Shown here: piece by piece, positions 1-64,000 of the stretch
How positions within the stretch are numbered: the first letter of the stretch is position 1
Layout of the letters: each line of letters opens with the position of its first letter
Assembly: GCA_965287045.1 (NCBI GenBank)
Contig: OZ336903.1
Location: forward strand, 806,001 to 870,000
Reading direction: 5' to 3'
Origin: Carcharhinus amblyrhynchos
Taxonomy: Eukaryota
DNA: 64,000 bases
Made by a program: the position numbers and the translations under genes
Notes under the pieces: generated by a model
The model's input: the letters and a program-made list of their open reading frames with translations, nothing else
The model's database searches: none
What the model was told of the DNA's origin: nothing

Positions 1-49
1 AAATTAAACAGAATCTCGGACCGGCTAATTCAGGAAATAAACGTCTTTC

Positions 50-936
50 GAAAAATTCATTAACTGAGACCGTCAATTTGTAAGTACGTAAATACAAGAA
101 GTGTTGGTAAAACTGAACAATTTAAACGCAATTTTCCAAGGGGAGATTAAGAATGAAATGTTTAAATGTAGACCCACCTCACTCACGCTGTTTTCAGCCT
201 GCGAACGTGCTGTATTCTTCTATGTGAGGTCCACAACTTATTTTCAATAAGGTCGTTGAAATGTGAGTTGCAGATTCGTTGGTCTGTTGGCGACCTCTAG
301 CTGTAGGGGAGAAAACATTAACTGTGTGGTATCAGGAACTATCTCCTCCTAGATCATGCCTACCAATGACTAACAGCAAGCAATCCATCCAGAAACCCTA
401 TTCTTCCTGATATTATTCGGATCTAAACAAGCAAACGCCAAAAAACTCGCCTTCCACCAAACATGCACAACCCTCTACTAATCTATCCCAATTTGCACAG
501 CACTCAGAAAGCTTGGCATCATCCATGAAAAATTGGCCAACTTGACTATGTGCCGTCGATCAAATAGATTCTCCACTCATCTCGTCCTATTGCCTGCAGT
601 GTGCAGCGTTTAAAAGATGCACTGCAGCAAATCAACATGGTCACTTCCACAACACAGTCCAAACCGAGAAATCTACCAGATCGATGGATAAATTTGTAGA
701 GATATCGGGAGATCATCACAAATCATGATCTCTCCCAGCCACTCACCATCCTGACATGGGGGAAAAAGTGCCGTTCTTACACTACTGCTCGGGTAAAATG
801 ATGGAACAGCCCTCCCGAACAGGACCTGCACCATATGGACTGCAGCAGTTCAAGGAACCAGTTCATAACAGATTCTCTATGGCAGTTAGTGATAGACAGT
901 GTATGGCAGCTGATGCAAGAACGCCGTCAATTGAAC
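50..936 (+). repeat. Left arm of long imperfect inverted repeat (partner ~2355-3335)
   Basis: gtgttggtaaaactgaacaatttaaacgcaattttccaaggggagattaag (101-151) is nearly the reverse complement of 3234-3284; matching continues collinearly to ~936/2355. The inner part resembles a decayed L2/CR1-clade LINE 3' end. Confidence 0.9.
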
Positions 937-1090
937 CTGGGTCCCTGGAGCTGTGAGGCAGCAGTGCTAACTACTGTGCCACCCTTCATAATAATACAAA
1001 TGTTATTGTTATTATTAATAATATTATCCATCATTATTATTGTCCACGTCATACCATCATCAAGATTATTGAACAATATTAACTTTCTCA

Positions 1091-1380
1091 GGGCGGTACA
1101 GTGGCGCTGCGACCTCCCAGCACCAGGGATCCAGAGTTAATTGCGGTCCCGGGTGACCGTGTAGGGTTTACACATCGTCCCGTTTTTGCGTGAGGTCCCT
1201 GGCATTTTGCAGTTTTCATCCCACAGTGCGGGTTAGGTTGAATGGCCTTGTTAAATTGTCCCTTGGTGTCGGACAGATTGGCGGGTTAAATATGTGTCAC
1301 AGGGATGGGGCGCAGGTAGGATTGTTGTCGGGCAAGCTCGATGGGCCGAATGGTCTCTTTCTACACTGTCGTGATTCTAT
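1091..1380 (+). mobile_element. tRNA-derived HE1-type SINE (decayed)
   Basis: gggcggtacagtgg...cagcaccagggatcc head, gtgcgggttaggttgaatggcc body and gggccgaatggtctc...gattctat LINE-derived tail. A reversed SINE head lies at ~933-985. Confidence 0.7.
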
Positions 1381-2354
1381 GATTATTGTTTCAATTATTC
1401 TGCTGCTAATATTACTATTAATCATAAAATCATGGGTGATCTGGACCCATTACCTCTGTTCTGATAAATGTCCTATTCCAATAAGGAAGAATTTGATTCC
1501 TTTCTGATCAGTCAATAGACTGTGGTCCACACAACAACCATCACAAGCTGCCGTTATCTGAAGTCACATCCTGACCCATTATCGTCACCGTTAGCACCAT
1601 GTCAGTGACCCACTTCACCCCTTTCCATAACACCTTTACCTCAAATAAGAATTCCCACTTGTTCAAGCTTCATATCAACAGCAAATACATCTTTGTGTCC
1701 CAGAAGCTTTCAGCATTTGGAAACATTTCGCTTCTCCCAGTTCTCAGTGTTTCGTTCTGTGTACATTAACAACACTGTCTTTCATGTAAATCTTTCCATG
1801 CAAGATTCTTGGAGTTAAGTTGTTCTCTTGCCTGTGCTGTCTTTTAATTTTCCAGGAATCAACATATCTTGCTGTTTCAAACAATCATTTTCTATTTTTT
1901 TCCCTGTTCCAACACCGCGCTCACTGATCAAAGCAAATATTGGGGAGAATGGGTTTGCACTGCACAAGGAAAATCTTCATCAACCTGGTCAGCTTCTAAA
2001 ACCGGCAGACAGAGGTGAAATGCACTCTGACATTTGGTCAGTTGCTGCTGGAGGGAAGGGTGGATGTGTTAGAGCCACTGCAGTGTAGGCTGCTAATAAA
2101 TTCATAGTGTTGTTAGAAAGCGATTGGATTGATTTGGGTCCATCAACATTGACCGAATGGTGATATGGATGAGTTTCAATGTTCTGGTTTTGACAGATCA
2201 GCAGAGGCTCAGAATGAATCAAACATTCTTAAAGCTCTGTTACTGGAAATGGTGAAAAATGTGAGCCACTCTGGAAGATAAGTGAAATGTGAGTAAATAT
2301 TATTTCATTTGGAAATGTATATGTCGCCCAGCAATGTCTTTGAACTGGATTTTG

Positions 2355-3335
2355 ATTCCATCTGACGGTGTTCTTGTATTGGCTGGCATACACTGTCTTT
2401 CGCTAACTGCCATTGAGAATCTGTTATGAAATGTTTTCTTAAACTGCTACAGTCTATATGGTGCAGGTCATGCTGGGGCCGGGGGGAGGGGTGTGGGGGT
2501 GGGGGGGGGGGTGCGGGGAACTGCGGGGGCGGAGGGGGGGGCGGCGGTGGTGGAACTGCGGGGGGCTGTTCCATCATTGTCCCCGAGCAGCAGTGTAAGA
2601 AAGGTAATATTTTTCCATGTCAGGATAGTGAGTGGCTACGAGAGATAATGATTTGTGATGATGTCCCGATATCTCTACAAATTTGCCCATCTAGCTGGTA
2701 GATTTCGCGTTTTAGACTGTGTTGTGGAAGTGACCATATTGCTTTGCTGCAGTGCATCTTATAAACGCTGCACACTACAGGCAATGGGACGGGATGAGTG
2801 GAGAATATATTTGATCGACGGCTCGTCACTCATGCTGGCCAATTTTTCATAGATGATGCCAAGCTTTCTGATTGCTGTGCACATTGGTTTGGATTCGGTC
2901 GAGGGTTCTGCCTGTTTGGTGGACGGCGAGTTTTATTTTTGGCGTTTGCTTGGCTTGTTTAGATCCGAATAATATCAGGAAGAATAGGGTTTCTGGACGG
3001 ATTGCTTGCTGTTAGTTACTGGCAGTAATGATCCAGGAGGAGATAGTTCCTGATACCACGCAGTTAATGTTTTGTTCCCAACAGCTAGAGGCCGTCACTA
3101 CACAAACGAATCTGCAACTCACTTTTCAACTATTTTAATAAAAATAAGTTGTTGACCACACATAGAGGAATAAAACACATTCACCGGCAGAAAACAGCGC
3201 GAGTGAGGTGGGTCGACATTTAAACATTCCTTTCTTAATCTCCCCTTGGAAAATTGCGTTTAAATTGTTCAATTTTACCAACACTTCTGGTATTTATGTA
3301 CTGATAAAATGACAGACACAGCTAATGAATATTTC
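2355..3335 (-). repeat. Right arm of long imperfect inverted repeat, with a G-rich tract at ~2476-2570
   Basis: Reverse complement of ~50-936; the G-run tract is absent from the left arm. Confidence 0.9.
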
Positions 3336-3643
3336 TGTTTTAATGACCGTAACAACCGAAGGGTCTTCAGAATTGTCGGGCGATAGTGGAGGTGCCTACC
3401 TGGAGGACATGGAAACGAATGGATTACTGGATATAAAGTTTGATGAATTAAAATGAAGAAGAAATTTGGAAATCTGACTACCATCTTCACATCTCCCGGC
3501 GCCCTCAGTGGTCCCGAGTGCGAGCGGTAGCGCTGGCATACAACATCCTGTTGTATTTAGTTGCTGGGGAAATGTTGTGGACCCTCCCCCTCTCTTCAGT
3601 GACAATCCAGATTACAGTAAATGAAGATGACGGAAACAAAACG

Positions 3644-3669
3644 TTTATTTATCATTTCTAACCTTTATT
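3644..3669 (-). terminator. Two AATAAA polyadenylation signals of the SRCR receptor gene
   Basis: tttatt at 3644-3649 and 3664-3669, about 350-380 nt beyond the predicted stop codon at 4022. Confidence 0.55.
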
Positions 3670-4021
3670 TAATGGCATAAGAAGGAAAGTTTTTACAAAA
3701 TAATTTTCAAATGCACTTGACAAATATTGCATCAAATCATGAGTCATAATAGTGACTCCGTTCCACAATGCAATGCGATGTAACAGCTTTAATATGGACA
3801 GTGCAATGCTCGAAATACATTCTAAGTTGTTTCCCATTGTTCATTGAATGGAAAGTATCTATTTTCACGCAAAGCGAAGAGAGAAATCATAATTCAGCAA
3901 GCACAACATGAAGTAATGTCCAATTAATTTTAAACAACAGCAACATTTATATCTGGAGTTACAGTATATTCAACATGGCGATATTTGTGGAAAAGTGAAG
4001 GGGCGTCCCCTTTAATTTAAG

Positions 4022-4068
4022 TCATATGTCTGAGGACGTCACATCCTGTATTTGTTGATGTCGATGAT
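4022..4068 (-). CDS. SRCR receptor terminal coding exon ([15 protein letters not shown])
   Basis: Acceptor ttttaccgtttcag, phase 1, TGA at 4024-4022, poly(A) signals downstream. Confidence 0.6.
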
Positions 4069-7000
4069 CTGAAACGGTAAAATAAAAATATATAAGAATT
4101 CCAACCATTTCCACAATCAGGTCAACACTTTACAAGTACTTGTGTTATATTCCAGTTCAACTGTCAGTTTCTTTCTATCAAATCCACACTGCACATTCTC
4201 TCTGATACTTTCAATGTAATGTACCACTGAAAATACTGCAGGAAATCACAAAGCAGAAACCATGTGGGACAGGTCGCATCCCTATACTGCAGCCCTCCCA
4301 TTGGAAAATGTCACAAAGTACGGTTTAACATTATAATGTATACTTCGAAGATGAATGGTCGCTGTCCAATGGTGGTTAAGAGCCTGTGCGTATGCCACAG
4401 ACAGCATTATTTTTCTCAGCTGTCATAAAAGGAACGCATAAGACGGGATTAATGCGGATCTCGTGAGTACTGTGGGGGTAAAGAAACTTTTCATGAAATT
4501 TGGGCTGAAAATATCTGTTTTGTTTGATACAATTCGCGGCAGGAACTCAAACCAAATGCCAAATTATTATTTGATTGGCTGGAATTCACTTCAAACCAGA
4601 GCGATTATATTCCACACAAGAGGGCGGGAGGCTGCAGTAATATTCGGAAGTGATAATCAACTCAGAATGTTCTCTCAGCATTGGGATTCCATGAAGGACA
4701 TCAGAAAGTGACCGGGATTTCCTGGTAATATCCATGAAATTCTAACTTTCAACCTGAAGTCAAGTGTGTTCCTTAAATTAGTGAGCAACTAAACATTGCA
4801 GTTTTGATTGGGTGAATTTTAATGGTAGGTTGAAAACAAGTTTTCACAGCCCCTCAGCTGGAACTAGTTCATTAGAAAGCAGGATTAATGTAGCTTCAGA
4901 AGCTATGGGTCAAAAACAGAAAGCTCCTTCACTGTGACCTTGTCTGTAGCTTCCTGAAACATGGAGTCACAAGGACTGAGCTTGATGGAATGATGTAATT
5001 TAACTTAAAGGTTAATTTCAATCCAAATGTCTAATGTAAAGGGTAATTTAAATCTAAATGATAACTACAAGCATGCGGGGATAATTTTAGGAGGAAAGTC
5101 TAAATAGTTTTGCGTTACGTGCATTTGGTATTCAGAAGAATGAGAGGTGATCTCATTGAAACATAGGATTGTAATGGGGATTGACAAGGTAAACGCTGAG
5201 AGGATGCCGTCCCCATTAAAGATTCTAGCGCCAGACTGAGGAGTCTCAGTATTAAGGGACACCAACATAAGACTGAAATTTACAGGATTTTCTCCTCTGA
5301 GTGGGTGGTGAATCTTGGCACAGAGAGCTGTGGAGACAGAGTCCCTGTGCACAGTTAAGGCTGAGATAGGCAGATTGTTGATGAATAAATGAATCAAGGG
5401 TGACGGGGAAGGGGGAAGAGAGTCAATATGAAGAATGTCTGATCAGTCATGATCCGGTGAAGGAGTGAACCAGTCTCGAGGGGCTGAACGGCCTAAGCAT
5501 GTTGCAATTTCTTATTAAATTATTTTATACTGATCCCAATCGACATTCTACGAAGCGGAACAATGAATGATTTATCTCACCCAGAGTGCCGCCGTCACCG
5601 CTAGAACTCTCCGAAGTGAAGATACCGTCAGGGCTCTGGTTCAGCAGCAAGTGCCCACTCTGGGAGTCAATGGTTTCAGTCTCAGCGTCGTCATAGTCTG
5701 TCAAAGCAGGAGCTTAGAGGTAATAGCATTTGATTATAGCAATATATAGCTGAGAGATAATAACAATTAATTAGTAATGAATGACAGTTAGAATCCTACC
5801 CTTAAATGTCTATTACCTCAACAATTATGGGACAGAAAGAAGTGTGTCTCTCATGGTGTGGAAATCACTGAGTTTGGGCGCGAAGAGTTATTAGGCTAAA
5901 TTTTGTCGTAGCATTTTCAAAATTTCGTTTGATATAATAACCTTGCTAATAATTCACCAATCTCATACACCCACACACATTTCACAGCCCAAAATGGCTA
6001 CTGGGAAATGCTAGAACTTTTTTAAAAAAAGTTAAAATTCTTTTTTTTTCGGAAGAAAGCAAACTTCATTTCAATTGCTGCGAAGTACCATAAAACATTG
6101 TTTCAGGCTCAGAAGTTCTGGAACTGAAATTATTCTAAAATGTCTGAGCTACTTGGCGCTGTCATTTCATGGTGTGCACGTCATTATGTACACGTTTGGA
6201 GATTTCAGAAGCTATTTCAGATATTACAGAGTGAGAAGACTCGGAAGGAAATGGTCGGATGTGAACTTCGACCTACCCGGAACACAGGAGGAATCCACTG
6301 CAGGATATTCTGATCCAGGATCCGTGTGTCCCAAACTGTGACTGGTGTAATATTCAATCTGATCGAAGGAGTCAATGCTTGAAGAAACTGGTCAGCACAA
6401 AATAATTGGTTATTAGGCAAATTGTTTGCGGTTGATTCATTACGTTCTTATGATGATCAAGAACGATTCAGAAAGTCAAAGTCGATATCGCAACAATGTC
6501 AACGCCACTGTGACAATGTCCTGACATTTGATCGTGGCACCAGTTTGGGAGAACAGTGAACAGACTGAATGCAGTGGTTTAAGGGGAAGAGCCAGCGCCA
6601 CATTACTGGGGCAACTATGGATGGATTAATGATGTCACTCTGCTTCTGAACAGTCCAATGTGTGAGATATCAGTGAACAGAAAATATTGTAAAGAACAAA
6701 TCTGTTCCGGCTGGGTGAGTGGACAGGGTTTTCTGATACAGAATCTCTTCCCACTTCCATATTGTTTCCCTGCCCTTTATCTCCAGAGATGAAAATCCAT
6801 CAGGAGTGAAAATAACTCATGGAGGTCGCAGGCAAGACACAAGAAAGAGCAGAAATAGTCTAAATTGGAACATTATTTTCATTCTGTTCAGTCATTCTGG
6901 ATGAATCTCAGTCCTCAATACTGCTAACATTCTTGTAAATTATTTTCAAACCTCTCCTGTTTCCTGTAGCCTTTCAATAACATCATGCTCAGACTCATAC

Positions 7001-10000
7001 AATCCACTCCACTATCTGGTTGATTTTTATCTTCACGTTTTGCTACATGTTGATTGTATATAAACGCCACATACTTTGTGGATGCTGGCAATCGCAAAAA
7101 AAAAACAGAAAAAGCAGACAAAGTCAGCCAGGCTGGCATGAAGAAAAGTCATAAAAACGCACTGTTGAACGTGTTTCTCTCTCCAGCCCTTCTGAGATGG
7201 CCAACATTTCCTTCTCTTTTGTTTTCTTTAAAAATGAACCTTGTGTTTGTTTTGGTTTCACTGAACTTTCTCAGATACATTTTGCATCGAGTCATTTTTG
7301 GACCACAACATTTTAGTACATTTTATGAGGTATTTTACTGATATTCGCTAAATATTTTCATGAAGCGGGTTGATGGGTTTTTGATAAGAGAGGGGATTAA
7401 GGGTTATGAGGAGAGGGCCGGAAAGTGGAACTGAGCCACGACAGATCAGCCATGATCTTATTGAATGGCGGGGCAGGCTCGAAGGGCCAGATGGCCTACT
7501 CCTGCTCCTATTTCTTATGTTCTCATGTTCTTATTTCTTTCTCACTGTGTTTTAAATTATCTCTTGCTTTTGTTGACGTTCTGTTTTCAATCGTATGTCT
7601 TATAATAGCAAGTGAGTTAACGTTTTCTGATAATTTGCTTCAGTACTTGTCAGACCAGCAAAATTTACTACCACTTTTAAAATGTGTTTGGAAACATTAA
7701 GATATTGTAAGAAATCATAACCATGTGATCCCAGTACCCATTTGTGTAGACCACCAGTTCTAATCTTCTTCCGACTATATAAACATTTAGCCCATAAATT
7801 AATAGATTATTACAGAAAACTGGTTCTAATTTTAAGATCGCCCCATGATTCTGTACACAGGGAGCAAACACTTGCATCCAATGTAATTTACTGCCTAACT
7901 GATGAATCCTCCTCAGCGAAGCAGTTTTTAAGTGCATTCACTATTGCAACGTATAAACGCAGAAAACGTTTTGGGTCTTGCACTATTCCAATGCAAATGA
8001 CAAGAAAGAAAGAAACAACAAAAACGCAGGAACTTAACTTTGCCAATTTTCTCAAGGGGTAAGTATTTTTCAGGTCTACCCTCAGTAGAATATTGGCCAT
8101 GGATGATAGTTCCAATGAAATGTCATATCACCAATAGTACAACACCTTCTCAGCACTGCAAATCGTGTCAGACTTGATTTCCTGGACCGAATTCTGGAAT
8201 GGAACTTGGACCTGGAAACATCTGAGTCAGAGGCATGATTGTCATGGACTAAAATGGAGCTGACCGTTATATTCTGTTCCCATCCGTTTGTGTATGAGTT
8301 TGTTGTTTCACACACAAATTTTGGACAACTGGAAGAATGCATTTATGGTGTTAATCATAATTTGCCAGTTGCCATTTGTACGAATTTCATGCTGTTATTA
8401 TCTGAGAAAGGTCATGAAAGATGTACTGATTGTTCTTTATAATTTTTGACATGCAGATATATTTTTCTCACTCTGTCGGAATTGGATTAATGTTCCTGCT
8501 AATAATGCTCAGCAGATTGATGTATATTTTCCTAACCACGTTCCTTTTTCCTTTCTAATCATGGTGTCAATATTTGTTCTCCATCAGTAGTGTAGTATTA
8601 CACTCCTTAGTAGTGATTCGGTGTAAAATTGGAATGGTCCGTCTGCTAGAATTTTCCTTTCTTTGCAAATGCATGGATGAAAAAAAAATGATCTTAAAGC
8701 GTTGGGTGCAAATGGCTTTTGTTTTTGCAAATCTACCATCGCTATTCAAATCTTCTGCCATCACATGTTTAAGTGTTATCATGATACAAAGTGCAGAAAA
8801 AAATCTTTAATATTCCTGCCATTGCATTATTTTGCAATTAAAACAGTGCTGGACGAACACATATGAAGTTATTCTGAATTGCCAAACTTATTTCTCCCTT
8901 CATTGGATATCGTGTTAATTTATTTAACAACCAATGATTTTACTGTTTTAATGAACTTTGTCATCTTAACTAATTGTGTTCTCTCTCCTTCATTTTTCGT
9001 CACCTCCCTTATACTGGTTTGCTACCCACAAAAAAACAACACCCCCACCACCCTCCACCCCTCCCCCCCCCCGCCCCCCGCCACCTCCCCGCCCACACGC
9101 GCTATCCTCCTTGTTCTTGTTGTGTAATGTCTTCCATTCGTTTTTTTTTCCTTGCTTTTCAATGAAAATATATGTTTTCCACACGTCGGCTGAAAATCAT
9201 TTTAAAACTTTAAAGTTAAGCAAAAAAAAACAACCTTAATGTACTCCAGACATTTGCCCAGACAGCAGTGATCCTGTAAATCGTATCAGCAGTAACGTGT
9301 TTGATTGATTTATGTTCAATCAAACAGTGTATCCATGGTGTTTTAAAACTGAACCTTGATGGACGAAAGGAGTAGCCTATTTGGAATTTGGAAACAACTA
9401 ATCTGCTCGCTATTTTTACACAGGTGACAAAAAACCCTCTTCAGCAATAAAGGAGATTGGAAATCTAATCAAATCCGTTCATCCTCTAAAACCTATTGAG
9501 GCTTTGTGTCCTTTCTCCTTTCCATTTGAAGGATGAGGAAATGGTGTCATCAACTGACAGTTAAGGGAGGGAAACCTGAAGTTTTCAGCGTAGCTTGGGT
9601 TTGAAATGAAGTAAAAATACAAACCTGAAGCACGGAACTCAGTGGAAACCTTGCCAGGCGGAATGTCATCTATTTCTTCATAAATGGCTTGGTCCAAACC
9701 AGAAGGTGGATCCCTGACGCCTGTTGAAGGTCCTGCTGCAGGGGGATTGAGACTGTTAGTATATTGTTAGATTTGCAATTAGAAATATCGTTCCTCATTA
9801 GCATTAATTTCACATCTCACTATTTGCTGAGGCCAGAATAGAACTAGGCCTGGAGAGTTTTTGTCTTGCTACCCTGGGTCATTAATAAAGTGATGATACC
9901 ACTGTGTCCATCACAAGGGGAACTGAACCATTTTCAGCCCATGTAGGTCGGCAGATAAAATATTGATCACAAATACTCGGTGTGAGTTCAGAGGGAGGCT

Positions 10001-13000
10001 GTAGTTGTGTTTATCTGTTCAAAACTAATGGCGCACAAGGCAATCTTTAACTAAATTCCTTCATCAGTTTTTTTTAACATCGAGCAGATCACCAACTTGC
10101 CACCACACCAAACACGATCGAACAAAACTCTCTCCCGCTCCCACCGCCTGGCATTATGATTTGGAAAGACTTTGCAGCATTATTTTTTTTATTATGTTGT
10201 TGGTCTGCAGTGTTGGGACCGAAAACTAAATCTTCTGTCTCAGAGAGAGGGGCGCTACTCACTGAGCATCCAGCATTGAACCTGCAGTTCTCCAGTATTG
10301 GCTGCGATAGGATGCAGAATTTGCACCGATGATTGTGGAACTTAATTTAAAAAGTATCACATCACATCTCAAAATGGATTGAATTCAAGTAGAGAGGTTA
10401 ACACTGGACATAAATCGCAAAGCATAGGGTTGCAACCAATAGTAAACTGAAATGAAATATAAGTTACCAAATGTTTACCGAAATCAGAGTGCAAATTGTT
10501 TGAATTTAAATTTTTGGTCTATTCTTAGAAGAAAAAATGAAGTGTATTTCGAGTCTCAGAGACGAGTGGATAAACCAGGAATATAAATGTGGATACACAC
10601 TCACTTAAATGTTATATTTCTGTCTTTGCCAAGCAGCTTGGAAGAAACCATTGGCTGGATAATTTGTTTCTCACATGGACAGGAGACATTCTGCGGGAAC
10701 CAGCGTAGAAGAGAATCCCCTCGGGGGTTTGGAACAGTTATTGATGTTTCTGTGTTAGTTCAGGGATATGATTCGAGCCTTACCATTCATTGTTGATCTC
10801 CTCCTCATTACTGCCAAAAGGGCGATTAATTCACAGATCAACAGGACACCGAGTGATATGCAGATCATCAGAGGGATGGAAGTGTTTTCACCATCATGAC
10901 CTAATGAAATATTCAAGAAAGTATTTTCAGGTCAAATTCCATATTGTTTCTTAATGCTTACATGATTATCAATTGACAAAACGAAGCCAATGTTAACATG
11001 TCCCAGTTATGCATCTTAACATAAAATTAACATGAGTAGTTAATACTATTTATTAATAAGAAATACCTGAAGGTGTTGGTGATAAATCCGGACCTGATGA
11101 AAATATGGGAAACAAGACACAATTAATTGGGTTGATTGTTAGAAAGATATCTGAAAACATGATTCAAATTCAGAAAACAAGGACGGACCACCGTCACACA
11201 GTCCCAAACCACACCGCTCAGTGGGACACTTACCGGAACAAATCACACTGGCATCTTCCTTGTGATCACAGTCAGACTGAGCTAATGATGAAGGGCAGTC
11301 AAACAGAAAGGATTCACTTGCGGTACACTTCACCTCATCCAGCCAGATAGTACCGGTACCCTGCCCAAAAGCGGCCCCTCCTGTGGCCTCGAGAGCAGAG
11401 CCACAGCCCAGCTGTCTGCAGGCAACACTGGCTTCGTTCATATCCCAGGAATCATCACACACCGTGCCCCAGGCTCCATTACACCATATCTCTACTCTCC
11501 CGGAGCAATTCGTGTTACCTTCAGCCAAACGCAAACTTTGCCCTAAATTGGTCAAACAAAAACATATCAGTCATGGCATAGCACAAATGACGAATCAAAT
11601 GCATTTGCTAAAAATTAAGAATGTGAAATAACCTGATTCTCGCTTGCAGCCGTTGAGATTTTCCTGTTCTTTCTTTGGTGTGTCTCCCCCTGTTGATAAG
11701 ACAAACATGTTGACTCCATGAGCTACATCAATATTTCAAATCTCACCTGTAAGCAGAATGATTGATTGTGTTACCTGAACAAACGACACCTGCATCTTCC
11801 CCATGATCACAATTGTGTTGACCCCACGGGTCTGCCTGGCACTGCCAAAGGGTCGACTCGTGTGAAAGGCATTCCATCTCATCCAACCAAATCGGTCCTG
11901 ATCCTACTCCGAATGAACCAGCATAATAGTCGATGGAAACGAGTGTGCCGCAATCTAACTGTTTACAGATCACTGCTGCATCATGCCGATCCAGTTTCTC
12001 CGAGCAAACTGTTCCCCATGTCCCATTATAGAGCACCTCCACTCTCCCCTCACAGCGATGTGTTCCCTTCACCAAACGCAGCTCTTTGTGCTCTGTCAAT
12101 GAGATATGAAATATCCAGTTGATTCAATGCTCAATTCTGTATTCAGAGTGCAATGTATCACATATGTTGTGTCAGTTAAATTCATTGTTTACCGGTATTA
12201 ATTTACAACGGTCACAGAGAAAAAAAAATACACAACTGAAATCAAACGATATAACCACGAGTAAGCAACATTGAATTTCAATCGAAATATTTGTGTGATG
12301 GAGAAAAAGAGGAGTTTTTGTGCTAATTGGGGAGAGTTTGGTAAGTAGATCTCTGGATACATGTGACATAAAGGGTTCAAAATGCACTGATATAGGAAAT
12401 GAATGACAAAGAGACAGAAGGGAACACATCAAGACAGAGTGGACCACTCATTTGTCAATATTTCAGTCCAGAACAAACAGCACAAACAGGGTTTGGCCGA
12501 ATGACCTTCGTAACCGCTGTTCACATGCTATTCAGGAATATATCTTACTTATGAAGCTTCATTAATAACTGCAGAAAATGGGATCATTACCAGAGCACAT
12601 AATGTTCACATCTTCTTTATGATTACAGTCGTGATTACCCCACAGTGCATGGGGACATTTCCAGAGAAATGATTCATTCCCAGAACATTGCAGCTCATCC
12701 AACCAAATTGGCTCTGCGTCTGGTCCAGTCGAAGTCGGGAGAGGAAGCCACAATGCATTTCCACAACCCAGCTGCTTGCAAACCACATCCGCGTCTTTCA
12801 GATCCCAGGAATCATCACAAACTGAGCCCCAGATCCCATTGTGATAGATCTCCAATCTCCCAGCACAAAGCGTTCCACCGCCAGAGAGCCTCAGCTGCCT
12901 ATGTCCTAACAGAAAATATACAGTGTCATATTATACTTTCAATATATTAACCTCATTGCTAAATTAAAACTATTGGATAATATAGATCTAAATGAGAACC

Positions 13001-16000
13001 TATATGTTCGGTGGTGTTGACAAGTAAATGAATCTACGCAGTACAACACCTGTTTCATGTTACACAGAATAATAAATGCGGATTTTACATATATTTCAGA
13101 TATTCCTAACACCCACTCAAACGTTCTACGGACTGTACCTAATCCATTCTCTGTGGTATGTTTTGCTTTAACATATAAGAGTGTAATTCGACTAATTAGT
13201 TGTTCCACAAACAATGTTTTGAGCAGACAGTTTATACTTTGTCAAGGTTTTGTTTTGCCATGCATATTTAAACAGGTTTCTGTAGCTCACACTTATGTAT
13301 TGGACAAATCAGAAAATGCTGCAAATATCAACTAGCTTAGCAGCATCTGAGGACAGTGAAATAGACTTAACCTTTCAGACACAGACCTGTCCTGGAAATT
13401 GCTCCTAAAATCTCCAGAAGGCCCTTGTTTACTCAATAAATCTAATTAAAAAAGAATCCGATTACTTACTCATCCAAAAACGTGAATGCAATCAAACCAT
13501 TTCTAAATAATCGTGCACCTTCCAGTTCAGCAGCAGAGACCCACCGCTCGTACAAAGCCGGACTCACTCCCACCCGCTCCCCTCCTACATCACCACCAGC
13601 CCTGACATTTGATCTTCATTGGATTCTCTTCATTCAATAAAACAAAGCTTCAAAATATCATGTTCTTCATCAAATGCATCATTTCTCTCCACCCCTGATC
13701 CCGCTCCAACAGAACAAAGAACAAAATCAGCCTGGGAAAAAGGCCCTTCGGCCCAACGAGCCCGCGCCGCCATCTCAACACCACCAGTCCACCTCTCTAC
13801 CCACGACCCCTATCTAATGTTTTATGGCCATCCAGATTGAGGGAAACTGGTTTAGGAACAATTTACTCCTGCCAATCAGCCTAACAGCACATCTTTGGGG
13901 TGTGGGAGGAAACCGGAGCACCCGGAGAAAACCCACGCAAGCACGGGGAGAATGGGCAAACTCCCACTGACACCGGCCCAAATCCATGTGTCTGCACAGC
14001 AATCAGCGATAGTCACTGAGCTGTCGTCTTGCCCAGTATCTGGTCCAGTTTAGGCACACACTAATGACATGAAGCACTAGGCCAATCTCGAACAACCAAG
14101 AGTCAACCCCACCAGCCCAAGCGTCCATGATAACCAGCGCCTATGAATCCATTTAAGGGATTCGATTTCCTTCACATCTGGCACTATTTGCAGCAAATCT
14201 TTCTACTCTCTTATTTAATGGACATGACGTTCTCGACAGGGTTAAAAGATTGGAATTCCAGCCTTAAACATTTCACCTTTTTTCTTTCGTTATGCTGTTG
14301 AAACCCACTCCTCTGATCAAAACATTAGCACCTATTGCCGATATTAACTTTATTTGTTTTGGCCCCAATTGACTGCCGGAAGTTACCCAGAGATGAGCAA
14401 AATTGTTGAAGGAGTCAAATTTAGTCAAACCAACTGTTTTTTTTTTCCCGTGACGTCCTGTTTTATACCTCGGCGTCAGTGACAAATATCTCACCTATGT
14501 TCTTTCCACGAACAAGTGAAGTACATTCCCAGTTGACCAAGATTATAATTTCCCCTTTTCGTTTCTAGAAAAGTGACCTGTTCATTCACCTGAGCACAGA
14601 ACCCCTACGCCGATGCTGTCACTGCGTTGCGGGTTCAATGTGAATGTGCTGCACTTCCGGAGATGCGACTCGTCTCCTTCACACTGGACATCATTCACCC
14701 ACACCGGCCCTTCACCCTCTCCGTACTTTGAATTGTTATAGGCGGTTACCGCTTCGCCGCAGCCCAGCTGTCTACAGGTCACATTAGCGTCATTCAGATC
14801 CCAGAGGCTGTCCTGCACTCTGCCCCAGCTGTGGTTGTAGTAAATCTCCACTCGCCCATCACACCGACTTCCGCCATTCATCAATCTCAGTGACCAGTTT
14901 TCATCTAGGCGAAGAAAAGCATTTAAAGCAGTGGTTACAGTGCAACAAATTAACCCGTTTTGACGTCAGCTTTCACCAGTACATTTCTGTTTGTTAAAAG
15001 GTAAAGGATGTTCCTGAGAGGAGGTTCAGCACAGTCAGGCAGGAGGATGAACAACCGGAAGTCCTACTCTGTGTCGAAAGTAAATTCATTTTTCAGCAAA
15101 GAGATAACATATGTTTGAATAACTCAAGAATGGGTTAGCATTTGGGAGGACAAATGTGGGAACATCCTCATTAATCCAGTAACACGTGTTAGTGAGTGAT
15201 TTAAATGGGAGATAATGGAAATTATCCAGCTGAGGAGATAGTGCTAGAGGTTGGATATTCATTTCCTGCAATATGGGCAACACTTCTGTGAAAGTTTATC
15301 TGGGCATGCTGGGATACGCTGCAACCCATCAAAGCAGGGACAGAGGGTATTCTGGCTGTGGGAATATTTGTTTGAAATAATAGTTTGATAGACAAAAATC
15401 ACTTTTAAATAAGCTAACTATTAAGAACACCCGTGAGACAATTTTCAGAAAAAAAAAATGTTTCAGAAGCTTCCTGGAGTTTCATATTCTGAGAAATCAA
15501 AGGGTGAAAGTTAATAATGGTAGGAAGGATAGAACATAGAACAGAGAACATTACAGCGCAGTACAGGCCCTTCGGCCCTCGATGTTGCGCCGACCAGTGG
15601 AACCAATCTAATGACCCTCTAACCTAAAGTATTCCAATGTTATCATCCACGCCCTTACTACCCTCTGAATAAAGAACCTACCTCTGACATCCGCCCTATA
15701 ATTACCACCCCTTAATTTAAAGCTATTGTCCCCTTGTGTTAGCCATCACCATCAGAGGTAAAAGGCTCTCATTGTCCACCCTATTCAATCCTTTGATCAA
15801 TTTGTAAGCCTCAATCAGGTCACCTCGTAACCTTCTTCTCTCCAATGAAAATAACCTCAAGTCCCTCAGCCTTTCCTCATAAGGCCTTCTTACCATACCA
15901 GGCAACATCCTGGTAAACCTCCTCTGCACCCTTTCCAATGCCTCCACATCTTTCTTACAATGCGGCGACCAGAACTGTACGCAATACTCCAAGGCGGCCG

Positions 16001-19000
16001 CACCAGAGTTTTGTACAGTTGTAACATGACCTCACGGCTCTGAAATTCAATTCCTCTACCAATAAAAGCTCACACACCGTACGCCTTCTTAACAACCTTA
16101 TCAACCTGGGTGCCAACTTTCAGGGAGCTATGCACATGTACCCCGAGATCTCTCTGCTCGATACTGTTCTACAGATAGTTTTCCAAAGAAAGGCCAGGTT
16201 AGAGGCTTCACTGATAAGCTCGCGCCAATGGAATGAAACAGCAATGTCTATCCAAGTGTGAAGTTGGCCCTTTGACAGGAAATAATAATTTGGTCCGTTA
16301 ATGTGGCTTCCTTAGGGGAATCTGTGAAGACCTGCTGTACCTGAGATATGTTAAAGACATTGACTGTGGTGTTAAGGGCAAGGCTGCAATTTTCAAATGC
16401 CGTGCTGGTGGTATGCACAGGCAAATGGCAGGGTCATCTGATGTAGGGAAATCGGTATAGCCTCATATTGGCGGGAAGGAGGGCAACGAATATCTTCCGT
16501 GAAGTTTTTTTTCACAGCTGCAGGATGTCCCAAAGCCCGGAATAGTCATCAATGGGCTTTGCGAGAATTGCAGTTACTTCGGATATGCATCAAGCAAAAC
16601 AGCGAGTTTGCACATACAGAACACGCGGATACAGCACTGTGATAAGTTTAAGTTTATTTATCAGTGTCATAAATAGGCTTATATCAGGATCGATACAGTG
16701 TTTTATGTGATGCTGAGAAAGGGGTAAAACTGGACTGGACACGGGGGAACTATTCTCTTGAGTTACTTAATGTTATTCAGATGGGTTTTTGTTTTAACCT
16801 CCAAGTTTCATGGCGACTTCAAAATCCCCAGGGTTCTGCGAAAAACAATTGCATCGGAGAAAATGTTCTCATTGGTGAGGGTACAGAGAGCGGGAAAGTC
16901 CTGGGAAGGGAGCGGGTGACGTTGAAGATAATTCACAAAATGCCAATAGTGACTGAATTGAAATCAGCTGCAGTAAATGGTTAGGTTTGAAAATGAATTG
17001 TGTGAGTTTATAGTGGAAGAAGGACAATCAAAACTTTTCCGAGAATTGAAGAATTATGTGAAGGGAAAAATAATACAAATCTGTGAGGATATGCGTGGAT
17101 TGTGACTGGGTGAGGTTCACTTCAATTCTGCACAGGCTCGCGGGTCGAATGGATTTTTTTGCTTACTACACCCAAGTGTTGTTGTTCTCTGAGTGTCTGC
17201 ATTATGAGGACTCACCCGAGCAAATGACACTGGCATCATTTTCATGTGAGCAGTTAAACTCTTCCACTGATGAAACCGGACACTCCCACAACAGGGATTC
17301 ACTTCCGTGACATCTGTAATTCTCCTTCCATATTGTCCCATTTCCCTTTCCAAAGGCTGCACCTCTCGGGATTTTCTCTACCACTCCACACTGAAGATGC
17401 TCACAGACCACACTGGCGTCTTGGAAACCAAAGTAAACATCACAGAGCGTCCCCCAGTGTTCTCCATGCGGCACTTCCACCCGGCCGGAGCACCTGTCCT
17501 TTCCACCAACCAATCGGGGTTCACTGTTTCCTGTTTCAGATCAGAAAAACACAAAGACTCAACTAATTTGTTCAAAAACAATACTTCCACATCTGAGCAG
17601 CCACATATATGTATTTCCCAAAAGTGCCAAATTATTAAGTGAAAACGAATGAATGTGATAAATGGCGCTTCAATGCAAAATCACACTGACATCGTTCCTG
17701 TGGTGCACTCGGCCCGATTTACTGGAAGAAGAGGCAGTGCGTTTCATTTAATAATTAAATCTTTTTCATCAAGTTCAATACATGTCCACTACTATTCTCT
17801 TCAGAAGCCGCGTTTAGTCTTACAGCGATTCATCTGGAACATTATTCACCATCCGCCCATAAACTTAACGGACTGCTGGTTTATCTGGAAAAATCTGGGT
17901 ATGATCGCCCCCTAACGCCTGCTGATGGGAACTACCCCCATGTGCAGCAGGCGAACATGAATCGAAAGAAATTTGGTTTAATTTGCCCAGGAACTTTCCA
18001 ACTGATAGACACCAAAATGATCGTGTTAATGTTGTTTCTCTTTTGGTGCTGAAACGTGTTGAGAATGAACGTTCTCAAACGAATTCAACCAGAAATAAAA
18101 CGATGGATCTCCGAATGTCTAAATGGTGATGAGCAAACACCATTCGAGTTCTCATTGTGGGTTCATGTACACAGGAGGCTAAAACATTAAGGTCAGATCG
18201 AAAACGTAATCAAAACTCCTCAGGAATTTTAGCATTTCTATTTGGGCGGTTAGAATGGGAAGGGGAAGAGTTTCTGCTTCAAGTTTCAGTAACTTTGTTC
18301 AGTCCGTATCTGGAATGCGATAAACAATTCAGGGAAATGCAACCTTGAAAGGATCTCCTGTTCTGGAAAACAGTCCAGCGAATGTCTCCCAGGCTACTGG
18401 TTCCTGAGTCTGGACAACATCTTCCTCTATCAGTTTACACTGTGTGAAATCTGCCTGAAGCTGCAGCAGCTTTAAATATTAAAACAACTAATCTCCCTTC
18501 ATTTTATTCTGGAGAAAGTACCGACTGCCGCACATTTGTTTAACATCCAACCTCCTGAACAAATTGATCCAGCACAATTTATTCAAATACAACGGAACAC
18601 TCCACCAAAAACATTTCTGATTTCTCTCCCTGACAGACTGGAAAGGTAAACTCCGTCCGCAAAAAAAAACAAGAACACAAGGGGAAAATCAGATAAAAAC
18701 AGCTGGAATTCGTCAGGTTCAGGGAGTGAGAAGGAGACAAGTTTCCAAATAGGATCAAACATTTGGAGGGGAGGATTTACATGACAGCTATTAAAACGAC
18801 TCGCCTGGAGAGACAGGGGATATCCAGCCAGTCTCCTCTCATACAAACTCAGAAAATGCTGGAACAATTCAGCAGCTGTGGCAGAATTAGTGGCGAGGGA
18901 AGAATAGAGGGAAGTTTCCAGTCCGCGTGACTCTCCTCCAGACCCTTCCCATCCTCACTCCGCTCTTGGAACACCTTCAATCTGCCCACTGATTGCTGCT

Positions 19001-21249
19001 CTGAAAGTAGCCGAAGTGACTGGATAAGCGCTCTATGGCCTCCGCAATCAATAGTCAGTAAATGTCAAACACATGGACCGAGACACCCGGATTTAATTCA
19101 GAGACAGCAGCCAATTCTGACCGAGTGCCGAATGATCCGGACTCCCCTTAAATGTACCTCTGTACACAGCCAACCCATCAAACCATGCCTGATCTTTTGA
19201 CTCTGCACAGGCAAGACCGGGACAGATTAGTCCGCCCGGGAATCTTTCTCGCTCTCCTCCCAGGTCTGTCCGCCCTCTCCCCCACCGTGGTTGCTGACAG
19301 GTCCGTCTCTGACTCCAGGCGTGTGGTTGTGTCGGATGAGACATTGGGGGAGGGGTGGCGGTGGAGATTTCGAAGGGTTGGGGGATCGGGATGCCTCCGA
19401 CCGTATCTCTGGGGTTCGAACCACATTTACATTTGTGGGTATAATTTCTGCACTTTGAACGAAAAAAAAGGGCATTTACAATCGGATGATTTGAATTTAA
19501 GCTAAAATTGCAGAATAAACCAAACGCTGCGGACAGATGAAGGTAAACCGTTGCTCAGCAGAAGCCTGACTGTTGTCCAGGATTTGCTCTGTGTGGCCCT
19601 GGAATGCTTCATTATTTGTTGAATGGTGAACGGAACTGAACAGTGAGGAACCAGGAGCGAACAACTTCTCTCCTGAACATCGCTAACAGCAAGCCCTCAG
19701 CTCAAGGACACAGCGGGCCTGTGCACGGTTGTGGTAATTGTTAATCACTCTCATTGCTGTTACTTTATTATAAACTAGAATCCTGGAGTTAATGTAACAA
19801 CAACTCTATTTATAGAATATTAAAATTATTCGCCAGTCTCTTTACGACTGTGTACAGTCTCAGAATACTTAATCCACCCTTTCCCGGAGAGCAGGCTGTA
19901 GATGATGGACTTATTTTGTACCTGAGCAAATCACACCGGCATCATAGGAGTGCGGCAAGAGAAAGTACAGAAAATCACCCCATGGCTTTGAGCGACATTC
20001 CCGCAGGGCGGTCTCGGTCCCTTCGCACTCAACACCATACGTCACAATGGGTCCGGATCCTTCCCCAAAGTGAGCCCCGCCTGGTGCAGAGAGCGCGGTC
20101 CCGCAGCCCAGCTCCCCACACACAACATCGGCGTCCCGCTGGTCCCAGTCACTACCAAACACAGTCCCCCACTGTCCCCTGTAGTGAATCTCCACTCTCC
20201 CAGCGCACCGACTCTGCCCATTCGCCAGTCTCAGCTTCACCGCCTCTGTAAAATACAGAAATAAACCAACAGTTATTGGCCAGCTGATGCAACAGGTCAG
20301 AGAGGAATCAAGCCAAATAAGGAGTGTGTCTAAGATCTCAATAAACACGGGGATAACATGAAATAAAGAACAACGAACAAAGACATTGACAGCACAGGAA
20401 CAGGCCCTTCCGCCCTCCTCGCCCGTACCGACCTGACTGCGCGACGTTACTAAAAACCTCTACCGTTCTCGGGACCATATTCCTCTATTCCCACCCTATT
20501 TATTTACTTGTCAAGACGCCCCTTAAACGTCACTCCGGTATCCGCTTCCACTCCCTCCCCCTGAGACATTGCAAGCGGAAGCGGGAATATGGATTGACAG
20601 TGGGAAACAGCCGCAAATCAGTTGGAAGTTGGAAACATCATTCGGCTGCGTCAGGCAGGAGTGTGGATGGGCGCTTACTTGATTCAATCCGTACAACTCA
20701 GGGCTGTTATGGTCCGCGATCCACCACGTTGACAGGGCTAATATAGTGGAATCCCAATCCTAGCATGGACTCGATATCAACCACCAATGTCGAACCAGGT
20801 GGTTCGCCCTGCTGCAACCGGCTGAAGTGGACAGTCAGGTCGTCTGCAAACCTTCCCGGGGCTATGAGATGCGACGAGTTTTCGGCGGAACCCTAATACA
20901 CGGGGGGTCTAAGGGCTTCATATTGCATTTCATTTCAGCGCTGGCTGGGAACTAGATAAGTAAACATTTATTTCCATACGGCAGTGGGAAACCTTTGCCT
21001 CTCACCCTGCTCCTCGGGGATCTAATTTCTAAATTAGGGAGCAGAACTTAAACATTTACGTGAAAACATTGCAAGAACATTTTCCTTCACAACTGACAGG
21101 CAGACATTGAACCGAATCATTGAACACAAAGATACTGAAATTGTCTCCGGGATTTATCATTCAGTTGGATGGATTAGTGCAGTAAAATATCAGATATGAA
21201 CATGGAGGGCGATTACCTGATGGATCAGCCTGGCTGTTCCCTGGTCTGC
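4022..21249 (-). CDS. Multi-exon SRCR group B membrane receptor, WC1/CD163-like (6 SRCR domains, TM, Tyr-motif tail); signal exon not found
   Basis: Phase-1 exons with GT-AG ends join in frame: 21217-21249, 19922-20245, 17216-17530, 14590-14904, 12591-12905, 11775-12092, 11633-11689, 11234-11542, 11067-11093, 10784-10900, 9625-9735, 6277-6387, 5581-5697/5712, 4022-4068. Confidence 0.85.
5090..5520 (+). mobile_element. CR1-type LINE 3' fragment (decayed)
   Basis: agaagaatgagaggtgatctcattgaaaca (RRMRGDLIE) and gaggggctgaacggccta tail. Confidence 0.75.
5581..5712 (-). CDS. SRCR receptor cytoplasmic exon ([14 protein letters not shown]...GDGGTL)
   Basis: Two in-frame acceptors (5712 or 5697), donor gtgag, YDDA motif. 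Confidence 0.75.
6277..6387 (-). CDS. SRCR receptor cytoplasmic exon ([20 protein letters not shown]...SCVP)
   Basis: 111 nt, open in phase 1, ag/gtagg boundaries. Confidence 0.7.
7362..7535 (+). mobile_element. CR1-type LINE 3' tail
   Basis: gatcagccatgatcttattgaatggcggggcaggctcgaagggccagatggcctactcctgctcc followed by ttcttatg-type tail repeats. Confidence 0.8.
9625..9735 (-). CDS. SRCR receptor first cytoplasmic exon ([37 protein letters not shown])
   Basis: NAGNAG acceptor (9735/9732), donor gtttgt, WC1-like YEEID motif. Confidence 0.85.
10784..10900 (-). CDS. SRCR receptor transmembrane exon ([39 protein letters not shown])
   Basis: Hydrophobic ~23-aa segment followed by RRR stop-transfer; ttag/gtaag boundaries. 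Confidence 0.85.
11067..11093 (-). CDS. SRCR receptor 27-nt stalk exon (GPDLSPTPS)
   Basis: ttttcatcag acceptor, gtatt donor, phase 1-1, P/S/T-rich. Confidence 0.6.
11234..11542 (-). CDS. SRCR domain 6 (d'-like)
   Basis: [30 protein letters not shown]...[12 protein letters not shown]; 309-nt exon. Confidence 0.95.
11633..11689 (-). CDS. Inter-domain linker exon ([19 protein letters not shown])
   Basis: 57 nt, acag/gttatt boundaries, phase 1-1. Confidence 0.7.
11775..12092 (-). CDS. SRCR domain 5 (e-like)
   Basis: [30 protein letters not shown]...[14 protein letters not shown]; 318-nt exon. Confidence 0.95.
12591..12905 (-). CDS. SRCR domain 4 (d-like)
   Basis: [32 protein letters not shown]...[12 protein letters not shown]; 315-nt exon. 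Confidence 0.95.
13710..13975 (-). mobile_element. HE1-type SINE (decayed)
   Basis: gtgggaggaaaccggagcacccggagaaaacccacgca core and aggcccttcggccc tail. Confidence 0.75.
14590..14904 (-). CDS. SRCR domain 3 (c-like, six Cys)
   Basis: [30 protein letters not shown]...GVGVLCS; lacks Cys2 and Cys7; 315-nt exon. Confidence 0.95.
15529..16160 (-). mobile_element. CR1/HER1-type LINE, 5'-truncated
   Basis: ORF2 C-terminus [31 protein letters not shown]...RRLRGDLIE and (atagaac)n tail. Confidence 0.95.
17216..17530 (-). CDS. SRCR domain 2 (b-like)
   Basis: [45 protein letters not shown]...[12 protein letters not shown]; 315-nt exon. Confidence 0.95.
19922..20245 (-). CDS. SRCR domain 1 (a-like, six Cys)
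   Basis: [34 protein letters not shown]...[21 protein letters not shown]; 324-nt exon. Confidence 0.95.
20368..20560 (-). mobile_element. CR1-type LINE 3' tail
   Basis: acagcacaggaacaggcccttc tail and tcctctattcccaccctatt...cccttaaacgtc. Confidence 0.65.
21217..21249 (-). CDS. 33-nt exon preceding SRCR domain 1 ([11 protein letters not shown])
   Basis: tttcatttcag acceptor, gtaatc donor, phase 1-1, in frame with the domain-1 exon. Confidence 0.65.
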
Positions 21250-22239
21250 CTGAAATGAAAGTTTGAAAATTAGTCTCTGCTGGAACACGAGATGAATGAA
21301 ATTGTCAAAACCAAACATCACAAAGTCAACACCGAGGATCTGTGTTATTCCTTCAGTATACGATTTCCAAGCATTTGCTGTTAAAAAGTTTTATTCAAAT
21401 TGCAACACCCGTGATATTATGGCCTAAGAATATCACAGCCTCATTCCATTTTTTGAATACATTTTTAAACACATTTTACCGTATTCCCAAACAGGGATAT
21501 TTTGTGTCAGTCAAATCTCCAAATCCACTTTAGCGTCTAGTTTGCATAATAAAATCAACAGGGCAGCGATTCCTGTCTCTGGTTGAATTGCTGAAATTTA
21601 TACCTTGATCCACAGAGTAACAATGATAAAGTTACTCGAATATCTCTGCACCACCGTCCACAATACGGAGAGTGCGTCATTTATTTCCAATGCAGACATA
21701 TCCCAGCTATCCTTATTAACTCATCACAAACAATATCACAGAACTTCAACTTAATTTGTACTCATTGCCAGAATTGTGGGATATCATTTCAATATTTACT
21801 CAAAATGTTGACAATTTCGATGGTCCAGCTGGAATCTCTGACCCTCTTCACCCATTCCGTCTTCCTATCTCTGGCTCCACTTTTCAGTGTTCAGTAATTC
21901 TCCCACTGAATCAGTGACCCATTTCAAAAACACAGAATAAAGAAATGTGCAGCAGAGAAACAGACACTTCGGTCCTTCAAGCCCCTGTCCATCATGATGT
22001 CCATTTAAGGTAAAAAATGTTGTGTTATTTCCGTCCCTATCCTTTTGTTTCCTCTTTATTCTTGTTCCCATCTAGATGCCTCTTAAAATGTTTCTCATGT
22101 TCCTGCTTCCATCACCTCCTCTGGCAGCGCCTTGCAGACATGCACTACTTTCTGAGCTTTTCCCACACATCTTACTTCAAATTTCCCCTCTCACCTTAAA
22201 ACTGTGGCACCTTTTTTTTTACAACAGATTACTAATGAC

Positions 22240-22640
22240 ACTAACAAGCAATGAAATAGAAGGCGCTGGTCAGCAGCCTCATTTGCTAAAAAACAGCCAT
22301 CACCTGAATCATTTGTGTACCGTGTTGATGGTACACAACAACAAATGACCAAAACTCATTCGGCAGTTCATTCCCTACCCGCGATTTCTGCCACCTACAA
22401 AAACAAGGACAGACCTACAGCAATACCCTGAATTGCTCATTCCCTTCTAAGTCGGTCAACATGCTGAGTTCCGACGATATCGGGGTTGCTTCATTCTCGT
22501 GAGCGCCCAATCCCTAATCTCACTATGCCTGCACCAGTGCATCATTTACTGCAGCCACGCAGCAAAAAAAAGTCAGAAATCAATTTCTGAAGACATCTGG
22601 GTATAGTTAATAAATGCTGCCGTTGCCAGGGACACTGACT
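22240..22640 (+). mobile_element. Highly decayed L2/CR1-clade LINE 3' end
   Basis: Resembles the element inside the inverted-repeat arms; ends ...ttaataaatgctgccgttgccagggacac. Confidence 0.45.
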
Positions 22641-25600
22641 TCACAAGAGACAACATAATAATAAGAGTGCAAAGCTCGTGTCTGAATGTGGGGTGTTAAC
22701 TTTTTTTTTGAAAGCGACATAAAGTCATGGAAAGTTTGGTTCTGTAAAATGTGGACCCATTAAAAAAAACGTCATTAGCACAAAACGGAAAGCAACAAAC
22801 ATATCTCCCCGTGACTGAGTATTCGATTTGGCAATGTTTTATCTTCAACTATGAGACCTAACACATAACAAATAAATGTCAGTGTTAGGAGTGGACTAAT
22901 TATATAACATCATGTCTGTCGTTCAAAACAACCGGTAAACACTGAAACCGTTTAGCTCGCAGCAGGAAGGACGGGTTCGGAGTCGCCAGTGGAACCACAA
23001 TTTCCAAATGTATGGCCAAACCAAATTAACACTTGTCGTGATAATAGATATCACGTTCAGAATATAAGCGGACACTTGTTCAATCTTTGCGAGACAGGGA
23101 GTTATTTTTTTCCTCTAGGGTCTGGAGGCCGAAGCTAACGGTGTAAAACATTTTACAAGGAAACGGTGGAGTTCGCCAATCTAGAATGAGTAACGGATTT
23201 TCATAGCACATTATAAACAACAGAAAGCCTAAGAGATATTGAGAGTGTCTGGGAAGAGGCTGACAAGTATCCAGTGATTGATACACAAAACTGATGTTAA
23301 TGTATGGTTTAGAAAGCTTTGTTTTGATTTCTAAAGCTCATTTCTCCAAATAGCAACAGAAATACTCATGTTGCCATTTCGAAAATAAGTCGAATTTTTC
23401 ATTTCTCTATTATTTCTCACTGCTGCGACTGATATTAAATAAATTGCTTAATATGTCAGTTCAAGCAATGTTGGTCCCACTTAGATTTAATATTTAACTT
23501 TTCAGTATTTACAAACGTGTCCATTTCTCCAACTCAAAATCGTTTGTGTAATATATGGCAGCTCACGGTCCCACAGGACGAGCATACAGCTCTTCCACTG
23601 AGAAATATCTATCCCAAATCTGTGTACGGATTCTATTGATCGTAACTACAACTTTTACTGGGATTCTGCAAGCGGTTAATTCACGTAGATTCCATTCGGC
23701 AATCTACGCTATTCTAACAGTGGTGGCGATCTACACCCAGACTGCACTGTTCAGCTAGAATTTCAATTCATGTCTGTTCCGCCGTTGCAACAGACCCAGT
23801 GGAGTATTTAATTCCACCTGCCGCCGTATCTGAGTTTCATTCAGTGGTAAATCTAATATTCTTATTCACTAGCTGCTCTATTTGGAAACTAATGAACTGG
23901 AAATGCAACTTTGCTCAAAGTATATTGTGATAATTTTCGGCAAGTGAAGTCAGCGATTTCAATATTAGCAACAAAAAAAAACAAATTTTAATGAGTTGAG
24001 ATGACTGAGCAGAGGATTTATTGCATCGCAACATAACATTTTTTCTGCTTCCTTAATCAGACATGTTCTTTCCAGCAACTGCAAAGTCCAAACAGTTTTT
24101 TTTTAGATTTTATTTCGCGGACTCTCGGTCCTTTACTGTGTGAAGTGTTTGATAACAGGAATGGGGCGCTTCTCTATCAGTGAACCAGCATTTCCAGTGA
24201 CATTGGGATTAATGAATATAACCAAAGAGGCACGTTGGGAACCGAGCGAAAATGAACCAACTGAACAACTTAAACAACAACCAAGTCAACAACTTAAATC
24301 GGAACAAAACTATTTGGCCTGTGGAAGGAGATGAAAGAACAGGTCTCGACCTGCCACAGAAAACGACATGAGAGACAGAGAACATGAAAACGTGGAATAC
24401 TTTTGAGAAATAAAAATAATTAGAAACTAAAAAAAAAACACTGCATAGAAATAATAATTTAACACATTCTGGTAATATTCTGGTAGGAGATATGAGGCAA
24501 TTGAGCAACAAACGTCACAAAGCAAATCACACATATTTAGCAAATTACATTATCAACAGAACAAGATAAGTATTTTCTTCATATTAGTGAAATTAATTAA
24601 TGACATTATTAATTGCAATTCCTGTTAATGTGTTAAAATGCATTATTCACAGACTTAGCCCAACACGCTGAGGCTGAAGCACCTATTTTAAATGATCTGT
24701 CTGTTTTCTCTCTACACGGAGTTCAGACGGGAAATATACTGAGAAATATCAAGAGAAATATGCGTGGACGGCCCTCGCTAAAATTCCTGCATTTTTAAAA
24801 TCAGTGAGTTGGCTTCCACTCAAACTCCTTTTCAGCAGATTCTAACAGCGACTGCTCTAATTTGTACCAACACAAATCAAGTAATCTGAATAGAGGTTTT
24901 ACAGTAATATGTTGTCCATGCACAAGTGCGGCATTTCCATTCAATTTTGTACCTAAATCTCAGTTTGCCGTAAGTCCCGGCCGAGAAATTAAAACATGCA
25001 TTAATCAGAGGTTCTATGTTCTAAATATATTTGAAAAGAAATAAGTTAAAAAGAAACAGGGAATCTAAATTATTCACCAACTGAAACTTCAGCTACTTAA
25101 ATTCCCAGTTCTGATGCACACTTCATAATGACGAAGAAGCATTTGCAAAGATTAGAGCTTTTCCCCTAAGTGGAGCAGAGAATCCAAAACACAGCTAAAA
25201 ATACACACACAATTTTCCAGATTGAGATTTGACAGTTCATTTTGATTTCCAACTCCAATTTATTTATTCTGCACAAAAATGTCAGGTAGACGGCGATTAA
25301 ATGCAACTTCTGGTGGGCACTTGTGGCCTCAGAACAACATTCGGCCAATGTATTAGGCCCCTCGGTCCAAAGTGACTGTGCCGAGTGGAATAAAATCAAT
25401 TCAGTCTAACCCCACTAGCCTGTTCTTGGCTTCTTTCTGCGTTACAATACTTCAAACGCGTAAGCTAGTATGTTTTCAATGTGCTGAGCACTTCTTCATC
25501 CTCCAGCTTTTCAGTCACTGAACTCGCCTCCTCTCATTGTAGGTTGATGTACATTAATATCCCATTACCTCCAGAAGGCACTTAATATTCAAACAGTCAA

Positions 25601-28579
25601 CTTTCCCTTCCATCAGTCACCAACATTTTTATTGTGAAATCTCTCTCTCTCTCTATATATAATATATATACACATACACACATGCTAATATTTTATGTCA
25701 GTGAATTCTCAACAGACATCAGGAAACTTTCAATCAATAATAACTCACAGTTGAGAAGCTGCAATGCAATTAGAGTCAGGAAGGAGCGCAGCATCGTCCC
25801 GACTGTCGGTTACTGCGATCAGACTTGACTATTCACCGAGTTTTGTACACCGGTACCGGGCTGTCCTTCCAACACTTTCTAAAACACCAAACGCTGCAGG
25901 AATGAATTCTTCGTTCAGAAAATAATATTTCCTCCCATCTGGTTAATTGATGCTCCCAAGTGTGAAATGTAAATTGCCGTTTGATAAAAGATACCAATGA
26001 CAGTTATATCCACCTCCTTCCCCTGTGCGGCAAATGAGGCCTACAATTTTGATAAGGAAGTGAGTCACTAACCCAGCAGCGGATCATCGAATCATCATAT
26101 CTTACAGCACAGACACATACGATTGAAAGAAATGTATATGGAAAATGTTTGCATATCATATTCGGCCTGCACTGGATTATATACATTTTTTGCACTGTTT
26201 TACCACTTTTTGCAAAGAACAATTTCCGAGGAACAGTTGAAGGCCTTGGAGATGACAAGAGATAAAATTTCCAGGTTAAATCCAGGGGAAATGGACTGCT
26301 CTGATGTGGAAAAAATGCATAAACTGCATGTCAGCTCCAATCACTTTCCTCAAGAAATCTGTGAGTGAATGTTCTCACCGACAAGTCCAATCCAATCGGC
26401 TGTTTAAGAGTCCTATCGAGTCCAAATACAGCCTGTATTTACAACCTGATTTTCACATTTTCACAAAGGAAAAGTGTAGACATTTCAGTCCAGCAGCAAC
26501 TCAAGCAAGATGTTCAAATCTGTAACATATGGAATCGAAAAAAAAAGTGTTTTTTTTTCCTCGAGTGGAAACACAACTTTTTCTCCTTGCTCTTAGAACA
26601 ACCTCCAAAGTTTTTACTGTCTTCTATTTGGAGAACAATATTCTCGAAAGACAGAAAGCCCAATTTATGAATGTTTTTAATATGTAACATCTCCATGCGG
26701 AAATCGTAGATTAAATGTTTCTGTTAAAGGACTGTTATTCTCTATTTGAACTTAATTACTTTTTGAACATATTTTAGAAGCGCCATTACATATCTGAGCG
26801 ATTTTGCTGCCTCCGCCCAGTTTAGAGTGACAGAGTTCGGCGGGACTGTGCCGCGCAGAAATATTTCTTATCTGCTGGACAAATGTAATTTTATTTTCAT
26901 GATCAACTTGAGATTCATTTGAGTGAATGTCTTTACAGAGCCGCGTTTAGAGAAGGGAAGCCCACAAGCATATTTGTTCCATACAGGAAGAAATGATTCC
27001 TGAGAAGCTAAGCAATTGGTATTGAGTTATATTCTGTGTCATCCCGAAGCAGCTCACTGTCTGCGCAGCGTCAGAACACTCGCTGCGCATTTTCCTGTGT
27101 TGCTGAACCGACAGGAAGCACCTGGCCTTGTGGTCAGGTCTCTGCTCGCATGTTAGTCGCTGCTACACTTTAACATTGACAGATTGCAATTGCACATTGG
27201 AACTTGTGTCGGGCAGTGCACTGGGACATGTAAAACTTCAAGTACCTTCGTGAATTCACCAGCAGCATGTGAGAGAACGGCATCTACAAATAGTTATCGG
27301 GGACTCCGGGAATAGTGTGTCGCTAAACCTTATTAAATTTGACTTGTGTTCAACAAATTTGAAATCAATGGTAATGAGATTAAACCGATTGCCTGGGCTG
27401 CATAAATCAATATACTACACATAGACCTTTGCCACGCTTAGACACAGAGGGTTCACCATTCAGCTCCATATCTATTATCCCTCAGTGCTTCCCCCGTGAA
27501 CACAGCAGACCGGGTGCACAAGTTCACTTATCGTGCAGAGAGGAGAGCAGATAAATACTTGGGATAATGGGTACAGCTCCTCCTTTATTGGCATAACACC
27601 ATGACAGTTTTTGGTCCATTTCAATGTATTTCAGTTCTCAAAAAATGTATCCAATCTATGAAATGATAAACTACAAACACGGAGTGATTTCCATGTGAGT
27701 CATTTTGTGACGTTGGCATCCCTGACTTCCTTTATTACTGAGAGGGCGGCTTAAGCATTGTAGTCACTTTGTGATGCGACAAAGTCTTAAGCAGGTACTG
27801 GGTGCCATGGAAATTACAGTTTCAGATATTGATATGTTATCCAGGATGGAGACTTATTGCGGGTTGGTTATTTAGGAAAAACTGCGGGTATCGTGTCAGT
27901 TTTTGGAGGTTGAATTAACAAGCATTGGTTGGTCTTTGATATTATTAGCATTCATCTTTCCATTTGGCAGCACCTGTCTGCAAAATATATTTTTCCAGCT
28001 AAAATGTCTTACGTCTCACATCTACAAGCAAAAATATGTTGGTTATTTATTTTTTCTTTAACAAGTGTCCAAATACCTTGGTGAAGAATCTTATTTACCT
28101 GAGCATTAACTGAAATCCCAACATATCTGCATTAATTCCAATACCAGAACTCACAGGTTAACACTCAGTGATTGAACCATAGGATCCCTATTTTGCAGCA
28201 GAAGGTCATTCAACGTATTGAGTCTGAACTGACTCTCCAACAGAGCAGCTTCCTCGTGCGTTATCCCCGTGACTCCACATTTTTTTTACGTTGCTAAAAC
28301 CCTAATTAACACATCTTGTGACACGTAGAGTCAATTAGTAATCGACCTATCCCGCCCACCTTTGCACTGTCTTTTTTTGGAATGGTTCAATTCCTTTGTA
28401 CAAAGGAACGTTCAATGTATGTCTCTGTCACCTACATCCGTACCACTATGCGGAGATGTCGGCGATGGACTGGGGTGGGCTCTAAAAGAAGCCTCACAGC
28501 ACCAGATAAAAGTCCAACATGTTTATTTCGTATCAATTTACTTGTCAATTTACCCTGGATCCAATGCACATTTAGCTTA

Positions 28580-30650
28580 TCGATCAGTGTCTTTTGTCTT
28601 TTGTTATTCAGTGCCTGACACCTGGCTGGAGTCACTCTGTCCTTTCAGATTCAGTGTCACAGGCCTGGCTGGGGTCAAACTGTGATTTGAGATTCAGTGT
28701 CAGAGACCTGGCTGGGTTCGATCTTTTATTTGAGATTCAGAGTCACAGACCTGTCTGGGTTGATTCTGTCCATTAAGATTCAGTGTCACAGCCCTGGCTG
28801 TGTTTGAACTATTATTTGAGATGCAAGTCTCATGCCTGGCAGTCTCATGCCTGAGGTTCATTGTCATAGGCCTTTATTGCTTCACTCTGTCTTTAAATTC
28901 AGTGTCACAAACCTGGCTGAATAAACTGTGTCCTCTCAGATTCAGTGTTCCAGGCCTGGTTCTGTTCAATCTGTCATCTCAGATTCAGTGGCACATGTCT
29001 GGTTGTATTCACACTGTGTCCTTTGAGTTTCAGTGTCAGAGGCCTGGCTGGAATCACTGTGTCTTTTGAGATTCAGTGTCACAGGCCGGGCTGTGTTCAC
29101 TCTGTCCTTTGACAATCGGTTTCACAGGCCGGGCTGGGTTCACTCTGCCTTTTCAATACAGTGTCAATGAACTGGTTGGAATCACTGTGCCCTTTTCAGT
29201 TTGAGTGTCACAGGTCTGGCTGTATACATTGCATCCTTTGACATTCAGCCTCACAGGCCTGTCTGTGCTCGAAATGTTATTTGAGATTCAAGCTCTCAGA
29301 CCTGACAGGGTTCACTCTGTCCATTGAGATTCAGTTTCACACGCCTGGTTAGGATCATAGAACATAGAACATAGAACATAGAACACTACAGCACAAACAG
29401 GCCCTTCGGCCCACAAGTTGCGCCGATCACATCATCACCTACCAACCTACAGACCTATCTATAACCCTCAATCTCATTAAACCCCATATACTCATCCAGA
29501 AGTCTTTCAAAAGACCCCAGCGAGTTCGCCTCCACCACCACTGACGGCAGCCGATTCCATTCACTCACCACCCTCTGAGTGAAAAACTTACCCCTAACAT
29601 CACTTCTGAACCTCCCTCCCCGCACCTTAAATCTGTGTCCTCTCGTAGCGACCATTTCAACCCGGGGAAATAGCCTCTGAGAGTCCACCCTATCTATTCC
29701 TCTCAACATTTTGTAAACTTCTATCAGGTCGCCTCTCAACCTTCGTCTCTCCAGGGAAAAGAGTCACAGCTCCCTCAACCTAACTTCATAAGGCATGCCT
29801 CCCAGTCCAGGCAACATCCTTGTAAATCTCCTCTGTACCCTTTCAATAGCTTCTACATCTTTCCTATAGTGAGGCGACCAGAACTGCGCACAATACTCTA
29901 AATGAGGCCTGACAAGGGTCTTATAAAGTTCCAGCATTACCTCCCGACTCCGAAACTCAATCCCTCGATTAATGAAGGCCAGTACACCATACGCCTTCTT
30001 GACCACCTCCTCCACCTGCGAGGCCGATGTGCTCCTTGAGATTCAGTGTTACAGGCCTGGCTGCGCCCTTTCAGATTCAGTGTCACAGGCCCGGCTGGGA
30101 TCCGTTCATCTGTTGTGATTCAGTTTCCCAGGCCTGGCTGTCTTCAAACTGTTACTTGTGATTCAGTGTCACAGACCTCGTGTACACATTGTGTCCTTTG
30201 AGATTCAGTGTCACAGGCCTGGCTGGATTCACTTTGCCATTTGCGATTCAGTGTTACAGGTCTGCCTGGGGTTACTGTGTGATTTGAGATTCAGTGTCAC
30301 AGGCCTCGCTGGATTCACTCTGTCATTTGAGATTCAGTGTTACAGGTCTGGCAGGAATCACTGTGTATTTTGAGATTCAGTGTCACAGGCCTGGCTGCGT
30401 TCGAAATGTTATTTGAGATTTAGCGTCACAGACTGGGCTGGGTTCTCTCTGTTCTTTGAGATTCAGTGTCACAGATTTGGCTCTGTTCACTCTGTCCTTT
30501 CAGTTTCAGTGTCACGGGCCTGTTTGGGTTCACTGGTTCCTTTATGTTTGAGTGTCAGAGGCCTGGCTGGGCTCACTCTGTCCTTTGAGATTTAGTGCCA
30601 CATGCCTGGCTCGGTTCACTGTGTCATTTGAGGTTCAGTGTCACAGGCTG
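28580..30650 (+). repeat. 43-bp tandem satellite (tgagattcagtgtcacaggcctggctgggttcactctgtcctt), interrupted by a LINE
   Basis: Unit starts recur at 30201, 30244 and 30287 (43-nt period). Confidence 0.95.
29355..30028 (-). mobile_element. CR1/HER1-type LINE, 5'-truncated, inserted in the satellite
   Basis: [46 protein letters not shown] and RGDLIEVYKMLRG...FFTQRVV; (catagaa)n tail. Confidence 0.95.
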
Positions 30651-31945
30651 GTCTGGAGATGGAGAGAGTGTGGTGGCTTACTGAGTGCATTGAGACAGCA
30701 TCACTACCTGATGGAGAGTCAGGTGGCTGAGTGCACTGAGACAGCATCACTCCTTGATGGAGAGTCAGGTGGCTGAGTGCACTGAGACAGCACCACCAGC
30801 AGATGTAGTGTGAGGTGGCTCACTGAGTGCAGTGAGACAGCATCAACAGCGGATGGAGAGAGCGGGGGGTAACTGAGTGCAGTGAGATAGCATCAACAGC
30901 AAATGGAGAGAGGGGTAAATGAGTGCATTGAGTCAGCATCACCAGTAGATGGAGACAGTGAGTATTTTATACTGAATGTGGTAAGACAGGGACACCAGCA
31001 GATGGAGACAGTGAGGGGTAACTGAGAGGACATGGACAGATTGCTGGAATGTGGTAAATAATCAGGGTGTTTGTGGGATGTGGCAGGTCACAGGCTGGGA
31101 GTTGAAACTGGGTAAACAGAAGGATAGCAGCAGGATGTGTGAGGTCACAGATTGGTGAAGTGTAGCAGTAAATGAGGGTGTAGGGTAGATTTTGGAGGAC
31201 ACAGAGAATGTGGTGAAATGTAGGGATGACTGAGGATAACAGAAGGCCTTCATAGTACAAAGAAAGATTGTTGATTTCTAGATAGCAGTGAGGATAATAA
31301 CAGTGTTTGGGGGACTCAGAGAGATGTGTGAGAAGTAGAAAGTGAGGATAACAGTTGGATATGAGAGGACACAGGTAGATTGGTGAGACATAGTTAGCAG
31401 TATGGATAATAGCAGCGTTTGGGGTGCCAGACAGATTGCTGAAATGTAGTAAATAATGATGATTACCATCAAATTTGGAAGGACACAGAGACATGGGAGA
31501 AAGGCAATAGCAGTGAGAGTGACAACAGGAATTGGCAGGAAACAGACAGAATGGTGAAACATTGTAATGAGTGAGGATAGAGCTAGGATTCTGAAAGACA
31601 GGCAGTGTCCTTTAGCATAACAATGAGTAAGGATAACAGGAGGATTTGTCGGGATTGTAAATGTTGGGGATATATCCAGGATTTCTGTGGGCACTGACTG
31701 ATTGGATATCAATCAGTAAGCTTTACTGATTGGATATCAGTAAGCAGTGAGGATATCAGTTAGCTTTTGGAGGATAGGGATCCGTGTTAAAATCTAATAA
31801 ACAATGTGGACAACAGATTGTTTCCGGGTGATAGTGAGAGAATGGTGAAATGTAGTAAATAGTGTGGACAACAGGAAGTTTCGCGGAGCTATAGACAGAA
31901 TGGTGAAATGTGGTAAACAGTGTGGATAACTGTAGGTTTCAGGGG
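30650..31945 (+). repeat. Degenerate ~40-45-bp minisatellites (gatggagag...ctgagtgcactgagacagcatca; gaatggtgaaatgtagtaaacagtgtggacaac)
   Basis: Visible tandem recurrences; duplicated at ~47745-48960. Confidence 0.8.
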
Positions 31946-33457
31946 AATCAGGCAGCTGTAGATCCAGGATAGATGGGGCTGGAGGGGGAGGCAGGGGTCA
32001 CTGTGGCTCATCTGCTGTGGTCTTGCCCGTGCCCAGCTCGATCTGATCTGTGCAGCCCCACACACTGGAGAATGTTTGATAGCGAATGAAGATTAGAAAT
32101 CTAACTAATGTGTCAACACCTTCAGAGGGTCACACACTGTATTCGAACAAACTGAACTGGATTACACTGAATGAGAAGTCATGTAATGTAACCCTCACAG
32201 ACTTCATGAATGAAGTACATTTTTTTTTAAGAGGGATGGGGGGGGGGGGGGAGGTGTGGGGGGGGGGGGCGGGGCTGGGGAAATTAGATACAGACTCCAG
32301 CCTGGTTGTTCCTTTAAACAGGAGATGATATCTGTCTGTGTGTATGTGTGTTCCTGTCCCTGGGCACAGTTCCCAGAGAGTTGAAAATACTGCATCTCTC
32401 TCTCTCTCTCTCTCTCTGCAGAGCTGCTGCTTAAAGACACATTGACAACATTTATCTGACGGAAACATCTCTCTCATTCGCTTCCTCTCCTCCCCCAATG
32501 AGGGCTTCTACTCTCAAAAAAAGCCTAAACCGTATTTTTTTGCAGCTCTGATCTGTTGTGATTCATTAACCATTAAACACAGGACACACACATTCAGACA
32601 CCGAGACAGACAACAACAGAGGTTGTTTTGGAAATCCGAAATTGAATTGTAAACACAGCAACAAATAACTTGCAAAAAAATGTTTTAGTTCAGGCAGCTG
32701 AAGCAAAAAACGAACTTTGTAAGAATCAGCAAAGGATGCAAATCTGTAACCAATGGAGTGCAGGATGAACAAATTATATAATCCACATTCAGGCCTGGTC
32801 TCTCCCAGGCTACCAGTTACTTTAAACCCATTTTCCCTCAGCTCCCAGTTTTGGTGATGTGAAGGAAGAGCCTTGGGATAAACCGTTTGCCTGCTGCTCA
32901 ATAACCCACCCACCTACCCACTCACTCTCTCACACACAAACACATACACGCAAACACACGGACGCAAACACACAAACACACACACATACAAACACACAAA
33001 CACACACACATACAACAAAACCACCCCCCCCTCAAACACACACAATACCACCCACCCAACACCACCCCCCTCCACCCCCACCCCACCTCCGCCCCCCCCC
33101 CCCCCCCCCCCCCGCCTCAAACACACACAAAATCACCTCCATCAAACACAAACAAACCCAACCCCCCACAACCCTCTTGAGACAGGTTGTTGGTCTGGGC
33201 CGTACCTGGAGTCGGTGGGTTCAGGTGAGGTGCAGGAGATGTGGTTGGATGGCGGTTGATTGGGGATGTGTGGGCAGTTTGTCTGACTCAGTGAGTTTAT
33301 GAAAAGGCTGGAGATCCATTGCCCTGTCTCTCTACACGTGGATTGGTAACTATCAGGGGAACTCTGTCTTTGTGAATGTGTGTGTGTTGCACTGATATCT
33401 GAAACCCATTTACCCAGCACAAAGCCCCAGGCCCTGGATCTCTCTCCCTCGATGGTA

Positions 33458-33680
33458 GTCATGATGTGGAGATGCCGGCGTTGGACTGGGGTAAACACAA
33501 TAAGAAGTCTCACAATACCAGGTTAAAGTCCAAAAGATTTATCTGATCGTAAACCCACAAGCTTTCGGGGTTTGCCCCTTCGTCGGGTGAGTGGAGAGTT
33601 CTGATCTCAGACAGAGCATATAACAGCGCACCCAATTTACAGAACACTGATTAGAATGAGAATCTTTACAGCTCACCTGC
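33458..33680 (-). mobile_element. Penelope-like element terminal fragment
   Basis: catgatgtggagatgccggcgttggactggggtaaacac...caagctttcggggtttgccccttcgtc; same family as 42203-42595. Confidence 0.7.
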
Positions 33681-34317
33681 TATTCTGCTCTGAACCTGCT
33701 CTGTCTAACTCTCTCCCTCTCTCTCTGTCTTTCCCTGCCTGAAATTAAATTGTCACAATTCACATTGGTGTTTTCCTTCACATTTTATTGAAAGATGAAA
33801 TATAGATCGGAATGTTTAGGGACAGAGAGAGGGTTTGGGGTGCCAGGATTGGTAAGAACATTGGAGAGACAGAGACAGGGAAATTCTAAACCCCCCCATC
33901 CAAATATAAATTCCCGGGAAAGAGAGGGAGGGAGTCAAATAGAGTCACACAGCACAGGAACGGGCCACTGAGTCCACCAGGTCTATGCTGGCCATCAAAT
34001 CCCAATCTATACTGCCCCCATTCCCCAGCACTTGCTGCAGAGCCTACGATGCCTCAGCGATTAAAGTGCTTGAATTTACCCGACCCCGTTTCAACTTGCT
34101 GTTTTCCATCGAAACACTTTGTGGCCCGTCAGCAAGATTTTGTTTTTTTAAAAAAAAACGTCTCCCCACTGTTGCAGTGCGGGCAGAGGCCACAGGTCCC
34201 GTGTGTACACAGGAAGATCCCACAGCAGCAGCAGCAGCAGCAATGTGAACCAAGATCAGATGGGACACAGTCCCTCCCATCACACCCTCACACTCTCATC
34301 TGCTGTGAGCCCCCTCC

Positions 34318-35165
34318 NNNNNNNNNNNNNNNNNNNNNNNNNNNNNNNNNNNNNNNNNNNNNNNNNNNNNNNNNNNNNNNNNNNNNNNNNNNNNNNNNNN
34401 NNNNNNNNNNNNNNNNNNNNNNNNNNNNNNNNNNNNNNNNNNNNNNNNNNNNNNNNNNNNNNNNNNNNNNNNNNNNNNNNNNNNNNNNNNNNNNNNNNNN
34501 NNNNNNNNNNNNNNNNNNNNNNNNNNNNNNNNNNNNNNNNNNNNNNNNNNNNNNNNNNNNNNNNNNNNNNNNNNNNNNNNNNNNNNNNNNNNNNNNNNNN
34601 NNNNNNNNNNNNNNNNNNNNNNNNNNNNNNNNNNNNNNNNNNNNNNNNNNNNNNNNNNNNNNNNNNNNNNNNNNNNNNNNNNNNNNNNNNNNNNNNNNNN
34701 NNNNNNNNNNNNNNNNNNNNNNNNNNNNNNNNNNNNNNNNNNNNNNNNNNNNNNNNNNNNNNNNNNNNNNNNNNNNNNNNNNNNNNNNNNNNNNNNNNNN
34801 NNNNNNNNNNNNNNNNNNNNNNNNNNNNNNNNNNNNNNNNNNNNNNNNNNNNNNNNNNNNNNNNNNNNNNNNNNNNNNNNNNNNNNNNNNNNNNNNNNNN
34901 NNNNNNNNNNNNNNNNNNNNNNNNNNNNNNNNNNNNNNNNNNNNNNNNNNNNNNNNNNNNNNNNNNNNNNNNNNNNNNNNNNNNNNNNNNNNNNNNNNNN
35001 NNNNNNNNNNNNNNNNNNNNNNNNNNNNNNNNNNNNNNNNNNNNNNNNNNNNNNNNNNNNNNNNNNNNNNNNNNNNNNNNNNNNNNNNNNNNNNNNNNNN
35101 NNNNNNNNNNNNNNNNNNNNNNNNNNNNNNNNNNNNNNNNNNNNNNNNNNNNNNNNNNNNNNNNN
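34318..35165. other. Assembly gap (848 N)
   Basis: Run of n. Confidence 1.
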
Positions 35166-36009
35166 TTCCCAAGTTTGCAGAAAGTGTTGAACTTCCTCTC
35201 ATACCGAAGCCAAACCATTTTAAAAACAAAATCCCTGCGGTGCACAACAAGATCCCTGAATTTCCTGTCAGTTGGGTTAAACCTTCTTTTCTAATTTGGT
35301 AAAACTTTACACAGAGAGAGAGTCAGACAGAGAGGGGCTGAGACAGTGAAATTCACCCCCTCCCCCCGGCACCCTCAGAATTGAATCATAACATGTAGGG
35401 CAGCTCGGTGACACAGTGGATTAGCGCTGCTGCCTCACAGCTCCAGGGACCCGGTTTCCATTCCTGGCTTGGGGCACTGAGATCCTGTGTCTCTTCCCAA
35501 CCTCTCGCTGCAACCCACAAACCTCACCTCATGCTATCTTTTCCTGTTTTCCCCTCTCTCTCCCTCCCACTCTTTTTCTTTCTACCCCTCCCCCGTCTGT
35601 TCTTTTTCTCCCCCCTTCATAACCTGTCTTTCTCTTTCTCTCTCTCCCCAGCTTTCCGTGTTTGTCTTTCTGACACCCTTTTCTTCCCTCCCTGTCTTTT
35701 TTTTTCTGTCGCCCTCCCTCCGTCTTTCACTGATGCCTCTCTCACTACCTTCGCCTTCCTCTGTCTTTCTCTCTGTCTCTCTCTCTCTCGCCCCCTCCCC
35801 CATCGCAGTCCTTCCCAAAGTAATCCCCACACTCTCGCCTGCTGTGAGTCCCCTCCCCTACTCTTCACCCCGTGTGTGTCAGTCTGTGTGTATGTCTCAT
35901 CCCAAATTTCCAGAAAGTGTTGAACCCCCTCTTAAAACTAATCCAAACGCTTTTTTACAACAAAATTCCTGTGATACACAGCAAGTTCCCACAAGGTGCA
36001 GTCAGCTGG

Positions 36010-36530
36010 GCTGAGATAGAAGGTCCCGGTCACCCCATGTAGAACATAAGCACTAGCCCACCCCTGTATCCAACTGTCCCTGCCGATGGAACCCGAGATT
36101 GATGGTGTCCGGCCTCCCCAACCTGGGTCTGTAGATCCATGTGGGATAGTGAAGAGAGAACCCGAGTTAACGGCGAGGTAAGAGGCCACCTCGTGAGACA
36201 CACAACCTGGGGGTGGAGGGCCCAACACACAGCTGTAGTAACTGATTTAAAGCGCACCCTCGCCACAACACCAGCCTTACTAGTCCCCGGCACAGATATA
36301 CCAAACATCTTAGAGATTGCAGCCCCCAGTCACACACTTTCAGCAGTATTATTACAAGACAGACATGGTAGACCAGGTCAGTGGCCTACACCTTATGAGT
36401 ATTTGACACAATCGAACGGGGCTTCCCCAGGTGCGAACGACATTTGCTTGCAGTGTTTTAGGCTGTGCAACATTTCACTGTATCACCGAACTGAATCCAA
36501 AAACTGTTCACACTGAACACACCCCAAACC
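36010..36530 (+). mobile_element. LTR-retroelement (Gypsy/ERV-like) pol fragment, RT thumb-RNase H-like region, disrupted
   Basis: W..QHTAVVTDLKRTLATTPALLVP...LSAVLLQDRHG, then after a frameshift PVAY...ERGFPRCERHLLAVF*AVQHF. Confidence 0.7.
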
Positions 36531-36990
36531 GGCTTCTGCTGGACGGCTGCAGTACACTCCGGTCATTGTCGTTTATAATGTTAAGAAGATAACGGGGATG
36601 GAAGATTTGGAAGCAGGAATGGATGCAAGGGAGCGAAAGGGAATGTTTGGACGTACTGATAATAAACTTCAAAGGCTCATTGTCGAAGTAAAATAGCTGC
36701 CATGCGATCTTGAACTGTTCCTGCTTCAGCTGGAACTTGGGTTTCTCCATCAGGCTCCATGTTCCAACTCTTCCATTTGTGTTGGAAAATTATCTTCTGG
36801 GTGAATGCTCAGTTCCTGCTGGAGGGCAGAGTCGTGCAATGCACAACACACTAAACTAATCCTTCTCACTATCTCTGCTCCACCCTGTTCCATTCCCCCT
36901 GACCTGTCCAGCCATGGGAAAGGTGACGTCACTCCACCCATTGTCCTCTCCACCAACTGACGCGCTGATATAGGAACATGGTTGTCACGT
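36530..36990 (-). mobile_element. Decayed LINE endonuclease-region fragment
   Basis: Remnants resembling an AP-endonuclease ORF2 N-terminus (RTMGGVT, LSIHPE...ELEH); many disruptions. Confidence 0.4.
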
Positions 36991-39086
36991 GCTTTGTGCT
37001 CCATTGTTGGTCTCGCGATATGATATTATCAACCATATTCTCCCGTATCATACAGTAACTACCCTATCAGGACAGGTCATGGGTATGGTCCGATATTGGA
37101 GTGAACTCTTAGAAATGAATGCGTCATGGTCCTGTCGCTGTTTGTTCGCCTTTACACTAAGTTTGCTCATTTGTGCATCAAACTCTAACATGCCATGTAA
37201 AGATTGGAATCCCTTCCTGATAATAAATTAAGCAAGGTTATCTATTGGTGCCTTCATTGGAATATAATCAATCAACAGCTTCAACTAGCTTTGGAGAACT
37301 AGCGATGCTGTGCACTATGACAATATTACCTGAAATTACAGGGTGAATATTGAGTGAAAGGGGAACCTCTGAGAACATAAACTGTAGGAGGAAAATGTCC
37401 TGTTTTCACAACAAAACTGTCTTCTGGAACTTGCATTTCATTTGGCGTTCACAGTCTCAGCGCCTCATGGTTAACAATCCCTTGCAGTGCACTGGGGGCT
37501 TCTCGGATAGCTGAGCTTAACTTCCAAGACTGCTTCACAGATCCAGAGCTTTGGTGCAGCTTCTCAGGAAACGGAAGCCTGCATTTACATATTTGCCTTC
37601 GATCGGAATGTGTGGGCCAAAATGTTTACGGGACATTTTCTGGGACTTTCCTGGTACTGTGGAGGTGGGAAGCGTCATCCTGAAAAGACAGCTGAGGCGC
37701 AGAGTTGGGATGATGTGTTGAATTGCAACTTATTAACAACTAAACACATCAAAACGCTTGAACAACCTGTGTGGAGTTCTGGAGCGTCCACACGTGTGTG
37801 TGTGATGTTGTTTACGCTTCACACTTGCCCTTGATGTCGGTTCTTGTGCGCTGTCCAATCTTGACCTACTTGTGTCGAGAAAACCGTCATTTCAAAGACT
37901 AAACAGGCAAGAGGGCGACCGTAGATTTGTCGAAGTTGATGACCAATAAAATAATGCCCCTTGCTTCCAACTCTAACCTTCCTGGATCATTTTAGAATCC
38001 GTTTCTGCACCTTCTCCAAGGTGCTGACCCTTGGTCCAATACACACCGCCGGAGTGTTCTCAGAAATAGACTAGTGTCCAGTGACGAACAATATTCACAG
38101 ATTTCTTTATTTAATTATTCTACATTGCTCTTTTTTGAGTGTTTTTCAACAAAGTGTGAAGCAAGCTTTATATCTTGGAAGACCAGCACATGTGCAATTT
38201 TTTTTTCCAGGAGAGCAATTATATTAAACCCATTTATTCCATTCAAGCATAATTGTAATTTCAGCTACATGTGTCTTTTGAATTTAGCAACCGTTGTATG
38301 TTCACCAAGAGCTTTAACTGTCACCCTCTCTGTGTTTCTTTATCGCTTTGACAAGTGCCTCCTTCTCAAGTGTTGGAATTATTTACTTTATGGATAAGAA
38401 TGGACAGTTTGTTGAATGAAATACAGTTGTTTTTAATATTCCAGGGAAACTGCTCTATATATTTGGCCTGAGTGATTAGCAACAAGACGCCACTTCTCTG
38501 ATTTCTGCATCTTATCAGTGTCACAACCACACCACACCTGACCTGCAAACTGTGTTTCAGTTTCCAGACCACAACTATTGAATTGCAGCTGATAACACTT
38601 TTTTCCCTGCGTCCACGTTCCTGAAACAACCACACGATGGCACATAAACTTTCCATCAGTTCATCTGACTTTCATAAGGTTGTTTTGAATTTTTTTTTCA
38701 TTTATATATTTGAAGAAACACATATTTCTTTCCTTAATTATGATTTCGGGAAACTCGGCACCATTGTCAGTGCAAAGCAAGCTACTGTACTTCTCATCTT
38801 GTCTTCCTTTTTGTCATATCCGAACATGTTTATTCTTCCAATCCCCGGGCATCAATTCAAAGCCCAAAAAATATCGACAGCTTGAAGCCAGTGAGTGATG
38901 CAACACTTGTCTTATCACAAGGGGTTAACTGAATCTGTTTTTCAAGAGAATGAAAAAAAAATCCTAATTGCTTTCCTTGTGGGATTCCATCTTCTTTAAA
39001 ATGACACTCCTTTCAATGTTATCTCTCATAGTGTCTGTCCGTAGCCACTGGATAGATCTGGAATCAGCGCCTGTCGACAGAGGGAG

Positions 39087-42000
39087 ATGAGAGGTCACAA
39101 TTTGAGATTGACAGACAATGTTAAAACAGTGGTCCATAATTTGTGGACAATGGATTTGAATGTTTCAACAGTGACCCTCGACATGAGAATAAGAGATTGG
39201 AATTTTACACTGACAGATCATTTTTGGAAAACGAGAGATATGAATGTTCCAACGATGAGCAGAATTTTATCCGGAGCTCTTTACGAACTTTCTACATATT
39301 ATGCTTGGATGTCGTTAGAAAACCGGATCTACTTCACGTTGCTGATTATTCAGGCAGGTTACTATCCCATCCTCGCCATTGTTGGTGTCCCCGGTAAGTC
39401 GTTTTATGCCTCCACTAATTATACCATAATTCGAAACCCGGTAATGTTCCTGTCATTGTACTTGGGAAGACCAGATTTTTTTTTAATATCCAATAACGAA
39501 AACGGTGACCTACCCCTGAATGTCCTTTTCCCCGGCCTGCCCAATGCCTGAGCATCAAGATAATGAATGTCCACAACCTCCGAAATTGATTTGACATGGA
39601 GTTTTATCCAGAATCCACCTTTCTCTACATTATCAAACACTGACCTTGCCCCAACTCTGCCTGAAGGGAATGCTGCAGAAAGTCTCATTTGTGTTTTTGT
39701 TACAAAAAAGACTCGATGATTCGACTGTCATCTGGTAATGTTAAGCTTTCATATCTCACCACAGCCCATCTGGAAAGCACGTCCCTGTCGTCAAAATCAC
39801 AGCAAACCAGTTCAGTCACTGTGCTGATGCAGAATGATATTGACAGCTTTCCATGCCAGTTGCTCATTAAGTTAAGTGCTTTCCTTACTTTGGCAAAACA
39901 GGACAAATCTGTATCTATCCTTGGCTACAATTCTCTCTCTCTCTCTCTCTCTCTATTTGAATACGGTAATCTAGCAGATACAGAATGACATAGAAAAAAA
40001 AAATAGGGAAAAAATAAATAAAAACAAAACACTCAAGGACACTCACAAACATGCACAGACATGTTCAAGTTTACCCTTTTACAGAGACAAACACAACTAT
40101 AATGAAATATTAAATTTGTTTATGTTTGCACAAAAGAGGGCAGAGTCAGAATGAAGACTGAATAATTGAACGTCCTTTTGTGTTATTTATAGTAGAAATG
40201 TTTTCACGTAAATTAACAACTGTTGCTGTTGAAATGTGGGGTATTTTATTCTGCATCAAGAACGATGTGTTCTAACAGAAAGTGGTAAAACATGAAAATG
40301 AACTGAGATATAAGCAGGGCAATACATTACTCTAGCTGCATCAATGCTACGCCAGCATGTACAGGCATCTGTATGCGACAGCAGACAGTGGTCTTTTTTT
40401 TTAACACAAATTTGAACCAATTTCAAATTAATCTGTCAATGTTTTCCTAACATTCGATGAGAGTGTTCGTCACTGTGTGCGTGCTGTGTTGGTTCAGGAA
40501 CACATTGCATCGTTATTTAGACATATTAACCTGCAAGTGAGACAACTTATGACCTACAAATCCTGCTGGACAGTTAGAAAATGTGTTGTGGATGTTTTTT
40601 TTTCCCCTGTGGCTGTATTCTGCCTTGCAGCAAGTAATGAGACTCTGTAGCCCTGGGCGCCGATCGAAAATCTTTGGAAAGCTCTGTGATGAATTCCAGT
40701 CAACTATTCATTCTCAAAAAGACTGTATCTTTCTCTCAGCATGGCACGGTGGCACGGTGGTTAGCACTGCTGACTCAGAGCGCCAGGGACTCGGGATCAA
40801 TTCCCGGTTTGGACCTCAAGCTGTGTGGACTCTGTACTTCTTCCACATGTCTGGGTGTGTTCCCTTGGACGCTCCAGTTTCGTCCCACAGTCCGAAAGAT
40901 GAGCTGGTTAGATGCTTTGACCTTGCTGAATTTTCCCTCATTTATCCAAACAGACAAATTGGGTAAAGAACCGGGCCAAGTGTCAGATTTGTTTGTGGGA
41001 GAGCAATTTGGATATAGTGACCACAGTTCGGTGTCTTTCATTATTGCAATAAAGAGGGAAGGGCTATACAGCCAGGCAAGTTTTATAATTGGGGGAGGGT
41101 TAATTATGATGAGAATAGGCAATAATTGGATAGCAAATGATGGGAACAGAAACAGTCAGGAGAAGACACAAATGGAAGTGGAGCTTGTTCAAGGAACAAA
41201 TACTGTGTGTCCTTGATAGGTATGTCCCTGTCAGGCAGGGTGGAAATGGCCAAATGAGGGCAGCACGGTTCACAAAAGAGGTTGAATGCTTGTCAAGAGG
41301 AAACATGAAGCGCATGTAAGGATTTGAACTCAAGGTTCAGTGAGGTCGCTTGAGTGTTACAAGGTAGCAAAAATGAGTTAAAAAGGGCTTAAGAGAGCTA
41401 GCAGGGGGCATGAGAAGTGCTTGGCAGGTCGGATCAAGGAAAACCCCAAGGCTTTTTACTCGTGTGTCAGAAATAAAAGAATGACAAGAGTGAGGTTAGG
41501 GTCATTCAAGGATAGATGTGGGAACTTGGGAATGGAGTCAGAAGAGATCAGAGAGGTGATGAATGAATACTGTTCTTCAGTGTTCACCAAGGAGAGGGGG
41601 CATGTTTTTGAGGATGAGAGTGCGAGACAAGCTGATAGGCTGGAGGAGGTAAATATTCTGAGGGAAGGTGTATGAGTTATGTTGAAAAATCTGACGATCG
41701 ATAAGCCCTCTGGACCAGATGAGATACATCCTAGGTTTATTTGGAGGCAAGGGGTAAGATTGAAGAGTCTTTGATCATTCATGTTCACGTGCACAGTGAT
41801 AGTGCCAGATAATTGGAGAGTGGCTAATGTTATTCCTCTTTTCAAGAAAGGTGATATGAGTAACCCTGGTAATTACAGACCAGTTAGTCTTACTTTGGCA
41901 GTCAGCAAGTTAATGGAAAAGGACCTGAGGGTTTGGATTTATGACCATTTGGAAAGATGCAGCTTAATCCGAGATAGTCAGCAAGGATTCGTGAGGGGTG

Positions 42001-45000
42001 AGTCTTGCCTCACAAATGTGATTGCATTCTTTGAGGAGCAAACTAAATGTGTATATGAAGATAGAGAAGTTGATGTTGTAAACATGAATCTTAGTAAGGC
42101 GTTTGAAACGTGTCCCAATGGTCGGCTCACGAAGAAAGTAAGGAGTTGTGGAATAGAGGGAAATTTGTCCGATTGGATAAGTAACTGGTTATCTCAGAGA
42201 AGTCATGATGTGGATATGCCGGTGTTGCACTGGGGAAAACACAGTAAAAAGTCTGACAACACCAGGTGTAAGTCCAAGCGATTTATTTGATAGTAAACTC
42301 ACAAGCTTTCGGGGTTTGTCCCTTCGTCAGGTGAATGGAGAGTTCTGGCCTCAACAGAGCTTATAAAGCACAGTTTACAGATTACTGATTAAAATGTGAA
42401 TCTAATGATTTGAACAGCAGTTAGGTGTAAAGATTCGCTTTCGAATCAGTAATCTGTAAACTGTCTGTGCTTTATATACTCTGTCTGAGGCCAGAACTGT
42501 CCATTCACCTGACGAAGGGACAAACCCCGAAAGTGTGTGAGTTTACTATCAAATAAATCGGTTGGACTTAAACCTGGTGTTGTCAGACTTTTTACTATCT
42601 CAGAGAAGACAGAGGGTGGTGTTGGATGGATTTTTTTTCAGACTGGAGACCAGTTAGTAGCGGTGTGTCACAGAGATCAGTGCGTGGCCCTCTCCTATTT
42701 ATCATTTTTATCAATGACTTGGAGGAGAGGCAGTTGAAGGGTTTGTCACTTAATTTGCTGATGACCCAAGATTCGCTGAGTAGTGGATGAGATGGAGGGT
42801 TGCAAAAACAAAAGCATTGATAGGAAACAAAGCTGGGAGGAAAAATAACAGATTGAGTTTAACCCTCTTAAGTGTGAGGTGATTCATTTTGGTAGGACAA
42901 ATTTGAAAGCGGATTACAGGATGAATGGCAGAGTTCTGAGGAATAGTGAGAGATTGGGTTTCACATCCACAGATCTCTGAAGGTTGCCACTCAAGTGGAT
43001 AGAACCGTGAAGAAGGTTTATATTCTGTGAGCGCTATTAACAGCGGGGTTGAGTTTAAGAACTGTGCGGTTATGTTGCAACTAATCAGAATCTTGTTGAG
43101 ACCACAGTGGAATATTGCATGCAGTTCACCACACTATAATAATGATGTGGAAGCACTGGAGAGAGTGCAGAGGAGATTTACAAGGATGCTCCCTGGTTTG
43201 GAGGGTCGGTCTTATGAGGAAAGTTTGAGGGAGTTCTTTTTTTCTCTTTAGAGCAGAGGAGAATGGGTGGCGACTTAATAGAAGTTTAAAAGATGACAAC
43301 AGGGATTTATAGACTGGACTTGCAGATGTCTCGTATGGATGGAGTTGTTACTGGGGGGCAGAACTATCAGCTTCATGGTGGGAGATATAGGAGGGATGCT
43401 CGAGATAAGTTCCTTACTCAGAGAGTGGTTGGGGTGTGGAATGGACTGCCTGCTGTGATAGTGGATTCACAAAAGTTTGGAACTTTCAAGCAGTTATTGG
43501 ATAAGCACACCAGAGTGATAGTGAGCAGGATGGCTTGATCTCAGTTTCAGGCAAAGATCGGCACAACTTTGAGGGCCAAAGTGTCGGTATTGTGCTGTAC
43601 TGTTCTGTCTCCTGTGTTCTATACACTGAAGCATGGAGGCATCTTGAGAGCTATCGGGAAGATATGCTTTAATTTTGTCTTTTACTCTCATTCTATGCAA
43701 TTCAATCTGCACTTCATTTTTTGTTTTTATTCCCAAATGACTTTCGAGTTACGATACCTTTGTTAAGTTGATATTTCAGTACACTCTCGCTATGACTGCC
43801 TGCATTCACCCCACAGCAGAGTGATAGCAGCATCATGCAAAGCATTCTCCACTCACTTCCTCCATCACACTCCACCTCCACAGACAGTCCCCGTCAAAGC
43901 ACAACTCCTGTTCGGCCGGAGCACCGAGAATTCCACACATCTCGTCAGATGCCTTCTGTGCCCTCCATCCATGACTCCTCAGCCACATGCTTCGTTCCCA
44001 ACCGCAATATTCACCTCTCTATGTCGCTTACTGTCACCGCTGTAGCAGCCATCCATGCCACTTTCAACGCTGATTCGTTCACTGTTCATTTGACACCACC
44101 ACGCAACTCCGCCCCCTTCCCCTCCACATACACAGACATCCTGCGCCATGCACCTCCGAGTATCCCACGAGCTTTGGACCCTTGCTTTTAAACCATCACT
44201 GACTCATGGATCCCCTTCAAAGCTGCACAGATGGTTCATCACCTTCCCAGCACCACAAGTTATCTTCACACTCGGGGAGAGAAGGCTCTTTCTCTCTCTG
44301 ACTCACTCATCCCAGTAAATCAAACACCACCTCATGTGAAAACCAGTATCCCGTCGCACACTCCTGTCTCAGCTGTCGTCACTCTTCAACCTGCCTCATA
44401 GAAACCATCAACTGAAAATGCTGCCTTAATCGACAACTACACAATCGATCAACAAACCCGTACCCACTGCATCCCAAAGCTGTCGATATTGCCAGTTTGC
44501 ATGGAGTATCAGTGGTGAGTTGCCAGATGAAGCCTCGAGGGAATGAGCAAAACAAAAATCCTGCACTGTGGGGATGAAGCCAATGGATGTGTTACTTTGG
44601 GTCGGTCAGATGTTGTACGCTGGTAAAGCATCTGTTTGAAAAATGTTGTGGAAATCTCAAAGCTCAATGATTTTCATGAATAGGAGGTGAAATTGCACAT
44701 TGTCAAGAATCAAGGAAACAAAAACTTACCTTTACTTGGGACTCTGCACACATTCAAGGGATCTGCATTCAGCTCAAAACATTAAATCAGAATGTAGCCT
44801 CGCCTGTCTCTTTTCAAATAGAACCATGTTTCAAGGGGCGGAGCAAGATACTGCGGTAAACAAAGGGGCAGAGTGATTCGCTTCATGAAATGGTCACTGG
44901 CTAATGGCGGCTGGCCAAGGCGCAAACATTCAACAAGTGGTACTGGGTGAGTTCCAGGAGGGAACCAATTTAAGACATCGAAGGAATAGGACAATGAAAG

Positions 45001-46138
45001 AGCAGAATGAACAATAAAAATTAACATTGACTAGAACAATTTCAGTACCTTTGCAAGGGAACCCCTCCTGAATTCTGCCACATAACAGACTTTGTAGTTT
45101 ATCCACAGTAAAAGCAATATGTTACTTGATTAGGTACCATATTTGACGACAGTGCATGTCTTCACTGAAGGTAATGTTCTTTCCTTCCTGATGTATAATT
45201 TCCCTGTTTTTTTTTTCCTGTCTCCTACAGCTAACTTAGCCACGATTGTGATATTAGCCTTTCGAAAATGTGGCCTCTCCAAATGTGTAACGCGCTACCT
45301 GGTGGCCATGGCAACAGCAGATCTACTCATTATTATTATTGACTTGATACTAAGACACATTCCAATTGTTTACTGGGAACATTTCCAATTTCTGTGGTCT
45401 ATGCCTGTGTGCAATATCCATGCAGTTTTCTTGTTTGCAGCCACTGACTGTTCTGTTTGGATGACTGTGACTTTCACCTTTGATCGATGTGTTGCTATTT
45501 GTTGCCAGAAGCTGAAAAATAAATATTGTACGCAGAAAACTGCTGCTGTGGTTCTCGGAACTGTTGCTGTGTTGAGCTGTTTCAAGAATACCTTCTGGTA
45601 TTTTATGTTGACAGAATCATACTCGATGAGGAATAGCCCATGGTTCTGTTCAATAACATTCAGTGTACAGCTATCTCCAGTTTGGATAGCTGTTGAGTTT
45701 CTGCACCACATTCTAACCCCATGCTTACCATTTGGCCTGATTTTGTTGCTAAATGTTGTCACCATCAGGCATATTGCAGTGAATAGCAGAGCCCGTAGAA
45801 GACTTCGAGCTGTGAGAAGTGGGGATAGTTCCAAAGACAAAGAGATGGAGGGTCGACGGAAATCTATAATTTTACTGTTTGTTATCTCTTTGAATTTCAT
45901 CGTGTTGTGGGCTGTTATAATGGTGTTTTCAATAAACAGTCGCGTGTATTATCTAATCTATTATTCTGGAAAGATGAGTGATTATGTGCAGGAAATGGGC
46001 TTCATGTTGCAGCTCATGAGTTGCTGCACAAACACTTGCATTTATGCCGTGACCCAGACTATGTTCAGAGTACAATTGAAAATTGTGCTGAAATATCCGT
46101 TTATTTCAGTTGTTCGATGCTTTCAAAGATATAAATAA
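39087..46138 (+). CDS. GPR139/GPR142-like class A GPCR, two exons (39087-39393 + 45231-46138), 404 aa, intact
   Basis: Exon 1 ends YYPILAIVGVP G|gtaag; exon 2 starts tcctacag|CT and gives ANLATIVIL, YLVAMATADLL, FTFDRCVAIC and CCTNTCIYAVTQTMFR. 307+908=1215 nt in frame. Confidence 0.92.
40743..40950 (+). mobile_element. HE1-type SINE
   Basis: ggcacggtggcacggtggttagcactgctgactcagagcgccagggactcggg head; cccacagtccgaaagatg body. Confidence 0.85.
40955..43622 (+). mobile_element. CR1/HER1-type LINE ORF2 (RT domain), disrupted, in the GPCR intron
   Basis: [60 protein letters not shown]; tgttct tail. Confidence 0.95.
42203..42595. mobile_element. Penelope-like insertion with inverted arms and 13-bp TSD, nested in the LINE
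   Basis: TATCTCAGAGAAG at 42190-42202 and 42596-42608; ~42243-42405 is nearly the reverse complement of ~42430-42596. Confidence 0.85.
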
Positions 46139-46889
46139 ATGAATAACTGATCATTGGTTAGTTGTTGTCGTCATATTTACTTGTTTTTTTTTCTCTCTAT
46201 TGGAACTACAAGCTGCCATGATTGTGTCAGAGCAGGAGCTGAGCTAGCCAAATCAAAAAAAATAAATGTGGACCGGTCTGTCCCTGCCACAACAAGCTGC
46301 TAGTATTATATCAACCAAGGCCAGGAGAATGGCAGACACTGCAACAATGATGAGAGAAAGTGAAATACCTTGTTGCAATGCAGAGGGCCAAAGTGCTGGT
46401 GTTGTATGGCAGGAGCAATGACACAGAAAGTATGCATATAATGCTGATGAATGGCTAGGCTTCTTGCTATGATGAGAGTGAGGGTGTTGTCTGTTGTTAT
46501 TATGTTAGAGGAGTGCCTGGGCATTCTCAATATGGTAGCAAGGCAGACAGAGTCTTCTTTCAGCAGAGGCAGTTTCTTTTAGCTGAATGTGCCAGGGCTA
46601 ATTCCCAATAATTGCAGGAAATCCATTTCATGCCTACCCTCACAAATTAGAAATCAGATGTGGAAGAAATATTTTCCAATTATCCACACTCCATCGCTCA
46701 TCATTTCAGTGAATTACGTAGGTGGAGATTAATGTCACAGATACTTTGCAATTTTTTTTATTGCAAGAAACTCAGCCCATGTTCTGTGGACACTGATTCG
46801 AAATTTGAATTCACTAAACAAAAATCTGGAAATAAGTATCTACAGAAGACCATGAAACATTGCCAATTGTGGAAAAAAAAAAGGGGAAA

Positions 46890-47745
46890 AACAGGCCTGG
46901 CAGGGTTCAATCTGTCCTTTCAGATTCAGTGTCATAGGCCTGGTTGGGGTTACTGTGTAATTTGAGATTCAGTGTCAGAGGCCGGGCTGTGCTTGAAATG
47001 TTATTTGAGATTCAAGGTTTCAGGCCTGGCAGGGTTCACTCTGTCTATTGAGATTCAGTGTCATAGGCCTGGCTGTGTTCGGACTTTATTTGAGATTAAG
47101 TGTCAAGCTCTGTCTGTGTTAATTCTGTCCTTTAAGTTTCAGTGTCACAGCCCTGGTTGTATTTGAACTATTATTTGAGATTAAGTGTCACAGGTCTGTC
47201 TGTGTTAATTCTGTCCTTTAAGTTTCAGTGTCACAGACCTGGCTGTGTTTGAACTGTTATTTGAGATTCAGTGTCACAGGCCTGTCTGTGTTAATTCTGT
47301 CCTTTAAGTTTCAGTGTCACAGCCCTGGCTGTGTTTGAACTATTATTTGAGATGCAAATCTCATGCTTGGCAGGGTTCAGTTTGTTCATTGAGATTCACT
47401 GCCATAGGCCTTTAATGCTTCACTTTTTCTTTAAATTCAGTGTCACAGACCTGTTTGGATAAACTGTGACCTCTCAGATTCAGTGTTCCAGGCCTGGTTC
47501 TGTTCAATCTGTCATTCAGTGTCACAGGTCTGGCTGTATTCACACTGTCTTTTGAGATTCATTGTCACAGACCTGGTAGGATTCAGTATGTCCTTTGAGA
47601 TTCAGCGTCACGAGCCTGTGTGGGTTCACTGTATCCTTAATGTTTGGGTGTCACAGGCCTGGCTGGGTTCACTCTGTCCTTTGACAATCACTGTCACATG
47701 CCTGGCTCGGTTCACTGTGTCATATGAGGTTCAGTGTCATAGGCT
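46890..47745 (+). repeat. 43-bp tandem satellite, second array
   Basis: Same gagattcagtgtcacaggcctggctg unit; an 86-bp dimer is visible at ~47090-47350. Confidence 0.95.
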
Positions 47746-50700
47746 GGTCTGGAGATGGAGAGAGTGTGGTGGCTTACTGAGTGCATTGAGACAACATCAA
47801 CAGCGGATAGAGAGAGTGAGGGGGAACTGAGTGCAGTGAGATAGCATCAGCAGCAAATGCAGAGGGGTAAATGAGTGCATTGAGTCAGCATCACCAGTAG
47901 ATGGAGACAATGAGTATTCTAAATGAGTGTGGTAAGACAGGGATACCAGTAGATGGAGACAGTGAGTATTCTAACGGAGTGCGGTAAGACAGGGACACCA
48001 GGAGGTGGAGACAGTGAGGGGGTAACTGAGAGGACATGGTCAGGTTGTTCTAATGTGGTAAACAATAAGGATGTTTGTGGGATGTGGCAGGTCACAGGCT
48101 GGGAGTTGACACTGGGTAAACAGAAGGATAGCAGCAGGATGTGTGAGGTCACAGATTGGTGAAGTGTAGTACTAAACGAGGATGTAGGGTAGATTTTGAG
48201 GACACAGACAATGTGGTGAAATGTAGAGATGACTCAGGATAACAGGAGGCCTTCTTAGTACAAAGAAAGATTGTTGATTTTTAGACAGCAGTGAGGATAA
48301 TAACAGTGTTTGGGGGACACAGAGAGATGTGTGAGAAGTAGAAAGAGTGAGGATAGCAGCAGGATGTTAGAGGACACTGGTAGATTGGTAAGACATAGTT
48401 AGCAGTATGGATAACAGCAGGGTTTGGGATGCCAGACAGATTGCTGAAATGTAGTAAATAATGATGAATATCATCAAATTTGGGAGGACACAGAGAGATG
48501 GGAGAAGGGCAATAGCAGTGCGAGTGACAACAGGAATTGGCAGGACACAGACAGAATGGTGCAATGTTGTAATGAGTGAGGATAGAGCTCGGATTCTGGA
48601 AGGCAGACAGTTTCCGTTAACATAACGAAGAATAAGGATAACAGGAGGATTTGACAGGATAGCAAATGTTATGGATATATCCACCATGTCTGTGGACACT
48701 GACTGATTGGATATCAGTAAGCTTTAGTGATTGGATATCAGTAAGCAGTGAGGATATCAGTTAGCTTTTGGAGGATAGGGGTCCGTGTTAAAATGTAATA
48801 AACAATGTGGACAACAGCAGGTTTTGGGGGATAGTGAGAGAATGTTGAAATGTAGTAAACAGTGTGGACAACAACAGGTTTTGGGGGATAGTGAGAGAAT
48901 GTTAAAATGTTGTAAACAACGTGGACAACAGCAGGTTTCAGGGAAATGTGGGAAACAGTGTGGATAAAAGCAGTGTTTCGGAGAACATGCACGGCTTGGT
49001 GAAATGTTGGAAAGAGTGATGGCAGAGGCAGGATTTAGGAAGCTAATGAGAGATTGTGAGGATAACAACGGATGTGGAAGAGGCAGGAAATAGATGAAAT
49101 GTACTAATCTGTGCGGATAGTGGAGGATTTGTGTGTTAGGGGTCGTGCTGGAATGAAGCATGGCGCTGTATTGAGTTGTCAGGGAAATACAGTTCTCTGC
49201 GTGGCGATCGAGAGACAGAAATGAAGAGAAAGGAATCAAACCGTGTATCTAACTGTCATAATCTTTATTTAATAGGATGGAAGCTGCTACTAAATGGAAT
49301 TCAAATACATATGACAATAATAAACAATAAATCTTGGATTATAATCCCGGCTCTGCTCCATAATGTAATGCGAAATAAGAGCTTTAATGCAGACATTGTA
49401 ATCCCGGATATACATTCTATTCTGCTTCTCATTGAACAGAATGCGGACTCACACAAACTGAGAAGAAAAATGCAAATTTTAAAAAGGAAATCAGAAACTG
49501 CAATCCCGATATCTGCAGTTGAAGCATATTCCACACAGTGATATTTGTGGGAAGGTTAAGTAGTCTCCACTTTGATGTAATGCAGAGTCATATATCTGAG
49601 GACACCACATCCTGGATTTGTTGACGACTATTACCTGAAACTGTAAAAGAAATAATGATAAATGCAACACAATCCACAAACAGCTAAACACATCACATGT
49701 GCTTGTATTTTTTTTTACAATATTCCAGGCGAACCGGCTGTTTATTTCTCTCTAAAACACACTGAACCTTCTCCCTGATCCTTTCATTGTAATTCACCAC
49801 TGGAAATACAGCAGGGTTTGGATATTGCTGGATGTCAGTAGATGATAAGGAGAGTTTCAGACAAACGCATTACTAGCGTGACCTGTTGGAAAATGTTTGG
49901 ATGATGTGGAACTTCCTGGGACATGAGAGATGTCCTCTTAGTCCTCAAGAGGCAAAACTCCAAGTTCAGGGAAGTTAAAATGGTGCTCACTGAGATCATG
50001 CTTTGACCACATTGTAGGTCAGAATTTAAGATAAGGCACGGGATTTTTTTTATCCCTTCTGATTAGAGCATTTGGTGAACAGTTAGATATGTAACAGGTT
50101 TGGAGGAAGGGGTGGCTGGGACAGGGACGAAGGGAAGGCCTGTGATAGACAGGAGAAAGAATGAGAGAAAAGTGAATCCTCCCGAGCCAAAGGGAATGGA
50201 GATGGAGAGAGAAAAGAAACAAAGGAAAAGAAGATGTGCCTGGAACGGGGGTGGGGTGGGGTTGGTGGCGGGGGGGGAATGGGGTGGTGGGGGCTGCGGA
50301 CTGAAAGAAGGAGAAAGGAATCAAAGAAAAGGAAACAGAATGGACTCAGAGTTTCCTTTTTTCTGAATCTGTTGAACTGGATGTTGAGTCCAGAACGCTG
50401 TAAACTGTGTAGGAGGTGGGCGAAAGGAAGGATCTCCCCCGGACCTGCTCCAGAACCTGGTTAAAGCAATCCTCTGTAGATCCAGGATGGATAGGGCTGG
50501 AGGGAGAGGCAGGGCTCACTCTGGCTGATCTGCTGTGGTCTTGCCCGTGCCCAGCTCGATCTGATCTGTGCAGTCCCACACACTGGATAATGTTTGATAG
50601 GAAATGAAGATTAGAAATCTAACTAATGTGTGAACTCCTTCAGAGGGTCACACACTGTATTCTAACAAACTGAACTGGATTACACTGAATGGGAAGTCAT

Positions 50701-51417
50701 GTCATGTAACCCTCACAGACTTCATGAATTAAGTACGTTTTTATAGAGGGATTGGAGGGTGGGGTGGTGGGAATTAGATACAGACTCCAGCCTGGTTGTT
50801 CCTATCAACAGGAGCTGATAGCTGTCTGTGTGTATGTGTGTGTGTCTGTGTCCCTGGGCACAGTTCCCAACGAGTTGAAAATACTGCATCTCTCTCTCTC
50901 TCTCTCTCTCTCTGCAGAGCTGCTGCTTAAAGACACATTGACGACATTTATCTGACGGAAACATCTCTCTCATTCGCTTCCTCTCCTCCCCCAATGAGTG
51001 CTTCTACTCTCAAAAAAGTCGAAATTGCTTTTTTCAGCTCTGATCTGTGGTGATTCATTAACCATTAAACACAGGGCACACACATTCACACACCGAGACA
51101 GATAGCAACAGAGGTTGTTTTGGAAATCAGAAATTAAATTGTAAAGGCAACAACAAATAACTTGCAAGAAATTGTTTGAGTTCAGGCAGTTTAAGCAAAA
51201 AATGAACTTTGCAAGAATCAGCAAAAGATGCAAACTTGTAACCGGTGGAGTTCAGGATGAACAAATTGTATAATCCACATTCAGGCCTGGTCTCTCCCTG
51301 CCTGGGCAAGGCTGCCGGTTACTTTAAACCCATTTCCCCTCAGCTTCCAGTGTTGGTGATGTTAAGGAAGAGCCTTGGGATAAATTGTTTGCCTGGTGCT
51401 CCGTCAGGGACCCACCA

Positions 51418-51456
<39 letters not shown>

Positions 51457-51766
51457 TTCCCTCCCTGAAATTAAATTGTCACAATTCACATTGGTGTTTT
51501 CCTTCACATTTCATTGAAAGATGAAATATAGATAGGAATGATTCGGGAGAGAGAGAGGGTTGGCAAGAACATTGGAGACACAGAGACAGAGAAATTCTAA
51601 CCCCCCCACCCCTCATCCAAAAATAAATTCCCGGAGAAAGAGAGAGGAAAAAAATAGAGTCACACAGCACAGGAACGGGCCACTGAGCCCACCAGGCCTC
51701 TGCTGGCCATCAAATCCCAATCTATACTGCTCCCATTCCCCAGCACTTGCTGCAGAGCCTACGATG
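47313..51766 (+). repeat. Segmental duplication copy B (partner ~28780-34051)
   Basis: See copy A; carries an extra ~1.5 kb at 48945-50474. Confidence 0.9.
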
Positions 51767-52583
51767 TCCAACAGGCAGGATAGCGGCAGGGCACCAGGCA
51801 CCAGAGGCAAATATTCAACACATTAACAACTGCTGCATTCAGAATTATTGAAACATCTGGATTGAAAAAGAATTTTTCATGATGAGGACATAGAGAGTTG
51901 ATATCAGAGTAAGGTAGTGACATGGGTGAGGGCAGAAGGAAACAAATATTATGGAACACAGGAAAATAGGGAGATAGAAAATAACAAAAAAAAACTGAAC
52001 GTAGGCAGGGCATGCGGAAATAGAGCAATTGCAGATCTGTAAGGGCACTCATGATAAAAACTGACTACTTTAATTTGTATAACGCCTTTTACACACTCAG
52101 AATATCCCCCAGAGAATCATTGCCAATGCTAAAACTGCCAGCAACGAAATAACATTCCAAGTGTTGCAGGGAATACAGCACAAACAAAAATGGTACGTAT
52201 TACAAACTATCCGGGTATTTAATCTTTTCCAGTGTGTTTGTCAGTGAATAGCGATGTCTTAGCATAACGATTCCTCACAGCAGACGCACAATATGTTGGA
52301 GAGCGGAAGATTAAACAACCACCACAACAAGGACGAAAATAAGTGACAAAGTAACCAGTGGACAAGGTAACCTTATACATTATTTGCATTTTATTATGAG
52401 TCTCTGGTTGAATCATTTACCCGATTTTATTTTTAAGTTTGTGATCAGTAACCTGCATAAGAGAACACATTTAATCTCTGATCGCAGACACTGTTTGTCT
52501 GTGCGCTGTTCTTCAGTAAGAAGCAACTTGGAGCCAATCCCCACATTATGTGAGTGAACAGCTTAATATTTAACACGTCTCAA

Positions 52584-52589
52584 TATAAA
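52584..52589 (+). promoter_or_regulatory. TATA box of defensin gene 1
   Basis: TATAAA starting 48 nt upstream of the ATG; conserved at 57186-57191. Confidence 0.6.
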
Positions 52590-52631
52590 GAACTCCCATA
52601 CTCAAGTCATCTGATTACAACTCATTGGAAA

Positions 52632-53632
52632 ATGGGGAAAGCGCTGTGCACAGTATTTGGTGTCTTGCTGCTGGTGCAGGAAATTGCTGTCCAAGACGTA
52701 CAATTCTACCCTCGTGAAGAAGAAGGTCAGTCTCTCTTATAGTTGACAAAATACGGTTGTTCTTACTCTGCATTGTAACGTCTTCTTTGTGTACAACTTT
52801 CTATCACACGTATCCATCCCTGGTTTGGTTCTCAGATCTGGCAAATGTCACCGCTTTATTCCTGCCAAAATTTGAATGATTTAATTTTAAATTCAACAAT
52901 GTTCTTTAGCTTTCTTTTTGTTCTCCGTCCTATTCCCGCAGCGCCTCCCTCCACCCCCCCCCCCCCCTCCACTCTGCCACCCCACTCCACGATCTTCACA
53001 TCTTTATCTCCTAAACGGTTACCAGACCCAAAATTTTCAGAGAACTCTGATCTCCAAAATTAACCAGCCGAATCTCATCACTTCATCCAAGGTGAATTTA
53101 CCTTCTCCTTCTTGGGCTCAAGTTCTGGAGTTCCCTCACTGCTCCTCTCTGATATTTGGTTTCAAGCCTAATCAGATAATTAACTTCATAGTGCATTATT
53201 ATAAGAAAGTCACCAATAAATCCAATCAGTTGTACAAACGAATAAATATTAAATATAAAGTGAAGGGAATTTATAACTCATCGTCACCAGCAATGATTTT
53301 TTTGGAATAATGAAGATAAATTCAGAGGAAGCTCGTTTAGCACATGAAGGTGAAAGGTGATTTTGTAAGATTGTATTTTAACAACCGCCCTCATCTGCAT
53401 GTAACAAACCCGCCTCGGATTCCTGATGTCCTCATGTCTACCGTCTGTTTCATCACCCACAAATGCTGACCAAAAAATCCTCTTTTGTTTTGTTTCAGAG
53501 GAAAGGTTCGAATGCGGAATATTTGGTGGGGTCTGCCAGTATGAACCCTGCGCACCGGACCGGGTTCGACTGCTTTCTGATCTGTGTTGGTATGGCCAAT
53601 ACTGCTGTGCGGATCCAGCACTTTTTAAATGA
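52632..53632 (+). CDS. Beta-defensin-like prepropeptide 1, two exons (52632-52725 + 53499-53632), 75 aa
   Basis: MGKALCTVFGVLLLVQEIAVQDVQFYPREEE|EERFECGIFGGVCQYEPCAPDRVRLLSDLCWYGQYCCADPALFK*. Phase-1 gtcag...tttgtttcag intron; C-X6-C-X4-C-X11-C-X5-CC; AATAAA at 53736. Confidence 0.88.
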
Positions 53633-54655
53633 AATATCTGAATTATAATAGTTTCCTTAGCAACCAGCTTCAAATCGGCCGTCCTTTCATTGTGGCTGCA
53701 ACAGATCTCTGCATTTCAGAATTATAAAATATATCAATAAAACTCTCTGGACTGATCACCGATTATTGTGCAGGTCTTGTTTCTCATCCGGTTTCTATAT
53801 TCCTGCATTAACACAAAGGGAAAATATATCAGAAAATGTCACACTGGGGACATAGATTCATTCAGTGAAGAAACGGCCTTCAGGCGACCACTTCTGCTCC
53901 ATAAATATCGATCACTAATGGCAAAGTAAACATATTTCTCTGTACTTATCCCATATTATTGAATATTAAAATAATTCAAGCCCATTCAAATACGTTTTTA
54001 GCTTGGAAATGTTATGACCTTGCCTACCTTCCCAGGCAGTTCATTCTAATTTCACATTACATTTTGAGTGAAGAAGTTGCCTTTTCTCAAATCCCATCTG
54101 AATCTCGTGACCCTCATCCTAAAAGTGCGCCTTCATTATTGGCCCCTCAACCAAGGGAACAGGCTTTACTCCAGAGACAGGCCATTGAATAAACACAGGA
54201 GGCCCCAATGACGTTCCCACGTGTATCAGTCACCTCCCCCCCGCCCCCCTCTGTTTCTCCCTCTCCGTCTCTTGCACACTTCCCCAGATCGTTATCTGTC
54301 CGACATTCCATCTCTGCTCCTGGCTCTCGATAACCTGATTTCTGCTCTGGTTTTCTATCTCAAGATGAATCTGGATTGAAATTCTCTCTCTCAAAGTTTC
54401 TGTCAGGCCTTTCAAAATAATAATCACAATCAAAAAAAAATGAGAGGGGACGGGGCAAGAAAATCCACAGTCCCATCCTGAAGAGGGTGCTGCACATTTT
54501 ATTGAACCATTGAATTCAGTCACTTCAACCCTGTTGGGGAATTAAGCGAATGTAAAATTGCTCCTGAGATTTAGACCTTGAAGTGCGGCCGAGTCACAGA
54601 GGCTGCATTATTCCACAGGTAGAAAGAACAAATCCCCCTCCATCCCCCGAGTTAG

Positions 54656-55351
54656 TGTAAGGAAATTTGTACTCAATATGTAAGCATGTTAGTACTTAGA
54701 GAATTTGTACTGAATAATTGTACCTAAACTGGATATGAAATACGGAATCACGGATAGTATTAGAGTGTCTTCCTTGAAGTAGAATTGGGATGGGTAATCA
54801 AGTATAGCTGATTTGTAACCTAATATAATCAAGTGTAGCAAATGTGATCAAAGCAGGAGGCCCAGAGAAGCAGTATAGCAGTTACTTACTAGCAAATGCA
54901 ACCAATAGTCCCTTGGGGGGACAATGGACACAACCCAGCTGTCCAGCTTGAGATTGACCGTAATAAAAAGGAAGTAATAAAGTGAGCATGTTTTCTTCAC
55001 ATTCAGCCTAAGTCAGCTAAACCACTATTAGTGTACAAGCAGAGTCGTAAAGATAAAAGCAAGGGATATAACCACCATGGTTTTAAGAAGAAAAGAGAGG
55101 AAACAGGGGGTGATCAATCTCAAGCAAGACAGATAAAGGGTCAGTGGGTCGTAAAAGCGAGATAAGGATCTTGAGGTATGGAGCTGAAATGTGCTTAAAA
55201 AGACTGTAAGCCGATGGCTCGTTGGAGTGTTCCGGACATCCCGGCTTTATTCTCTTGTGCTGGAAAATAAAGTCTACTGCTTGGAGGATGACAACTCAGA
55301 CTCTCTGTTTCAATCGGGTTAAATAAGTTGTCGTCTTGGGGAACCACGACA
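54656..55351 (+). mobile_element. Solo LTR (696 bp, TG...CA, 4-bp TSD TTAG)
   Basis: ttag|TGTAAGG...CACGACA|ttag; aataaagtctac poly(A) signal at ~55266. Confidence 0.8.
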
Positions 55352-57185
55352 TTAGACAGAACATTTTTTTTTCATCCACATCCACAAATGCCAGCGCCGT
55401 GTCTAAAAACACAAGGAGGACTCTGGGACTGAGAACAAGCCTTTCTCCCAGGCTCAGGAATTTGAATATTGGCTCTCTCTCCCGCCCGAGTGCTTTACAG
55501 TGAGAGGGAGAAAGAGAGACTGGGAATGCTGCAATCAGGATCCACGGGGAATCCCACACTGCAGGAGGAAACAATTCACCCCCAGAGCCTCCGTCTCTTT
55601 CCCCTACCATCTCCCTGAGCCCCTGACATTCCTCAAACCGTCTCTGTTCAACCTGTCAAAAGTGATTGATCCGTAATGGAACCAACACATCCATCGAGGA
55701 TTCCACGAGATATTTTGAACCATCAGTGATACATTTTAGGCACAATTTGCAACCCAATCTGCTCTGATATCGCTCATTGTGCAATTAACTATGCCACAAT
55801 GCATCAATGATTCAATGAAGAGAGTGTCAACGCCTGTTGTGAGCAGAAGCAGAGAAATCTAATTTGAAATAATATCCTACTGAAGGCCCAACACGGAGAA
55901 TACAACAGGTGCAGAACCGTGAAGGAAGTCTAAAATGTCAACGCAAATCATTGTCAATGACACCAGATTCGATCTATGTTTTGCAGAACTGACTCACCCA
56001 AACATGAGTACGGGTTGGCAATTCAACAACTATCTGGGGGAGGAGGCTCCACAATGGTGTGACAGGCCCGCATGTGAATATAATGGAGGAGGTTAAATCA
56101 TCTCAGATAATCTACAGGCAGAAATGTTGGTTTGATGTTTCACATTAGTTTCATGTGTTCAGCATGCCAGTCTTCATCCATTTTACACCCGTCCACGTGA
56201 TATCAAGGAACGAATGAAGGTGCTGGAAAATGACCAGTCATTAATGCAGATTATCCAAAGCCAATAGTGTGGAGGTTGTGTTGTTTTCATACAAACAGCT
56301 GATCCCACAGATCACAAATAAGAGGGCTCATTTCTGACAGTTAGCTAAAGTTCAACAGGCAGGGTAGCGGCAGGGCACCAGGCACTTGAGGCAAATATTC
56401 AACACATTACCCACTGCTGCATTCAGAATTATTGATACATCTGGATTGAAAGATAATTTTGCATGATGAGGACAGAGAGAGTTGGTATCAGAGTAAGGTA
56501 GTGACGTGGGTGAGGGCAGAAGGAAACACATATGATGGAACGCAGGAAAATAGGGAGATAGAAAAATAACAAAAAAAAACTGAACGTAGGCAGGGTAGTC
56601 AAGAATGGGGAAATGGAACAATTAGAGATATGTAAGCGCACTAATGATAAAAACTGACGACTTTAATTTGTGTAACGCCTTTTACACACTCAGAATATCC
56701 CACAGAGAATCATTGCCAATGCTAAAACTGCCATCAATGAAATAACATACAAAGTGCTGCAGGGAATACAGCACAAACAAAAATGGCACGTATTACAAAC
56801 TATCCGGGTATTTAATATTTTCCACTGAGTTTCTCAGTGAATAGCGATGTCTTAGCATAACGATTCCTCACAACAGACACACAATATGTTGGAGAGCGGA
56901 AGATTAAACAACCACTACAACAATGACAGAAATAAGAGACAGAGTAACCAGTGGACAAGTTAACCTTACAAATTATTTGCATTTTATTATGAATCTCCGG
57001 TTGATTCATTTACCCGATTTTTTTTTTAAGTTTGTGATCAGTAACCTGCAGAAGAGAACACATTTAACACATTTAATCTCTGATCACATGAACTGTTTGT
57101 CTGTGAGCCGTTCTTCAGTAAGAAGCAACTTGGAGCGAATCCCCACATTATGTGAGTGAACAGCTTAATATTTAACACGTCTCAA

Positions 57186-57191
57186 TATAAA
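57186..57191 (+). promoter_or_regulatory. TATA box of defensin gene 2
   Basis: TATAAA starting 48 nt upstream of the ATG at 57234. Confidence 0.6.
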
Positions 57192-57233
57192 GAACTCCCA
57201 TACTCAAGTCATTTCATTGCAACTTATTGGAAA

Positions 57234-58222
57234 ATGGGGAAAGTGCTGTGCATAATATTTGGTGTCTTGCTGCTCGTGCAAGAAAGTGCTGTGCAAGAAG
57301 CCCGCGTCTACGCTCTTGAAGAAGACGGTCAGTATATCTTACGGTTGCCAAAATACGGTTGTTCCTACTCTGCATTGTAACGCTTTTTTTTAATACAACT
57401 TTCTATCACTCGTGCCCATCACTGGTTTGGATCTCAGATCTGGCAAATGTCACCGCTTTATTCCTGCCAAAATCTGAATGATTTAAGTTTAAATTCAAAC
57501 AATGTTCTTTAGCTTTATTTTTGTCGTCCGTCCTATTCCCATACACATCCCTCCTCCCCCCCCCCCCCCCCCACCCGCCCCCCACCCCAACCTCCTCCAC
57601 GATTTTCACATCTTTATCTCCTAAACGTTTACCAGGCCCAAAATTTTCAGAGAACTCTGCACTCCAAAAATAATCAGCCGAATCTCATCACTTCATCCTA
57701 GGCGAACTTACCTTGTCCAGGTCCCTCACTGCTCCTCACTGATACTTGATTTCAAATCTTATCACATAATTAACTCCATAGTGCACTATTATAAGAAAGT
57801 CACCAATAATTCCAATCAGGTGTACAAACGAAAAAATATTAAATATAAAGTGAACGGAATTTTTAACTCACTGTCACCAGCAATGTTTTTTTTGAACAAT
57901 TAATGTAAACGTTAGAGGAAGCTCGTTTAGCACTTGAAGGTGAAAGATAGTTTTGTAAGATTGTATTTTTACAACCGCCCTCATCTGCATGTAACAAAAC
58001 CGCCTCGGATTGCTGATGTTCTCATGTCTACTGTTTATTTCATCACCCATAAATGCAGACCAAATATTCCTCTTTTGTTTTGTTTCAGAGGCGAGGTTCA
58101 GATGCAGAATACTTGGAGGGGTCTGCCGATATGGAAGCTGCGCACCGGACCGGGTTCTTCCGGTTTCTAATCTGTGTTGGTATGGCGAGCACTGCTGCGC
58201 GGATCCAACACTTTTGCAATGA
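57234..58222 (+). CDS. Beta-defensin-like prepropeptide 2, two exons (57234-57327 + 58089-58222), 75 aa
   Basis: MGKVLCIIFGVLLLVQESAVQEARVYALEED|EARFRCRILGGVCRYGSCAPDRVLPVSNLCWYGEHCCADPTLLQ*. Same splice sites and Cys spacing as gene 1; AATAAA at 58326. Confidence 0.88.
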
Positions 58223-58829
58223 AACATTTGAATTGTAATCGTTTCCTTAGCAGCCAGCTTCAAATCGGCCGTCCTTTCATTGTGGCTGCAACAGATCTCT
58301 GCATTTCAGAATTACAAAATATATCAATAAAACTCACTGGACTAATCACCGAATATTGTGCAGATCTGGTTTCTCATCCGGTTTCTCTATTCCTGCATTA
58401 ACACAAAGGGAAAATATATCAGAAAATGTCACACTGGGGACATAGATTCATTCAGTGAAGAAACGGCCTTCAGGCGACCACTTCTGCTTCATAAATATCG
58501 ATCCCTAATGGCAAAGTAAACATATTTATCTGTACTTATCCCATATTATTGAATATTAAAACAATTCAAGCCCATTCAAATCCGTTTTAAGCTTGGAAAT
58601 GTTCTGACCTTGCCGACCTTCCCAGGCAGTTCATTATAATTTCACATTATATTTGAGTGAAGAACTTGCCTTTTCTCAAATCTCATCTGAATCTCGTGGC
58701 CCTCATCCTAAAAGTATGCGCCTTCATTATTGACCCCTCAACCAAGGGAACAGGTGTTTTTTCATTCATCCTCTCTACCCTATCACCTAAACCATGCCTC
58801 CCTGAAAGTTATTTGCTCTAAACAAAGGA

Positions 58830-60200
58830 ATATAGAAAAAAGAAGCAAGAATTATCAATTTGATATTTTGAACGTATCCTCCCAATCATCTTGATCACGG
58901 CTGTTCATCAAGTTCAATATCCTGACCCCACCCTCCCTACTATATCCATTGAGCCCGTGATATCAAGAGGTACACCAAATTTATTATTCAAAACACACAA
59001 CTGTTGGGCCCGACTACTTTTGTAGTACTTAATTTCATCGGCTCGTCACAAGCTCTGGGCGATTATTTTCAGCTCACCTCAGTTCTAAAAGTTTTATCCT
59101 TTCTCTGAAGATTACGTAACCATTTTTCGACATCCAACCAATTGGAACATTCTTTGTGATTCTGCCCTGTCCAATCCCGTTGGAATTTTATGCGTTTCTA
59201 CAAATCTCCCCTCACTCTGCTAACCACCAATAAAAACAATCCTCACCGAGGAGCATCTGCTCATTTGACAGACCTGCCATCCCAGGAATCAGCCTGGAAA
59301 ACCTTCTCCGTACTCCCTCTATATCAAGGGCATCGTTCCTCAGGTAAGGATAGAGAATTCAGGATATTGCCTCAAAAACGCCCTGCACAATGTTAATGAA
59401 ACATCCCCATTGTTATACTCAAATCCTCTTGCTATTAAGTCCAACGTACCATTTCCCTCTGTTATTGTCTGCTGTAGCTGCAAACTTCCTTTCAGATAAA
59501 TAATTTAAAGAAAATGAAATTCAATCCTTAAAAATAACAAGCAATGCCAACTCACTTGTTCAAATGCTCCATCCCAGGCAGCATTCTGGGAAATGTCCTC
59601 TGTGCAGCCTCCAGTGTTACCACATATTTCCGGTAGTGAGGTAACCAGAATTGCACACAGTATTCCAGGTGTCATTCGCCATTCCTTCATTTTGTTTCTC
59701 CTCCAGCAGTGATCTTGTCACACTTATCACAGAGAAATCAATCTGTCACTGCTCTGCCATTCTAACCATCCAATCATTATCAGCCTTTAAACAGTAATCA
59801 CTCTCCAAAGCATAGTGTCATCTGCAAACGTGTTAATTGTTCTCTCCTACCACATTACTATCCATGTTGTTTATGAATATAATAAACAATACACGTTCCA
59901 GTGCTGATCATTATAACTTTGGATACCGGCATGCCGTCCATCGAACAGCCTCATATCATAATACTTCGAGGCCCATTACGAAGCCAGTTTCCAATCCAGC
60001 TCGCCAAGTTTCCCCAAATCACATCGGCTTTTCCCTTTTCAATCAATCTCCCAAGTCGGAAATTGCCAAATATTTTGCAAAGATCCACAAAACTATAAGA
60101 ACTGAACTTCCCTTGTCCACACACAAAAAAATCGACCAAAATTGTTCGGCATGAGATCCACCTGACAAAATCATATTGGATAGTTATAATTAACTGATGT
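58830..60200 (-). mobile_element. Patchwork of decayed CR1-type LINE fragments
   Basis: GNLASWIGNWLRN, tcatctgcaaac (FADD on the minus strand) and ccagaattgcacacagtattccagg remnants. Confidence 0.6.
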
Positions 60201-60224
60201 TTTTCCAAGTGAATATTCATCTTT

Positions 60225-60900
60225 TAAACAAAGCGAATTTTGAAAGTTCGAAATGGCAGAACTCTTAGAAACTTTAACAGATTAATCCGGGACTGCAAGC
60301 CAACAGTTTCCTGGAAGTGGCAGCAGGAGAGGAGCACTTGGCCAAGAAAATACGTGTCATGCCTGCCTTTATCTGTCGGTGTCTGGAGTATAAGAATTTT
60401 GCAGCTCGTTTGAACTTTAATCAGATATAGAACACAGAGTACAGCTCTGTTTGGCACATGGAAGGATGTGATGGATTTGGATAGGGTACAGAAAACATTT
60501 TAACAGTTATCTGCTTTGAATGGTATTAGCTGTGAGGAGAGTTTGGGCAGAGATTGTTCGATTTCACTTGAACTTTGGAGAATTGGGTATCTGATAGAAC
60601 TTTGCAAATTGAGAGAGCCGTGGATAAAATGGACAGTTGAACTCGTTTTCCAGGGGGAAAGAAAAACGTCAGTTATTTGGGTTCTGATGTTGAAGGCAAA
60701 GGGGGGAATGTTTAAAGGAAATGTAACAGGTAATTTCTTTACACGGGGGAGGGGGAGAGGGTAGGTTCTTGAATGTATGGTCAGTGGAGGTTGTAGGAAC
60801 AGATTCAGTAACAACGTTTAAGAGGAGTCTTGACAGTTACATGAATAGGCAGTGGATAGCGTGATATTGTAAACACAACATGTTTTTTAGCTTTGAAAGT
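60225..60900 (+). mobile_element. Decayed CR1-type LINE 3' fragment
   Basis: ggaaggatgtgatggatttggatagggtacag, GYLIEL, FKGNVTGNFFT. Confidence 0.65.
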
Positions 60901-62329
60901 GGTGCAGGATCTGTTCTGAGTGCTGCGACTCGTTGTTCCACAGAGTTCCTCGGAAACAGGATCTGGTACAATTTCTTCTGCATCAGTCTAGAGAGGATCT
61001 ATGTGCTCATATATTCTTGCTAAAAATATTAAAGAAATTCCTTGAAAGTGAGGTGACATTACAAATTATTTCCTCTTGCTGAAGGAGAAGAGGACGTTGT
61101 CACCTGGGATGGCGTAGGTGGTCTCCGTCGCCGACTACATACAAGAATAGATAACAGGCAGGGAGATGAGGCATGTGCCTCTCACTTGCAATTGTACGGA
61201 TCCATTTTATAATGTTCAGTGAAACGTTGACCTTCATGGGAAATGTCAGTGTTGATTGTACACTTCAGTGAGGGCCGGGGTCTCCCTGTTCTACCTTATA
61301 AAACTCTGTGACCACCTTCTGATATAATCAGAGCAGACTCAGGCACTCTGTGAACCCAGTCGTCACGCCGTGGTCAGAATTACTTCAATCTGAATATTGT
61401 TCTCCCTGAATTTTTGCAGCAGCTCAAATCACAGCCCCCGGAAATCCATCCACAACTCCTGCAAACATCATCCCATAATTGAAACAAATCAAAACCTCTC
61501 CTCTGAAATTATTTTCTCTGTTATTTGAAATAAACTTAGGGTGAAATTTTATCCTTGCTGAAAACATGTTCAGTTCAGAATGACTAACACAGATATCAAG
61601 TAGACAGCCTCAAACCATGTCCAAGGTGCCATCACGCTGCTTTCTTCTATGGGACACACATAAAATATTGCCCCTTTCGGGCCATTTCAGTTCATTTGAG
61701 TTGCCACATGTAATTATGGCGCTGGAGAGCCAGTAAGATATCCATATAAAGGTGAAACAGTGAATTGATTGAAACTTGAAGGGCAATAATTGAAAGGAAT
61801 ATGGTAAATAGACAAGCCAACGGGAATGAGTTGATGGGACTTTCCATGATGGGTTTCCAGCAACAGATTCAGAATGTTAAAGTGATTGTAATTCACCGCG
61901 AACAGGGTGATTGCTTCACATGTTTTGGCATGAACCAGAATATTTGCAGCAGATTTTTTCGATGACGTGAATTTGATTAAGGTTACTCACTCCGAATGCG
62001 GGCGGGAGAAATTTAGTGACAGGCGATTCCAGGTTGATCAGAGGCACAGGCGAGTGTTAAATAAGTAACTGGGCTCAGTGAGAGCTATCATGGGGATGGG
62101 ATTGGAGACGAAGAGAACATTACTCAAAAGGCAGAGCATGTTCAAACGGAGCCGAGAGGTTGTCAGCAGTGCGGATCAGCCGCATGGTTTAGTCAGATAG
62201 AGAGCTCGAATGGATAGATCTGGGTTTTGTGGTGGGTACAGAAGCCGATTGTAACATTTTTAAATGTAAAGAACAACAATGCAATGCAAAATGATTTGTG
62301 TAATTAGCAGTGCGTGGATAGACAGATAA

Positions 62330-62600
62330 GGGCTTCTGACAATCGCCTGGATGAGGTGGTAACCAGCTTGAATAACTTGAGGTATATACTCGATCTTCCA
62401 TAGTAATGATAACCAGTTATCATTTGTAGAAAGCTGGGAGAGCGCCCAGGACAAGCTCCTGTCTGTTGAGGTCGCATTTCCGTCTATTGTCCTCAGGTTC
62501 TGATCCATCGCTGCAAAATGTCCATCTGTTTTTGTTTAGATTCTGACCTATTGCTCCATCAATCCTATACCCTTTTCTCGGATTCTGATCGTACTTCTCG
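62330..62600 (-). pseudogene. Orphan first exon of a second GPR139-like paralog
   Basis: MDQNLRTIDGNATSTDRSLSWALSQLSTNDNWLSLLWKIEYIPQVIQAGYHLIQAIV aligns with ILSGALYELSTYYAWMSLENRIYFTLLIIQAGYYPILAIV. There is an upstream frameshift, no GT donor and no exon 2 in the window. Confidence 0.75.
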
Positions 62601-63539
62601 CTATTCCTGGTGTCTCCAATTCTTTTCAGTGTCGGTGATGATGCTATCCGCGGAGACAGTGCATTCACTCAGTGAAAGAAGTCCGCCAATAATCAAACGG
62701 GGGAAACATCAAGTGACACAGTTACTATCCATTCAGACTAAAGTTACTTCCACACATGAAACAAACATATCCAGCTAACTGCTTTGGACTCAAAATATTT
62801 GATTGTCAAAACAAGGTGGAACATTTTACGTGTTCTGAAAAGTGAACTTTGTTTCTCTTGCACGGATTTGAGCGTGCTTTCTGTTTCATTTCAGATTTCC
62901 AGCTTCCACAGCAGTTTGCTTCGATGAAAGCATTTATCTCGCCTGCATCAGAATTGTTTTGGTTTCTTGGGGAAGAATTCCTGGAAACTGTGGAGTGACT
63001 GGCCATAGCTTTTAAATGTGTCAGAGATATTCGAGTGCTGCCATCGGACTGGAGTGTTCTCAGTATCAGACCTGTCTTTAAAGTGACGGGGAGACAGATG
63101 AATCCTGATGCTGCCATGATGTTGGCAAAATGACTATGAAAATTGATGTGTATTTAAATTGTACACTGTGGGCAGAAGAGTTGGCATCTTCTAAAGATTT
63201 GAAATTTGCAAGATCCAAGAGACATGGTTGTGCTACTGAGAGACCATGTCTTGCACACACGATGTAGTACTACGATGTGTGTCCATGAGAGTTCCGTCTG
63301 AATTTTCGGTAGGATGGAGGACCCGGCACCTCTAACTTTGTCATTCAAGTTTTATTGTCTAGATTTGCTTTGTTTATTACTCACATTATTTGCAGTTCTC
63401 GCTGGCTGAGTTTTCCCACTGTCTTTCCTGATCTCTCCCTCTTTTCTCAGCCATAGTTGTCTTTTCTTTGATCGTGATTTTACGTGAAGGTATCCTTGCT
63501 CACAAGCGATTGTCTTAGGCAAATCTAATGTCAAAGTGA

Positions 63540-64000
63540 ACCTTTCATTTTACATTCATTGAGAACCAGATTGGTGAAAAGACAATGGGGGACCAGAAAG
63601 TAGCCGAGCAGCTAAATAAATAATGTGTCAACCCTCAAAGTCAACATCCTAAAATGCAAACAAAAATGTGTGGGGAACTCGTGGAAGGTAATGAATACAA
63701 TAATTATCAACAAAAAAAAGTGCCAAGGAAAGTAATGGATCTAAATAATGGATAAGACAGCTGGAATTAACGTGTTGCACCATAGAATAGTGAAACAAGG
63801 AGCAACAGAGATAGGGGAAACGCTTGTCATTCTTTTTCCAATAATCCTTTACTTCTAGGAACATTTCAAAGGAATTTTAAACTGTCCTTCTTCAACAACA
63901 GAGGAGGAAAGAAACAGCGAATGGTGTTGAGACTGACATCAGTATATGAAAAAAGTGTTATTTTCCATCATGAAGGATCAAATAGCAAAGCATGTAGAAA
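63540..64000 (+). mobile_element. Decayed CR1-type LINE RT fragment
   Basis: Remnants of the AEQLN, IFQ.S...G and LFKKG/RPVSLTS-type segments. Confidence 0.5.

Follow-up and report, generated by a model that had tools for sequence, protein, structure and literature searches.

A predicted group B SRCR membrane receptor of the CD163c(SCART)/WC1 family in the shark Carcharhinus amblyrhynchos

WC1 molecules of ruminants and swine are gamma-delta T-cell co-receptors, and they occur in an a-b-c-d-e-d' form and in an 11-domain form. Among the related SRCR receptors, CD163A (M130) has the domain order h-i-j-k-b-c-d-e-d', CD163c-alpha and SCART1-2 have m-l-b-c-n-d-e-d', and the WC1-CD163c hybrids of chicken and turtle have a...c-n-d-e-d'. 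Teleost proteins named M130-like or DMBT1-like are arranged as x-b-c-n-d-e-d'. In the account given by Herzig 2010 (PMC2906472), the n domain is diagnostic of CD163c and the a domain of WC1, both occur in chicken genes, and the WC1/CD163c genes are traced to the amniote ancestor. In the literature on CD163, WC1, SCART and haptoglobin in sharks and other cartilaginous fish, we found no analysis of a shark cassette; Redmond et al. 2018 (J Immunol) may cover shark CD163-like genes.

The window analysed here is a stretch of 64,000 nt from contig OZ336903.1 of C. amblyrhynchos, and all coordinates refer to it. The gene model comprises 14 predicted exons on the minus strand (25794-4022). The predicted protein is an open frame of 843 aa without internal stop, consisting of a signal peptide, six SRCR domains, a Cys linker, a transmembrane (TM) helix and a 135-aa tail. 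Its features, with the evidence for each, are as follows.

25749..25794, minus strand: exon 1, ATG and signal peptide (predicted; GTGAGT donor, phase 1)
21217..21249, minus strand: exon 2, 33-nt spacer behind the signal peptide (AG/GT, phase 1-1, in frame)
19922..20245, minus strand: SRCR domain 1, a-like by weak assignment, six Cys (Pfam 100.5 bits)
17216..17530, minus strand: SRCR domain 2, b/c class, N half b-like and end c-like (similarity, trees)
14590..14904, minus strand: SRCR domain 3, six Cys, n class of CD163c/SCART type (tree, AU test, motif)
12591..12905, minus strand: SRCR domain 4, d class (human CD163 similarity, calcium/lysine residues)
11775..12092, minus strand: SRCR domain 5, e class, eight Cys, VEVLxxxxW (tree, motif)
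11633..11689, minus strand: interdomain exon linking e to d', 57 nt, a single Cys (AG/GT, phase 1-1)
11234..11542, minus strand: SRCR domain 6, d' class, nine Cys (tree, similarity, calcium/lysine residues)
10784..10900, minus strand: transmembrane exon, RRR stop-transfer at its end (hydropathy scan, shark homologs)
9625..9732, minus strand: tail exon 1, AIYEEID (splice scan, YEEI conservation)
6277..6387, minus strand: tail exon 2, IEYYT (top splice-scan candidate, sevengill shark match)
5581..5697, minus strand: tail exon 3, DYDDA at its start (AG/GT, phase 1-1; aligns to mammalian YDDA)
4022..4068, minus strand: last coding exon with TGA stop (predicted from splice signals alone)

The model's 13 introns all have GT-AG borders and lie in phase 1. 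The six domain exons each matched Pfam SRCR at 94-118 bits (cut-off, 26 bits), and when the whole window was scanned in six frames with the HMM, exactly these six SRCR domains and one copy of the gene were returned, with no seventh SRCR domain at E < 0.8 anywhere in the 64 kb. Every domain occupies a single phase 1-1 exon of 309-324 nt, which is the group B SRCR organisation, and domains 1 to 6 contain 6, 8, 6, 8, 8 and 9 Cys residues. Exon 1 was predicted from splice signals as the most hydrophobic of four upstream candidates running from an ATG to a strong donor; a second hydrophobic ORF at 25228 was discarded because of a stop and the lack of a donor. The acceptor of tail exon 1 is a NAGNAG, for which the alternative at 9735 is likewise in frame, and an AATAAA at 3649 lies beyond the predicted stop exon. 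A first-pass annotation had placed the gene at 4022..21249. The motifs it quoted were all found on the minus strand inside this span: WGTVFGSDW at 20171 and an 11-residue motif at 19973 (domain 1), CDVYF...CEHLQCG (domain 2), a 13-residue motif and LWQCQADPW (domain 5), AIYEEID at 9688 and DYDDA at 5698. The signal-peptide exon at 25794-25749 lies outside it. The Cys linker that was noted ahead of domain 6 has a 57-nt exon of its own (11689-11633). The IEYYT exon (6387-6277) and the ninth Cys of domain 6 were absent from that annotation.

Domains were classified against 205 reference SRCR domains. References were drawn from the best 120 of 2471 matches to domain 5 ranked by summed score, so that long multi-domain proteins dominate these matches, and no shark protein was among those listed. 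Turtle and teleost domains received the n label from their position and their missing Cys residues, after the scheme described in Herzig 2010 (PMC2906472); these domains anchor the n class in a comparison set that holds no mammalian CD163c/SCART sequence. The domain alignments comprise only 104 columns. Raw similarity was generic for domains 1, 3 and 5, whose best CD163 matches were d, d and i, respectively, and against which DMBT1 scored equal to or above the CD163 domains. For domain 3, the ESM Atlas likewise gave generic SRCR cluster names only. Best-hit similarity was dropped as a classifier because the slowly evolving d class is matched by nearly every domain.

In the domain tree, domain 5 was sister to e (support 97/95), domain 6 grouped with amniote d' (97/92), and domain 2 fell with b (99/91) in a b+c clade (99/98), all three in agreement with the letters first proposed. 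Domain 5 contains the e motif VEVLxxxxW, present in 14 of 17 e domains and in none of the other 188 reference domains; its raw similarity to CD163 e was low (61 bits), and a grouping with DMBT1-type domains was not rejected (AU p = 0.14). The best human CD163 matches of domains 2, 4 and 6 were SRCR5 (b, 110.7 bits), SRCR7 (d, 122.6 bits) and SRCR9 (d', 132.9 bits). Domain 4 had no resolved tree placement and is assigned to a putative d class by similarity and motif, since it retains the calcium/lysine residues of CD163 SRCR7 (DD, DE, K and E). Domain 6 retains those of SRCR9. The DD+K+E set, described as forming the CD163 oligomer interface (PMC12279954), was found in domains 4 and 6 and in 14 of 32 d/d' references, against 0 of 173 other references. 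The gene shows the membrane-proximal d-e-d' and single TM helix of the CD163/WC1 family.

Domain 3 is strongly predicted to be an n domain of the CD163c/SCART type and not a c domain. It lies inside the n clade (100/98), and it has W-x-R-V instead of W-G-T-V-C, as do all seven n domains. Like domain 1, it lacks Cys2 and Cys7, and the c label therefore does not fit. Placement with c was rejected on the 86-row set (AU p = 0.011) but not on the smaller 46-row set (p = 0.07). The a-b-c-d-e-d' order that had been read from the sequence consequently does not stand. Six-frame HMM and splice scans, together with tblastn of b and c domains over two introns (best E, 0.08), revealed no hidden or decayed c exon, and splice scans, which a weak exon could escape, gave no candidate between domains 3 and 4 for a WC1-type c-d linker exon (32 aa in sheep WC1). 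The neighbours of domain 1 in the tree are one a domain, from sheep WC1, and two a-like domains of turtle (89/83); it also lies in a group with CD163A h, i, j and k (92/95), and its union with teleost pre-b domains was not rejected (AU p = 0.24). The reported absence of Cys2/Cys7, leaving six Cys, was seen. As a mark of the a class it fails: the same loss affects 8 of the 205 reference domains, spread over five classes, and the a-like domains of turtle and echidna retain both residues. Assignment of domain 1 to a is weak. The predicted order is a-like, b (with a c-like end), n, d, e, Cys linker, d', a proposal that is strong for domains 2, 3, 5 and 6 and weak for domain 1.

The tests rejected a single clade of all six domains (p = 1e-4) and one uniting them with those of DMBT1 and lamprey (p = 5e-5), the two outcomes that would have spoken against the suggested family. 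Together with the domain tree, these tests indicate that the gene very probably belongs to the CD163c(SCART)/WC1 family. When b, d, e and d' were concatenated for 13 cassettes, the resulting tree matched the species tree and set WC1 closer to CD163A than either is to the window gene. Since the gene lies outside this mammalian split, it is predicted to be co-orthologous to mammalian WC1, CD163c and CD163A and not an orthologue of WC1; it is no closer to WC1 than to CD163A.

With CD163c-alpha/SCART and the hybrids, the gene shares n-d-e-linker-d', a six-Cys n (anchored on turtle and teleost, not mammalian, domains) directly ahead of d-e-d', the lack of a c-d linker and a Y-E-E-I tail, and with the bird hybrids an a-like first domain. 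Unlike CD163c-alpha/SCART, it has one domain in place of b+c, no m or l, and only two domains ahead of n. The six-Cys first domain, b, d, e, Cys linker and d', the one-exon domains and the YEE(I/L) and YDD tail motifs are common to ruminant and swine WC1, in which c occupies position 3 instead of n, a 32-aa c-d linker is present and the genes form a multigene array with a variable domain 1; the window holds a single copy. Teleost proteins (eel, loach, catfish, knifefish) share the cassette, the Cys linker and the TM-YEEI-YDD tail, but their b and c are separate and those retrieved comprise 14-17 domains, a length that the search favoured. A Cys linker at the equivalent place was seen in sheep WC1 and in proteins of echidna, turtle, teleosts and whale shark. 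Among named proteins, those of horn, whale and sevengill shark are the closest (XP_067909634, Heterodontus; XP_048450055, Rhincodon; XP_067857569, Heptranchias), in accord with the guess of a cartilaginous fish made from the letters alone. Across these models, identity is 74% to domain 3, 76% to domain 5, and 74% to domain 6 together with a near-identical TM/tail; e-linker-d'-TM-YEEI(-YY) is retained in shark homologs. The three models are partial and automatically named (two M130-like; the whale shark one DMBT1-like, NCBI), and none has the complete domain order. The whale shark model contains three near-identical e-d'-TM units, which may be paralogs or an assembly artefact.

The tail contains YEEI, YY and YDD, in this order; its AIYEEID and DYDDA are the two motifs noted beforehand. 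The TM segment is homologous in two shark proteins (E = 2e-15 and 1e-5), and YEEI, at the aligned position of the WC1/CD163c-alpha motif Y-(Q/E)-(D/C/E)-(I/L), is kept in sevengill shark, whale shark, turtle and teleosts. The IEYYT exon is almost identical to a segment of P0125, a protein of the sevengill shark, and aligns to turtle LQYYTG. A homolog search with the AIYEEID exon retained none of six candidates. Scores of the TM and tail were not reached by any of 200 shuffles for the turtle tail (z = 17.5) or for each of four mammalian tails (z = 8-10). Two of five teleost tails were weak against shuffles (z about 3) and an unrelated turtle tail gave z = 3.9, values that reflect the inflation of scores by transmembrane segments. 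The TM-YEEI-YY-YDD tail is thus, as judged by alignment, homologous to turtle and mammal tails.

We consider it fairly probable that the gene encodes an intact shark type I membrane receptor of group B SRCR and of this family, with the order and tail above and the following mechanism. The receptor would lie on the leukocyte surface, most likely of a T-cell subset. Its outer domains 1-3 may bind microbial or stress ligands, and the d-e-d' base may cluster receptors through calcium/lysine contacts, as in CD163. YEEI would be phosphorylated by Src-family kinases and would then recruit SH2 proteins, amplifying an adjacent activating receptor, for example the TCR. WC1 is reported to bind Leptospira and to be phosphorylated by Src kinases (PMC8356672), and phosphorylation of YEEL is described as required for WC1 co-stimulation (Herzig 2010, PMC2906472). 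A lymphocyte co-receptor and pattern-recognition role of this kind is slightly favoured as a mechanism; its restriction to gamma-delta cells is doubtful.

A myeloid endocytic scavenger resembling CD163A is a less probable but serious alternative, in which d-e-d' oligomers would take up a plasma or microbial ligand and be internalised via tyrosine motifs. YEEI is presumably also compatible with a YxxPhi endocytosis signal. The b, d, e and d' classes are common to both genes, the SRCR7 and SRCR9 oligomer residues of CD163 are retained, domain 1 joins CD163A h, i, j and k, WC1 and CD163A are equally close to the gene, and two shark relatives are publicly named M130-like. However, only one domain precedes b, and the i-j-k arm that corresponds to the haptoglobin-haemoglobin-binding SRCR2-4 of CD163, as described in PMC12279954, is without counterpart. 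The e domain keeps eight Cys, unlike that of CD163A, and the YEEI/YY/YDD tail is of the WC1/CD163c type, not YREM; Herzig 2010 (PMC2906472) describes WC1/CD163c tails as unrelated to the CD163A tail. In cod, furthermore, a CD163-like homolog is reported in T cells, where it marks a tcrg/tcrd cluster (PMC9276791).

The literal reading of the first-pass annotation, a WC1-type a-b-c-d-e-d' gamma-delta co-receptor, is improbable. Six domains (as in swine WC1 and bovine WC1-11; PMC2681482), a six-Cys domain 1 beside sheep WC1 a, a Cys linker before d' and the YEEI and YDD motifs agree with it. Its domain order is ruled out by the n-class domain 3, n being described as absent from bovine and swine WC1 in Herzig 2010 (PMC2906472), and the missing c-d linker exon, the grouping of WC1 with CD163A and the recurrence of six-Cys loss also count against it. 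Slightly less probable still is a silent or pseudogenised copy, given that 843 stop-free codons, 13 canonical phase-1 introns, paired cysteines and 74-76% identity with domains of other sharks outweigh the dependence of exon 1 and the last exon on splice signals. A DMBT1-like or shark-specific tandem SRCR repeat resembling WC1 by chance is very improbable and, at the level of the whole gene, ruled out by the rejected single-clade trees, with a domain order matching turtle and teleost cassettes and a tail homologous to WC1/CD163c tails against the DMBT1 scores of domains 1, 3 and 5, the VEVLxxxxW of domain 5 and the DMBT1-like name of the whale shark relative.

Returning to the receptor of the CD163c(SCART)/WC1 family, domain 2 is composite. 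Split-half scores were +27.8 (b-like) for its first half and -10.5 (c-like) for its last third, the latter below all 23 b controls, and a b+c clade excluding it was not rejected in two tests (p = 0.24 and 0.41). The horn shark model has a domain-2-type end directly ahead of n (16 of 20 residues). It is conceivable, if rather unlikely, that domain 2 represents a single precursor of b and c predating their duplication in bony vertebrates, that sharks retain the ancestral form of the family with a five-class cassette, and that the receptor serves as a gamma-delta (or NAR-TCR) T-cell co-receptor. Fusion of b and c by deletion, or plain loss of c, would explain the same data. The best tree sets domain 2 with b.

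The finding is only moderately surprising, as members of this family routinely lose and shuffle domains and a CD163-like gene had already been reported from gamma-delta-like cells of fish. The proposal that the cassette and its tyrosine tail predate the split of bony and cartilaginous fish gains support from the domain tree, the tail alignments and the cassette tree. The shark gene, partial homologs in three shark orders and the full teleost cassettes date both the lettered cassette and the YEEI-YY-YDD tail back to the ancestor of jawed vertebrates, and such receptors of sharks appear to be concealed under M130-like and DMBT1-like names. The gene makes it possible to test whether b and c are younger than the divergence of sharks, and it predicts that the calcium/lysine clustering base of CD163 is older than haemoglobin scavenging. 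It is also a concrete candidate surface marker and co-receptor for shark T-cell subsets. If the precursor and co-receptor readings were true, SRCR co-stimulation of gamma-delta cells would be as old as the TCR.

Six-frame translation recovered all the motifs quoted in the first-pass annotation, and all of them lie on the minus strand. All six domain exons matched Pfam SRCR (94-118 bits), and an HMM search of the 64-kb window with vertebrate and invertebrate SRCR domains found these six SRCR domains only (next match: E = 0.84). The predicted gene model has 14 exons running from 25794 to 4022 on the minus strand, with GT-AG borders throughout, 13 of 13 introns in phase 1 and a stop-free predicted open frame of 843 codons. 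The predicted tail has 135 aa with five tyrosines. Two predicted exons were absent from the earlier finding:
25794-25749, minus strand: signal-peptide exon, the most hydrophobic of four candidates found from 21260 up to the assembly gap
6387-6277, minus strand: tail exon, top candidate of the splice scan
The gap (848 N, about 34310-35160) is upstream of predicted exon 1. The product of the model is a type I membrane protein: six SRCR domains are followed by a tail that is acidic and contains tyrosines.

The window also contains the following elements:
45134-46138, plus strand: intact rhodopsin-family GPCR ORF (Pfam 7tm_1; nearest Atlas clusters "probable GPR139")
41775-42290 and 36103-36516, plus strand: retroelement remnants (reverse transcriptase, Pfam RVT_1; weak sub-cut-off RNase H-like match)
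15723-16031 and 29455-29763, minus strand: two related short ORFs, no Pfam match
about 7390-7540 and 5340-5510, minus strand: two similar intronic elements
An ORF with a hydrophobic end (39045-39551) could be an upstream exon of the GPCR. One of the two related short ORFs is within the intron separating domains 2 and 3, and we take both to be putative 3′ ends of CR1-type LINEs. The intronic elements resemble SINEs of sharks and may represent such elements.

For classification, the domain-5 homolog search was used through its best 120 of 2471 matches, which are biased toward long proteins. From the 1587 domains extracted, references were taken from 12 proteins that carry the cassette (sheep WC1, a serow model in which CD163A and WC1 are fused, a mammal-like record, echidna, three turtles and five teleosts). 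A further 11 proteins served as outgroup, comprising DMBT1 and additional multi-SRCR proteins from cat, birds, reptiles, fish, lamprey, clam and sea cucumber. After removal of domains shorter than 90 aa and near-copies within one protein, 205 reference domains were kept; the careful tree used 79 of them and the small tree 39, each with a horn shark domain. Class letters are our assignment from the domain orders in the accessible text of Herzig 2010 (PMC2906472), whose definition was also followed for "n" (turtle and teleost domains between c and d lacking Cys2). The n class is anchored on turtle and teleost domains because the set is without mammalian CD163c/SCART, bovine WC1 and swine WC1. 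Many domain-5 matches, including P0003, P0010, P0036 and P0059, are bird and reptile proteins that bear the name "DMBT1-like" and are membrane-anchored with 12-16 generic SRCR domains; the tails of the last three are short and without YEEI. These arrays are a separate family with a misleading name.

When each window domain was scored against the nine human CD163 domains, the best matches were b for domain 2 (110.7 bits), d for domain 4 (122.6 bits), d′ for domain 6 (132.9 bits) and d for domain 1. Domain 3 scored 68.0 against c (fifth of nine) and domain 5 scored 61.0 against e (eighth of nine). DMBT1 scored at least as high for domains 1, 3 and 5, and therefore these three cannot be classified by raw similarity. 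In the main tree (IQ-TREE, 86 rows, 104 columns; bootstrap/SH-aLRT), the n clade included both domain 3 and the homolog from horn shark (100/98). Domain 2 grouped with b (99/91) within b+c (99/98), domain 5 was sister to the e clade (97/95), domain 6 joined amniote d′ (97/92), and domain 1 fell with the a domain of sheep and the a-like domains of turtles (89/83). Domain 4 took no resolved position because the d class was not monophyletic. FastTree (211 rows) gave the same placements. Of the proposed order a-b-c-d-e-d′, the letters b, e and d′ thus stand and the first domain is weakly assigned as a-like, but position 3 is n rather than c (AU test of domain 3 with c: p = 0.011 on 86 rows; p = 0.07, not rejected, on 46 rows). 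Clustering of the domains with each other or with DMBT1 had been named beforehand as the outcome that would refute the reading; AU tests on 46 rows rejected one clade of all six (p = 1e-4) and a clade of the six with DMBT1 and lamprey (p = 5e-5). Placements not rejected were domain 5 with DMBT1-type domains (0.14; 0.36 on 46 rows) or d (0.17, 46 rows), domain 1 with teleost pre-b domains (0.24), and domain 2 with c (0.34). The motif W-x-R-V/L occurred in 7/7 n domains and 1/198 others, and an e motif in 14/17 e domains and 0/188 others, both motifs having been drawn after viewing the sequences. Cys2 and Cys7 were both lost in 8 of 205 reference domains, across five classes, and both were kept in all five turtle and echidna a-like domains; six cysteines in domain 1, previously taken as a mark of "a", are therefore not diagnostic. 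The domains run a-like, b(/c), n, d, e, linker, d′.

A six-frame HMM scan of the window and a further search found no seventh SRCR domain or remnant. The b minus c score of domain 2 was +27.8 in the first 48 residues and -10.5 in the last third, the latter being below 23/23 b controls and inside the range of 15 c controls. In half-trees, both poorly supported, the N half of domain 2 lay closest to b and the C half closest to turtle c. In the horn shark model, n is immediately preceded by a domain-2-type end (16/20 residues), and a b+c clade excluding domain 2 was not rejected (AU, p = 0.24). The absence of c may reflect loss of c, a b-c fusion, or a single b/c precursor.

A domain-3 search among short proteins gave three matches from four candidates, the sole named one being a horn shark (Heterodontus) partial protein (XP_067909634, 74%). 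An exhaustive TM-exon search returned two partial models, from whale shark (Rhincodon; XP_048450055, P0124) and sevengill shark (Heptranchias; XP_067857569), with 76% identity to domain 5 and 74% to domain 6; counterparts of the TM, YEEI and IEYYT exons follow one another in the sevengill protein as they do in the window gene. Since shark matches reach 74-76% and the top non-shark identities for domains 1, 2 and 4 in the tree set are 53-65%, the earlier attribution to a cartilaginous fish is supported. RefSeq already has these shark relatives, under the automatic names M130-like or DMBT1-like. P0124 contains three near-identical d′-TM units in one model, two of them with e and linker, on a 10.6-kb contig; these are either tandem paralogs or an assembly artefact.

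TM and tail were aligned and compared with 200 shuffles. The z-scores were 61 for sevengill, 31 for whale shark, 17.5 for turtle, 9.8 for echidna and 8.4-10.3 for three further mammalian tails, with 0/200 shuffles reaching the score in each case. Teleost tails gave 3.1-8.8, and three unrelated bird/reptile SRCR control tails, without the motifs, gave 0.7, 0.9 and 3.9. The order TM, YEEI, YY, YDD is maintained in the aligned shark, turtle and mammalian tails. According to the accessible text of Herzig 2010 (PMC2906472), a Y-(Q/E)-(D/C/E)-(I/L) motif is common to WC1 and CD163c, and the CD163A tail is dissimilar.

In CD163 oligomers, the available text of one report describes calcium sites (Asp745/Asp746/Asp784/Glu785/Asn807/Glu812 and Asp955/Asp956/Glu1022) together with Lys811 and Lys1021 (PMC12279954). 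Mapped via human CD163 alignments, these residues are conserved in domains 4 and 6, with Asn807 replaced by Asp; the DD+K+E set occurs in 14/32 d/d′ references and 0/173 others. Domain 5 has VEVLxxxxW, which we take to be the DMBT1 bacteria-binding motif and which is common in generic domains (24/81 outgroup domains). Two further cysteines lie in the linker and in domain 6:
11633-11689, minus strand: linker with a single Cys
about 11480, minus strand: ninth Cys of domain 6
They recur as a pair in the whale shark protein P0124, which suggests that a linker-to-d′ disulfide may form. Outer domains would capture ligand, base domains would cluster receptors, and phosphorylated YEEI would recruit SH2 proteins; pYEEI is a Src-family SH2 ligand. 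For WC1, the accessible text of PMC8356672 reports that SRCR domains bind Leptospira, that receptor and gamma-delta TCR cluster together, and that Src-family kinases phosphorylate the receptor. A CD163-like gene is a marker of the tcrg/tcrd cluster in cod, as far as the accessible text states (PMC9276791); by analogy, this raises the odds of T-cell expression for the shark gene.

When the b, d, e and d′ domains of 13 cassettes were concatenated, the resulting tree had the topology of the species tree, with amniotes split from teleosts plus the window gene (95/95). Mammalian WC1 and CD163A grouped together (88/92), and thus the window gene lies no nearer to WC1 than it does to CD163A. The accessible part of Herzig 2010 (PMC2906472) notes within-lineage gene conversion for this family, and such conversion could likewise account for the species-tree pattern. 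Domain shuffling is routine in the CD163/WC1 family, and teleost proteins have the whole cassette. Literature searches covering mainly open-access papers found no analysis of the cassette in sharks. The gene adds a corrected domain order and support for the inference, drawn in the first-pass annotation, that the cassette and its tail have a deep ancestry.

Follow-up and report, generated by a model that had tools for sequence, protein, structure and literature searches.

Divergence between subfamilies in an 18-gene cluster of predicted beta-defensin-fold peptides from the shark Carcharhinus amblyrhynchos

Two neighbouring genes for short six-cysteine peptides on contig OZ336903.1 of Carcharhinus amblyrhynchos raise the question of why their second exons differ more strongly than the DNA that follows them, and whether positive selection is the cause. 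The window, that is, the whole stretch of DNA analysed, comprises 64,000 nt (positions 806,001-870,000, forward strand); all coordinates refer to it and are collected in Table 1. An N-terminal hydrophobic stretch and a division into a signal/pro exon and a mature exon were seen, and the peptides are predicted to be secreted. Precursors in the family have a length of 72-75 aa. The window also contains a GPR139-like receptor gene that lacks introns and exons of the scavenger-receptor (SRCR) type, both belonging to expanded families.

Table 1. Position of the two genes and of associated features in the window.
Feature	Position	Strand	Remarks
TATA-like box, gene 1	52584..52593	+	identical 10-mer in 18/18 copies
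Gene 1 (subfamily A), coding exon 1	52632..52725	+	phase-1 GT donor; encodes a hydrophobic signal-like stretch, then an acidic pro-piece
Gene 1, intron (773 nt)	52726..53498	+	related copies lack it in their spliced contigs (RNA-like runs)
Gene 1, coding exon 2	53499..53632	+	six Cys spaced C-6-C-4-C-11-C-5-CC; net charge of -2 predicted from Phe35 on
AATAAA, likely polyadenylation signal, gene 1	53736..53741	+	from sequence
Approximate tract in which gene 1 and L005 (a copy of subfamily C) are identical	53817..53965	+	149 scored columns ending 53965
TATA-like box, gene 2	57186..57195	+	same 10-mer common to 18 copies
Gene 2 (subfamily C), coding exon 1	57234..57327	+	from sequence
Gene 2, intron (761 nt)	57328..58088	+	from sequence
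Gene 2, coding exon 2	58089..58222	+	encodes six Cys; net charge of +1 predicted from Phe35 on
AATAAA, likely polyadenylation signal, gene 2	58326..58331	+	from sequence
Repeat unit with gene 1	51766..54163	+	89% identity to 56350-58754
Repeat unit with gene 2	56350..58754	+	89% identity to 51766..54163
Two-gene cassette	51978..60848	+	inverted copy ~180 kb off on the same contig, 95-97% identical

The divergence counts of the initial annotation were reproduced: exon 2 differs between genes 1 and 2 at 24 of 134 nt (18%), with 16 codons changing the residue and 2 purely synonymous; the 270 nt located 3' of it carry 13 differences, 16 of 94 nt and 11 of 31 residues are changed in exon 1, and the six Cys are retained in both genes. 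Relative to the 3' flank, which is the least diverged comparator, the excess in exon 2 goes beyond chance (Fisher p 3e-5); relative to the intron (89 of 752 positions, 11.8%), p is only 0.04. Pairwise dN/dS was rejected as proof of selection: exon 2 gave 1.0, its synonymous and non-synonymous sites having diverged equally, the whole coding sequence 0.91 and the mature part 1.18 (p 0.49). CpG-prone columns hold 12 of the 24 differences in exon 2. The gene pair alone cannot demonstrate positive selection, and the inference drawn from it is weak.

Both genes belong to a cluster of 18 open copies that extends across 1.5 Mb of one contig. All 18 reading frames are open without frameshift, and all six Cys are present in 17 of them. 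Genes 1 and 2 fall into different subfamilies (A and C; the partition was defined after the trees had been inspected) and are not sisters. When each gene is compared with its closer copy, the exon 2 distance is 2.3% to L002 and 0.8% to L013, versus 18% between genes 1 and 2; L002 and L013 are carried by the inverted cassette copy (~9 kb) as sister genes of the pair. The recent duplication that had been proposed as the origin of this pair is therefore wrong. About six subfamilies would have arisen by early duplications.

The spacing of the cysteines (6-4-11-5-0 in both genes) agrees with the published beta-defensin motif C-X4-8-C-X3-5-C-X9-13-C-X4-7-CC (as given in the portion consulted of PMC515299). 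A structure model (pLDDT 76.6) showed the three antiparallel strands of a beta-defensin; its top rows were hBD-2 and hBD-1 in Foldseek (prob 0.8-0.9, E 0.27 or more) and hBD-1 in VIA (Z 3.9, rmsd 1.8 over 35 residues), low scores of the kind that any model of 43 residues would give. The predicted fold is thus that of a beta-defensin, and spacing and fold together suggest C1-C5, C2-C4 and C3-C6 disulfide pairing. With Pfam Defensin_beta (PF00711), gene 2 scored 17.1 bits, below the cut-off of 21, and gene 1 gave no match; weak matches were obtained for 8 of 18 members (best E 0.0047). The first match of an atlas search was a beta-defensin cluster at 0.82, taken as a lead only. The search of solved structures by sequence returned one row (E 1) and that by family profile no match. 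In two large protein libraries, no relative was found for gene 1 exon 2 among proteins of 23-76 aa or for the family alignment among longer proteins (722 candidates), and at 43 residues the sensitivity of such searches is low, so that absence is weak evidence. Two matches among 1.84 billion representatives were tandem-repeat proteins that scored through summed short repeats and were rejected. Spliced joints of related copies were present in three RNA-like runs; these contigs derive from another organism and one study, and their RNA status is the tool's guess. Among the matches listed, neither RNA records carrying the genes nor, in two RNA-like runs, a near-identical contig of gene 2 exon 2 were found; the latter is not evidence of silence.

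Codon models were applied to all 18 genes. M2a was preferred over M1a (2dL 24.5, omega 4.2 at 26% of codons), also in four more runs with other trees and codon frequencies (2dL 18.8-27.0). The signal amounted to 22.1 for the mature peptide, 4.4 for the signal peptide and 0.6 for the pro-piece; for the mature peptide, M0 omega was 1.93, omega reached about 5 at about a quarter of sites, and 13.8 (p 0.001) was obtained under a stricter null including site-rate variation, double hits and CpG. Branch omega was 2.97 between subfamilies (>1, p 0.0006) and 3.8 on the stem leading to gene 2's subfamily (>1, p 0.019), versus 0.93 within subfamilies, a value near 1 that points to little purifying selection. 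Divergence between subfamilies was 0.164 (pN), 0.091 (pS) and 0.081 (non-coding). As a control, 25 gap-masked non-coding blocks, overlapping across frames, were read as codons: 7 exceeded the 5% threshold and 1 reached 22, with M0 omega of at most 1.58. When those 7 blocks were rerun under the stricter null, 1 still reached 21.4; an earlier control without gap masking had given 6 of 20 blocks above 5.99 and 2 of 20 above 22. With these paralogs the site test gives inflated values, and because control blocks pass it, one of them even under the stricter null, the empirical p lies at about 0.04-0.08 instead of 1e-5. Family-level support for positive selection on the mature peptide is moderate. 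The claim of positive selection made by the initial annotation is partly supported: the family as a whole supports it for the mature peptide, and the pair, with a dN/dS of 1.0 in exon 2, does not.

Summed deep branch length was 0.41 for codon positions 1+2, 0.25 for position 3, 0.19 for the intron and 0.065 for the flanks, versus 0.34-0.49 within subfamilies in every partition. Recombination was detected in non-coding columns (p 0.002), and the 149-column tract in the 3' flank of gene 1 (crude corrected p 0.03) likely reflects gene conversion with L005. The flanks have likely been evened out by gene conversion, a process that is known to imitate positive selection (according to a passage in PMC3924837); flank conversion, named beforehand as an observation that would count against selection, was thus encountered in part only. 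If the exons were older than conversion-reset flanks, and CpG-rich, weakly constrained, redundant copies had drifted, positive selection would not be needed. Such drift fits the pair, in which pS is raised as much as pN, the within-subfamily omega, the recombination and the identical tract, the control blocks that pass the site test, and the frequency of CpG-prone columns (40 of 134 in exon 2 versus 187 of 1265 in non-coding DNA). The excess in the exon, however, persists without the CpG columns (0.121 versus 0.067) and under the stricter null; pN is 1.8 times pS between subfamilies throughout the family, the M0 omega of the mature peptide exceeds that of all 25 control blocks, the frames and cysteines have been kept as described, and neutral conversion offers no cause for sparing exons. 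Drift without positive selection is therefore regarded as unlikely.

The preferred reading, to which a probability of roughly 0.6 is assigned, is that of an 18-gene cluster of predicted secreted peptides with beta-defensin fold, whose subfamilies likely diverged by a burst of positive selection on mature non-Cys residues; the resulting spread of charge would serve a likely role in host defence against different microbes. It builds on the observed gene anatomy, copy number, subfamily structure and inverted cassette copy, on the amino-acid excess that separates subfamilies, and on the splicing that RNA-like runs show for related copies. Selection would have fixed changes mainly at residues 38, 52-59, 65 and 75, enriched in charge changes, with the Cys/Gly core unchanged, and later copies inside a subfamily would have changed at about the neutral rate. 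Gene conversion may have homogenised the flanks across subfamilies, with tracts crossing the exons selected against, which would leave a divergence peak over the gene. Once freed of signal and acidic pro-piece, the peptides would act at a mucosal or blood-cell surface. With charges between -6 and +2, specific target binding or cell recruitment would be favoured over electrostatic membrane lysis.

The net charges of -2 (peptide 1) and +1 (peptide 2) given by the initial annotation were reproduced by counting from Phe35, the assumed cleavage point on which the mature charge rests. With the signal peptide alone removed, the values are -6 and -2, both negative, and the sign for gene 2 thus differs with the start. 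R55L, Q65E and K75Q, which change charge in the opposite direction, had been left out, and from gene 1 to gene 2 there are 5 changes up versus 3 down (p 0.36); of the proposed charge reversal, the difference in sign from Phe35 stands and a consistent direction does not. Predicted charge across the family ranges from -6 to +2 and is negative in 11 of 18 members (cleavage point assumed); the pair covers just the middle of this range, and neither peptide carries the clear net positive charge of a classical cationic antimicrobial peptide. Charge is altered by 29 of 49 residue variants, whereas 36% would be expected if variants arose by single steps. The shift toward positive charge lies with gene 2's subfamily, Arg at 36, 38 and 45 being fixed in its three members and missing from gene 1. 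The remaining four subfamilies have Gly at position 36, so that the reported E>R change probably represents two separate changes (order and direction of single changes were taken from column make-up only).

A single recent tandem duplication, after which selection separated an antimicrobial cationic peptide from a receptor-directed anionic one, would account for the high omega on the stem to gene 2's subfamily, its three fixed Arg residues and the opposite signs from Phe35. It is very improbable, since the two genes are not sisters, the E>R change probably took two steps and the charge changes lack a common direction. Moreover, +1 or +2 is barely cationic, as values of up to +10 occur among avian beta-defensins and a low charge is taken as weak direct killing (in the part cited of PMC4571063); +1 is a weak charge for a membrane-lytic defensin. 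An anionic flounder beta-defensin is reported to inhibit bacteria (in the section cited of PMC8698591). Selection could also be real and its target not microbial, the peptides co-evolving as ligands with receptors of the shark itself or having a reproductive role, which some beta-defensins have elsewhere. Reproduction and cell signalling are among the roles named for beta-defensins (PMC4255768, PMC2373304). The net-negative members, whose acidic pro-piece lacks a balancing positive charge, would agree with this, as would the GPR139-like gene and SRCR exons nearby; a neighbourhood, however, is no evidence of binding, and conflict between hosts and microbes usually leads to rapid, charge-altering diversification. 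A non-microbial target is considered rather unlikely.

The preferred reading of selection for host defence may be extended to a hitherto unannotated, shark-specific radiation of mostly anionic beta-defensin-fold peptides, in which selection tunes surface charge over eight units and keeps subfamilies apart against gene conversion, genes are maintained in unlike-subfamily pairs whose members may act together, and a specific microbial target or host receptor is bound instead of membranes being lysed. This extension is possible, if doubtful. The mode of action of anionic defensins is described as mostly unclear (in the text cited of PMC12278569), and 18 near-identical scaffolds would provide a natural experiment, a graded series for testing what such peptides do. 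If true, the beta-defensin story, described as spanning teleosts to mammals (in the part cited of PMC7203481), would extend from bony vertebrates to cartilaginous fish. A 2019 review covers shark antimicrobial peptides without any defensin in the part cited (PMC6795676), and among the matches listed, drawn from literature outside subscription journals, no paper was found on shark, chondrichthyan, elasmobranch, catshark or Callorhinchus defensins; an earlier description is possible. The evolutionary process is well known; the shark family looks undescribed, and its lineage and charge profile may be new.

Among known systems, vertebrate beta-defensins (PF00711; hBD-1/-2, avian AvBD3, crocodile CpoBD13) are closest, with the best structural matches, three predicted strands, the six-Cys spacing and a predicted signal/pro exon followed by a mature exon; those of mammals are likewise clustered, with the mature part under positive selection (in the portion cited of PMC515299). 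The shark copies differ in being 20-30% identical to solved structures, under the Pfam cut-off and mostly anionic, and in having SRCR and GPR139-like genes as neighbours. Olive flounder beta-defensins resemble them in described features: their precursors measure 67-77 aa and comprise a short pro-region followed by an active peptide that is anionic. In teleosts, the genes consist of three exons and number at most seven (both from the part cited of PMC8231796), whereas the shark family has two coding exons and 18 copies. In the human red/green opsin genes, selected exons stay distinct and non-coding DNA is homogenised (in the passage cited of PMC3924837), a pattern that the branch-length gradient fits; the opsins, however, are a gene pair whose case was established by a cross-species test, and the shark genes are an 18-member family in one genome.

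Eighteen full copies of the defensin-like gene were found in the genome, all on contig C34 (0.25-1.75 Mb), each with an open reading frame and an identical TATA-like 10-mer; all six cysteines were retained in 17 copies, with a spacing that agrees with the beta-defensin motif (PMC515299, in part). The copy L017 has lost the fourth cysteine and keeps five, L016 has a GC splice donor in place of GT, and L003 and L004 have a common 9-nt deletion in the pro-piece. Three strands were present in the predicted structure model, for which beta-defensins ranked first in both fold searches, with low scores, and Pfam matches stayed below the cut-off. Exon 1 was joined to exon 2 across the intron by contigs in three RNA-like runs, in which the intron was without cover except for a poly-C run. 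These contigs, all from one study of an organism other than that of the window, showed 11-21 differences from gene 1 over about 160-180 nt and are therefore relatives in another organism. A contig from a run of another organism showed 8 differences from gene 2 over 163 nt, suggesting that subfamily C predates the split from that organism.

Locations of the features in the window and elsewhere in the genome
Feature	Location	Strand	Remarks
Gene 1, subfamily A	window 52632-53632	+	
Gene 2, subfamily C	window 57234-58222	+	
Two-gene cassette	window 51978-60848		
Insertion between gene 1 and gene 2	window 54656-55351		696 nt; starts TG, ends CA; flanked by 4-nt direct repeat
SRCR (scavenger-receptor) exon run	window 11139-20459	-	two confirmed by Pfam
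GPR139-like receptor frame, intronless	window 45134-46138	+	family greatly expanded in sharks
Degenerate tandem-like repeats and larger duplicated block	window 28590-32930 and 46890-51430		78-87% identical
Close gene pairs	G000:C34 571k-1518k		L016+L010, L001+L014, L013+L002, L015+L004, L009+L008, L006+L007
Gene-unit fragments (either exon 1 or 3' flank alone), dispersed in cluster	G000:C34:1118650-1118863, 794548-794680, 924037-924115		
Older relatives	L021:2044-2574, L022:2174-2703, L023:2205-2574		contigs C66, C179; ~65-68% identity
Second beta-defensin-like family	L027:1498-1596; L028:1501-1599	-; +	contigs C49, C56

Both two-exon genes of the window lie in a 2.4 kb repeat (copies 89% identical) and encode precursors of 75 residues. 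The counts of the initial annotation were all reproduced: 24 of 134 nt different in exon 2, with 16 residues changed and two silent codons; 13 differences in 270 nt of 3' flank; 11 of 31 residues different in exon 1; and predicted net charges from Phe35 of -2 (gene 1) and +1 (gene 2). Differences by segment were 65/866 in the 5' flank, 89/752 in the intron and 26/530 in the 3' flank, so that the flank picked for the original comparison is the least diverged segment of the pair; the excess of exon 2 over the intron reached only p 0.04. Half of the exon 2 differences fell in CpG-prone columns, and after removal of these the window pair showed 12/94 differences in exon 2 versus 75/1078 in non-coding DNA (p 0.04). 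Positive selection had been proposed from this pair, for which the pairwise dN/dS of exon 2 was 1.0, not above 1, because synonymous and non-synonymous sites were equally diverged. Eight of the 15 residues changed from Phe35 onward alter charge, five upward and three downward.

The proposed recent duplication did not hold. Six subfamilies were resolved in trees, in which L002 was the partner of gene 1, and L013 and L005 were those of gene 2; exon 2 distances were 2.3% (gene 1 to L002), 0.8% (gene 2 to L013) and 18% (gene 1 to gene 2, 81st percentile of 153 pairs). This ranks the two window genes with the more distant pairs. Both L002 and L013 sit in an inverted copy of the cassette as a whole, which is 95-97% identical. 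The 696-nt insertion is missing from that copy and looks like a solo LTR, probably inserted after the cassette duplication. The repeats and duplicated block also adjoin the inverted copy. All six close pairs (2.5-4.6 kb apart, same strand) combine two different subfamilies; they do not count as six independent cases, because two of the pair types are each present twice through copying of the cassette. Exon 2 of the older relatives contains stops and lost cysteines, and these are likely pseudogenes, pointing to birth-and-death turnover.

Across the family, selection was assessed with codon models written for this analysis. M2a was favoured over M1a with a 2dL of 24.5 and placed 26% of codons in a class with omega 4.2; four alternative settings gave a 2dL of 18.8-27.0. 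The signal resides in the mature part (2dL 22.1, M0 omega 1.93) and in neither the pro-piece (2dL 0.6) nor the signal peptide (2dL 4.4); sites 38, 55, 57, 59, 65 and 75 had posteriors >0.9. When the null also allowed for site-rate variation, double hits and CpG, a 2dL of 13.8 remained for the mature part and one of 10.9 for the complete coding sequence. When non-coding blocks were read as codons, 7 of 25 passed the 5% threshold and one reached 22, none attained an M0 omega of 1.93, and one of the seven was still at 21.4 under the stricter null; the honest level of the site test is about p 0.04-0.08. Branch omega was 2.97 on 9 branches between subfamilies and 0.93 on 24 within, a partition chosen after the trees were seen. 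Charge-changing variants (29/49 versus 36% expected) were enriched, but this is a generous estimate, as the expectation assumes single steps.

Gene conversion may mimic selection, as a review cautions (PMC3924837, in part). Compatibility between neighbouring non-coding sites exceeded that of shuffled sites (p 0.002); on coding sites the same test gave p 0.61 with only 35 informative sites. A 149-column identical tract is shared by the gene 1 3' flank and a subfamily C copy, and L013 and L014 differ at 1/432 columns from exon 2 onward versus 26/964 before it (p 0.001). Deep branch length is 0.41 for codon positions 1+2 and drops to 0.065 for the flanks, and within-subfamily length is flat over the same range. 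A peak of divergence is expected where selection resists conversion (same source), and the gradient is consistent with such a peak. Most likely, selection drove the subfamilies apart at an early stage, and copying, often as two-gene cassettes, followed later.

Predicted charges of the 18 copies range from -6 to +2 (11 negative, one zero, six positive). The peptides are most likely secreted and would have a host-defence role, judged from fold and family. Low charge speaks against simple electrostatic lysis (PMC4571063, in part), and family charges this low would argue against it here. Charge sign fails to sort roles, because bacterial inhibition and leukocyte attraction are both reported for an anionic beta-defensin of flounder (PMC8698591, in part). 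With 23 bits, the second beta-defensin-like family exceeds the Pfam cut-off; its charge is roughly neutral, and it gave no DNA match to gene 1. Named top matches of the receptor gene near the pair were sharks and rays (closest smooth-hound, 79%), which identifies the host as a shark.

Protein sequence searches returned no relative, the literature searched contained no publication on shark defensins, and in one review the section that covers antimicrobial peptides of fish lists no shark defensin (PMC6795676); a mostly anionic shark family is apparently undescribed so far. The feature is real and the process is known: mammalian defensins are already on record as having duplicated, with selection acting on the mature part (PMC515299, in part). 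Teleosts have three-exon genes in up to seven copies (PMC8231796, in part).
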